A stretch of 64,000 nt of DNA from Mizuhopecten yessoensis (taxonomy: Eukaryota): assembly GCF_002113885.1 (NCBI RefSeq), contig NW_018408800.1, positions 200,907-264,906 of the forward strand. The letters are read 5' to 3'. Positions 1 through 64,000 of this stretch are shown in pieces (the first letter of the stretch is position 1; every line of letters starts with the position of its first letter). Below the pieces are notes generated by a model. That model was not told where the DNA came from and did no database searches. It saw nothing but the letters and a program-made list of their open reading frames with translations. The position numbers and the translations under genes were made by a program.

Positions 1-499
1 ATTACAGTGACCGTTAGACTGTCAAGAATGGGTTTCGCGCCAAGGTAACAGAATATGTAATTAACAATTTGATGAGTTACCGGGGTTTGACCTGGCCTGT
101 ACCTGACACATAGAGCTGATATGCGATACCGTATGACCGTAATGAAAACACAGCTGGACGTTTAGTATTTGTTATTTGCATTCGGTTTGCCTATAGCTCC
201 CCTTCACCTGTGTTTTCACACCCCTGGCCCTACCCGACGAAATACGTAAGCGCCCCGGGCGGGGGAAAACTACCGTCCAGGTACATGTAGACGGCTAGTG
301 GCTATGTTTACCTGTATACGGGACTGTGTTGTGATTTCACAGGTGTCGATTAAGGTCGTTTAAAAAATACCAAAAACACAATTTCTAAATTTAAGAAAGT
401 ATAGATATAAAGATAAGTTTATAGGTGTAGGTAGAGTATAGAAACATACGTAAAAATCAAGGTTTATATGTTTAAACACGAAACCGTATATATTGTTAA

Positions 500-690
500 G
501 GCATTCCTCAATTTACACCAACCACGATTGTTATCGCACAACGTTCGTCCATCGTGCACACATATGTGCGCAAGATTTGATCTCCCACATTTGTATCGTT
601 CGCACAACGTGCACACATCGTTCACACACCGTGCACACATCGTGCATACATCGCACATCGTGTAACGTTGCACGATCCCACAACTGTACA
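500..690. repeat. Degenerate ~11-bp tandem repeat (CACACATCGTG-like)
   Basis: Recurrent cacacatcgt / cacaacgt units. It explains the three overlapping short ORFs here. Confidence 0.6.
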
Positions 691-786
691 AACGGAATAA
701 GTGACTAATATGTTAACCCTTTTTAACTTCATTGGAGACGAAATGCTGTGAAATGAATTGAATAATATTACAGGATGCACACATAC

Positions 787-2407
787 CTAATCTCTTTGAG
801 TATACATCAAGTTTGTATGCTGCTTGCTCCAAATTACTAACATTTTCTTCAATATGATCAATTTGCTCTAAATAAGGTTGGAGGGTTTTATCTGTAAAAG
901 AAGGACAACATAGATTTTAATACAATGATATGGGTAAGCCATGATCAAATCAATGAACTATCACAGACCAATCATTGATAGCTCTCTTACAGTTTAAAGC
1001 AGGCAACTTTGATAGTTAAGCAAGTCATTGACAACATTTCATTGATCAAATTAAGTTTAATTTACTGATTTTTGTTAACTGATTGACATTAATTTGATGT
1101 AAAGAATTACATAATCACTAATTCTTTCAATCAAAAGCATTGCTGACTTTTTCACAACTAGGCTTGGTGTAAAAATTCTGAAGAGAATTAAGTATATATG
1201 CTAACTGGCACACCTTCTAAAATGTTCATTTATGTTTGGTTGAAAGAAATGATACAAAAATTCACACACACTATTATTTGCTTTGTCAAAAACGAAGAAA
1301 ACAATGTGATATTTGTTTTCAACCTTTTAAATACATGTTTTTTGTTCTGTTGGATTTCCCCAGACCAAGCCAGTCCCCACCTCAGGCTAGGCCAGTGGTG
1401 ATCATGATCTGTCAAGACATAACAGGACACTCAAGGCCCTAGAGGTGTCACAGATAAACATATGTAGATCTGTACATTTGTGTTTTCTCCATTTCTTAGT
1501 GTACTGTAAAGTGATTAAGACTTCGTTGAATGGTATCCTACATTCTGCTGTCCTGTTATGTTATGTCTTCAGTTAATGTACTAAGTCCAGATTAAATTCA
1601 AGGCTCGAAAATTGAAGTTGTTCAACAATTAAGTGTGGAATTCATTTGGAATGGAGGTAGGTGACACAGTGTGATAACATATATACCCCTAAGTACTAAG
1701 CTTATTGCAGGTAAATTGGTACAACACAATAGTAGATTCTACTTTCTTTTAAGTTATCCATACAGTGTTCATTAGGAACGTCTATCAAATACTTACATTT
1801 GTCATTCAGGTCTTGAAGTGATGTACTTATGTCTTGTGCTAACTGCTTCATTTCTGAATACTTGGCAATTGTAATTTTGTTCATGTTCTCCAGCAATTTG
1901 TAATCTTCAATTGTTCCTGAAAACAACAACCACACAGAAACTATAACCCACTTTGTACTGTAGTAGAAGTTTAATGGCTTGATCTTAATTGTTTTACAGT
2001 TCTCTTTGCCTTTTAAATTGAAGCAAATATGTACATAATATGTAATATGCAGGAATTCCAAACATTTCAAAAACGTGTCTTATCCAATTTATTCCTATAT
2101 GAAAATGGTTTTATTGCCAGCTTTTGATCACAGGTAAAGAAACACTGAGACCATTTATATATTATAACATAAATGATATAAATGATATAACTACACTACC
2201 TGGTATATATATTTCTACAGAATGACCGAAAGTCTCATCTGTCCTTCATTAATGAAAAGACTGAATTATTTTTACCTTCCATTTCTCCACGCAAGTATTC
2301 TGCTGTTTTCTGGAATGTCTCCCTACAAAGGTGAACAACATCTGGGGGTGGAGGTTCCTTTGCCTCGGAAGCTGTCTCTACCACTGGTTCCTGGTCACTG
2401 CTATTAG
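787..2407 (-). CDS. BLOC1S2: Biogenesis of lysosome-related organelles complex 1 subunit 2 (partial: three confident internal exons)
   Basis: Exons 2407-2276 ([43 protein letters not shown]), 1916-1797 ([40 protein letters not shown]) and 891-787 ([35 protein letters not shown]). All are AG..GT bounded and phase 1, and match the recognisable BLOS2 sequence ([35 protein letters not shown]). The last exon was not found and probably lies before position 1. Candidate 5' exons 3160-3103 and 3589-3509 are unverified. Confidence 0.93.
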
Positions 2408-2454
2408 CTACAATAGGTAATTTAGTATTGAATATGTTGGTATATACTTGATAG

Positions 2455-2600
2455 GAGATGTGGTAGTCTATTGGTAGGACACCGGGCTTCTGACCAAAGG
2501 GTTGCGGGTTCGGGTCACAGCACAGAACTGTGTTGTATCTTTGAGCAAGATGTTTTACCCCTACAAACTAGGTTGTGATAAAGCGGTATGTAAAAACCTC
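2455..2600 (+). mobile_element. Degenerate tRNA-derived SINE
   Basis: A-box-like TGGTAGTCTATTGG and B-box-like GGTTCGGGTC, followed by a CORE-like GTATCTTTGAGCAAGATG. Confidence 0.5.
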
Positions 2601-2811
2601 AAATTACCTCAATAGTATAGAGTTGATTGGGTTTTTCAAGTCTGTATGTCACTTTTGAGATTCTATTGAATATGCTTCTATTTTAAACTGCAACTTGGAT
2701 ATAAACATTGCATGTTTTGAGATGATTCATATCAGTAGAAGAAGTTAAACAAGAAATATCTATTGGTCCTGATACGTTTGTTTCCTATGTAAGAGGAGAA
2801 CACATGTAAAT

Positions 2812-2932
2812 CAAGCCTGAATTTGTCTGCCCCTGATACCAGGCTCGACTTTTGAACAGATAGAATAAAGATTCAGACATCTATCTGTCAAAATTTATAA
2901 GTCTAGTGTCAGGCCCAGAGAAACTTGGGCTA
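2812..2932. mobile_element. Old palindromic MITE-like element
   Basis: Imperfect inverted arms (agcctgaattt..cctgatacc..acagataga / tctatctgt..tgtcagg..aacttgggct). Confidence 0.45.
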
Positions 2933-3236
2933 CTGTAAATCTAGTGAGATGATCTTATAAACTGACCAAAAGGCCAAAGGTGATTTGGCTGTCTTTGTCA
3001 ATGATGATGATTTTTACAAAAAAGAATTGTGTATTGTTTTTGTAGGTGTCTCTAGCAGAAGGAAGTACTACACAAAGCGTAGACAGTTAGGAGTTAATTT
3101 ACTGGTATCTCTCAATTGGACTGTTGTCAGGGAAAGATGTTGATATTCTGGCCACCTTTTCTGTAAAATGATATATACATATAAACATACAGGTGTCACA
3201 CACACTGTATATATCTTTCGCTGTAGTGTACATTAT

Positions 3237-3372
3237 TCTATTATGGCCCTTTCCTGATGAGGGAACTGTTCTCTTATAGTGTTGTCTGGGGAGGTATAGT
3301 ACAGCGAGGGCACTATACCTCTCCAGACAACACTTTAAGAGAACTGTTCCCGAGGGAAAGGGTCATAATAGA
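3237..3372. mobile_element. Long hairpin element (Crypton-like non-autonomous end?)
   Basis: ~60-bp inverted arms tctattatggccctttcct..ggtatagt / actatacc..aaagggtcataataga around a GC-rich loop. Confidence 0.6.
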
Positions 3373-3499
3373 TTGAGTATTTCATATGACTGTCATTTGA
3401 CAATAAAAAGTAAAATATTTAATAATTAACAACAAATGGCAATAAGATAATTTTTTGAGTAGATCTCTCCTTTTTTTGTTGCGTATTCAATTCACTGGA

Positions 3500-3790
3500 T
3501 TGAATCACCGCTAGTTCAGATATAGTCTTTATGTATTGCTGAGCCTCTGTGAAGCAATCAGCATTCCTTGTCCCGAAATTCGAAGCCATTTTGGCAGACG
3601 ACAACAATGAAGTGAAAGTAGAATATGTACAGTGCCCCCTAGGAGAAGGGGCGCAACTTTTAGCGTCACGCTACTTTTCCCGCAGTCCCAAAAAAAGGTA
3701 AAGTGGCCGTCTCCAGGTATAGTTCCCGTTGTCAAGGGCGGATGCTAACTATACCAAATAGAACAAGGGTAGTAATCCAATAGCTATCCT
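3500..3790. promoter_or_regulatory. Probable bidirectional promoter / first-exon region between BLOC1S2 (-) and the UPF0489 gene (+)
   Basis: Locally CpG-richer stretch between two divergent genes. YY1-like CAAAATGGC on the minus strand near 3585-3593. Candidate plus-strand donors AAG|GTAAAG and CAG|GTATAG near 3697-3720. Confidence 0.4.
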
Positions 3791-5478
3791 AGAAATTATC
3801 ATGTGATATACTAAATAGTTTTTTAGCTTTTGAAGATGTCTTGATTGTATTTCACTTTTCTTATTTAAGAATTAAATAATGTTGAATAAATTATCATAAA
3901 TTGATAAAAAAAAAATCCATAATTTACACATTGATGAGTAGTGAAGGTATAGATTATGTTACCCGGGGCACCCACATTATAAAATTGACAAACATTTCTC
4001 TCTCTATAAGAACACATGTGAAGTATATTTTAACACACATACTTTATAAAGTTTACACCTGTTGATTTGTTCCCAAATGTGCAATAAAAGTACACATAAT
4101 TTAAAAACACACATGGTGTCCATGATATTAATTGTAAAAAGTGGCACAGAATTTGGACCTGTTGGTAATGTTATGGCTGTTCAGTAATTAGTAATATCAT
4201 CCAAACCTCAAAATTTTTGAAAGAGACATAACTTTTCTTCATTTCAAGCTATGTTTTTTCTTCCCGAGCGTGTTATATACAAATATTTAGAAGCTCAGAA
4301 AAACTTTCAAACTCCTTTTTCCCTGGTGAACCTCTAAGGGGGAGAAAGCGCTAGGGAGGTCGAAGAAACTCTTGTTTTTCGTTGTTTATATATATATAGA
4401 TAGTGATTCAGGCTGAAACAATCATATTTATTTGGGGTTCTACAATTTTTGCCAAGACTGTTGTTATTTAGGCGATAAGTGCAACTATTTCGGACATTTA
4501 TTTAAAATCAAGTTAACACCTTAATTAGTTATTGCATATAAAACAATAATATTTTGTTAGTTTTAGTACTTAATTTGCCCATTATGCAAGAACAAACTCC
4601 ACTGGTCAGCATTTCACACTGATGAAAAGATTCAGTTTTACCGAATAGGAGAAGATCTAGACCGTCACTCACTTTTGAGAGAACTTTTGTCCAAAAACCG
4701 AGTAAATATTGAAGGAAATGTTAGAAAATCCTGAAAAAATCACATTTTGTTTTATAGAAATATATAGCTGCTTTAAAAAGGTGAAACTGCAACACTTTCC
4801 CTTATTGGTAGCCAGATAGTCATGTTGCTGTTTGTATTTGTTGCGAGATGTTAATAATTAACTTAAGCACACCAGCAGATACATTTAAATTTATCTGTTA
4901 CTACTTTTTTAGGATAAGGTTCTAGAAGACGATTCCTCCCCATCACCAAAAGATATAAATTAACTGATCAGAACAATTTAATCAATAACATAATAACAAC
5001 ACTGAACTTATGCACATATGCAATCGGTCACAATATGATAACATCGATATGTTTTCTGACATTTACCATCATTTAATTTACGTCCATCTCTGCCATCACC
5101 AACACCGCTACCACCACCTCTTTCAGCCATGATTGATTTCTTTAAATGTCGCTAGCATCATTAAAAATACTCTTACTTTCACTTTCTCTTATGACTCCTT
5201 AATGACACAATGTTCTCAAATAACTATCGATATAATCATAAAATTGATATAAATAATGAAATTTGAAAAGTTATAGCAATTTATTTTGACAAGTAAAATA
5301 TTTTAAAGTCTTAATTTTTTTGGGATATAAGCGGACTTATTCTGCTTGGTTGCTTTTTAGATTTTGGTGACATCAGACATTTAAGGTTGAATCCAAAATG
5401 CGTTAACTAAAGTAGATTATTACACTATGAGCACAGCTGCATAGCGATTGAAACGCTGTTTATATTAGAAAGAACAAT

Positions 5479-8400
5479 ATGAAATATGCAAGCATGCGAA
5501 TGTTTTGGAAACGTCACATGATAAGCAACATAATCGGAGTAGTGTTTATTTGTGTGATTGTGGGAATTTACATCAGTCTGTTACGTTACAATAAGGCAAG
5601 CACAACGAGCTTTAACCTTGTACCAAAAAGTGTCGGCGCCTTTCCGGCATCATACCGATACAAATATCAGAAGGGAGGACTGGGACCAATATTTCATTTC
5701 TCTAACCAAGGAAAAAAGCCAATTAAACCAGGAAGGTTGCCAGTCTACATTGTTGAGGAGCATCATGAGGGTAAATTAAATTCAGTGTTAAAGAAAGTCA
5801 TACAAGTATTCGATTAGACGATTTACAGGAACGGGCAGGAATGGGCAGAAACGGGCAGAAATGGGCAGAAACGGGCAGGAACGGGCAGAAACAGACAGAA
5901 ACGTNTCCTAATGCAACCGGAAGTGAAGTGGACAGAATTAAGAAGCGCCTCAAGAAGCAACTGATGCTTACAACGGTGTCACAATCAATGAACCAATGAA
6001 CCAAAAATGCACGGCCAGACCAGGTCTCGAACCCGGGACCCTCCAAACTCGATACAGATGCTCTACACTTACCTGGTCAAGTTGACCGATGAATGACCCT
6101 GTCCAGTTCCGCTGTATATATATTCTTCCCTTCTTTTTCTTAGTCTTCACCCCCGAAGACACATCTATTTTCAACCAGTGATCGGGTATCCGCTTGCCAA
6201 AGCGACACCCAATGCTTGATACAAGAGTTGGTCACTGTAGGCAGTAACAGGAGGTGGGGAAAATGCACAGCCAAACCGGATTCAAACCCGGGACCCTCCA
6301 AACTCTTAGACGGACAATCTACCAATTCAATTTAGCTATCTGGTTGCCGACGATCAACCCAGTCCAGTTCCACTACATATCTAAGATCATTTAAGGACGC
6401 ATCTAGATCTCCATATGTGTTATGTTTGCATTGATCATGATGTGTGCTGGAGGCAGGGTATGTTGGTGTAATTGCTTTCTTGCGATAGTGCTGATCTGAT
6501 GTTGAATCTATGTTGCTAATTTGCTATCTCAGTGAAAAACTATGCCAAAGCTTAAGGCACCCAGCATATTATTCTGCTTGGTCACATAATACTGACAATG
6601 GGTGAGCTTATTGTTGGCATTACCCAAAATGCTGAATGTTTAGCAGGCAATACTACTGTTTTAAAGACTTAAGTACATGTATGTCCTGGCATAGGGAGAA
6701 CCCATGGCCATCGCCTTGCTCAATTTGGCAAAGGTACAACATTAACGCCAAAAGTAAGGTTTTGCCAAGCAAGGCACAAGGAAGCAAAAAGTCCTGAGAC
6801 TATAGAGAAATATAAAGATTCCAAAATTTGCAATGGGTGCAGCAGATTCGTTTTGGTTGCTTTAATTTTGTGTTCCAAAAGATTATAGGGCACAAACACA
6901 AAATCTACATGCTGTGATCATGCTACATGGTTAATGGCAGATGTGTTCTTTTCTAGATTCCTGACCTGTAGGGATGTCAGACTTGACACTTTTTGACAAA
7001 TCTATAGTACATGTACATGTGCCAAGTCTGATGTTGGGTCAGGAGAAATTCAGGCTATTGTAATGAAGTTAAACTGGCTTTGCAATTGGTTAATTATAAG
7101 TCTGGCCACCATAGGTCGGGTACATTTGTATGATACATACATGTATACACACCTCTCGTTCAAGTTGAAGACACTTTGTTTAATTAGCTCATGATAACCT
7201 GACACATGGCATGGATATGGCTTATAGGACACAGGACATTATATACATGTATATACATGTACATTTTTCGTATTTACAATTTTAATTTGTAACAAGTAAA
7301 TGCAGTTAGAGTGACAATTATAAGTTGATACATTGTATCAGCACATACTGCAAACATATGCATGCAAGCATGATACAGTATGTACATCTTCATGACTGAG
7401 AGCAAGTCTTCAATATTTCATAGCAGAATATTCAGGATCTGTTGCTTACATATAGACAGTTATAATTACGGTCGACTGTCAGTAACAGAAAGTGGTAGGG
7501 ATTCCATGGGTAATTTGTATTGGTTAATGATAGGCACCAACTGAAATGAAAAAGAAGTGAGGTACGTAGCTGGTATATTTGAACCTTCAACCTCAGAACT
7601 GATATAGAACTATATATATATATATATATAATGGTTTCCTATCAAATACCATTTATATGGCATAATGGAAAACCATTAAATTTTCTATTAACAATTTTTT
7701 TCAAAGTAAAATGATGAAAATATTGCTGCATCATTATAAGAAAAGTGCAGGAATTAGAAGCGTAGTATTTGATGCCAGGTTCTAATGACGTGTCTCTGGA
7801 TCCGTTGAGAACAATTAGCTTAGGCTGTGTGCTTTTTTGAATGGGCTACTCAACGCAATGCTACCATTTTCTGCTATTTCCTTGTGTAGTTTAATTTGTT
7901 TACATAAATATTATCAATTATGAAGGTATGTTAATAACTTAATGTACCAAAAATGTACAAAAACAACCACTTATTTTATAAGCTTCATCTGCAGCTGAAC
8001 TGAAAATCTGCGGTAGTAAATAGAAAATACCGTTTTGATTGGTCAATATAAAATCGATAATGACCTTATAATTATATTATTATGAGAAGTTCTTTTTACA
8101 CAACCAATATAATTTTCTATGTGACGTTTCGATGACAAGTACGATATGTACACTGTACATGTCACCTTCATCAGACAAATGACCAATTAACATCTATGAC
8201 CAAGTGTTAACAAAGGGTAGCTGAATTGAGTCATTTCGGTACATATATAACAACTATTGTACATACGTTTCCTGCGTAGCCGAAATCCACATCGATTTTA
8301 TGGACAACTCGTACACATTTTACACCTTTGTGTGCATACGCTTCATTGATCATTTGTCTGATGAAGGTGACATGTTCAGTGTACATATCGTCCTTGTCAT

Positions 8401-11400
8401 CGAAACGTCACATAGAACATTTCATTGGTTGTGTAAAAAGAACTTCTCATAATCCTTACTTACCAACCTGAAGAAAATGTTTAGAAATACTTATAATTAT
8501 ATATCATCACATTGAGATACATGTACCGGTATAACATTTTGTATTCATGCAGTCATCAATCTATAATTCGTTTGTATGGGTCTTTTTCCACTGCATGGTT
8601 AAGATATTGGTCCCACCATGTTAAATTTCAGTATTTCCAGAAATTCTATATGGGTACAGGACCCAGGGCTCGCATGTACATTTATCACTGTACATGTATT
8701 TATATAATTATTTTCAAACTGAGTGATAATTTCTGATATTTCACTGATAAAAATGTAATAAATATGACTTATCCATAACTCAACAAGGTAGCATATATAT
8801 TTTGAAATTAAACATGCATGAAGTAGCTAGCTAAAGCTTAAGCTAGTCCAGATCCAGAGAATTTATGCAATACACTGTACCTACTCAAATTACAGAACCT
8901 GGGTGTTGACAGGAGTGTTTTGAATGATTGTATACATGTATACACTCCATCATGCATACCCAAATTAAATCAACTTGTCATGTTTTTCCAAAATTCATGT
9001 ACAATATCAAATATTTACTATGTCTTTATGACTTGAAGTTACAAGTTAAGTGAAAATACATGTACAGCTGTGCATTAATTTGTAGTATTCATGAATAGAA
9101 TAAATCAAGAGGAGAAACTCTTGTACATCAGTCTCTGTCAGTCTGTCTGTCAGCTGGATTACCATAAAATGCTCTAATATAGTAAATGCTAGATTATGCA
9201 AATGCTTACGATATACTGTAATATATTTATATATATTTTAATTCATTTTATTTCAGTGCTTCCTGTTTGGTTTGAAGCAGCAAAGAACGGGTACATACCT
9301 CAGCATGGTAACACCTTGGTGAGATAATTCATTCAAATTTATGGATTGAGTTAATATTCATATCATATATTTGAATTTCTATATCGATGCATTTCGCAAA
9401 TTATCAAGAAAGGGCATGGAGAACACAGGCATGCATGTACATCCATGTAATTATATAAGAGAAGTCACTGGTTCATGTATCACAATATGAGGACATGTAC
9501 ACTACACATATACCATATATATGTACATGGATTTTTGGAATGTGTACCACATCTACATGTACTATACTATAGTAAGACACTGATGTCAATTGCAATAGTT
9601 CATGTATGCATATCATACTGGTACAATGTACATGTTCATGCATCAGGGGTGGAACCATTTCATATACTTTAGAGATCTAGCTATATATAGTATACATGTA
9701 AAACTGTTGGAATTACCTCTTTGCCCCATATACATATATACATGTAGCTATATAGCCTGCAGGCTGATATTGAAAAATCCTACTAGCTTGACCATAGTAA
9801 ATATTATATATTGAACAATTTCACAAGCTCTGGTACAAAAGCTACTGGCCCCAGGTATCGGGCTAATGGAATTGTGCATTCCGGATGCATGTGCCACGGT
9901 TAAAGGCTATTGAACACAGATACATGATATAGATACATGTATGTATCATGAAAATTTATTCCAATTACCATATGATCATTTTAGATTACATTATTACTTT
10001 CTGCTATTAAACAAACTTTTCCAAACAGAGGTGATCGTTTGTGTCACATTAACAGCAGCAACCTGTAGCATAGTTCAAGGTCAGATCAAATCTAAGAGGA
10101 CCTGAATTGGGGCGTCATGGGTCATTTTTGGCCTCATAAAACGTATGAGCATACAGCTATATATGAAAGCCTCCGCATGTGACAAACAAAAAATCCTTTC
10201 TACGGATGAACCCTGATATGACAAAGTTTAAGCTTGTTAAATATTTATATGTTTGTTGCATGCAAAGGCTTTTAAAAGTTGAAGAGTGGTTAGTTAATTT
10301 CCTTCAAAATGGCCAATTTTCAACCAAATAGCGCACAATAGAGGATATTCACACATTTTATTTTGAAAATGTAGGTTTATGTATCTCTTGGAAATGCAAT
10401 ATCTCCTAAACCAATTGTCCAATGAATTTGAAATTTCATATTTGCTGACTTCATTTATTCCAGATTTTGATATGACAACTAATTCTAAATCCCTAATGAG
10501 GCTGGAAACGACCCTTAACCCCCCTTTTCTTTTCAAAAAATAATGAAATTGAATAGATTTCCATGGGCTACGTATACATATACGGCTCCCACAGCCATTG
10601 CCATAGGAACTATAATTCACTTGATACAGTTGATTGATTTATACAATATTTTATTCTTTGTATTTGTTCACTTTATTAATGTGATTTATCTCATGGATTT
10701 AAGCCTAAAGAAAAGTGTTATTTACTTGTAGATCCATTTAGATGGTCATAGTGACATGGCGCCACCATTTTTTCTGAGCCGTTACCCAGCATGGCGTCCG
10801 CCCAAAGACAGCAAGGAACTTCATACTATGATGCAGAGAAATGATGCATTTATTGTGGTCAGTATGCACAGTTTGATATAATTATTTACAGGATTTATTT
10901 TCATTTTCATCGTGAATGATAAGAATCTCCATTCCAAAACATTTATGAATCTATTAAGATAACTTGAAAATGTTTAATGTGAGAATACATAAAGTTACAT
11001 TGTTGCTAATTACAAGATTATTTTCATTAATTCTGCAACATCAAGGTCTATAAATTACTGTAACATTCATGCTTTTGCTGTAATTGTTTTTTTAAATTTT
11101 CATGCTATAATTATTCCACTAAATTATAATAGTGCTTATTGAAGTTTCCGTATACTATTATTTACTATTACATAATATATATATATTGTTTTAAGGGAGC
11201 AAAACTCATCAATGCACTAACAGATTAAAGTTTAAGAATGTGCTAAAGTTTGAGTACACTAAAAGAATCCTAGATACTCCAGAGGTCACTCTCACTTTCG
11301 CTCTCTGCACCCCTGGAATATGTCGAAGCAAAAACAAAGGCTCAGTGTGCACCACCTGGTGGATGAGATGAGAAGACTAGTTTGATCCTTTGATGTACAT

Positions 11401-13418
11401 CGAAAAAATGTGGGTCGCATAATAGTTTGATTGACTGGCTTTGAAGTCAGGTGTCACTCTTTAGTGATCTTCAAAGGACATGTATATTAGCCCTAGTTAT
11501 TGGTCATGTTTTTTTACCTGAGAATAATCAAATAGCTAGAAGCATGCCTTCAGTTTAGCTATGACATATCCCAGGGGTGCAGAGAGCAAAAATGAGCGTT
11601 GCCTGTAGAGTATCGAGGATGACAGAAAGTGAGTTTTACAGTATGTAAAGCAGTTATGTCTTAATTAAGTCCCCTGGAGTTCCTTATGTCCATGTACTGG
11701 TTACATATTTTAACTGGTAACATATTTTACTGTAATAATTGAATTCTCTTTCATTAAAATCCAAGAAAGTTTGAAATCCATTTATGTACAGATCAAATGC
11801 AAGCATGTAAAAATCATAGGCAGTATTTCAGATGTTTCCAAGGGAAATGATATGATGATCAACGAATAATTAGGAAGGGCAGTTTTTCAGTGGCCAGATA
11901 TTTTGATTTAATTTACACACTTATAAAATGTATAGAACTAAAAGAAATAAAAGTTACATTTAAAAACTGGTAGGATTGGTACTGAGTTTTGTGAAGGCAG
12001 GGTTACTGAAAATACAGATATTAAGAATGTGAAGTGAAGATGAGAAACTTGTTACAGGCTGTCATCTCAGTCCTTCTGTCATCTTAGACTTATATATTTA
12101 AATTGATTTTTAAAATGGAATTTTCAGTGTGACTATTTGAACATTTATATTGTTTTAGGAAGCTGCAATGGCTGGGTTGATCAGGAAGGTCATCTGGATT
12201 TGGCCGAAGTGGACAGAGCACGAACATGAGGGTACAGAACAATCTGGAGAGGTTGAAGTGGGCTGGGCTCAGGTGGACGGCCCACACAGAGACAAGTTCA
12301 AGGTCTTCTGTTTGTGCTATCACAATAGCACGGAAAATGGCCGAAGTTGTATTTACTTACCTTTACAACGGGCAACAGAGTCAGGTGTTTCCATCAACCC
12401 TCACCTTTGTCATGTCAAAAAGTCATTTTTCTATAAAGAAATCAGAGAAGATATTGCTGTTCAGAAATTGAGCAAAGGTAAATTAGTGTCTTCCACTGAG
12501 TCAGTCTTACTTGATATAGATGAGGATTATTATGGGTGTGCCTATGCCTCCAAGCCATTGCTGGATGCTAATATGTCTATGGACAATATTCACAAGTTAG
12601 ACGGTCTGATACAGAAACTGTTCTGTCCTCAAGGGGCAATCAAGGAACAGGAGGCCGACCGGCTACTTGTCAGTGTGCTGGGAATTCTGAGAAAAGCACC
12701 TTCCTGTCCAAACAGTACAAATACAAAAGCTAGCAATGTCTTGCTCTCCAAAGGTCCCACTGGTCAGTCACAAAGTCATGGAGGCAAGTTTAGCTTCAAT
12801 AAAAGTATGCTGGATGTCGGAAAATCGGCCAATAAGAAGAACCCAAATTCAAACAATGTGAAGTGTAAGGTGGATTCTCTTGCTCTTTATAAAGAAGCTG
12901 AATCAGCTATTAAGAAATACTTGTGGCAGGCAAAGAATTCGGTTGCGTGTGGCAGGAGGACACCACACAGTGAGAAGATTTTAAAAGAATTAATGAATCA
13001 CTTCAAGCAGCACAGTCAAAGACAACTCAGATCTTTACAATATGTTGGTTTTTGTTTGACATCGTCACCCAAATCTAGTAAGCTTGTAAGTAAATTCAAC
13101 TTCCATGTGTGTCATGGCGTAAACTACCCTGGGCACTCCGCCGTACATGTATACATACCTGACATGTCGGAAATTCACCAGAGAACCAAACTTCTGCAGG
13201 ACATAATGTCAGCTGTGAAAAGTAAGAAAACGTCTATGGCCACTGTGTGCAGGTCTATCAGGGATGGTTACACCCCACGTCGCTACTTTAATAGGATAGA
13301 AGGGGATGTGCTAAAAGTGCTGAATGTGACGTTTGGTAATATTCAGCTGCGTTATGATTCCGATCTACTTGGTGGAAGGAAAGGGTGGCCAAGTCGACAT
13401 AAAGTGTCCCCAAAATAA
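5479..13418 (+). CDS. UPF0489 (C5orf22-like) family protein with N-terminal signal anchor, 579 aa
   Basis: Exons 5479-5770, 9257-9318, 10732-10857 and 12159-13418, all GT-AG with phases 1/0/0 consistent (1740 nt). Family motifs: LPVYIVEEHHEVLPVW, IHLDGHSD, AAMAGLIRKVIWIWPKW, VLLDIDEDYY, TVCRSIRDGYTP. N-terminal basic residues followed by the hydrophobic IIGVVFICVIVGIYISLL. Confidence 0.85.
5826..5905. repeat. 10-bp tandem repeat (AACGGGCAGA), ending at an N
   Basis: About 8 copies directly visible. N at 5905. Confidence 0.85.
6000..6377 (-). mobile_element. TRIM with tRNA-derived LTRs (bivalve TRIM/Ajax type)
   Basis: Two ~120-130-bp direct repeats (6377-6244, starting TGTAG, and ~6118-6000), each with A/B-box-like motifs (GGTTTGAATCC, GGTTCGAGACC). 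~125-bp internal region ends in polypurine AAGAAAAAGAAGGGAAGAA just before the second repeat. Confidence 0.75.
6500..6720 (-). mobile_element. Degenerate molluscan SINE (Meta-SINE-like)
   Basis: Resembles the recurrent molluscan SINE body (cataatactgaca..atgctga..gcaggca..ttttaaagact..gaaccc). Recognised from memory, not searched. Confidence 0.4.
8120..8177 (-). ncRNA. Minimal type I hammerhead ribozyme (inverted copy)
   Basis: Reverse complement reads TGTCTGATGAAGGTGACATGTACAGTGTACATATCGTACTTGTCATCGAAACGTCACA. Confidence 0.75.
8355..8412 (+). ncRNA. Minimal type I hammerhead ribozyme
   Basis: TGT-CTGATGA-A-GGTGACA[loop]TGTCATC-GAAA-CGTC-ACA: conserved core, 7-bp stem II, palindromic ACGT stem III, GUC cleavage triplet and short stem I. 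Confidence 0.75.
11268..11620. mobile_element. MITE with ~60-bp inverted arms
   Basis: atcctagatactc..gctctctgcacccctggaatatgtc is the inverse of gacatatcccaggggtgcagagagc..gagtatcgaggat. Confidence 0.65.
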
Positions 13419-13810
13419 TTCTAGGTTACTCCTGTCTTTATTCTCGTTTTAAAAATGTAGAACAGCTGTATTACTATGGCATAATGTAGAATATGTCTGT
13501 TCCCTAAAACACTGGTTTTGTGGATGATGGAACAACCAGATATAGTGGTGGTTTAATTATACAAAAAGTCTGATATTATATGTATTGACTGACAATATGA
13601 TAATTTGTTGTCATATTGACAGTTCTATTAGAGTCTGATATTACTGGTTCATTTATCAAAAATTAGAAGTTGAATTGTCCCTAGTAACTTCATAATCAAT
13701 CTGATACTGTGTGGTGCTTATTTGTCATAGGCATTATATTTTTGTAATACTTCAAGGATCCTTGTCCAACTGCACTCTTTTTTTCCTAGTATATTCAGTT
13801 ACCTCCCTTT

Positions 13811-13864
13811 AATAGATTTGGATATGACAATAGATTTGGATATGACAATAGATTTGGATATGAC
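13811..13864. repeat. 18-bp tandem repeat x3
   Basis: AATAGATTTGGATATGAC three times. Confidence 0.9.
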
Positions 13865-13993
13865 TATAGCACAGTTGAGCCAGAACACTTCCGTTGACCA
13901 GGTAGCTCAGTTGGTTAAAGTGACAGTTTAACAATCTGAGGTCCTGGGTCCCAGTACTGTTCTAGTCCAGCTCAAGTTTTTTACACTCAAAAC
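13865..13993 (+). mobile_element. tRNA-containing solo LTR (second TRIM-like family)
   Basis: gttgagccagaacacttccgttgaccaggtagctcagttgg..; homologous to the copies at 18676 and 27935. Confidence 0.6.
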
Positions 13994-14344
13994 ACTGATG
14001 TTGGTTATATTTTGTTTATTTTTCTTTATTTTGCTAGCAATGATTTCGTTTCAGAAAATAACATTTTAAAGCTATATACATACATAGCCATGCCAGAAAC
14101 AGTTTCCAGTATTTAGTTACAGTTTTTGCAGTGGTACAGGATCCTTGAGATCTGAAAAATCTCTTTATTACATTGTATATGATAGAGATCAGCTAGTTTG
14201 ATTTTGAATAGGGTGGAGTTCTTTGTCAACCTACACATTTAAAGTAGGAAGGAAATAATGAAAATTTGTCCATTAGAAATTAAAGCACTACAGCTTTTAA
14301 ATAAAAATCATTAACAAACATTTTTGTGTTTGATGTCAAGGATT

Positions 14345-14682
14345 ATCACTGATGAACTATGATTCATTGGAGGTTACATTTGTAATCACTGATGAACTAT
14401 GATCATTGGAGGTTACATTTGTCATCACTGATGAACTATGATCATTGGAGGTTACATTTGTCATCACTGATGAACTATGATTCATTGGAGGTTACATTTG
14501 TCATCACTGATGAACCATGATTCATTGGAGGTTACACTTGTAATCACTGATGAACTATGATCATTGGAGGTTACATTTGTAATCACTGATGAACTATGAT
14601 TCATTGGAGGTTACATTTGTCATCACTGATGAACTATGATTCATTGGAGGTTACATTTGTAATCACTGATGAACTATGATTC
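14345..14682. repeat. 39-40-bp minisatellite, ~8.5 copies
   Basis: Unit ATCACTGATGAACTATGA(T)TCATTGGAGGTTACATTTGT(A/C). Confidence 0.95.
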
Positions 14683-15844
14683 TGCAAAGCTTAACCCTCG
14701 GGTATTGTAAGAATGGCGCTAAATTATATGAGAAGTGTAATATATAACATTTTTTTGTAGTCCACAAAGAAAAAGCAGTATAAAATATTTGATAATTTTG
14801 TTTTATGTACAACGAAGGCAAAGCTGGTTGAAAACAACATGAAAAGTTGTGATTCAATGTACATGTTTACCAAAGCAAATATTTCTACATGTTTTATGAG
14901 ATTTTATAGTTTTGAATTCGAAATACTTCTTTCAATACATGTTAAAGCTGTTAATTCTGATATATATCCCTATCAGGTATTGTTTCATATTTATATATAA
15001 TATCTTTTTGCATTTTGTATCTGTCCCACGTAGAGGTGTATTTTGTATTCATATATATGTGTACATGTTAATATGTCCATGACAGCAATTGATCTAGACT
15101 AAGTCTGCAAATTCCATTTCAAAATATACCAGTCAGGATCGGCCTGTTTAATTTGTTGATTGAATCTAGGATATAAATATGAGTTAACATATGGAAATAA
15201 TATGGACATCATTTCCATTTTTGGACAATTTTTTGTTTTTGTTTTTTGCAAATATTTTATATCCCCCCGCCAAATATTATATATAATATATATAATATAA
15301 TATAATATACTGATAAAATGTTTGGACAAATTGATCCTGAGTCCAAACTTTTCTCTGTTATATTGCAATTGTAGAGGCTTAGTAATGTAAAAACATTTAT
15401 GGTTTGACTTGTAATATAAACCAGACTTATCATTTAAAATGAAAATTCCTTCATATTGTATGTGTAAAAATAATAATGTATACAATTGTGATGTCGATTT
15501 AGTTGTTCATAAAACACTACCATTAATTAGTGTAACTATTACACATACTGGTATTACTTTTAAAGCTTTAAGAGCTAGAACCTAAAGCTGATTCTATCTT
15601 GCCCAGTATATTCCTACTCTATACATCAAATGCAAGCTGAGGATTTATTACGCTTTCTTTTTATGTATATTTTCCAAGAATCTATTCTTGTTCATGTTTA
15701 CCAAATTGTATTGTAAATATATTAATTCCTATAGGTGTTTTGAGTCATTAGCAGTTGCAATTATGTAGTTCTTTCGCCCAAATGTGGTAAATAGTAAATA
15801 TTAAGATAAAATCCTTGTTACTTTCCATTGTGTTGATTATTGGT

Positions 15845-16770
15845 AATCACGATAATCACGATCAATAAAGGAACATGTTACTGTAACAGGGACCACGATT
15901 ACTGGCTGACCCAGCCTCCTGTCTAGTGCAATGTGTTGAGCAGTGGTGACCACCATTAATAGAGGATTATATGTTACTCTAACATGGACCATGGATACTG
16001 GCTGACCCAGCCTCCTATCTAGTGCAATGTGTTGAGCAGTGCTGATCTGATCACTATTAATAGGGGAACACATGTTACTCTTACAGGGACCTAGGTTACT
16101 GGCTGACCCAGTCTCCTGTCTAGTGCATTATGAGTTCTAGGTCTGTTGTAATTACTGCCTGTTGTAATATACAGGTATAAGGAATCATTAATTCAGTAAT
16201 GGTGAGGATCTCTATATTATATGTTATAGGTACTAATATATCATAGAGATCCTTACCATTACTGAATTAATGAGCAGTGGTGATCACCATAAATAGGGGA
16301 ACACATGTTACTCTTACAGGGACCTAGGTTACTGGCTGACCCAGGCTCCTGTCTAGTGCAATGTGTTTAGCAGTGGTGATCACCATTAATAGGGGAACAC
16401 ATGTTACTCTAACATGGACCACGATAACTGGCTGACCCAGTCTCCTGTCTAGTGCAATGTATTGAGTAGTGGTGATCACCATTAATAGAGGATTATATGT
16501 TTCTCTAACATGGACCACGATTACTGGCTGACCAAGTCTCCTGTCTAGTGCAATGTGCTGAGCAGTGGTGATCACCATTAATAGAGGATTATATGCTACT
16601 CTAACAGGTACCTCGATTACTGGCTGACCCAGTCTCCTGTCTAGTGCATTATGAGTTTTAGGTCTGTTGTAATTACTGCCTATTGTAATATACAGGTATA
16701 AGGAATCATTAATTCAGTAATGGTAAGGATCTCTATATTATATGTTATAGGTACTAATATATCATAGATG
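15845..16770. repeat. 96-bp tandem repeat (~7-8 copies) interrupted by a duplicated hairpin segment
   Basis: ACTGGCTGACCCAG.. recurs at 15901, 15997, ~16098, 16331, 16427, 16523 and ~16619. Segment 16128-16272 is repeated partially at 16648-16770. Confidence 0.9.
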
Positions 16771-17099
16771 AGTTACAGAGAATGTGTATCCACAATCGTG
16801 TGGAATTCATCGGAACATTTGTAATTGAAGCTAAATGTACAAACTGTTCTCAGTATGTTCTTGTCTTTGTTTTTCAGTTTCAAGATAAATATTTTTTTTG
16901 CCAATATCTGCTAAGCTGTACACATTTTGCCTTTTGCTAACTTTATTTATATGATCTAATTTCATATAATTGGGCTTGGTATTATGTAATATTTATTGAA
17001 TGATATTTGACTGAAGATGAGCCTTAATAATCCAACCACCTTTAATTTGGTTCTAATACTAATAGATAATCCAGCCAGAATCAGGCTTCTTAACTATAT

Positions 17100-17460
17100 G
17101 TACTTAACCTTACTCCTACAGATAATCCAACCACCTTTTCCCTCAGAGAATCCCCCACCTTGCTCCTACAGATGATCCAACCACCTTTTCCATCAGAGAA
17201 TCCCCCACCTTGCTCCTACAGATGATCCAGCCACCATTTGTTTCCAATAGATGATCCAGCCACCATTTGTTTCCAATAGATAATCCCCTCACCTTGCTCC
17301 TACAGATAATCCAGCCACCATTTGTTTCCAATAGATAATCCCCTCATGATCACCTTGCTCCTACAGTTAATCCAGCCACCATTTGTTTCCAATAGATAAT
17401 CCCCTCACCTTGCTCCTACAGTTAATCCAGCCACATTTTGTTCCCAGTTGATAATGTAGC
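17100..17460. repeat. Composite minisatellite with two alternating 26-29-bp units
   Basis: GATAATCCAGCCACCATTTGTTTCCAATA and GATAATCCCCTCACCTTGCTCCTACA. Confidence 0.85.
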
Positions 17461-18675
17461 TATCTTTGTGGCTAGATTAGATAATCCTGCCACCCTTGTT
17501 CTGAGCAGGTGATCCAGTCATTTTTGTCCCAGTGGATATTTTTGCCACCTTCATTCCCAGCAGAAGTGGCTGGGCTGTACATGTGGGACAACTGGATTAC
17601 TTGGACATTTGTATTATAGAAAATAACTAATCTGCCCTCTAAAACACTGACTGGATAGTAGGACCACGTCTTGAATAGTAGAGTTGGACTCAACTACATT
17701 TTCGAAGGACTCTTTATGAAGGATTTCCAATGTGATACACTTACCCCTTTCTATTTTTAGAGAAAACAAGACTTTGTATTGATGTCACCTTTTGTGGTGA
17801 TGGGCTAGTAATTATACAGATTCCATTGGGAATGTAACACTGATATGATTGATATGGTTCTGTATCTAACAGGTTAGACGCTTTAAGCAGTTCTGCTTGG
17901 AAGGACAGGACTAGTTGGATTTACTAGTTCACACTCACAGGAGATCACAGTTCTGTTAATAATTAATAGTGCCTTCAGATGAGATATAGCTACATGTAAC
18001 ATATGTCATTCGCATAGTATGCGTATAGGCTGTATTCTGACTGTTGTTGCTATATTAATAAAACTTTGATTTTCTGAGACTATTTCTCCCTCAGCGTTAC
18101 TCATCAGATAGCTTGCTACTGAAGGTAGCATCCCCAACACTCAGCTTGTAGCAGAAAGGATGGTTGTTGGGGACATCCTAATACTCCCTAGTAATGATAG
18201 GATGGCAAAGTCCTACAATTTTCCCACAATTTTCCTTTATCTGCAGTAGCTTTTGATAGGATTATTCATATCGGTTAATCTATCTGTCAAGTGATATTTT
18301 AATTAGAAAATGAAGTCCAAATTGATAGTAGGGTTAGATGATTCACGAGTCTTAATCTTTAACTCCTCAGATTAAGAATCAGTTGAACATGTATAAATTC
18401 ACCTTAAAGGGAGCTTCTTCCTTTTAATAGAATGTTCTGTTTGTAGTTGGGTTTTATAAAGGCCATGGAAGCTTGTAAAAGTTGTTAAGTATATAAGGAT
18501 CCCTGTAACAATGCCTAAAACTGTAATATTACTATGCACTTGAAACTGTTTTTGCAGGCATGATTTTAGCTTCGATAAATCTTTTCTGAATAGAATATCG
18601 TACCTGCAAGACTTTTTTGAAAAATGATTGTGATTAAATATGAAAAAAAAAAACAATCAACGACAGAATTCTGTT

Positions 18676-18788
18676 TGTAAACATTCAGTGGGACAAGCAT
18701 GAAACCCAGAACTTCAGATTGTTATACTATCACTGTAACAAACTGAGCTACCTGGTCAATGGAAGTGGCCCTGCCCAGCTCTTCTACA
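18676..18788 (-). mobile_element. tRNA-containing solo LTR
   Basis: Minus strand reads TGTAGAAGAGCTGGGCAGGGCCACTTCCATTGACCAGGTAGCTCAG..; same family as 13865. Confidence 0.6.
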
Positions 18789-19399
18789 ATTATCTCAATA
18801 AAAGAAATCAAGAGAAGGTTCATGTATATAGGAAAAAACAGTGCAGTGAGACAGGTATCCTTAAGCTTTCAACAGATTAAATAGGCTTCAGTATGTTCAC
18901 ACCGTTCTTTTGAACAGTCTGTTTTAAGGTGTGTGTGTTTATATTTATCGTTACAATATATGTATATAGTTTTGTATTTCTATGATATTTTCATATAGTA
19001 TTTATAAGCTTTGTTTCTAACAGTATTTTATTTTGTTCATTAAGTTCCAGCTACACTGTATATGTATAAATGCTAATTTGTTGCCATGTACAAACATAAT
19101 TATCTGTGATGATCATATATGATTCCAGTGCTGATGTTATCTGGTAACAAATAGCCATGGTGTAATTACAGTACCAGGACTCAGTTGTACACCGTTTTAA
19201 TGACACGTTAAGATACAATTTGAGCCATTGATATTTTCTGAAATTTTGAAACTAAACGTGGTCACTTTTTTGTGGCTTCTATTCGAAAATATACCCGCTG
19301 CACCCATTGCAACACATAAGAAAATAGCATTTTCTCTCCATTTTCTAATTGCATTTTGTTTCCTAGAGACATACTTGGCAAAACGTTGATTTTAGCTTT

Positions 19400-19650
19400 A
19401 GTGGTGAACGTTCGCCCAAGTGAGGAAGGTTAAGGGTCTGTTTGACGTTCAGGTTTGGATGGATAGCATTAAGGACTGGTTAACCTATTGTTATTGTAAC
19501 GTGACCAATTGGAGTGCCATGCTCTTGTGTCCAGCTTATGACATTTCAGTAAGATGACACTTTGAAGTGGTCCGTGCGTTCCCCTGACATCCGTTGACAC
19601 ATGGCTTCTGACCTTAGCTGTTATGAGATTATGTTTTGTTTTTGTTTTTG
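19400..19650 (+). mobile_element. Degenerate SINE
   Basis: tRNA-like 5' part, SINE-body-like centre, and a (GTTTT)n tail. Confidence 0.35.
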
Positions 19651-22600
19651 TGCTGATGAAGAAAATAAAACAATAAAATATCCAAGTGTAAAAATAAGAT
19701 AACAATGTTTACTTGATTTTGAGAAAACTATGGCAAAACATAACCAAAGAAAATGTTTTATGGAGACAATTGAAACGTTCATGGGGAATAAGTCTTAGAG
19801 GTGGGATACAAATGGGTCCGGTGACTGTTGTAAGTTAATATAACAGGCAAATAGTGCTATAAACACACGCAATATCGTCTTTGTCATACTCTTTTTGTAG
19901 ACTGCTGACATTTTAATGATGAAGTTGTTAAAATATCTTCACTTTGTAACTTTCGTGTTAAAGAAATGTCACTGAAGGAATATATAATGCTCTTATGCGA
20001 CACAAATACATTGCTTTCTGTTAATTATGTACATTTAATGCTTTTAAAAGTATACAGTATTTATTATAGATTTATGCAATGTGACGTATTTAATGGCCAG
20101 AATAAACTGTAAATAATGTTTTAATTGCCAAATATATAATTTAACAATTTACAGAGTTGATGGTGTATTTAACGAAATATTGGTCCTCAATTACTGAAGA
20201 GTTATATAATATCAAGTATAAGCTAGGTAATATATACTATCTGAATGTGTGAACACTACTCATCAAGATTTTTCTTCTGAAGAAAATGAAATGCTTAAAG
20301 AGATTTTTACGTTATTATGTAAAAAGAAATGTTGGAATTATGTCATTGTCCATTTGTGTATAGTGTTGAATTAATTTTTATAAGTAGCTGTAAGTTATGA
20401 ATATTGATGTAATACTTGTCTCGTTTTGGTGTACCTGGTACAATCGTTGTCTATGTAATCGCTGTATTAATTACGGCAGATCTCATCTTTTGAGGTTTTG
20501 AATTGCTTGTTTTTACTGCGGAAGTAAGTGTTAATCAGTATCAAAGATATACATGTATATAATGCATATTAATGATAGGACGTATTTTATTCACATGACA
20601 TTAACTTCTTTTTTTGGATATTTGTTTATATGATTACATAATACTTTTGTTTATTTCATGTATTTATATGGAAGAAAATGTTAACCGAATCTTCTTTAAA
20701 GTGGGTTTCATTGTAACTTGAGGTACTGTGTTAGTATTCTGTAGGATTTGGACAATAACTACTGATGAAAACGATTTCCCCCTATAATTCCAACAGTACT
20801 GTTGAATATCATCTATCAGTCTTAAGATTAGTTATTCGTGAAGATGATACTGAAAACATCATTCATGTCCAGGTACATGCAGTTTTAAAGTCCAAACAAT
20901 TCCAACACAAATTGAATGGTGAAATGAAATAGGTCAATGGAAGGAAATAGCAAAGCGCACACTGCTGTAGTCTGTTTGTATAAAAAAAATAGCTGTTTCG
21001 ATTTTCCATGTAAAAAAATAAAACAGACAAAATTGAACTTACTTAAGGGGCCCATATATACACATGACTCGATTGTTTTTGTCCACCATACATTTCTCAT
21101 AATGAATGCTTTTTTAAAACTTTTATATTTGTTGTGGAATGATTTGCGATGAAATTGAACGTATTTTTGAGCGATGGCTACATATTTAACAGTGGTGGGT
21201 TGTAAAGATATTGGCGAATAAAGAATTGGTGAAATTTACTTTGTTTTTAGTTTTAAATTGTGACAATTTTGTGTAGGAATTATCTGTCTGTCCATCAGTC
21301 TATGCACATACCAACATTCTCTGTTCTCTCTCGATATGTCAAGGGGCTTTATTGTCTAAATTTGATTTCTTCGTGAATATCAAAGAAAAGATCATCACTA
21401 GGAATTTCCCCTTTTGATTCCAGCAATCACCGAGTGTATGGTGAGACCAGGAGTTGATACATGATCAACTGCTACAAACGTCTTTATTCCGTATGTAGAA
21501 TTTGTTAATCTTAAAATAAATGGAAATAAGACGGTAAAAAACATATAGAGTAGAAATAAACCACTGACATCAAAACCTGGTGGAAAATATTGAATTAAAG
21601 GAAACTCAAAGAGAAGAAAATGGACAAGCAAAGTTATCAAAAGTCGCAGAAACCCGTGGACGTACGAAATACGGTACATTTAGGACGCTTTGCAATAAAA
21701 AAAATTGACCTAAAGAGCTAAAAGCAAAGGCGGAATGCAACTCCTAATAGGTATAATAAGCTGGCGATTTTGTTTTGTTATTGAATATGAGTATAACCTT
21801 TCTCTACGGCATATTCCATCTCTATGGAGAAGGCAGAAAACCCCAGAGCATTGCAGTATTGGGCATATTGTCAAATTCGTAAAGAAAACAAATGTGGAAA
21901 TATACGAACTGGAGAAGGTTTGTTGACAGCTTTACCATTGGTATTATTTGTAGGAATCGTACTGATAAGGCTCTATTTTTTATTGACGATAAGTGACGTT
22001 ATGTTGAAGTCGGTAAATATGCATGGTACATGTATGTGAAGATTGTTTTCTCGAATAAACTTACTCGTCAAATGTTTATATAAAAAACATCAATTGTTTT
22101 TTTATCTGAAACAATTAGATGTTTCCTTTACGCTATACATGTATACATGCATACAGCAAGCACATTCTTAAGTGCCTGTCAGATACATTTGTACCTCCCA
22201 TTGCTCTTAACAGACACCCAGAGGTGAAACTTAGTTGAATATGGTACACCGGGGAATTTTGTCCCTGTCAAACTTCGGCACTTTACCGACAAAACTCATA
22301 TTCTCCTAGTTTTGATTTAGCCATTCACATGAACTAGCATTTGTTGCCATTGCAAGTTTTCCCTCATCATGAGAATGAAAAACAGGAGGTGGATTTGTAG
22401 ACAAACACTCCCAGTATACAAGGTATTGTTATTTTACAGACATACGTGTGTTGTATTAGACCTTATGACAAGGTATTTGTTTATAAAACGTATATTATAC
22501 AAATGATAAAAAATCCACAGACTGGTCAGGAATAGACAGAAAGAAGTATAGAAAAACATATCTACATTCTTTATCTGATACACCCTGGTATGCAAACCTT

Positions 22601-23157
22601 AAAGTTTCATTACAAACAAGCTCACCCGATACTTAGTGGATGAAGGAAAATGAAAGCATATAATATGAAAATAAAATTTTCCAAACTTAACACGAAGAGG
22701 GTTTGTTTGAAGTAGTATACATTGTTTGATTGAGAGTTATTGATATCATCCCATTTTGCATATTTTCCAATTATCTACATTTTGATAACGAAATAATACA
22801 CTTATAAATAATTGTACGTTAAACAAAATATTGGAGACTTTTTCTCCGGTATCTCATGAAAATGAAATGTGACCAGAGCATAAGTATTACCAATTGTTGA
22901 TTCGTGTTTATCAGTTGCAGTACACGAAGAGGAGGCATTTCAAGAATTTAGTAACTTTAAATGACGTTATATAGAGCTGTGTTGATAAGCGTTTGATATT
23001 TAAAACAGGATACCAGTCATCGGCTGTCCGTAATACGAAGGTATAACTTGTGAACAAATGGATGATAGTCAACCAGGAAATACAGATTGTGACAGTGGAA
23101 ATTCTAGTACAATGTACAAGGCCTAGGGATCTATTCATGCCAGAAATGTGTCTTTCA

Positions 23158-23423
23158 TATGGCAAGCCAACTTAACATTTATTCAAGGAGCAATGTCGAT
23201 TCTGTATTTCATCGAATTATATATGATATCTTATATAGCATATGAGATATCTTATATACTATATAAGATATCTTAAATCGTATATAAGATATCTCATATA
23301 GTATATGAGATATCTTATATAATATATAAGATATCTCATATGCTATATAAGATATCATATATAATTCGATGAAATACAGAATCGACATTGCTCCTTGAAT
23401 AAATGTTAAGTTGGCTTGCCATA
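23158..23423. mobile_element. IS3EU-type non-autonomous MITE
   Basis: Nearly perfect 266-bp palindrome with TATGG...CCATA termini and 6-bp TSD CTTTCA (23152-23157, 23424-23429). Internal ~21-bp AGATATC repeats. Confidence 0.85.
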
Positions 23424-24865
23424 CTTTCATCTATAATTTCAGAGATGAGAGTTTATATTGTATATTTCACAAGTTTGTGTGTTTTTATGCACAGGCTTTT
23501 TTTCAGGTGACCTGAACAAATCCTTACCTGAAATTAACCCGAATTGATATGATAGTTATTTTTGTAAGTCGCAAGTCACATATATATTCAGGTCAATTTT
23601 CCACCTGAAATCGTCTGATTTTTTTTTGTCATTTTTGCTCTTGTTTTAGATGCTTTTGACCTGAAAAATGAACAGAAGAAAAGTTGCCTGTGTAGTTACA
23701 ACAGTTTGTTAAAAAGAAAAGTAACAGCAAGTACTTTATTTGCATGTTTTATTTCACTTTTCTTTCTATAGTTGTTGTAATATGTTCTAATTGTTCTAAA
23801 CACAGTGTAGATAGGGCTGAACTGTCAACTGGTTTACGTGTTGCTGTCCATGATAAATTATAGGACATTTTTGAGTTATTGAGTTATTTGATAATTGTAT
23901 GCGATATATTTACCCTATCTGCTTCAGTACAAATAACACACTTGATGACATCATAGCAATGTTGCATCAAATAAATATCAAAACGTAATTTGAAAACGTA
24001 TTGGCACTTGCCATGCATACAAAGATGATTAATCCATGCAATGCTCAAATCAGGTTTTAGGTTGAGCGGAATCGTCATATATAAACAGTTCATGGACTCT
24101 TATTCATTGATTCTGGAGTGTCGACGCAGTACAGTAAGTATATAACAAAATGATGATAGCTCCTTTATTTATAGAGGATTACAATATTTATGACAATTAC
24201 TAATTTCAAATCAGATCCTTTCATATATACTCGCATAAACATACATACTTAAATTTACTTAAAATACAGCCCAACATGACTCAAGTTTTAACCCTAACGA
24301 ACTTGGCTAATCAGGAACCATGGTAGTCTTCTAGGATGCCGCCGGAAATATATATTTCACATTCACACAAGCTCAACAAAACACGCGTTCAAGTTTTTAT
24401 TATAATATTATTAGTTTGTATTATATTATATTTTTGTTTTATATGTTTTTTAAAATTTAGAAATAGACCAATACAAATTTGTCAAGGCCATTGAGATATC
24501 CCAGTTGCCATCTTGAATAATAATAATTATAACAATGTCAATTCTTCGACAAAAAGTATATTCTTTGACAAAAAGTATAATCCCTGTGTTTCATTCCCAC
24601 TAAGTATGAAGTAAGCGCTGCTCTATTGGACATAAGTGAGAACCTTATTGTCACAGTCAATCGGAGAGCAGTCCACGAGTTACATCAAGCGAAATGTCGA
24701 TTTCCTTCCACTCACCTTGAGATGCTGGATTTGCAAGTGATCGTCCATATGACCGAAGAACAAGGTATTTCTGAGAAAACGCACGGATAAGTTCACGTCA
24801 GAAAACGACGAAACATTGTTTAAACTGTATGCCCCCTATTTCATATGGGTACATAATAATTTGTT

Positions 24866-25993
24866 TCATTTGTTTGGATGCCGGAAGCTTTCGATAAAGA
24901 GCCTGCCCGAAACGGTATTAAATTGGATTTCAGAGACAAGGAGATTCAAGAATGATTCATCAAACTCCGGCATATCTCGTCGTGAACATTCAGTAGAACA
25001 CCAGTGACGCAGACAAAAAGCGACGTAAGTCGGTGACCTACCCAAGTCTAATCCTCGGACAATTTGCGTCATTTTTCCAACATCTAACTTGATAAAATCT
25101 TCTGATTTGGTGACTTCGTGCAAAGATTTCCTCATGACACTCACACAATATTTTTGCATACTATTGAGGCAAAACATTTCGGCCAGATTAAAGATATACA
25201 CTACATTTTCATTAGTTACCATAGAAACTAAAATCCGTTGACACATGTCCACCAACATGTCCACCATGTACTTTCGGCTGATATAGAGGAGGGGGACAAC
25301 ATTGTCTTCGGTAATGTCGATTTCATCCGTATACAGATATCTTAATAAAAGAAAAGAAGCCTAGCAATGAAACGTTCTTCGCGAATCTTATTAATGAAAG
25401 AAAAACAACAATAGAATCTTACTTTTGTAAAGAATACAATATTGGCAGCGTCACGGTCATCAAGAAACGTATTCGTGTAATGAAAATAATGAATACCCTA
25501 GAACATTTCACCGTTTCTATAATGCATTGTGCTTTTTAAAGTCTAGCAGCAATGATACCATGACAGCATGCCTTGTATACATCCTTATGTTGAAAACAAA
25601 AACAAGAAATTAGCTGAAAATGTGTTTCGACGGCAAGGAACGTAAAAGAATAAGCACATATGAGTTTTGTACAATTTACAAATAGTTATTTTCAAAAAAA
25701 CGGAACAGTTGGTTCCACGTCAACGAAGAATATTATATTCCAGATACCTCACAAATGTTTGGAACGCATCCTTGTCTACATCAGGAAGTGATATCTTTTC
25801 CGGTAGATATCCTGTCAACATCACCTTGAATACTGCACTTCTGTTCGCTAAAACGCACTTGTGAGCGGAGACAGCGCTATACGTGGGTCCCACAAGAAAT
25901 GTGACGTCACAACAACTGTTGAGGCAAACTTGTGGAGCATTTCCAGACATGAAAAAACATTCTGCTTTCCAATGAAATGCTTCCATCTTTCAT
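24866..25993 (-). pseudogene. BTB/POZ-BACK domain gene (BTBD2/3/6-like), truncated or frameshifted
   Basis: Exon ~25997-25748 encodes CDVTFLVG..AHKCVLANRSAVFKVML..ISLPDVDKDAFQTFVR. It is spliced in phase 2 to exon 25340-24866 (YLYTDEIDITEDNVVPLLYISRKYMVDMLVDMC..BACK-like). The frame stops right after BACK and no long frame follows. The upstream ATG at 25993 is out of frame by one base across a T run. Confidence 0.7.
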
Positions 25994-26107
25994 AATCTGT
26001 AAACAAATGAATATCATGTTTCGATTATGTCTTTTATTTCCTAAATATGTAAATGCACTGTCCACACGTTCTTTTGACTCGGCTGCAGGAAATAAATGTC
26101 ATTGGCA

Positions 26108-26705
26108 TTTATTATATGACTGGTGCTAATTCCCAGCCCTGATTGGAGGAGTGACGTCACGTGACGAGTCTGTAAATATGTTACAGACCTCATTCTATAA
26201 ATAGAAAAGTGTTACAGACCTCGACCTAGAAATAGAAAAGTGTTATAGACCGCTACTAAAAATAGGCCGAGGTAATTTCCCAGCCAGTCTGTAAATCTGT
26301 TACCATTCACAATACTGAATTCAAATACAAATTAATTCTCTCATAAACTTCTGAACTATGTTAATATTGATGATGTCAATTGTTCAAATAATATTTACTT
26401 GAAATTAAATATCACATGAATTGAATCTGAAATTCAATTTGTGTGTATGTTATTTTGTATTTGAAGTCCTACACTCTGTGATTCCAAAATGGTCCATGCC
26501 ATCACTGTGCTTATGCCATGAAAAATTATTAATCTTATCGTTAAATGTCATATAATAAAACAATTGTGGACTTCAGTTTCGGTCTATCCCTGATTTACGG
26601 ACCTGGTCTGAACAATATTCACCTCGGCCTTCGGCCTCTGTGAATATTGTTCAGACCAGGTTCGTAAATCAGGGATAGACCTCACCTGAAGTCCATAATT
26701 GTATA
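26108..26705 (+). mobile_element. Non-autonomous element with terminal long hairpin (Crypton-like?)
   Basis: CTGATTGG at 26139, short internal repeats (gttacagacctc), then hairpin 26561-26701 with core CTCGGCCTTCGGCCTC. The boundaries are inferred. Confidence 0.55.
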
Positions 26706-27154
26706 GTGTAGACAATTTGTCTTTGGCTATCAGTCAAAACATTACTTGCAGAAAAATCTTATACTTTAAATATTATGTATTGGTAGAGATGCATTTTACA
26801 CCAAGCGTGTTTGCTTGCAAGAAAATTGACTTGTTTTATAGAGTGTTTCTAGTATTTTAAACTTTGACTGCCTTGTCACTTGATGCAAGGGGATGCTTTA
26901 AATGAATACTCTTGACTCATTTGATCATTATATTTCATATGTTTTTGAAATATATTAATTCCTCAAAATAAAGTTGCAAGTTGTAAATGCAATAACGTTT
27001 ACTACAGTAGCATTTCACACCAAATTCAGCTTTCGTTTTCTCTATTAGGAGCGTTAATGTGCGTGATATACAGGAACACGCTTTACTTGATAGTTACATA
27101 AAACCATTCCAAATATAATACCATTGCCTGCTATAAAATAACCATAGTTCTAAA

Positions 27155-27605
27155 GCATAGACACAAACCCCCAAACCAAAGTTCACAGGAACAAACCCCC
27201 AAACTACAGTTCACAGGAACAAACCCCCAAACTACAGCTCATAGAAACAAAACCCAAACTACAGTTCATAGACACAAACCCCCAAACTACAGTTCATAGA
27301 AACAAACCCCCAAACTACAGTTCATAGAAACAAACCCCCAAACTACAGTTCATAGAAACAAACCACCAAACTACAGTTCATAGAAACAAACCCCCAAACT
27401 AGAGTTCATAGGAACAACCCCCTAAACTACAGTTCATAGGAACAAACCCCCAAACTACAGTTCATAGAAACAAACCCCCAAACTACATTTCATAGAAACA
27501 AACCCCCAAACTAGAGTTCATAGGAACAACCCCCTAAACTACAGTTCATAGGAATAAACCCCCAAACTACATTTCATAGAAACAAACCCCCAAACTACAG
27601 TTCAT
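27155..27605. repeat. 28-bp minisatellite, ~16 copies
   Basis: Unit AAACAAACCCCCAAACTACAGTTCATAG. Confidence 0.95.
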
Positions 27606-27934
27606 GCCACTCGGCATCCAGTAAGGGTGAGCGACTGGGTCTCTACGGTTATTACTTGAAAACATACCTGGTTACCAGATGTTGGTTATATATTGAACAT
27701 TTGACATTCGGGAATATCCAACTGTGTACCCAATTAGACCATGGACATTCGTGAAAGTCCGATCGAGTGTCTAATAGAAATTAATGTTCGCTAATTATTA
27801 CTTAATGATAAAGGATCCCCGTACCAATGCCAAAACTAACTTAGTGTTGATCCCCCCCCCCCCGGTATGGCTATAGTTTTGATAAATAATTAAAACCATA
27901 CCTTGTGGGATTTTAACAAAAATAATCAACAACG

Positions 27935-28052
27935 TAGTTGTGAGTGGAAAACATTCAGCTGGGCCAGACCGGGACGACTCGAACAGTGGTCACTTACGAT
28001 TGTTACACTATCGCTCCAACGAATTGAGCTACATGGTCAACAGAAATGTTTT
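27935..28052 (-). mobile_element. tRNA-containing solo LTR
   Basis: Minus strand reads gttgggccaaaacatttctgttgaccatgtagctcaattcg..gttcgagtcg..cccagctgaatgttttccactc; same family as 13865. Confidence 0.6.
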
Positions 28053-30223
28053 GGCCCAACAGATAAATCCAAACGGAAGTATAAGGGATGTTCCCGTATA
28101 CAAAACAAAAAAACAAAACAAAAACAGTGCAGTGGAACAACGATCCTTATAACTGGTATTGCTAAATTGAAACGTTTTACGAGACTAAACAAAAACGTGT
28201 ATTACCAGACGTGCGAGTAGTTAAACAAGTCTTATAACCGCCGTGGGGATTTAGGTGGTCATGCGTCTCGTTGCCTCATCCTTTTATACGGTTATCTCGT
28301 TGAACAACTAATATCTAACTGGTCATTGATATGGAGTATTTGGAATGCCCAATTTCTAATTAAACGTTGTCTTAAGGTTAAGATATTCAAATAATATTAA
28401 CATTCCATGGAGACGTAGACAACAATGCACGACCCTCACACCACTATTTATGTTACTTGAATGGGGGTTTTTCACGTAAAAGATTGAATGTTTTTTAATT
28501 TCAGTCTTTTGAAAAATAAAAAAAATAAAAAAAGGGTTTGCTGTAGCAAAGTTTTTTCCCGTATGTATCGTAAATAAAACGACAATAACATATCACAAGC
28601 TGTGAACAGGGTTATGTAAGCGAAGGGCATGCATATACAATATTAAAGAACAGGTTAAAAAGAAAACGTTGATCGTTAAACTGTTATGATCAGTGTTCAA
28701 TGTTAAAAGTCGACCCTAAATTGGACCTTAACATGCTGGCATATGACTGACTGACCAAACGTATTTTTTATTAAATTATGTTTGCTGACAATTGATCAGA
28801 ATGTGTTATGCACATTTGATGTTCAACACAAACATATTGCATATCATAAACATATTCTTGTCTGTGGACCTTTTTTAAAATGCCAAGAAATATGTCTGGT
28901 ATTTATGTTTCTTGAGTAGACATGTTTTATGGTTTTTGTTTCATAAAATAATAACATATACAAATAAATAATGAACTCTTTTTGACTCCCTTAAAGTGCC
29001 CCTATATGGCTGAAGCCTTACTTCTAAACATTCTGGTTTCAGTGCCTGACAAGTCAGGAAATATTTTGTGAAGAAGACATAGAAAATGTAAACAGAAGGA
29101 ACAAGATATGTTATTTTAGCCGAAAACTAAAGACATCTAATAACAAATACACTATTTTACTATTTGATCGTCTCGAACTTTCAAAGATAACATCGAATCA
29201 CTGCTGAAGTGCAAACTTATGTTATTTTGTTCTGTGTTAGAAATGAAGGTCAGTTTAAACGAAATCCAGTTAATAATGTATATTTATGGGACCTTACCTG
29301 CAAACTGGTTTCAAGTTACATTGTTAAGAACGTATTCGTAGATGTGACGTGCTTTATAAAAGTGTATTATCTCACCATTATTTACTGGGGCTTGTCTACC
29401 TAATTTGGCAACTTCTAAATAGCTATTGCTCCTTGCTGAATACTTTCTTACCAATTCCAGCTAAAAATCTATTTTCTTCATTTATAAAACAGGATGCCGT
29501 GATTCAGCAGAGTTTTTTCATTTCTTACTGGAAATCAGGTAATCTATGCATGGGAGAAAAATACCCCCCCCCCCAAAAAAAAACCCCACCCCACCACACC
29601 AACAACAACCCTGGTGCAAGTATATTGAGACAACTTAAAAATGAACGTACTTACCCGCTTGTGTTAAATCTCCACTGCCTTCCTAGTCTGTGGTCCCAGT
29701 TGTACATGACTGTACTGGCGATACAAATAAAACAGCTGTTCTGGTCTAGTGCTGTTGTAAATCTCAGACGGTCTCCGCTACCATCACTATTACATCATGG
29801 TTACATAATATTCTGCTTGACCTACTTTTGATGATGAGATAAAACGTTGAGTTGATATTGGATTGCAAAAAAAACAAACTCTCTATGAGTCATTACTAGG
29901 CCGTTGAAAACGATTGTTGACCGATACCAGACTAAGCACATTTATTTAGGTCAGCTAAGCCTAACATTGATGAATATATAAAGTGTATTAAAATGTAAAC
30001 GTAGTTACTGTTTATGTGAAACGTTTAAAGATTGCTTTCTTTTAAAAGTATGACGTCAACGACTCACTGTCCATCATAAGTGTGGTAGTATGGAGGCCCT
30101 TCACACGTAACCTAGTTAGTATTACATACTCTTTATTATCCCATAGCCTTTTTGGAAGTCTTAAGAGAGTATTAGCTGTTTCGTCTATTCGAGTAACGAG
30201 TTTGTATTTAGTGTTTTATTGTA

Positions 30224-31167
30224 TACTGAACAAAAAAAAGAAAATGCCAGGAACCGCTTGCGTGCCGAGAGAATTATTGCGCGCCGACCTTATTTTGGGC
30301 CACCTCTGACATCATGGAGGCGGCAAGTGCGTCTTGACTGGATGCGCAGACATGGCCCGAATAGGTTTGGGAAGCGTCGATGGAGGCGTGTGATGTTCAC
30401 CGACGAGTCTAGATTCTGTCTGTATCGCTCAGACGGAAGAAAAAGGGTATATCGCAGACGCGGTGAGCGTTTCGCCGACGCATGCGTGGTTGAACGCGAT
30501 AGATTCGATGGGGCTTCTGTAATGGTTTGGGGAGGCATCTCCCATGGAGTAAAACCCCCTTAGTGGTCCTGGATCAAAACCTCAATGCCGTTCGATACAG
30601 AGACCAGATCCTCCAACCACATGTCCTTCCACTTCTCAGACGTCATAACCTAATTTTCCAGCAAGACAATGCTCGACCGCATGTTGCCAGAGTCTGTCGT
30701 GATTTTCTCACGGCAAACAACGTTCAGCCTCTGGAATGGCCCCCATATAGCCCCGACATGTCTCCCATTGAGCATCTGTGGGATGAGCTGGACAGGTGTA
30801 TTAGGAAACGTCAAAAAAACACACAACTAACTGCGCCCAGTTGATCGCAGCATTAACACAACAATGGAACAACATTCCCTTAAGGCGAATAAATGTTCTC
30901 ATGAATTCAATGCATAGGAGAATCCGTGCAGGGATTCGAGCAAAAGGTGCCCACACCAGGTACTGAAGTGTCATTTTGTTTTTCGCGGGTATGCTACTTT
31001 GAGTAACTACTGATGACACGAGTGACATCACACAGACTTTTCTTCTACAGTATTGTAAAGAGTAGACTTGTCCCTTCATATTGATATAAAATTTTGTACA
31101 AATTTCCCAAAATATCATAGGCTTTTGTTTGCATAATTTAATTGTGCGTTTCTTTCTTTGTTCAGTA
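30224..31167 (+). mobile_element. Tc1 (DD34E) transposon, internally deleted, frameshifted transposase
   Basis: TA-flanked terminal inverted repeats (TIRs) TACTGAACAAA..AGAAA..GC at both ends. FTDESRF, VMVWGGI, FQQDNARPH and WPPYSPDMSPIEHLW, with 34 residues between D and E. Frameshifts near 30555 and 30815. The N-terminal DNA-binding region is missing. Confidence 0.92.
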
Positions 31168-31430
31168 TATATACAATATATTTATTTCTCTTATCCCAAC
31201 AAAAGTATTTCCACGCAAAGATCGGTGTGAATATTTGATACACGTGTATATAGTAAGTTGTTTGAATCAGTACACTACCGTACCATATATAACAAAGTTG
31301 ATTTGCTTTCATTTTGATTTAAAACAATTCAACATGTCAAATATGAATCTTTGCTGAAACGAATTTATAGATAGGGTTCCACTCCTAACTTCTAACATAT
31401 AAATTGTGTAATATTTCACGATATTTATTT

Positions 31431-31433
<3 letters not shown>

Positions 31434-31469
<36 letters not shown>
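31434..31469. repeat. (TG)n microsatellite
   Basis: Directly visible. Confidence 0.95.
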
Positions 31470-31471
<2 letters not shown>

Positions 31472-31874
31472 TATCGATGAGAATTGTGAAATAAATGTTA
31501 AGAGTATTGAAAATCGTCACGAGGGATTGCTCGAATGGAAAACACTGGTGACACCAGCACATTGCACAAATCGAGCTAACTAAATGTGCTCTATTTAAAG
31601 CATATAGATATATAGTTTTAAGCGATACCATTTCCTGATGATTCCTGATGATTTAGTCATCAATATCATTGTATTTATGTCAGGAATATATTGAATAGTT
31701 CCTATGACACGGTAAAAATATAGAAAATGTGCTATAATATATCAGAACGGGTGCAGATTCTTCACAATATAATGCATTTAATATCAGCATATCAGGAATG
31801 TCACATTACATTTGAAAGCCGAATGCTGATCCAAATTTTGAACATTGTTATATATTTTTGTCCATTTTATTAGA

Positions 31875-31990
31875 ATATTATCACAATCCCAAATAGTATA
31901 CAATATTATCACAATCCCAAATAGTATACACTATTATCACAATCCAAAATAGTATAAAATATTATCACAATCCCAAATAGTATACAATAT
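31875..31990. repeat. 28-bp tandem repeat x4
   Basis: TATTATCACAATCCCAAATAGTATACAA. Confidence 0.9.
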
Positions 31991-32105
31991 ACTGTTAACC
32001 CAATTTTATAACAATCACAAATTGAACATGTATACCACAACCACAAACTGTACAGCAAATGTTGATGTTCCTTAACACACAATATTAACCGTGTATGACC
32101 TGATG

Positions 32106-35100
32106 TCAGTTATAGTCAGCATACTTTGGATCTTTACAGTGACAACTGGGGAAATTACAACAAACTTGCAGGTGAGGCCTCCATATGAGATTTCGGGTAG
32201 AAAATTGGATTTCCACGGGCTCGACAGACCTGATATGACGTCCATGGCCCTGTTGTATTATAGCTACAACCTTCTCAAGGTCAGTGTTGCCTGAGTAGTT
32301 TAATGGATTTGCTTCACTCGGGTCAGATGTCAATTCATACAGGAATGGTACACTATGAATGATCGCATCTGGACAGGTACATATGGGAACGCACTTGTTC
32401 GTTCCCGAGACATAGTTAGGTGACCTCAGGACCAACTTCCACACCTTGATACCTGTTTAAAGATGATAAATTCACTTATATTCAGACATGTGAAAGGTTA
32501 GCTTTGCCAATGTGAAACAATGATGACCTTTTATGTTTTGCTATATTGGCTGAGCAAAATGCGTGAAAATGCAATATCGTAGCAGGCCAAGGGTTATTCT
32601 GCTTGTACTATTATATGAAGGTATAATGATAAACATATCAATAAATTGTTAAATGAATGAATTAATAACATGAGTAGTATACAATAATATTTTGACATAA
32701 AAAACGTTCTAATATATTATATGTATCAAGGAACTCAAATTGATTTGTGCATTCAAATTAGATCAAATTAATCTTGCTATGAAGTTTAGATATAGCATTT
32801 AGAACTAACCACTCAAATACAATTAGGTTAATCAAAACTGTAAAGGAATTTTTCTGTAGGCAACGACGTTGTGGTTTAGGAGAATGCAGAATCCTTACGT
32901 TTGATAACGTGGAAGCGTTGAGGTGGGATATTTGATCTTGATAGTGAATATGAGATACTAATTTTCCTTAATATGTAATGGTAAGTGGCTACAATCTTTT
33001 GTTTTAATCAAACTTGTTATCTGTTCAGGTTGAATAATTTTTCATTCATTGCATATGAATGATAATTATTATATCATTTCTATTCAACTATTAACTTAAT
33101 TCATGCAGGTTCAAGTACGTCAAACATCCCTTGGTAAGGCACCATGTCAGTTCAAAAAGAGAATATTTTGTCCTCTCCAAAACATTTTAGACTGGTGTCT
33201 ATCCTTAATAATTACCAACACCATTAATACAATTATGAAATAGCAATCAAGGATCATAGAAATGTAAGCACTTTTTAAACACTGTTAGAAAAAGGCTCAT
33301 TTTCAATTTCAAAAATATATCGGTGTGTAGACCCTCGTAAAGAACGGAAATGTGCTAATTCTAGCATTTTTGATTGAGTACATTTACGTTAAGTATTTCA
33401 GCATAATCAGAATTATATACTATTTTTGCTCGCAGGACAAGTTCAATAGATCATTTGTTATTCATATGTTATTGAAAGTCCGAAATGTCCAGAAAGTGAA
33501 CATCCCGAGCAAAAAAAGACATATTATTTGACTGTAGAGAAATGTCAACCATCCTGTTATAATAATTTTATGCGGAAGGTCTATGAAATTTTGAAAATAT
33601 ACAGGCAATATATCTGCATTTTAAATAGTGTTTCGAAAGGAAAGGAAAATTTCTGCGTTATAATCTGTCAGTCGAACAATATTTCACATTACTTGGCCTT
33701 GGTTTATATTACCTGTCCTTGGCCTATATCTGATAGCATGTACATCGATCCCACAGTAATGAACCATAAATGTATGAGGGGACACCGTGTCCTGCTGTCT
33801 GAGGAGGGGCAGGATATCCTTTCCGTCTAGTGGACGATCGCTGGGTAGTTCTGCCCTCATTGCACGCGCCAGTGTCGGATACATGTCCATCATCCACGTC
33901 GGCTCGTTGACTACAGTCCCGGGCGGAATCTTACCGGGCCATCGAATCACTCCGGGCATGCGTATACCACCCTCAACTGCGCCTTGTCCTTTCCCGCCTA
34001 GCAAACACGTAATCAAATAAAAACATGAATTTACAAAGAGCAAATATGTTAAAAACAAACAGAAAACAAAAAAGTTTTCCTGAATTAAAATTCAGCAGTG
34101 ATACCAATAAGTGTGCCACAATATGACTCTTAAAATATGACTATAAAAGTAAAGATCATGTAAAGGCGGAACAACGCCACCTTCAATATACCTTTAAAAA
34201 TACCGTTGTATCCACCGTTCATTTCTCCATGGAGACCCTTTTCTTCTAAATAGCCTCCGTTGTCGGACGTAAAATAAACAATAGTGTCATCTCTAAGTCC
34301 AAGTCTATTTAGAGCATCCGTGATTTCACCTACGCCACTGTCAAGTTCCTCCACTGCATCCCCATAGAGACCATGTCGCGTTCGACCACGAAATTCTTTC
34401 GTCACCTGGATGGCCGTATGCACATGTGTCCAAGAAACAACCAGCAAAAACGGATTTCTTTCGATTTTTTGTTGTTCTAAAAATTCTACACTTTCCTTCG
34501 CAAACCTTTGCGTCATTCCTCTAAGCCGAATAGGCTGCTCGACTATATCGAAGTCTTTATAAATCATACTATTCAGTATTTTCATATTAGTAACAACGAA
34601 TAGGAACGTTCCCACTGGTACTACAGTTAGTACAACTAACACTAAACAACACAGTGCTCCCACATAGGCCCGCTTGTAGAGACCAAGAGACGTCAAACAG
34701 CCTACCATTGTTATACCGAAACACCGCCACAGCCATGCTGGCATGTATGCCCTGAAAATGGAATCCCCATCATCGCCAAAATCTCTAAGGTTTGTCAAAG
34801 GAAGCCCGTAAAAGCTGTCAAATCCTTGGTTCTTTGGATGATAAACATTGTCGCCAATGGTACGACTCATCCCCAAGTGCCACTTCCCTGAAAATATAAG
34901 ATACATGCCTGTAATTGTCCTGTTTTTCTTTAAAACACACGCGCAATATCTAAATATAAGTAGCGGCATCCCATTTTATTGTTGTTGCTGATTGAAAAGA
35001 AATCAAAGGATTTACAGAATAGAATGTAATGCCTAAATTGTAAAATAATTTATATTTGCACACTTTCATGTGTAATAAAGTGTGTTATGGCACGATTCCT

Positions 35101-38100
35101 CATCCAGACACGATTTCTCACCCGGGAAAGACATTGTACTTAAAGTGCTGCGTTCGCAACACGATTTATCACCCCAGCACGATTTCTCAGCCGGGTGAAA
35201 AATCATCGTGCAAAACAGATCGGCATAGGTGATACGTTTTTTTCACCCGGCACGACTTCTCATCCCAACTCTCAATTGGGGATGGATCTTGTCCGTGGTG
35301 TCTTAAAACTTGCCTAAGTTTACATGTAATAGATAATGATTTCAAATGAGTAGTAGTCCAATGTGCAGCATGCCTAATATGTATTGATTGATTTATCTAT
35401 CAATCTATTTAGACTAAATTTTCAAGGTTTTGTCCACATAAATAAATGCATTTCTGGTATTTATAGCATATACAAGTGTTTTTGTTATTTAATGTTGTTT
35501 GAAACGTTTAACATGTAAGACCACACAAAGTAAGTAAAGTGTTCCGCAACCGTTCAAGGTATCTGCTGGTCAACTATTTAGGACAAATGTACTTTGCACA
35601 GGTGGTACATACAAACAGTTGATAGACTACTGACGTACGATACCACATCATAGGATTACAGACACTTCGAGGCAGGTGAGTAAAAATATTTGATATACCT
35701 TGAAACAAAGTAACTGGAAACTAAATGAAAAGACCACCACAGGATTCGAGAAGAGACATATAAACAAACCAGTGTTCAAAAATTACTGAGACTGTGATAG
35801 GTGTTGCGGAAAGTTAAACGCATTTTACACCATATCATGTAATACCTGTCGTAATGTCTGTCACCTTGTTGAAGGTCACCAGCTTTCTAAACTCAAGTGA
35901 ATATGTTTTAAATTTATAATCAGATGCAAACAAAATCTGATATTCTTTGTTATGATAAAATGAACCTTATTTTTTATCATACCATATACATTTACATCAT
36001 ATTATGTAATACCTGTCGTAATGTCTGTCACCTTGTTGAAGGTCACCAGCTTTCTAAACTCAAGTGAATATGTTTTAAATTTATAATCAGATGCAAACAA
36101 AATCTGATACTCTTTGTTATGATAAAATGAACCTTATTTTTTATCATACCATATATATTTTGTTCACGTACATATAGATTCAGCGAGGCGACAAACCGGT
36201 AGACATTTACGGTGGCCCGTTAGAGCTATAATATGAAAATGATTTATTAATAATTGCCACTCATATATCTGGAAGCGAGGCCGCTAATTGCTTATCACAC
36301 GGAAGTTTATAAATCTAAAATGTATTCATTTACTTTTGAAATACGCAACAGGAGTCTTAAAATATCTTCACAGATGAAAACAAATATACTGTTGCCCGAT
36401 TCATACAATGCACGTGCGCGCACCTTCTTAAACACATTCAAACGTAATCCGGTTCACCTAAATTGATCCGTTAAAATACTTCAACACGGATTCCGACATC
36501 ATCAGTATCGTACGAGAATTTACATGTCATCAAGCCAACAACAGCTGGTCACTGTAAGTCAGTTATTCCTCTGAATCTAGTGTCCTTTAAATGTCGCTCG
36601 GTGCCCAAATGCCCCGTGGTACAATGGAAATCTCCGCGTAGAAAAACAGAACCGTAGAAAAGCAGAGAGACAGTGGCGAAGGACCAAATTAACCGTTCAT
36701 CAACAGATTTATAGGGAACAATGTCGACTAGTTGGTTCACTTCTCATTCAGTCAAAGAAGACTTATTATTTCGAAAGAATTGAAGAATGTGGTTAGGACC
36801 ATAGACTTTTTAGACTCACCAAAAACTTAATGGGTCAAAAAGGTGAAATTATCTTACCAAACTGTAATTCTGAAAAAGACTTGTCAAACAGGTTCAGTGA
36901 TGTCTTTCTGAATAAAACCAGCTCGATCAGGAAAATATATTGGAAGTGAACTCTACTGCTGACAATGATATCTCTGTCATGACTGCTGAAATTAAATTTG
37001 ATGGGGAACGATTGACAAAGCTCACACCAACAACCCCTGACGAGTTGCGCAATATCATCATGACCCCGCAATCGAAGTCCTGTGAGTTTGATCCACTGCC
37101 TACAGACCTATTAAATCAATGTCTTGAAGCACTGCTTCCCTTGATTACCTCAATCATGAACAAATCATTTGCTGGGTCAAAGGTTCCTTTGTGTTTCAAG
37201 AAGGCACATGTAAAACCATTGATGATGAAGCCTGGATTGGAAAAGGAGGAGTTGAAGAACTACCGCCCAGTATCAAATCTGCCTTTTCAGTCTTAGATCT
37301 TGGAGACGGATTTGTCCCGGCGTTTAGAGATTCATCTCCATGCAAACAGTTTCCACGACAACATGCAATCGGCCTACCACATGGGACACTCTACTGAGAC
37401 GGCCCTCCTACGTGTACATAATGACATATCTTCTGCATTGGATAACAAGTGCAGAGCGGTGCTTGTCATGCTGGACTTGTCAGCTGCATTTGACGTCATC
37501 GACCATGGCATACTTTATAAACATCTGGAGTACTATTATGGAGTGACTGATACCGCACTATGATGGATACAGTCTTATCTGAGTGAACGACGATANGGGT
37601 GGGGGTGGGGGGTGTTATACAACATTGAGTTCCCTTGGCCTAAGGATGATCCAGGCAAAATTTAGTCCAAATCTACTGGATCAGGTGAGCTAAATATTGA
37701 AGTTCGAACAAGTTCAAAGTTTGAAGTTTACGCAGTAGTTTCTAAATGAATAAACCTTAATAAACCACAATCCCCCCAAATCAAAATGTTCGTACTCATG
37801 GCAACGGGCAATATGCCTACGCCTAACACGATTTCTTACCCTAGGTGAGAAATCGTGCAGAGGTGGGAAATCGTGTTGCGAACTCAGCAATTTCTCACCC
37901 GACATGATTTCTCAAATCATGTCGGGTGAGAAATCGTGCCGTAACAAAAGTGTCTTAATTTTGTTGTGTTGAAGATGGATTTGTCACGATAAAGTTGCTG
38001 AGTTATATGAGCTACCTTACCGACTGTTTGTACAGTATTTTTATCATCTTTTCTTTACCCATTTTAACATACATATAACATATACATTATCACCATGCCT

Positions 38101-40562
38101 CTTTTCTTACCAATTTAGCCTTCTTGAATCTTATGCGTACATATACCAAATACTGTACTAGTTTTGTTTATCTACTTAGATCCTTAAATATTAGTCCCAT
38201 CCCCGACGCCAACGTTTCTACATACCTGTAAAAAGGGATTTGTAGCCTACTGACTGTGCAAGTTATGTATGCTTACCAATCGCAGCTTTCGCGAAACAAT
38301 CCGAACGTAAGAGCTCTGTTTACATATTCATGACAGTTTGGTGCCCGTCGGCGTCGTTAGTGCATATGCTGCTTTTCTAATAGAGACAACTATAACCTGC
38401 TCGACAGAGCCAGCCTCAGAACATTCCGTCAGAAATGTCTTGCAGATCCCTAACTATGATATAACAGACTACCTAAACCGTCTTGAGATCGTAAATTATG
38501 TCTTTCCTTCTTACCTATTAACGCCGTCTTGTAACCCGCCGATTTTGCCAGTTCTGCTATGGTGATCTCGCCGTGAGGAAGTCCCCCACGGCAGGCTAGA
38601 AAGGTGTTGATTCGAATGTGTCCGGACGGCACCATACCTGGAAAATCAAACATGGCTTCAAATATGGTACCCTGCTTACATATGTTACATTTTAGCCAGC
38701 ATATTTCAAACATATGCTTTTAAACTACCTTTTGATAAACGTCATCTTTAAAATATATAGAGAGAGATCCCCTTGCTCAGTGTAGTCGACGTATCTATGG
38801 TATATCAACTATGATATCTACCGTTTTCATGATTTTCAAATCAATACTTTAATTTAGAAATTAGATTTATCCTATAAAATCGATCTATCCAACATTGTTT
38901 TCCCTTTGCCAGCCCTAGTGCACTCTCTGTTTTTTTCTTAACGCTCAACAAGGTTCCCGATCACGTGAACAGTTATTTGCCGATTTCCGCCCACATTAAG
39001 ACCCCTGCGCGTTTTCATCCGAGCCAACAATAGTGATTAAGCGACAATAAGTTACAATTAGTTATTTCATTATTGTTGTAAAATAAATAACGTTTACATT
39101 GCCTCTTTACTTGCTAGTAATAAATTACATTTATAGCATTGTCTAGGCTACTTTTTGTCTGATAGGTACAGATTTTGACTTATTGTGACTAGTAAGGCCG
39201 CTTCCAGACGATGCGTCTACTGACAGACTTTCGCATATAAAACTGCAAAAAAAGTCATTACATGTGACTACTACTTACATTGAATGACTTAAGTCCTGAT
39301 TCCTTTGGTTAAAAAAAACATAATAGACTTACGAACAGTAAACGGTCTGATTCAGATCTTTCAACGGAAAAAGGAAAAGATGTCATCCGGTTTTCTGATA
39401 GTTACGACCTAAGTCAAGACTTTTCACTTCGGTGAGCGGACATATGCATTTCAAAAGCCGGACGATCGTAATGATATCAAGTATAGACCGATAACAGTAA
39501 GGATATATTTGAGGATGTATTTGAGGATGTATGCGAGCATATTACTATCAACGGATTCCTTAGATTAACATAGAAGAAAAAACATAGCCCGTTATGGCAG
39601 ATGATCTATAATAATTTATTTATATATTTTTTCAAGTTGACCACTTTTATAATGTCTACTGTTGAAAAGATAAATATGACATATTCTATCACACTTCTTG
39701 AGGAGATATCACTAGGGATAAAGATGAAACGTGTTGAATTAATCAACAACTTAATGACTACAACACCACACACTTCTATGGCATTGCATGAATACATATC
39801 TTCACAAAGATTACTGATGAAAGTGTCAAGAACAACAGGTAATTAAGGAAATATGATAAATTATTATAAAGACTAGAGCGACACAAAGCAGGTAGGTAAA
39901 CAAGTATATATCATTCGTTTCTTTGTTTCAAAGTGATTGTCAATAAAATAGCATTTATAATGGTTTTAGAAATAGTAATTAAAATTTTGTAAATCTATAT
40001 ATAACGCGTTTAATCTGTGTACAGCTATATTTGATTTGACAACAACCTTAAGGGAGAAAACTTAATACAATTCCGAGCTAAATTTCTTTAAGTAAACATC
40101 TATGTTTAAACGGATCTCATGATACACTGGCCATTCTTGTTTTGTCGTGGTAGACAGGTTGAATACAGGTTATTTTTAGTCCAGATAAGATATATGAGCG
40201 CATTTTCATTATTTACCTTCCTACTTACAGTAACTGACCGACCGATGGACGGTTTATCAATGTCATCGTCTCTCAATGTAGAATTATGTGTTACCTGATC
40301 TGACCGGATAGCGACCCGTCAGTAGCGCTGTGCGACTCGGGGAACACATACTCGCAGCCGCTAGATGATGTGTCATCTTAGCACCCTCAGTTGCCAGACG
40401 GTCTATGTTGGGGGTTTTTAAGGAAGTGTTACCAAAACAGCCCACGTCACCGTAACCAAGGTCGTCGGCGATGAAAATGACGATATTGGGGGAGGCATTT
40501 GCAAAGAGGGCCGATTCAAGGGCAAATCCCACCATAGAAATTAGTACGTGGATTGACGTCAT
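32106..40562 (-). CDS. Steroid sulfatase-like arylsulfatase (STS/ARSD-H group), 572 aa
   Basis: Exons 40562-40295, 38637-38515, 34887-34192, 33997-33713 and 32452-32106, all phase 1 GT-AG (1719 nt). Signal peptide; [15 protein letters not shown]; formylglycine motif [12 protein letters not shown]; [13 protein letters not shown]; two-helix hydrophobic hairpin; FTSDNG; EGGIRMP; C-terminal CCNFPSCHC typical of STS. Probable non-coding exon donor near 40930. Confidence 0.92.
35837..36157. repeat. 167-bp direct tandem duplication
   Basis: ATGTAATACCTGTCGTAATG.. at 35837 and 36004, near identical. Confidence 0.9.
36430..37595 (+). mobile_element. CR1/L2-type LINE ORF2 fragment (reverse transcriptase), decayed
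   Basis: [51 protein letters not shown], with in-frame stops. Breaks at the N at 37596. Confidence 0.9.
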
Positions 40563-41579
40563 CTATATTAAAGAAATTAAAATCTTAGATCATATACGAA
40601 ATCAGCATACACAAAGAAACATCGGTTACTGATACATGACGCAAATGTATTGACTGATTAAATGGACATGGTTAGGTTAGTGGCTGTATGTGATATTGTT
40701 ATCAGTGTTTAGGTTTCGGCTGAGGTTGGTTGAGACATTGTGATGTTTTTGTTAATGTTGTGGGTCATGGTCAAGTTAGGTGACACATTTTCACTGCTAA
40801 TGTTCATGCTACGGTTTGGTCAGTGGCTGTTATAACAAAAGATACGTATACATGCTTCGATAATTCAATTTGTCGTAAATGTTCTATTTAAATTTAAATT
40901 AAGTATGAACGTGAAAAACATAAATGTTTACCTTTGTGTGTTGTCAGCAGCACCTGTCGCTGATGTGTACAGTCCTCGATCTCAGGGTTTATCATGTTCA
41001 CATAAATTGGGCAAGACTTATCAGGAATTACACAGGTCAAGCGACCACCAGGTACTAACAACAGTGTATCACGTAGATAATATATTCACTTTATAACTCC
41101 GGCGTTAAACCACGGTGTTATCTTTGTCATTTTTAATATTTGTAATAATTATATAACGCATATATTTAACGAATAATATTTGAATTACAAATTGAATAAT
41201 ATGATTTAGTTTTGCTTGTTACACGCCGCATTGTTTTATATTGGTTAAAAGTTACCTATGTTGATCAGACTATTACACTGGAAGTAAAAGTATACAGTAA
41301 TTTGTTAATTCAATAGATGATATGACTCATTATTTGTTAAAAATGAAATAAAAACGACACAGATTAAATGTGGTTACATATCAATGAAATAACGTGGACA
41401 ATATATATCCCTTCATCAAATACGTTGACTTTTTCATTTTTCCATGAAGCAAACATTTAGCACCTTCATCGTAAAATACTTTATGATATATGTCATGTGA
41501 ATTGTATATGAAGCCAACCCTTAAACAAAGGATGCTGAATAACACATCGGTATGTACAAACATGTAATACTGTACAGAG

Positions 41580-41845
41580 AAGCTCATTGATGTATACAGA
41601 TTAACATAAACCTGTTATACATAGCATCTCATTGATGAACACAGCTTAACATAAACTTGTAATACTTAGCATCTCATTGATGAACACAGCTTAACATAAA
41701 CTTGTAATACTTAGCATCTCATTGATGTACACAGCTTAACATAAACGTGTTATATATAGCATCTCATTGATGTATTCAGATGAATATAAACGTGTTATAC
41801 AGAGCAACTCATTGATGTATTCAGATGAATATAAACGTGTTATAC
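41580..41845. repeat. 45-bp minisatellite, ~6 copies
   Basis: Unit CTCATTGATG(A/T)ACACAGCTTAACATAAAC.TGT.ATAC.TAGCAT. Confidence 0.9.
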
Positions 41846-44800
41846 GAGTAATAAACGAGTAATTATTTGATGTATGCAGCACACATATCATAGAAATTTT
41901 AATTCAGTGTAATTTATCAATGCATATCATTTTTCTTTTAAAACAAGCTGAATGCTTATCAATTCGAAATGTATCTCAAAACAAAAGCAACTAAGATAAA
42001 CAAAGTCTAAACTCGGCACTCGGCACACAACATCAACTACGTTCTTTCGTAACCATCCTTCATCCGTCGTTTTGAAATGATCAAAGAACAAATGTATGTG
42101 ACCTATTAAGGCTTGGTGTCATACAAATAATTAGAGGGAAATTTATATTCCTTTGACATGACAAACATTACATTACATTATGTCAATACCATCCTAATTT
42201 AGCAGTCACCCGTCGATGGACACAATAGGCGAATTCCACAAATAGTAACATGGCCTCCTGTCCAGATAGGATAAAGACAAAGTACTCTACAACTGTAATA
42301 GTAGGGAATACATGGGGCTATATCTATATCATATGGAATCTAGTATCCCAGGAAAAAACATGAAGGAATAGGAGATCAAACAGAGTGTTACTTATTTGTA
42401 TGATTTGTTACTACTCTAAAAGTATTGACATTTCCCTCTTCATTCGAGACACAGTATTTCTAATTATACTGTAGAAAGGTAGATATTTTTTGAGTATTTA
42501 CAATTCAGTTAATTTTACCTGAATCATATCAATTATATATTTTTTGTGTACTTGTGATTTTGAGGGGTTGATTTGTAATACATTTATAAACACACTTGGT
42601 TACGATTAAATATGTGCCATATGTTCTAATGTAATGTCATATGCAAGTAATATAGTAGCACCATATAAAGATGACAGCCTTTATACGACGTTAAAAAAAT
42701 CTTTCCTTAAAAATAAAATTAAGAGCAATCGGTTATAATTCACAGACCTTTTCATATTGCTCATGTTAATCTTCACAAAAGAGAAGATATAGATTAGTTA
42801 CAAAAATATTTTGGTGCAATATTTATTACTATCGGCTTTAAATATGGAACTTCTTGTTGAGAAGCATAACGAACAGTTAAAAACCCAAAATGTATGGATA
42901 ATCTCCCTTTTCGCACTATGCTTCACCGTATAGTATCAGACAGTCGAATGAACTCTAACGATAATGAAACTCTAAAGAAAAAATCCTTATCCTGTTTTGT
43001 TGTTATTTTTGCAACCACCATTTTATTCACAGAATTTTCATAGAAAAATAAAAAAGTATATTCATAAACGATTTTTTGGACAACGAATGTTTCAATTATT
43101 TTATTATAGGATATCCCAATAGGGTAACCCTAAATATCCCCTTTATGGGACCCCTTCAATGCTAGAAGTAATTAAGGGGTTTTTCATTGGTCAAGAGGTC
43201 AGTCCCCCTTGCAGCATCCGACGCGCACCCCACTTGACCCGCTTCGCTGAAGAAAAATTGACGCCATTTTTTCGGACAAACAATTATCATCAAATACAAA
43301 CAACAACAATACTTTGGATCTGATCGGGAAAGCTTAAATAATATCATTATTTCCAGTCTTCTGTTAAGATATTCCAAGAAAGAAATGATTTCAAGAGAAC
43401 AAGCTATACAGAATAATTCAATAAATCCGGCAACCCTTCCATTTTCGATCGGGTGAGCCATTTACGCCAAAACCCTTGTCTTTGTTGTATGTTTAGTAAA
43501 CAGAGCCTCGCTGCATGTTCGAGTATCAAGGATATACATATGTAATTATTGTGACATCTCTGAGCTGCGGGGTGGACGCTGGAATACAAAAGGAAGGACA
43601 GAAATATATATATTTCGTACGTTATAATACAAAATTATCAAAAGGGAGCAAAAGGCTCTTTCATAGATTACGAAAGTGATCCTAGGTAATTCAAGATTTC
43701 GTGTTTTGCCTTTGAACTACTGGGTAGCTATGGTTAACCTCTCGTCACGATCACTGCGTACTACACAGCGTACTACACATTCAGGAACAATCTGACATGC
43801 CATTTAGTCTCCAGTAACGACACTCTACTCCACAGCACAGCCCACCTGTATATTTATCCCACGGCACTACAACAACTCTGTCACGCCACTTCATTTTTGT
43901 AACCAGAACTTAAGTTAATAAAAGTATAGGATACCAGCAAGTTGAAAAGTATCGTAACCGTTGTCCCTATTATAAAATATGTGTTTAAGATCTATTTAAA
44001 ATAAGTCTACTATAATTCTATAAAAATCGCCTGTCAGGATGATTTACAGAATTCTAGTTGTTCGAAATTTGAATGTAAGAAGATAGAAGATAAAAAGTTA
44101 CAGGAGTCAAATCCGGGACCTCTGCATTGCCTAGTTTACATTTTATCAATGACTCCATCTTCGAATTGCAGGAGCATGGAATCAAAAATATTGTCCAATT
44201 TATTGGTCGCAAAGCCTACGAACACAAACCCCTGAAAGTTACTATAAGAGGGAAACACTAAGTTTGGTTGTAATAAATCTATGCAGAAGGGAGAATACTC
44301 CAAATGAAAACTCTTATTCCTCCCCGAGATCCTCACTGACGCGAGAACTGACGCGAGAAATTAGATATTAGTCACATTACAATAAACTTGTCTCTGGTTG
44401 ATGGGAAAGAACATTACAAGGGGCGTAATAGTTCGAAGTTGTCCCTAAGGTTGGATTTTGTTAATCTTTCATAGTATTTAACATTTTGACAGTTACATCA
44501 ATTAGGTGTTTTTTAATGTTACTAATTGCAGTGTTGGATGCTGTATCTCAATAAACGGCAAATGAATTTCAATTATATATTATTTGATAAGAGGATGTTA
44601 TTTCAACAATATATAATGAATAGGACTCTTAACCTTTTAGCAAATCAGATAATCTTTAAATCCTTTTTTTGGGAAAAGTTGTCAACGAGAATGATGCTTA
44701 ACCCTCGGACAGACAACGGAATTGGATTTTCAGATATAATCAGCTATGAATTAAATACAGTTATTAAAGGGATGAATCATAGCCCAATACCTTTGATTCT

Positions 44801-45671
44801 TTCTATCATTACATGTTTGACTTCTCAACTACGGCTATAAACTAGCCGTCAACCCTGAGAAATATATATCAGGAATAGACACGCATTATCAGATCATGGT
44901 TGCCATTTTGCACGGTTTGTTATTTTTGAATACACCCGATGTGATACATCGGGATCCTTGTGGGTTGAGCTTAACCATATCATTAACTTTGCGAGTTTTA
45001 CTTTTTAAGGTTTAAGATTAAATAGGATACAAAAACAAGCAAGTTTTTCCTACAATGATTTATCATGAATCGTTATGGCAATCGTATGCCATGTTGTTTT
45101 TATGATTTGCGATGGGTTTTTTTTTCCATGAATATAAATATAATTGTTTGATAGCAACACAAGTATTCAAAAATAGTTATTGTCATGTTTGAGGTGGACA
45201 GACAGGTACATCAACCCGTTTGGACCTTACATTGTCTCCAGGATCTGGGTTATGATATTCGCTTTGGCACACGACGTAGGCGAATTGAAATTGCATAACA
45301 ATGTTGTTACACCCACTCAAATAAAACTGAAGTGTCATTCATCCGCTCTGCTGCTTTTCCAGAGAAAGTTTATCATTGTACCGACATTAAATCGTGTTTT
45401 TGTCACACAATGTCCACCTCTGTTGAAATTCAACGACCGATTTGCGTGTCACACGAGATCAAAACTAGTTAAGGAAACATGAGCAGTGTTAATCCCTCAG
45501 ATTTTTACAACAATAAACTTATATTGCTTTCAATTTGACAACCAACAAGGATCGAATTTCTTTGTTCATCTGATAAATTGAGGTCCCGGTACCCTGAACT
45601 ATTAAAACGCACGCAGCTGTATGTTATACCTAAACTTACCTGTTCGTGGTTAGTACTGGGCGTTTGACAAC

Positions 45672-48600
45672 ATGTCTTATTGGGCTGTTCTGCTGTCCTT
45701 ACTGGCCTTATTGACCACTGTCCGAGGCCATGGGTTTTTGAAGAGGCCTGCACAGCGGTCAACTGTGTGGAGAGAAGGACTGAATCCTGCTCTCGTAAAA
45801 AACTACAATGACATGGAGGTAAACTGCGGAGGTGCTGGGGTAGGTAGTTATGTCCGTCTTAATCATTGTAGAAAAGGACGGTTAAACTTTTTGAAGAGAG
45901 AATAGCTCGACAACTAATGAACAATGTAAAACATGCCAGGTCTCCACAGGTGTTGATCTATAATACATTATGTAATGAAATATTTATCTCATCAATTCAG
46001 CAATTTTTGCCGAAATGGATCTCAAAATATATTCTTCTGTTAACAAATTGAGGACTAAAGTACTAGTTATACGTAAACGTTGTGTGAGAAATATCCTATG
46101 TGTTTCTAATATTATCTTTGATAAAAGCAGTCCAGTATTGTGTTGAGTACATACGTGTAATGTTGACAGATCATCAGAGAGAGCATGCATACTAGTCTGT
46201 TACACGACCGTAAAATAATATCTGTGATAAAAAGAAGTTATTTATTAGTATGGTGAACTAGAGGGGGTCCCACATCACTTTTTTGATCTGAAACTTACCC
46301 ATGTTTTAAAGTTTAATATTTGAATTCTTATTGCATTGGTATGTAACAGTGTTTGCTGCATGTTGACAGTGTACTACAAAGACTATGCTATTAAGTACAG
46401 TTATGAAGATTATGTGATGCTGTCAGCGTTTCTGTCACTTTTTTACGAGGAAAAAACCGAATAGCGCCAAAAGTTAGATCTTTACGATAATAAATACCTT
46501 AACAGTATTTCCTTTCATTCATATTTGATAACAATCTTTATTTGCACCTACATACATTGAATACTAAGTGATGTGCGTTTTGGTCGCTCGATTTTGTCTA
46601 TTTTGTGGTGTGACTACTAGAAAGAAACGTAACCAAAAATGTTATTCAATTTTCCTATACAAATCTTTTATCGGAATTAGATAAAATGAGAATTTATCAT
46701 TAAATTTCAGAGACAATACAGCGAAACAAATGATGGTAGATGCGGAACCTGCGGAGACGCGTTCGATGGTACACGTGACCACGAGCTTGGCGGCAAGTAC
46801 GGCTCAGGTTATATATCCCCGAATGCTGTATACACTCAGGGGCAGGTAATTCCAGCTGTTGTCGACATCACTGCCAATCACAAAGGTTGGTTTGAGTTTC
46901 GAATATGCCCAGCCAAGAATAACTATACACCCGTGACCAAGGAATGTCTAGAAAGCAATGTTCTTACCCTCGACGGAGGCTCGACCAGGTACATCCTACC
47001 TTCAACTACAAAAGGCGACATCGCTATTAATGTCCATCTACCGGACGACCTATCATGTGATCACTGTGTTCTGCAATGGTATTGGAAAGCAGGTATGGGT
47101 ATTATCTTATATCTTCAAATGTAAACCATATCTGTCAGCATGTCATCATGGTAAATATTTATGTATGTCTTGTGAAGTAAAAGCTAATATCAGCTTTGAT
47201 TTCTAAATGCTGTTTATGCAATGATCTGTGCTAAATGTTCTGTATTTTACATTAGACAAACTGTTGGTGAATTGCGTCAATGTATAACACTTCACAAACA
47301 ACAAAACCAAAAGTTACCATCTTAGAATTTTAAATGTAAATTTACATATACATTCACGTTAAAATGATAAGTTACACGTAATTTCTCTATATCAAGCGAC
47401 AGAAGGATCTGTTTAAATAAAGAAAATATGTGCGCAAAGTCTGTTACTATACCCATGCCTATAAATATATATCTATTTTTGTAACATCCTGTTTGTTGTT
47501 CCACAAATGTTGACGTTTAAGTGCATTGTTAATTTCGGCGTCATTTTCGGAATTATGGAAGATTGTATTGTGACGTCATAATTATCATGATGTCATGAAC
47601 CTTTGAAGGCTTGTTTCTAGACTTTTCAGATATATTCGTCAGTTTATGGTTTAGGTGAGGAAGTTTTCGTCATTGAAACCCAATAGGAGTTAAAGCTATT
47701 AATCTGGTTATCAAGTGAGGTCACTGTCGTGACTTAGTACGTGTTTATAGAAAGAGTTTTTGTGATATATGTGTGAGAGAGAACTACACGGCTCCTGACC
47801 TCTTCTTTTTTTAATGATATTCATAGATGATTTGAATGGTTGAATGAGCGTCCTCGCCGAGTTTATCATATTGTCATTGGTCTTTATTGATTCGTAGTTT
47901 ATACCTGTTGTGTTACAACAATTGGCCCTAGAATCCGGCTCTACTCCGGAAACTTAATCACTGGCTCACGATATTGAAATATTGGAGATCCCTACCCAAT
48001 TACCATATACTTTATACAACTGCTGGACACGAAAGGACAAATACAGATATTCTGGAATTTTTGAGATCTCCATCCTACAACCATATTATACCATTGCAGA
48101 TTATAAGAAGACAAATTCTGTGCCTTTTAAAATGTCATCAAGCTATATGACGCTAGTATACAATCACTCGTTAAGACTTGGTCCTCAAGTCATAATATTG
48201 CGATCCAATCAAAATACATATATATAAACTTGCTGGATTTGAAGAAGCACCAATACTCTCATGCTACTGATATTAGTTCTAGGTTCTGGACCCACGTTTC
48301 GAGACCAACATGCAAAGTTACTTTCAATTAGAATCATTTATCATGATAACTTCAACAACCAGATAAGCGATACAGTCATGTATTCCTATCGTTCAATTGT
48401 ATTTAGGTAAGTTCGAATGCTCTAACAAGGTATAATGGATGAGTTTTATTCTTCTGCCTGTTTTTAAAATGTTAAAGCAGTGATGGATGGTGTGTCGGCA
48501 TGGTTTATGTGTGAAAACGTCCGACATGTTGGTGATCCAGAATAGGAAATCGCTAATGTTGTTTTTGTGGGGGTTTTGGCAGGGTTTTGTTCAATGTACA

Positions 48601-49462
48601 TGTGTTTTCTTCTCAGATCGTTAAATCAGCGATGGAATGATAAAGACTGTGAAATAAACCGGAAGTTTCTGATGTAGATTAAAATAGGGCCATAACATTG
48701 AATCAGACATAAGAACAAGAATTAGTAATAATTTAGGTTTAGATGAGTTATTCAGTGTTAAGAAGAAGAAGAAGAAATGGTGTTTAGCGTCGCAATTTTT
48801 AGTGTACAATCACAATGCCGACAAATAGGAAATACAAATGAGCAAGAGAAGATAGTTAGTTGAAATTGTCCAGAACTATTAAGAAGTGATGTAGACTGTC
48901 ACGCATGCTCAGCAAATCACAAGACATGTGAGAACTGGTGAATATGCTTACCATTAAAGTAACTCCATTGGTTCCTGTTCATGTCATATCAACATGGGTA
49001 TGTACTTATTTAGTTTTTAAATTTAATTTCTTCATTGCTTTCACAGGGAATTCAAATAAAAACCAAGAGACTTTCGTCAACTGTGCTGATGTGACCATTA
49101 ATGCTCTAGCAGTCCAACCAAGTCCATCACCAACAACGACATCAACAGCTGCAATGCCGAACTCCTCCACACTCCCCACTACCACACTGCCCTCGACCAT
49201 GGCCTGTTACCCTGGTCAGTCACGAGTTTGTAGATGGACTGGACCCGACAACCCAATGATGAACCAAAGCCAACTAGACGCCTTTTGTGCGAGTACGTCA
49301 TCCGGTGCATTTTTTGAGATGAACTGCAGATGCGGTTGTGAGTGGTCCATGGTACCAGGGGATTGTACCGGGATACAACGAACGTGGGAAAACATTCCCA
49401 ATGCGGATCCGTTCTGTGCAGCTAACTGTGGGCAATGCCCGACAAGTCACTGCCGTTGCTAA
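45672..49462 (+). CDS. Secreted AA15-type lytic polysaccharide monooxygenase (chitin-binding type-4 domain), Thr/Ser linker and Cys-rich tail, 321 aa
   Basis: Exons 45672-45839, 46711-47092 and 49047-49462 (966 nt, phases 0/1). Signal peptide ends VRG and is followed by His1 (HGFLKRPAQRS.VWR). Motifs NY.D.E.NCGG, GRCGTCGD, TANHKGWFEFRICP, CDHCVLQWYW, QETFVNCADV. AATAAA near 49517. Confidence 0.92.
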
Positions 49463-51436
49463 ACACACAGACATTCTCACTAGATATTGAACTGTTCATT
49501 GAGTTTTCTATTCCTTAATAAATCGATAATTCCTCGTAAATGTAATGTTGGAAGAATTTTTGAATTAACGTTATCAATAAACTATGATGCATGCTATATT
49601 TTGTTGGTTATAATATCATCCTCTTATTCCATAGAACACACAATTGCAATTGATAACAATGATGTCGTGCATTTATTTTTAAATATACACGAATATACCA
49701 TAAGTGATTACGGATGTGTCAACAAAACCATAATCCGAACGAATTCAAATTTGATAAAACTAAAACAAAATATGAACAAAGGAAAGATTTACAAGGAGAC
49801 CTTTAAAAAGATACAAGAAGAATAACATCCCGGTAGGGTTAGCGTTTTCTACTTCATCGACGACATCCACTATATAAATATAGGTCATATTAATGTCATA
49901 TCACAACCTTAAATAAAAACCTGAGGGTAGTGATAACGCGAAAACAAGGCAAACTAGGCAGTATTATAAAAATATCGAGCTTCATATCACACAAGGAAAT
50001 ATAACATTTCCCATAGAAATCGAGATGGCGACTTCTCGTCTTAACCAATCTGCATCTTTCGAAACCTGGTGTTGCTCGTTTATCCGTCAAAAGTTGACTG
50101 CTATCACATAAATCGTGACACTCGAAGTATGTTCCTTAATATCGAAGCAAATACGACATGTCAACATCTTAGATTTAGAGATTTCAATACCAAGCACGGA
50201 CAAGTTTACTTTCAGAAAATTGAAATAGTCACGCTTACCGTACAGTTTAGTCGTAAGTTGTAAGTATAGCCATTGGCTAATGTTGAGGAATGGATTTATG
50301 ATATAACGAAAAATTATTGCCTAGGGACGTTGTCAGAGGGCAACGTAAATTATATTGAGATAAAAAAAAAAGTAAGTGGAACCATCCGTAACATTCTGAA
50401 GTGGTGAAACATGTAAAGTTATATTAAGTGTCTGTTAGATGTGGTAATGGATACATATCATTGTGTTACTCAATACAGCAGGCATGGCTTCACGGTATGT
50501 TTTTATGTGACATTTGACACAAATCACACAACATACTTCTTTGTTGATATCGATACAACTTCATAAAGTATAATAATGTAAACCTTACACACAAGGAAGT
50601 TGCTAAAATCAGCGTGTCCTCTGATAGTCTGTGTAAGGTTCTCAGAATGTATGTCCCACTTTCGATTAAAACGAAGAATACTCTTTTGGGTTCGTCCGTC
50701 CGTCATGCTTGGTTTCCATGCAATACCTCCTCTAACATGTTCCGATTTAAACCAAATATAGTATGTACATTCACATTAGCATGCTACAAACAATGCCCAA
50801 TTGCCAACCCGATACGTCTGTATTTACTCAAAATTAATGAGTTAGATTTTTTAAAGTGATTCTTAAGAAAGTAGATAAGGTAATTATCCTTTGTTTTTAC
50901 AAGTAGATATGCAGATGGAATCCTAGAGTAAGATGAATTACCTGAACAACAACTAGCATAATTTGCCAACTAAAATGTTTGGCTTGTTGTAGCAAACTAT
51001 ATGATATTATGACGTTATTGATGTTACCCGTTAAGAGTGCATTCCTATTCAGAACGACCCACATCGATCTACTGCCAACAAAGCAAAAACTAAAAGAACA
51101 TATCTTTTCTTTTCTCTCTCTCCTCAAGCTTTCCATTCCTCGATACATTTTATAAGATATCTCCACAGCACATATAAGATATCACAGACATATGTAAGGT
51201 ATTTCGTAAATGTGTACGATATATTGTATTACTTTATTGAACAAAGGACAAGCATTACTCGTGGAATGAATGTTAGGTTGACATCCCATACAAATGTAAT
51301 AATTTCCGAAATGAAATCGACTTATGTATTCAACTGAATGAAGAATGAGAGACAAAGATAATCCCGAATTTTAGAAATTATTCAGACGACCTGAAATATG
51401 TCCTCTATTACTATTATTATTATTATTATTATTATT

Positions 51437-51623
51437 ATTCCATCTTTGCGTATTGCAGAGTTATCTTCTCTTGTGAGCAGGTATTGATTGTTACGTCATT
51501 GGTTTGTGTGAGAAAATACGTCGTTTTCTCAAAAATTGATGACGTTACTCTCACAAACAAATGACGCAACAATCAATACCTGCTCCCAAGAGCAGATAAC
51601 TCTGCAATACGCAAAGACGGAAT
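51437..51623. mobile_element. Palindromic MITE
   Basis: attccatctttgcgtattgcagagttatct.. / ..agataactctgcaatacgcaaagacggaat inverted arms of ~75 bp. Confidence 0.75.
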
Positions 51624-52426
51624 GCAAGCGTACATCGCAAATGAGTTTAATGGAAGTGAACTTATTATCATTTAGAACAAAACAAACAGAATAACTCTCA
51701 GAAAAAAGAACATACAGGAACAGTTTTGTTTGATTAAATTTCATTTTATTGCAACATTAAATTCAACAAGGAAATATCTGGACATGAATAGAAATAAGAA
51801 GCAATGAACAAAAATACATTACCTTTTTTCAAATTGTTATTTCTACCAAAATAGTTATTCAATGTGTTATTATCGCTAATAGTAATAAATATGTTTTAGC
51901 TTTAATTTATTGTTAAGATTTTTTTATTTACTTTTTATTATTTTGTCATATTCTAATGAAGCGTACCAGACGTTGATATCACTCCAATACTACGGTATAC
52001 AAATACGTTCAGTCATACTCCATAATTTCATTAATGGTTTATATAAACTATTTCTAACGCTTCATAAAACTGTGCCTAATTTATGAACTAAAAGAAATAT
52101 TCATTCTAAGAAAGTAAGCTAAGAACAACACGGTAATATTACTCTCAGATTAAGTTGTTGAGAAACTGTCAGTCGAACGTCATAGTTTCGTCAAAAACTA
52201 CTTCTTAGATTCTTTTCTGCTGGTTGTGACTCCCCTTATTTTCATATCCTAAATAGTATGTCTAAGAACACAAGGTAACGATGCTTTAAGAATAAATTAT
52301 TGAGAAACGGTCAGTTGAACGTCATTGGTTCGTCAATAATTATTTATTTATTTTTAAGCAGTTTTCTGCATTGTGTAAAGTTCTGATTCCGAAAGAAATG
52401 TCAATTCCGATAGAAAATGCCGATAG

Positions 52427-55400
52427 CTAAACATTTTGATTGAAAAATGTACCAAGTACAAGTGTAGCCAGCATTAGCACCCAACTACCGGTCACCACGG
52501 CAACGCCCGAATCTGAAAAGACATACACATGTATATATATCAATATTTTGTTAAATATTTAAAGCGATCAATTTTAATACATATTGTTTTTGTAACCAGG
52601 CAAAATTCGTATATTTCTTGGAATTAGAAAAAAAAAAGCTACCTTAAAATTAAAAATGTGCATTATGATAATATGAACGGTATTTCTTGATTTGTTTTGC
52701 AGCAAATTATTTAAGTAATTTAACAATTACATGCCATATATTACTAGGGGAACCGGTGAAACCGGGGCGGGGGACTATATTTTTCCTCTCCGTCCGTCTG
52801 TGTACGTAAGTATATACGTACGTACGTAACACCAATGTTTGTCAGCGCTCTAGCAGCTTCATTCCTTCATAGATTTTGATCAAACTTCACACAAATACAA
52901 AGAACCATAATATTTCGGACAAGTTCGAATTGCAGGGTTGTTAGGTCAAGGACACCGTTACTTTTTTTAGAAAATCCTTGCCAGCGCTTCAGCGGCTTCA
53001 TTCTTTAAGGTATTTTGATCAAGCTTCAAACAATTACAAAGGACGACCATAATATCTCGGGCAAGTTTGAGTTTCAGGGTTGTTTGTTCAAGGTCAAGGT
53101 CACCGTTACTATTTTTTAGAAAATCCTTGTCAGCCCTCTAGCGGCTTCATTTCTTACTGGTTAAACTTAATTGAAACATATATATTTTTTCCTGTGACAT
53201 TTCCTAGAAATATTAACCATTTCACTTATTGAAAATATTTGAAATAGCATGTAAACATTATGGTTCAGAAACATTAGGATACCTACAGACAAAAAATAAC
53301 TTTCAAGTTCAAAGGGTCGTAACGCTGTTGAAAGGGCAATAATGAACTGAATTAAACTGGATAAGTAACACGTTATTACACATTGGTGATGATATTCACG
53401 TAATTGATTTAATACCACAAAAGCAACAAAATATAACAATCATTTTATTTTATATAATTCCACAGTAATAATACTAACATTACAATTTCTTGTATTATTA
53501 TTACATTAAAATCAGTTACAAGCTGATATGATATACTTTTCATTTTCCCAAATTAACACCAAAGGGCACCATTTTTATAAATTATTTCAGTGTAATAGCT
53601 AGTGGGGGCCGGTAGGGGACATGTATTGCTTTAGCAATACTTAGTATGCTTGATATCTATTATCATACCTCAAAGCAAGGAATATTACAGGAATAACATT
53701 TCTTTAGGTAAAATTTTAGAAAATTAATCACCTTCCTTTTCATACGAACACATGTTTATGCAAGCATAAATGTGATTGATACAAACTCTCTACGATCCTG
53801 ATACTAATTCCGTTTGATTTAAATGAAATGATTTCGTTAGATGGAATTCGTTTCAGCGATATACATTAGATACATTAATTACAATAGAATATCTTCTTTC
53901 TAGAGATTTCTATTTTATCAATGAGAGATCCTTTACTTTAGGAGTGCTCATTAATCGCAGTAAATAATTTTCAAAATGAAGTATTTAGTGAGTAGCAATG
54001 ACTCAGATAAAATAACAAAATTGTTTTCTTACTAAAAATGTCCAAACATTATCGTGATACATTCATATACTTGTTATACCTTCCTTTGAACGAAGTCTTC
54101 GTATTTTGGCTGATTTAGTAATTAACGCCAAATCAACTTCTTACTATGAAGTAAATTAAATAAACAACATAGAATAACGCGTATCCAGTTACCAAAATAT
54201 AAGAGTAACTTTCAAGTATACGAGATATGTTTCCGTACCTGAAGAAACAGTCCATGACAAGGCTGCCACCGTTTCAAGCGCAGTAAGTTGAGCAGATGTC
54301 AGAGCAGCTCGCTGACTTGCTGTTGTTGATTGCGCCTGAGAAGTACTGAACGTGTTGATTTGCGTCACGGTGAAACCCTATAAAACACAAAAAGGATGAG
54401 AATTTCCTGACCGGATTTGGTTTGAAAGTAACCTTTATATAATTAAAATAAGCTTGGATATCGATGTGCTGCTCATGACAAACAATCCTAATTAATTAGT
54501 CAATTGTTCCAACAAGCTCTGATTTGAATGAATTAATCAAATCCTTTGTTTTGTTTAATAAAGGTGATAAAATAATCAAAGTACCGAGGGAACTCAGGGA
54601 TGCTGTATATGAAGGATTCAAATAATGGAATAAAGGAGGTGCTATATCAGGACAGAATGGCAGTAAATAATAAAGAAAATGCTGTTGAGTAAGGGTCATA
54701 ATAGCCTATCCCTTAATCATAATTTACAATAAAAATATTTAGTACAAGCAGAGTATTGCTAAAACAATATAGGTCCCTTACTGGCTACTATTAGCAGTAT
54801 AAAAATAAATAACGATAACCTTGACTCAACAGCCCTGCAATTGAATATTGGCTGATATTATGGTGTTTCAAATCGATGGAAACCCATGACGGAAATGACT
54901 GCATTGCTACGGAGCCATATTAGGAAAGTTTACGATAGAATAAAAAAATGTTATATAGATAATATAAATAAATAATTATGATATTATTATTACAATTTGG
55001 GAAGCTATCTACAAACTCGTTAGGCACAGCTGCTGTCGCATTGGGAAGCTATCTATAAACTCGTTAGGCACGGCTGCTGACGGCTACTTTAGTATAACCC
55101 AACATTCTCTTTCACTTGGAGACTTTCCATTGAGACAAAGAGAACACGAAGCCTAATTTATCAAGGACAGTAATCAAACAGTCGTTCAACAAGTCATGAG
55201 CATGAAACTACGCGATGATGGAAAAGGGGAGAAAACTCTTACACACACACACGCACACACTTAAGAGTATTGGAATACGAGGCGTAGTAATTTGAACCAA
55301 ATATAGTTCGGAACTTTCACTGATTAAAAACGCCACTGTTAAAGATGTTTACTTATTTTCTTTTATTTTTGTTTTGTCTTATACAGATATATTTTACCAT

Positions 55401-58400
55401 ATTATATATCATTGATCATATCATGAAATAATGAACACATAATCTAAATATCTTTCACGGAGTTTTTTTTTTTTTGTGAAGAAATTATTCGGTCGAAAAA
55501 GCGAAGTAATCTAAGATTGATATAGTTCATGATGCTCACTGAAAAGATCTTAAATCTTAAGTTCATGTAGCACAGCCATTGTATAAATGTGACAATTCGA
55601 TGAATAGTACAGCATGTTCTTTGTAATTTTCATCAGACAAATGGCCAGTGAAGCGTATGAACCTTGAGTTGCTAAATATGTGCGAGATGAAAAACGAAAA
55701 CGATAAGTCGATTCGGCTACGCTAAACTATGTGCGAGATGAAAAACGTCAATCTTTTTAACATTTTTTCTTTGATTTATTGATCGTTTTCATATGTATTT
55801 CATCATTTTATATCATTAATCATACCATGAAATAATCAACACATTATTTAAAGATCTTCCGCGGAAGAAGAAAGTCTGTTGTTTGGTTTTGATTTGCCCA
55901 GGCTTGGCGAGGACCGCTATGAATGCTGTACACAGAATCCAAAAATGTACTTTATGTCATCGACGAACGTCATTTCACAAAAGAAATGCACCGACATTAG
56001 ATATTATTATTCCTCATCGATTTTACAGCGCGTCTGATTGGTTTAAACACATCAAATGACAGGATTATAAAACATCCAGTCTCCCTCACGCGATCCATTT
56101 TCCTTGTTGAGTATCCCTCTCGGAACCCTCGCACATTATCGGACGAGTTGTCTCTCTTTGTAAGACTCTCTAACGCCCGATGTGTTCTGGACGACACCCA
56201 AACATCAACAATGGCTGTGAACGGGAGATTCCACCTCCTAACAGCTGAGAACGTGAAAGGCTATAATTGTTGTTCAATTTGATGTCAAATCAAAACACTG
56301 ACAGTGATAGATATTTGTAGTTTATATATGCTACCAGACCTAATGAAATAATAAAAATATTATAACAATAATAATAATAATAATTGGAGGTTCTTATATA
56401 CCGCTTTATCACAACCTAGCAACCTTGCATTGCCTAATGTTGATGTATTTTTGTTATATGTGTTACAGAACAGAGATTCCACAGATGGAATTTCGGAATA
56501 ATAAAACACTTAAGGGAGACCTGAGGAGTTGTTCCCAATCGACAAATCATGTTCCCCCGGGGCTTCGCCCTCGGGAAACATGATTTATCTCGGGAAAACA
56601 ACTCTTCAGGTCTCCCTCAAACCAGGGCAAAAAGTATATAGAATAAAGTAATTTTATATATCCGATAACAGTGACTTACAGTGAAAGTAGTATCAGGGAT
56701 GTATGATATGTGGTTTGCGTCCACAGAATCTATCTGTGTTTCCGACAGGGTGGATATTTCATTGGCGGTCAGACCACCTGTAAGACAAAAAGGTAGATAT
56801 AATGAAAAACAATTTTGAAATATATTCGCAATTCCATCGATCTTTTCCTATACTGTATATATGGAATTAAATGTTTTCCGAACGTATGACAATATTCATA
56901 TAATTAGATAGAGCAGAATGAAAATAACAATGTTTTACCAATGACGATCCCAACATTGGTGATAACAGTGGTGTCCCATGTTGTGATGTCACTTCCGTAA
57001 GTTGCCTTTGCTAGGGCGGCAAAAGCTTGAAGTTGGGTGTCCTCACAACTTGTCAATTCACCAACAGCATCCGCAGCACTCCTTCATTAAGGTACACGAG
57101 ATTAAATATCAATACAGATGGAATGCGACATAGTCACAGGTATATTGTAATTGATACCCTCAAAATGTGACCGGTTATCATAGAAGCTGTGCAATTTTTA
57201 TGATAAGGAATATACGTTTATCGTAAGGCAGTTGCATCACATACATGAACAATATACCACAAGTATAGTAATAACAATTCATATAACCATACGCCGTCAA
57301 AATGTTCTTGACTTGAAAATCACCTGGCAATAACTGTTTTTGTGACTTGAGCTGATGAGAAAAAGACAAAATAACAAGGTTATGATTTCGGTTAACCAAT
57401 ATCTTTCAAAACGACGTTTCAACTGATATTCAATAGTCACTTTTCAATAACTGGTAGACAGTATACTGTATGAAGATGTTATATTTCACATTTCACTTAC
57501 TTGTAGACAAATGACTGTAATGACAGGTGATATTTCACATCCCACTTACTAGTAGACAGAGGACTGTATTCAGAGGTGTTATTTCACATCCCACTTACTA
57601 GTAGACAGAGGACTGTATTCAGAGGTGTTATTTCACTTCCCACTTATTAGTAGACAGAGGACTGTATTCAGAGGTGTTATTTCACATCCCACTTACTAGT
57701 AGACAGAGGACTGTATTCAGAGGTGATATGTCACTTCCCACTAACTAGTAGACAGAGGACTGTATTCAGAGGTGATATGCCACTTCCCACTAACTAGTAG
57801 ACAGAGGACTGTATTCAGAGGTGATATGTCACTTCCCACTAACTAGTAGACAGAGGACTGTATTCAGAGGTGATATACCACTTCCCACTTATTAGTAGAC
57901 AGAGGACTGTATTCAGAAGTGATATGTCACCCCCCACTTATTAGTAGACAGAGGACTGTATTCAGAGGTGATATGCCACCTCCTACTTATTAGTAGACAG
58001 CGGACTGTATTCAGAGGTGATATGCCACTTCCCACTTATTAGTAGACAGAGGACTGTATTCAGAGGTGATATGTCACTTCCCACTTATTAGTAGACAGAG
58101 GACTGTATTCAGAGGTGGTGTTTCACTCCCCACTTATTGGTAGACAGAGGACTGTATTCAGAGGTGATATTTCACTCCCCACTTATTAGTAGACAGAGGA
58201 CTGTATTCAGAGGTGATATTTCACATTTCACTTACTAGTAGACAAAGGACTGTATTGAGATGTTATATCTCATATTTCACTTACTGGTAGACAGAAGACT
58301 GTATGACGTTGATATGGCCCGTTTCTGCACCACAGGTAACATGCCCAAGAGATCTAAGTTCACTGGACGTGATGGTGCTACTGTCGCTTCCCTTCTCTAG

Positions 58401-60152
58401 GGCTAACCATCGCTGATACACAGCTATTTTCTGCCATAAAAAAAATCCAATTTTTACTTTGAATTTAATCAGCTAAGCTTGTGACTATGATATAAATCCT
58501 CGATAACGGACCAGTTGTTAGATATTCAGCAGCTGTACGTAAAATTCAATCAAAATCGTCCTTGCTAGTCGACATTATTTTCCACACAAGAGACTCTGAT
58601 CGTAATACTTGGATACATATATTTAACTTGTATAAGTGGAACACTGTTGTTGCTTTACTTACCTTGAGACTATCCCAACCATCGAACTGTCCGAGTCGAC
58701 TGACAGCGTCCAGGTCAAGAGTGAGGGTACCGATCTGGGACTCTGTAAGGGACTGACAGATCACACCAGCATTGTAAACGTTGGTGGCAGACCATGTGGA
58801 CGGGTCACCCCAAACCTGCGGTAGAAATTGATTATATCTTAAGTTCATGTAGCACAGTCATTGTATAAATGTGACAATTCGATGAATAGTACAGCATGTT
58901 CTTTGTAATTTTCATCAGACAAATGGCCAGTGAAGCGTATGAACCTTGAGTTGCTAAATATGTGCGAGATGAAAAACGAAAACGATAATTCGATTCGGCT
59001 ACGCCAATTTATGTGCGAGATGAAAAACGTCAAGTCGATTCGACTACGCTAAATATGTGCGAGATGAAAACGATAACAATAATAAGTTGATTCGACTACG
59101 CTAAATATGTGCGAGATGAAAAGCGATAACGATAAGTCGATTCGGCTACTCTAAATATGTGCGAGATGAAAAACGAACACGATAGGTCGATTTGACTGTG
59201 CTATACGCGTTTGTACACTCAGGTGTAATTAATGTAACATGATGAACAACTCGGCAAATCCAGTGGGCTACCTTTTATTTCTTACTTGGCAATACATGTG
59301 CAAGGTTCTAAGATCAATGCTCATTTTTGTTTATTAGGACAAGCACTTCCGGTGTGTTCCGATACATGTATCTACCATTATTTGCCACTTGAACAGGGTT
59401 TTCTCTCTCTCCATCACTTCAGACTTATTTTTGTCAATAGGCTCTCGCATATTCATGAACACGTCTTAACCAAAGCTTGGCGAATCGATTTGTCTATATG
59501 ATAACCATCCCGTACATAAATATCACCTAGGTGTACATACGCTCACGCATAGCTTAATCAACTGGTCGATTAGACTGCCATCTCATACATATGTAACAAC
59601 TTAGCAAACATTCGATTGCTATGTTATTGTCTGAAGAAGGTAATAATCCGCAATATCTTTCATATTGTTCTATTGAAAATGAAAAACCTTGTAAGATAAC
59701 CATTGTATATCATACATCATCAAAATAATTATTTAACGAATCTTTTAAAATATATGATGATATACTATAAGCATACAGTCGATCTCATGGCAACGGCCAA
59801 TAGAGCTGTTTCCTGTGCGTCACTGTAGTCTGTCACCGATCCCAATGTCTCAGCGCAATCGATGAACTCCTGGTCGTCCAAGTTGGATATTTGCGTTGTG
59901 GTCAGGGCTGCCAAACCGCTGGTTCCGATAGCTTGGAGGTCACTACAGGTCAGGGATGCTGATAATTCAAACATTGATAAATACCACTATTGTATACATA
60001 CACTTTAGGTCAATACTTTGATATGTATGTTTGTTGACACAAGAACATTGCTACACAACTCCAACAACCCAAGTGGAGTTTAGGTGAGGTGGCACTATAA
60101 ATGATACCGTTGGAAGTACGGTCCCACTACAAACAGAACACAATACAACTCG

Positions 60153-60186
<34 letters not shown>

Positions 60187-63100
60187 CATACACACATAGG
60201 GAGATATTAGTCAGGTGGCATATGACTAGTTAGCGCCTGATAAGGCAGTTCCTGCGAATTCCTCAATATTATATTGATTAATGTATATGCTAATTGTATT
60301 GATTGTATAAAATTGTATATCTATGTACTGTAAAGCGCTTTAGAGTGACTTATGTTAGCTAGATAGGGCGCTATATCAAATGTTGTATATTTATTTATTT
60401 ATAGATGTATATTGTTATATAGTTTCACTAATGGCCAGTATCGACCTTTCGGTTATTATCATTGTTGGAGGAAATCGTTCACACGACATGTGTGTTTGTC
60501 TTGAATACTATAATAAGACGTACTTGGGTTTCCATTCAAATATTTATATATACCTTTATATCATATGGGGGTTTCATATCTATACATGTCCGTTAACAGG
60601 GACTAAGTGTACCATTAAAGTTATATAACATTAAATTTGAGCAACACAGAGCAATTTTCAAAACATTTTACTGTGTATGGAAAACAATTCTGGCCAGATT
60701 GTTTCTTCAGAACATTCATGTGCACTATTTTCCCCTTTGTAAGTTCACTAAGTTATTGGGAATTTCGCATTACTGTATAAATGAGAACTTTCGCCCTTCA
60801 CTGGGAAAAAAAATCCATATCCATATTAGAGTATTGTGAATTTCGCATTTTACTTGTAGTGACTGAATATAGTATATGGTGCTTTAACTTTCGCTGCAAG
60901 GATAAATTCTCCCACATAATGAAGGGCTAAAGTAACGAAAGTTATACTGCGGAGTACATAGTTATTGATTTCTGTTATTGCTATTGCCCTGAAACACTTA
61001 TCATACGAGCACAACATCAGTATAGAATACCTAGCTTAATAACGCTACCTGTTGATCTCCGTTTACGGCCAGTCAAACCGGAATTGGAAGAAGTAAGGGA
61101 TTCCTTGGCAGACAAAATTTTGGTTGCAACAGCAATCTTCAACGTTTTGTAAGTTTGCTTATCGGCGTCCTTGACATCGGATTTAAATCCACTTTTTTCA
61201 CGTTCCTTGTCAGATTCTTCTTTTTCTTTGAACGATTTCATTATCGTTTCAGAGAGATCAGATATAGTTTCCTTGAAATAAAAAAACCCAAAAATAATAA
61301 ACATATCGAATGTAAGCAAATTCTTTGCGTGTGTAATTAAGGGATATGTCTAGTAATTCTAAACTGAGGTTATCAACTCACATCTGGAATAGTATCGAGA
61401 ATAGAAGAAGGTAAGTTTGCAACTGCAGATCCCAAGCTCACAACTGCCGACGATGTCATACTTGAACCGCTTGTTCTGGAAAGAAACAATAATTTTAAGC
61501 ACGAAAACGGTTATAAGCATATGATTACAAGATATAATATTCAAGATAACCATGTAATATTTATTTACAGTGTGATTTTCTGATCATTTAACGTTTCAAT
61601 TACGCTGCATGCAAAAAATTAGTCTAATATGATAGCCCCTGTCTTAATGTCACAATATTTGAGAGAATAGTGACAGGAATTGTAGGCAGTAGTTGTGTGA
61701 TAGTTCAATACTTTATAGGTAAATGATGATTGTCTACTGACGCCTGTTTATTATGTTAAAGCAAAACGTTAAAGTGGCTCACATCCCCATCTTTGACACA
61801 TAATTGTTTGCTAGTGCCTGCCTCTCGTCTTTGCCGAGACTGCATTTTTGAATGACACTTGCATATTCGTCTAGAGCATCAGCGTCCAACTCTTTGATGT
61901 ATGTCTCAGTGATACCACACAACAGATTGCCGGCCTTTTTCAAGTCGTCTTTTGTGATCGTCCCAGATATTTTGCCCTGTAAATGTTAAACCGTATAGTT
62001 CAGTTATGAAAAGTAATCACATTGTATATCTTTTCTTTTGAATAGTACATCCAAAGAACTTTAAGATGTTCACTTACCACACACGCGACAAAGTAGTCCC
62101 ATTTGTCCTCCAACTCGGCCTTTGTGAGGAGCTTTGTGTTAGCTGTAGACACTTTCTCCAGAATATCCAAGCACCTGCTTGAACCATACTTGTCTAGCTC
62201 AGCTTTACTGAAACACAATTATCAACTTATCATGTATAACTTTGAACGAGGTCGTCGAATGAACCACAATATTATGTATAATTACATGTAATTCGAATAG
62301 AAGAACTGTTTGTATTTTGAACAAAATTAAGAAATATTCATGCTCATAATCATGATTTTATATTGTAAGCATCCTGTCTGGGCTCGTACCTATGATGTGC
62401 AAGGATTTGCGCCGACATCTGACTGACTGTAGAACTGCTGGTGGAGGATTGGAGACTTGCAGCGTCAGTAGAGTCGAATGAAGTGGCGTTCTTTCGTTGT
62501 TCGTATAACGTCTTACTCTATACAAACGAAAATATGTTATACTCGTTCATTCTAAAACAATATTACGTGATCCTGATTTAGTTGAAGTCAATAACAATAC
62601 TTCAACTGAAACGTATTCTTTGCTAATCTATCAAAAAAATTAGCAAATCAAGTTTATGCAGCAATGAAACAAAACATACCTTTAAATACACGCTTCAAAA
62701 GGTTGATAAGAAGAAGAATTGTGAAAACATAAAAAATATCTCATTTTAATAAAGTTACTAAAGTACACTTTACAAATAAAAAAATAGCATTACCAGGCCT
62801 CGTGTCAAGCATGGAGTTTCGCTGATTTTTGTGAGAACATCGAGGTAAGAACTGTCTTGCACGAAGTTGATAACATCTTCCTTACTAAAGCCACACGCAT
62901 AAGGAAGAATATTTGTTACCCTCATCAGGGTAAAGTTGGTGTTGGTTGAAGTTACATCTCCGACAACAGTCTTCACTTTCTTCATCAGAAACCTTGCCTG
63001 AAGACATATTATGTATAATATGGTGTATCCAAGGTCGCAATGTAACGTTAAAACTGGTTCAAAACAGTTCTAAGGTGTTTCAGTTAAAACTGAAACACAT

Positions 63101-63569
63101 TTCCCTTTACCCTGTATTATACACGACTTTGAACTAATGATTCTAATAATTATATAACCCATTAATCTTATTCTATACCGACATAACTTTATCATACATA
63201 TTTAGTTTCTCGTACAAACATGATTTTCAGTACTGTTATAGCTGTTTTAAACGTACATAACATATATTATTTCATATCTGTCATGCATATATTCCCGTTT
63301 TAATTGTTAAACCATATATTGTCTTCACCATATACTATCTCTAGGAGCATCAAAACCCATATTCCATCTTATGCTTAAACAATACATTTTCATGTAGAAT
63401 TTTTCTCATAAAAACAAACCTGCTTTGTGTTACATTCAATGGAACTTTCATTGGTTTCTCCGACCAGGTCGTCAAAATCCGATACAGAGGCCTCCTCTAG
63501 GTCTGATATGGGAATCTCCTTGGCGAGAGAAGTTTCCAAAACTTTTCCAAGACCAGCACCACTCTTCAT
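52427..63569 (-). CDS. Otoancorin/mesothelin/stereocilin-like GPI-anchored protein (5' partial, 689 aa in window)
   Basis: 14 phase-consistent GT-AG exons: 63569-63420, 62997-62794, 62517-62390, 62207-62078, 61976-61783, 61475-61382, 61271-61049, 59958-59777, 58815-58663, 58430-58285, 57081-56939, 56777-56680, 54377-54239, 52512-52427. Family-like motifs VWGDPSTWS, LRSLGHVTCG, YGSDITTWD..I.NVGIVIGGL...EI..L. Hydrophobic C-terminus after DSG (GPI signal). Family assignment is from motif recognition only. Confidence 0.8.
52741..53652 (+). mobile_element. Helentron-associated non-autonomous element (HINE/DINE-like)
   Basis: 5' GC-rich subterminal motif, (CCGT)/(GTAC) microsatellite, ~140-150-bp internal tandem units containing AAGGTCAAGG, and 3' GGTAGGGGACAT plus hairpin GTATTGCTTTAGCAATAC. 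An inverted 3'-end copy lies near 54750-54790. Confidence 0.7.
55553..55750. repeat. ~200-bp dispersed duplicate of 58836-59033
   Basis: ATCTTAAGTTCATGTAGCACAG.. is near identical at both sites. Confidence 0.9.
56000..56640 (+). mobile_element. Non-autonomous element with terminal long hairpin (Crypton-like?)
   Basis: CTGATTGG at 56034 and hairpin 56513-56617 with core GGGGCTTCGCCCTC. The boundaries are inferred. Confidence 0.5.
57445..58305. repeat. 49-bp minisatellite (~17-18 copies) derived from an exon/5' splice site junction
   Basis: Unit CCCACTTA(C/T)TAGTAGACAGAGGACTGTATTCAGAGGTGATATTTCACAT. The last copy overlaps exon 58430-58285. Confidence 0.95.
58952..59200. repeat. ~40-50-bp tandem repeat, ~5 copies
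   Basis: CTAAATATGTGCGAGATGAAAAACG..GTCGATTCG.CTACG. Confidence 0.85.
60154..60185. repeat. (CA)n microsatellite
   Basis: Directly visible. Confidence 0.95.
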
Positions 63570-64000
63570 CTGCATAATCAATATGGAAACCTTTATTTTG
63601 ATACCAAGCTCTTTTGAATAACACGGGTATCCTCAATTATCTTGCTGTTAAATTCAACCACCGAACGATCAGTGGTTCTATATAACCTTAAAGGCCTGGT
63701 ATAGCATAAGAGGCAGTTAAAAAGTTAGTTGGTATTGTAAAACCTAGTAGTACGAGAAATAAAGAATACAGAACGAAAAATATTCTGTAAATTATATGTA
63801 TTTTGTTCCTCAAGACGGTGTTATTCTAACGAAAGTATACTGACTACCGGAATATTTTGCCTAGTCATTTGTTTACCTTTTGTCCTGTTAAACTGATATG
63901 CGCTCTGAGTTAATTTTTACGCTAATGACGAAAACAAGTATATTTATCTAGCTTTATACTTTATACTAATAAATGAACTGTTTAAAAAAACCTTATATAC

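Follow-up and report, generated by a model that had tools for sequence, protein, structure and literature searches.

The question raised by this locus is what kind of enzyme it encodes, on which side of a membrane that enzyme would work and on what substrate. We analysed a window of 64,000 nucleotides of Mizuhopecten yessoensis DNA, in which the gene LOC110463923 lies on the + strand between positions 5479 and 13418. The initial annotation had described its product as an anchored, apparently luminal paralogue of C5orf22 and possibly a glycan deacetylase. We estimate a probability of about 60% that LOC110463923 is a membrane-anchored ureohydrolase of the peptide-arginase type, which faces the lumen or the cell exterior and for which arginine in peptides or proteins would be the likeliest class of substrate. 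The whole claim is built on sequence and model evidence, and we infer the topology, compartment, metal identity and substrate from the sequence.

LOC110463923 consists of four GT-AG exons and encodes a 579-aa protein that is already in NCBI, where it is annotated as uncharacterised or C5orf22-like. The spliced protein that had been read from the DNA was borne out; the database protein P0001 (579 aa), which was used as the full-length product, matches the own translation of every exon exactly. Exon 1 (5479..5770, 292 nt) carries the start codon, the basic tail (residues 1-14), the hydrophobic anchor (residues 15-35), the stem, the first strand and the EEHHE motif; its translation corresponds to P0001 residues 1-97, and it ends in phase 1 before the donor GTAAAT at 5771. 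Exon 2 (9257..9318, 62 nt) encodes residues 98-118, VLPVWFEAAKNGYIPQHGNTL, between the acceptor TTTCAG and the donor GTGAGA; its whole codons correspond to P0001 residues 99-118, and residue 98 (V) is encoded by a codon split G/TG between exons 1 and 2. Exon 3 (10732..10857, 126 nt) corresponds to residues 119-160 and contains the HLDGHSD motif. Exon 4 (12159..13418, 1260 nt with the stop) corresponds to residues 161-579 and, according to the structure model, would contain the remainder of the core, the Cys-rich β insert, the helical insert and the C-terminal strands. All three introns run from GT to AG, and the stop codon TAA lies at 13416-13418. Evidence that exon 1 is used came from a related scallop (L010), in which a 2.1-kb contig derived from RNA joined the anchor to the catalytic part within a single open frame; its sequence departed from that of the window precisely at the donor of exon 1. 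The gene is present as a single copy in the genome, and an Rfam scan of positions 1-20000 of the window at gathering scores returned no match.

The predicted UPF0489 membership was upheld by Pfam, which assigned residues 89-225 to PF12640 (UPF0489, also listed as FlmR_OhkR_N) with a score of 57.1 bits (cut-off, 27). No other family was matched by the full protein at E-values up to 0.01, and neither PF00491 nor PF00850 was found. When each exon was searched alone at E-values up to 1, no match was obtained, and when the genome was translated in six frames and searched for PF12640, the canonical C5orf22-type gene alone was recovered; LOC110463923 was missed in both cases because its PF12640 domain is split over four exons. 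A sequence search of the PDB identified the bacterial peptide arginase OspR (8BRP) as the nearest solved relative, with an E-value of 6.3e-13 and an alignment that spans the three active-site motifs as well as CRSxxxGYTP. The structure model (mean pLDDT of 86.9, pTM of 0.81) adopted a predicted three-layer α/β/α arginase fold that was closest to OspR, which was the top match in Foldseek (E 1e-10, probability 1.00) and showed a Z-score of 23.8 and an rmsd of 3.2 over 242 residues with 26% identity in a second structural aligner. The next structural neighbours were agmatinase, proclavaminate amidinohydrolase and arginases (Z-scores of 10-12.6), together with guanidinopropionase/guanidinobutyrase and guanidine hydrolases.

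The three motifs that had been noticed in the sequence were located at residues 93-97 (EEHHE, 5755..5769), 120-126 (HLDGHSD, 10735..10755) and 278-284 (LDIDEDY, 12510..12530), all on the + strand, and all three have the form found in peptide arginases, namely EEH(N/H)E, DxHxD and LDIDLDYFSC-type. In the alignment to 8BRP, E94 corresponds to OspR Glu11 and H95 to OspR His12, which in the OspR crystal structure are the guanidine-stabilising residue and a MnA ligand, respectively (PMC10028609). D122, H124 and D126 align with OspR Asp39, His41 and Asp43, and D281 and D283 align with the OspR ligands Asp165 and Asp167, assuming the same one-residue chain offset as at His12. The surrounding segment LDIDEDYYGC (residues 278-287) aligns with OspR LDIDIDYFSC. 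A fourth motif, CRSIRDGYTP (residues 524-533; 13248..13277, + strand), aligns with OspR CRSRLSGYTP and places S526 at OspR Ser264, which stands in place of arginase Glu277 (PMC10028609). The metal-ligand motifs had been described as intact, and among relatives they are nearly invariant, with the ligands kept in at least 97% of the 59-127 sequences: H95 is a histidine in 58/59, D122 and H124 are kept in 63/63, D126 in 61/62, D281 in 126/127 and D283 in 127/127. Of the other positions, E94 is a glutamate in 55/60, D279 is kept in 127/127, R525 in 126/127 and S526 in 126/126. This six-ligand binuclear ureohydrolase pattern has been described for the PF12640 peptide arginases (PMC10028609, PMC12703449).

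With OspR as the nearest relative and the six ligands and the Ser/Glu positions kept, the sequence and the model favour a two-metal ureohydrolase with activity on guanidino groups over a glycan deacetylase. In the proposed mechanism, H95, D122, H124, D126, D281 and D283 would coordinate a pair of metal ions (probably Mn2+), which would activate a bridging hydroxide to attack the guanidinium carbon with release of urea, and E94 and S526 would act as Glu11 and Ser264 do in OspR. The likeliest class of substrate would be arginine side chains of secretory-pathway or cell-surface peptides and proteins, which would be converted to ornithine; for peptidyl-arginine specifically, we put the odds somewhat below even. 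An anchored, lumen-facing ureohydrolase could also act on free small molecules with a guanidino or amidino group, such as arginine, agmatine, guanidino acids or phosphagen-related guanidines. The enzymes that rank after OspR act on such molecules, and the bacterial PF12640 enzymes FlmR and OhkR release trace urea from 1 mM free arginine (PMC12703449). However, the Z-score of OspR is far above that of any small-molecule enzyme (12.6 at most), and the scallop protein has both the EEH motif and the Ser at arginase Glu277 in common with OspR, an enzyme that does not turn over free arginine and lacks the residues that bind its amino-acid backbone (PMC10028609). We therefore regard a free-guanidino substrate as unlikely, though it is the best-surviving alternative to a peptide arginase.

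Whether this peptide-arginase-type domain would face the lumen depends on the N-terminal region. The basic N-terminus that had been noted was found as K2, R7, K11 and R12 ahead of a hydrophobic segment, predicted by Kyte-Doolittle analysis to be a signal-anchor helix at residues 15-35 (ISNIIGVVFICVIVGIYISLL; 5521..5583, + strand). The hydrophobic helix itself was sustained, with a 19-residue mean of 2.65 at residues 17-35 against 1.47 for the second-best segment of the protein, although its length was revised from about 18 residues to a span of about 21 (I15-L35). It lies inside a helix at residues 2-39 of the structure model, followed by a disordered stretch at 41-77. The anchor is conserved in the subfamily, as an N-terminal hydrophobic segment is present in 65/74 full-length subfamily members, with Kyte-Doolittle values of 2-3. 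The mean net flank charge of these relatives is +3.4 on the N-side versus +1.1 on the C-side, and the N-side is the more positive in 50/65. One N-terminal span with a more positive N-side flank is the type II single-pass layout. In the scallop protein both flanks are basic (+4 on the N-side, +3 on the C-side), and in the gastropod members the C-side flank is acidic. A juxtamembrane motif, RYNKAS-TT-FNLV, is conserved between scallops and oysters.

The many cysteines and five sequons of the initial annotation were all recovered. The scallop protein has 13 Cys. Six of them are retained by every relative (127/127) and a further two by at least 98%, and the anchored subfamily has 8-12 conserved cysteines. 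Uncorrected for the relatedness of the sequences, the pairs 287-524 (p 3e-7), 316-424 and 343-396 are present or absent together, and they are spread across three subdomains; 287/524 is the only pair common to OspR, a cytoplasmic enzyme. C211-x-C213, C224 and C244 form an invariant CxC...C...C cluster inside one β insert. The model places this Cys-rich insert at about residues 187-256 and a helical insert at about 292-456. The sequons N216 (NST), N298 (NMS), N345 (NST), N374 (NKS) and N549 (NVT) lie at positions where only about 15-20% of relatives also have a sequon.

Judging from the hydropathy, the charge of the flanks and the conserved cysteines, the catalytic domain is probably luminal or extracellular. 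The protein would thus cross the membrane once, in type II orientation: a short basic tail would lie in the cytosol, followed by the signal-anchor helix and a disordered stem, and the catalytic domain (about 495 residues) would be exposed in the lumen of the ER/Golgi or outside the cell. Alternatively, the helix might anchor a cytosolic catalytic domain, for example at the ER or the outer mitochondrial membrane, with the invariant cysteines binding zinc rather than forming disulfides. The basic charge on both sides of the scallop helix, the poorly conserved sequons, the CxC...C...C cluster, which could be a Cys4 metal site, and the non-secretory sequence of the canonical family member are all in keeping with such an arrangement. 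It is nevertheless a little less probable than a free-guanidino substrate, given the strongly hydrophobic helix, the charge bias across relatives, the acidic C-side flanks of gastropods, the conserved and co-varying cysteines over three subdomains, and a Ser in the anchor-less paralogue at C287, the cysteine position compared.

A few relatives, among them P0025 and P0016, have shorter, signal-peptide-like N-termini. It is improbable, in our view, that the N-terminus of the scallop protein is a cleaved signal peptide, or that the stem is cut, to give a soluble, secreted working form; these few relatives, the RYNKAS-TT-FNLV motif as a possible processing site and the disordered stem would fit such processing, but the core of a signal peptide is usually shorter than the span of about 21 residues seen here, and the helix of the model runs from residue 2 to residue 39. 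The weakest alternative, a luminal deacetylase of the histone-deacetylase/arginase-fold superfamily that removes N-acetyl groups from glycans, draws on the type II anchor and stem usual for Golgi glycan-modifying enzymes and on the single fold superfamily of arginases and zinc deacetylases, but we rejected it as highly improbable on the Pfam result, with PF12640 as the sole match, and on the fold matches, with no histone-deacetylase-type chain among the 50 listed; additionally, the six-ligand binuclear set is that of a ureohydrolase as opposed to a mononuclear zinc site.

The status of the peptide-arginase-type protein as a C5orf22 paralogue was confirmed. The same genome contains a separate canonical C5orf22-type gene (G000:C76750, about 218.2-226.3 kb) with strong PF12640 exon matches, and LOC110463923 is therefore a divergent paralogue by sequence and not a one-to-one C5orf22 orthologue. 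The canonical protein lacks a hydrophobic segment and begins, with MAKLRKYGTIPLYIVEDHNE, 12 residues ahead of the first strand. The two proteins share the PF12640 family, the three motif positions, an intron after the EEHxE motif at the same place within one nucleotide, and about 30-35% identity over the core exons. The canonical motifs read VEDHNE, HFDSHPD, LDIDLDFFST and SRSSNDDYCP, and in the located parts Ser replaces C287 of the anchored protein. In a piecewise PDB search, in which the queries were short and the E-values weak, two of three matching pieces of the anchored protein matched OspR (E 0.002 and 0.38), and the similarly short canonical pieces gave no match to OspR. A peptide-arginase role has been proposed for C5orf22 (PMC10028609; bioRxiv 10.64898/2026.05.28.728550).

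The anchored form is an uncharacterised invertebrate subfamily, as had been suggested; it is large, with members in molluscs, an annelid, flatworms (among them trematode parasites), a bryozoan and a cnidarian, and its presence in cnidarians and spiralians indicates that it is old. It would also have given rise to catalytically dead paralogues in mussels. We separated the anchored and canonical forms by motif signatures, by the two genes in one genome and by the best 150 matches of a profile search. These 150 matches had the subfamily cysteines and mostly the motif signature where the regions were covered. Searches with the core region 85-180 or with an alignment including canonical exon pieces, which MAFFT aligned poorly, returned anchored-subfamily members exclusively.

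Ornithine formation in peptides has been demonstrated only recently for the bacterial members of PF12640. The anchored proteins form a second branch in animals, which closely retains the bacterial-type active site and may reside in the secretory pathway. Our literature search found no demonstrated activity of any eukaryotic PF12640 protein, and enzymatic peptidyl-ornithine was described for bacterial peptide natural products only. We tentatively suggest that non-vertebrate animals have a dedicated secretory-pathway peptide arginase that converts arginine to ornithine in secreted peptides and proteins; equally speculative targets would be neuropeptides, adhesive or shell-matrix proteins, toxins and parasite surface proteins. 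If true, this would offer a testable route to whether animals make peptidyl-ornithine: secretion and assay of the ectodomain should be straightforward, and the Arg-to-Orn mass shift could be searched for in existing mollusc and flatworm proteomics. A surface or secreted arginine-modifying enzyme in trematodes would also be of interest.

Upon comparison with known systems, the predicted layout resembles that of type II Golgi/ER enzymes, in which a short basic tail and a single hydrophobic helix precede a disordered stem (here about 45-50 residues) and a globular Cys-containing catalytic domain. The resemblance is one of layout and not of homology, and the predicted fold of the scallop protein is that of a ureohydrolase. 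The PF00491 arginases and agmatinases share the fold and the six-ligand binuclear metal site, whereas the scallop protein has no PF00491 match, has other residues in place of GGDHS and SxDxDxxDP and, like OspR, has Ser for Glu277. Conventional arginases are soluble trimers or hexamers that act on free substrates. The closest resemblance is to OspR, FlmR, OhkR and PbsE, which belong to the same Pfam family. Bacterial peptide arginases recognise leader peptides, whereas the scallop gene has no biosynthetic gene cluster and no known leader-peptide substrate. Compared with OspR (309 aa), the 579-aa scallop protein is animal and spliced, has a membrane anchor, a stem, a Cys-rich β insert and 8-12 conserved cysteines, and contains a helical insert of about 165 rather than about 65 residues. 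In the model, this enlarged insert follows the DIDxD strand at residues 292-456, the position of the OspR homodimerisation domain. The two proteins nevertheless have in common the α/β/α sandwich core, the EEH(N/H)E, DxHxD and LDIDxDY(F/Y)xC motifs, all six metal ligands, the counterparts of Glu11 and Ser264, and the CRSxxxGYTP strand.

The studied gene occupied four exons on the forward strand of the window (5479-5770, 9257-9318, 10732-10857 and 12159-13418), which sum to 1740 nt, that is, 579 codons and a TAA stop. A search with the last exon identified the joined product as the database protein P0001. Matched to it one by one, the exon translations were exact substrings (residues 1-97, 99-118, 119-160 and 161-579, respectively), and residue 98 was encoded by a split codon (G/TG). 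All three introns had a GT donor, an AG acceptor and a pyrimidine-rich tract before the acceptor. The 579-residue model of the initial annotation was therefore identical to the public one (uncharacterized protein LOC110463923, Mizuhopecten yessoensis; UniRef name "UPF0489 protein C5orf22-l..."), and the motifs, five sequons and 13 cysteines that it had listed were all in place.

The use of exon 1, which encodes the putative anchor, was supported by transcript sequences from other species. P0003, a relative from a related scallop, was 75-78% identical to P0001, and its 562-residue frame was unbroken on a 2140-nt contig, L010, assembled from run SRR23580857; because this frame sits on 2.1 kb, the contig represents a spliced transcript. 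L010 followed exon 1 through ...GAGCA(T/C)CATGAGG and passed into the sequence of exon 2 at the very point at which GTAAAT begins in the window, which supports the proposed splicing at the cross-species level. Many further relatives, on contigs of ~2-3 kb, also carried a hydrophobic N-terminus and the catalytic part in one frame. We also observed dozens of database "proteins" of 360-390 residues that begin exactly at the start of the scallop last exon (profile position 158; e.g., P0009, P0068, P0070, P0075 and P0077). Such entries probably arose from genomic contigs on which the last exon alone was called as an open frame; in that case, many species would share the large terminal exon together with its boundary.

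At 5820-5900, ~50 nt beyond the exon 1 donor, intron 1 contained imperfect short repeats of the GGGCAG(A/G)AA(C/T) type, and one N lay close by at 5905. It also contained an inverted repeat with 112-nt arms (8079-8190 and 8342-8453; 94% complementary, 151 nt between). Against Rfam, with E-values up to 1 allowed, the stretch 7900-8700 matched no hammerhead family; its sole match was a long-hairpin microRNA family, on both strands and far below threshold (34 bits vs a gathering score of 211). Neighboring exons on the opposite strand matched BLOC1 subunit 2 (1702-2070; PF10046), a BACK/Kelch-type protein (24866-25267; PF07707) and a sulfatase (33684-34969; PF00884, SGSH_C), with no evident functional link to the P0001 gene.

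Whole P0001 scored 57.1 bits against Pfam PF12640 (cut-off 27), consistent with the UPF0489 membership originally proposed. Its single exons gave no Pfam score, and for this reason a six-frame PF12640 search of the scallop genome missed the gene. The same search revealed a canonical C5orf22-type gene at ~218,180-226,300 of contig G000:C76750, with pieces at L007:6180-6239, L007:7819-7965, L001:1519-1662, L008:2202-2417 and L008:4179-4292 (MAKLRKYGTIPLYIVEDHNE, ...VHFDSHPDLLIP..., ...IVLDIDLDFFST..., ...SRSSNDDYCPP...). This gene had the motifs VEDHNE, HFDSHPD, LDIDLDFFST and SRSSNDDYCP and no hydrophobic N-terminus. As the genome holds this separate, anchor-less gene, the P0001 gene is a paralogue of it, as had been suggested. 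The two proteins were ~30-35% identical over the core exons. The first intron, which follows the EEHxE motif, was offset by one nucleotide between the two genes (phase 0 in the canonical gene, phase 1 in the anchored one).

The anchor was assessed in 74 full-length members of the subfamily, in all of which the EEH motif was preceded by 40 residues or more, using a 19-residue hydropathy mean of at least 1.8 as the threshold. An N-terminal hydrophobic segment was present in 65 of the 74, starting at median residue 12 and followed by a stem of median 44 residues. The N-side flank was the more positive one in 50 of these 65 (mean +3.4 vs +1.1 on the C-side); in P0001, the C-side flank was basic too. 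An AlphaFold2 model of P0001, built on a 127-sequence alignment (mean pLDDT 86.9, pTM 0.81), consisted of a helix (residues 2-39), a disordered stem (41-77) and a confident domain from ~85 to the C-terminus, in which a low-confidence loop at ~350-388 fell where scallops have an insertion absent from other relatives. Within the otherwise disordered and variable stem, scallops and oysters shared a juxtamembrane motif, LL(R/Q)YNKAS-(S/T)T-FNLV (P0001 residues 34-48, window 5578-5622; also in P0002, P0003, P0005 and P0011), which may serve in processing, retention or glycosylation.

In the 127-sequence alignment, cysteines 211, 213, 224, 244, 459 and 478 were invariant, and cysteines 316 and 424 were each conserved in 124 of 126-127 rows. 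Three pairs (287-524, 316-424 and 343-396) co-varied in presence and absence, by a statistic that ignores relatedness. The cytoplasmic bacterial enzyme OspR also has the 287/524 pair. The sequons of P0001 were conserved in position in only 15-20% of relatives. We infer a type II membrane topology for P0001, in which the catalytic domain would sit in the lumen of the ER or Golgi or on the extracellular side and be stabilized by approximately five or six disulfides. Less probably, the domain instead faces the cytosol and its cysteines bind zinc, or the protein works as a shed or secreted soluble form.

In bacteria, the PF12640 members OspR, FlmR, OhkR and PbsE act as peptide arginases: with a binuclear manganese site, these ureohydrolases turn arginine within a peptide into ornithine and urea, and they share the motifs EEH(N/H)EAF, DxHxD and LDIDLDYFSC (PMC10028609, PMC12703449). 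The proposed AlphaFold and Foldseek check yielded a confident domain for which OspR (8BRP) was the top PDB match (E 1e-10, probability 1.00), the further plausible rows being only guanidino-acid hydrolases and agmatinase. A second aligner gave OspR a Z-score of 23.8 and an rmsd of 3.2 over 242 residues with 26% identity, followed by agmatinases, proclavaminate amidinohydrolase, guanidine hydrolases, arginases and metformin hydrolases (Z 9.7-12.6) and, below Z 7, by unrelated Rossmann-like folds. On both rankings, the modeled core of P0001 is that of an OspR-type ureohydrolase.

P0001 also matched 8BRP by sequence (E 6.3e-13), with EEHHEVL, HLDGHSD, LDIDEDYYGC and CRSIRDGYTP corresponding to OspR EEHNEAF, HVDEHSD, LDIDIDYFSC and CRSRLSGYTP. 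The OspR metal ligands are His12, Asp39, His41, Asp43, Asp165 and Asp167; Glu11 is proposed to stabilize the guanidine, and Ser264 occupies the position of arginase Glu277 (PMC10028609). The 8BRP chain index is the published numbering plus one, as seen at His12 and Asp39-43. Upon alignment, E94, H95 and D122/H124/D126 were equivalent to Glu11, His12 and Asp39/His41/Asp43, and, assuming the one-residue offset, D281/D283 and S526 to Asp165/Asp167 and Ser264. The metal ligands were kept in at least 97% of the 127-sequence alignment rows. P0001 would carry an intact binuclear site of the peptide-arginase type and hydrolyze guanidino groups via the arginase mechanism.

The most likely substrate is peptide- or protein-bound arginine, because OspR was by far the closest structure, because the EEH motif and the OspR-specific serine in place of Glu277 are common to both proteins and, as a weak indication, because P0001 pieces found OspR in two of three PDB searches and the matching pieces of the canonical paralogue did not. 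For human C5orf22, a peptide-arginase role is a proposal only (PMC10028609). P0001 could possibly be a small-molecule guanidino hydrolase, as are enzymes ranked behind OspR. The glycan deacetylase suggested by the initial annotation was not supported, as PF12640 was the only Pfam family and no deacetylase chain was among the fold matches listed. Overall, the evidence fits a disulfide-containing type II ureohydrolase that presumably faces the lumen or exterior.

A profile from 14 relatives, searched against 1.84 billion representative proteins, gave 1420 hits with an E-value of 0.001 or below, of which 202 were at 1e-30 or below. In the best 150 of the 1420 (all below E 1e-48), the conserved cysteines were present and most sequences fit DIDEDY(Y/F)- and (C/S)RSxRDGYTP-type patterns where these regions were covered. 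Named members came from bivalves, gastropods, a chiton, the annelid Owenia, the bryozoan Watersipora, the flatworms Paragonimus, Heterobilharzia and Macrostomum, and the cnidarian Clytia; none from arthropods, nematodes or chordates was seen among them, in a search unsuited to claiming absence. Among predicted structures, the nearest was an ESM Atlas cluster whose 97 members are exclusively eukaryotic, most of them from molluscs. Several molluscs had more than one copy of the anchored subfamily, some on the same chromosome-scale contig (Haliotis P0057, P0205-P0208 and P0029; Pinctada P0012, P0016, P0039 and P0220; Mya P0042, P0173 and P0047), and the scallop genome held one. Two clusters kept the anchor and conserved cysteines and lost metal ligands, namely Mytilus P0111 (P0188-P0192), with EENEK, LFSNQLD and LHIDSTYF replacing the three motifs, and P0059 (P0177-P0186; unnamed bivalve-like transcripts), with HIDANAD; both are probably catalytically dead paralogues.

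The gene annotation, the PF12640 family and the bacterial chemistry were already known. For the anchored, cysteine-rich, presumably luminal branch in spiralians and a cnidarian, no description was found in the literature searched, which bears out the earlier suggestion of an uncharacterized invertebrate subfamily. Enzymatic conversion of arginine to ornithine in secreted animal proteins, if demonstrated, would be of high interest. Two elements were added to the core fold in the P0001 model: a beta insert (~187-256) and, at the place of the 65-residue dimerization domain of OspR, a large helical insert (~292-456).
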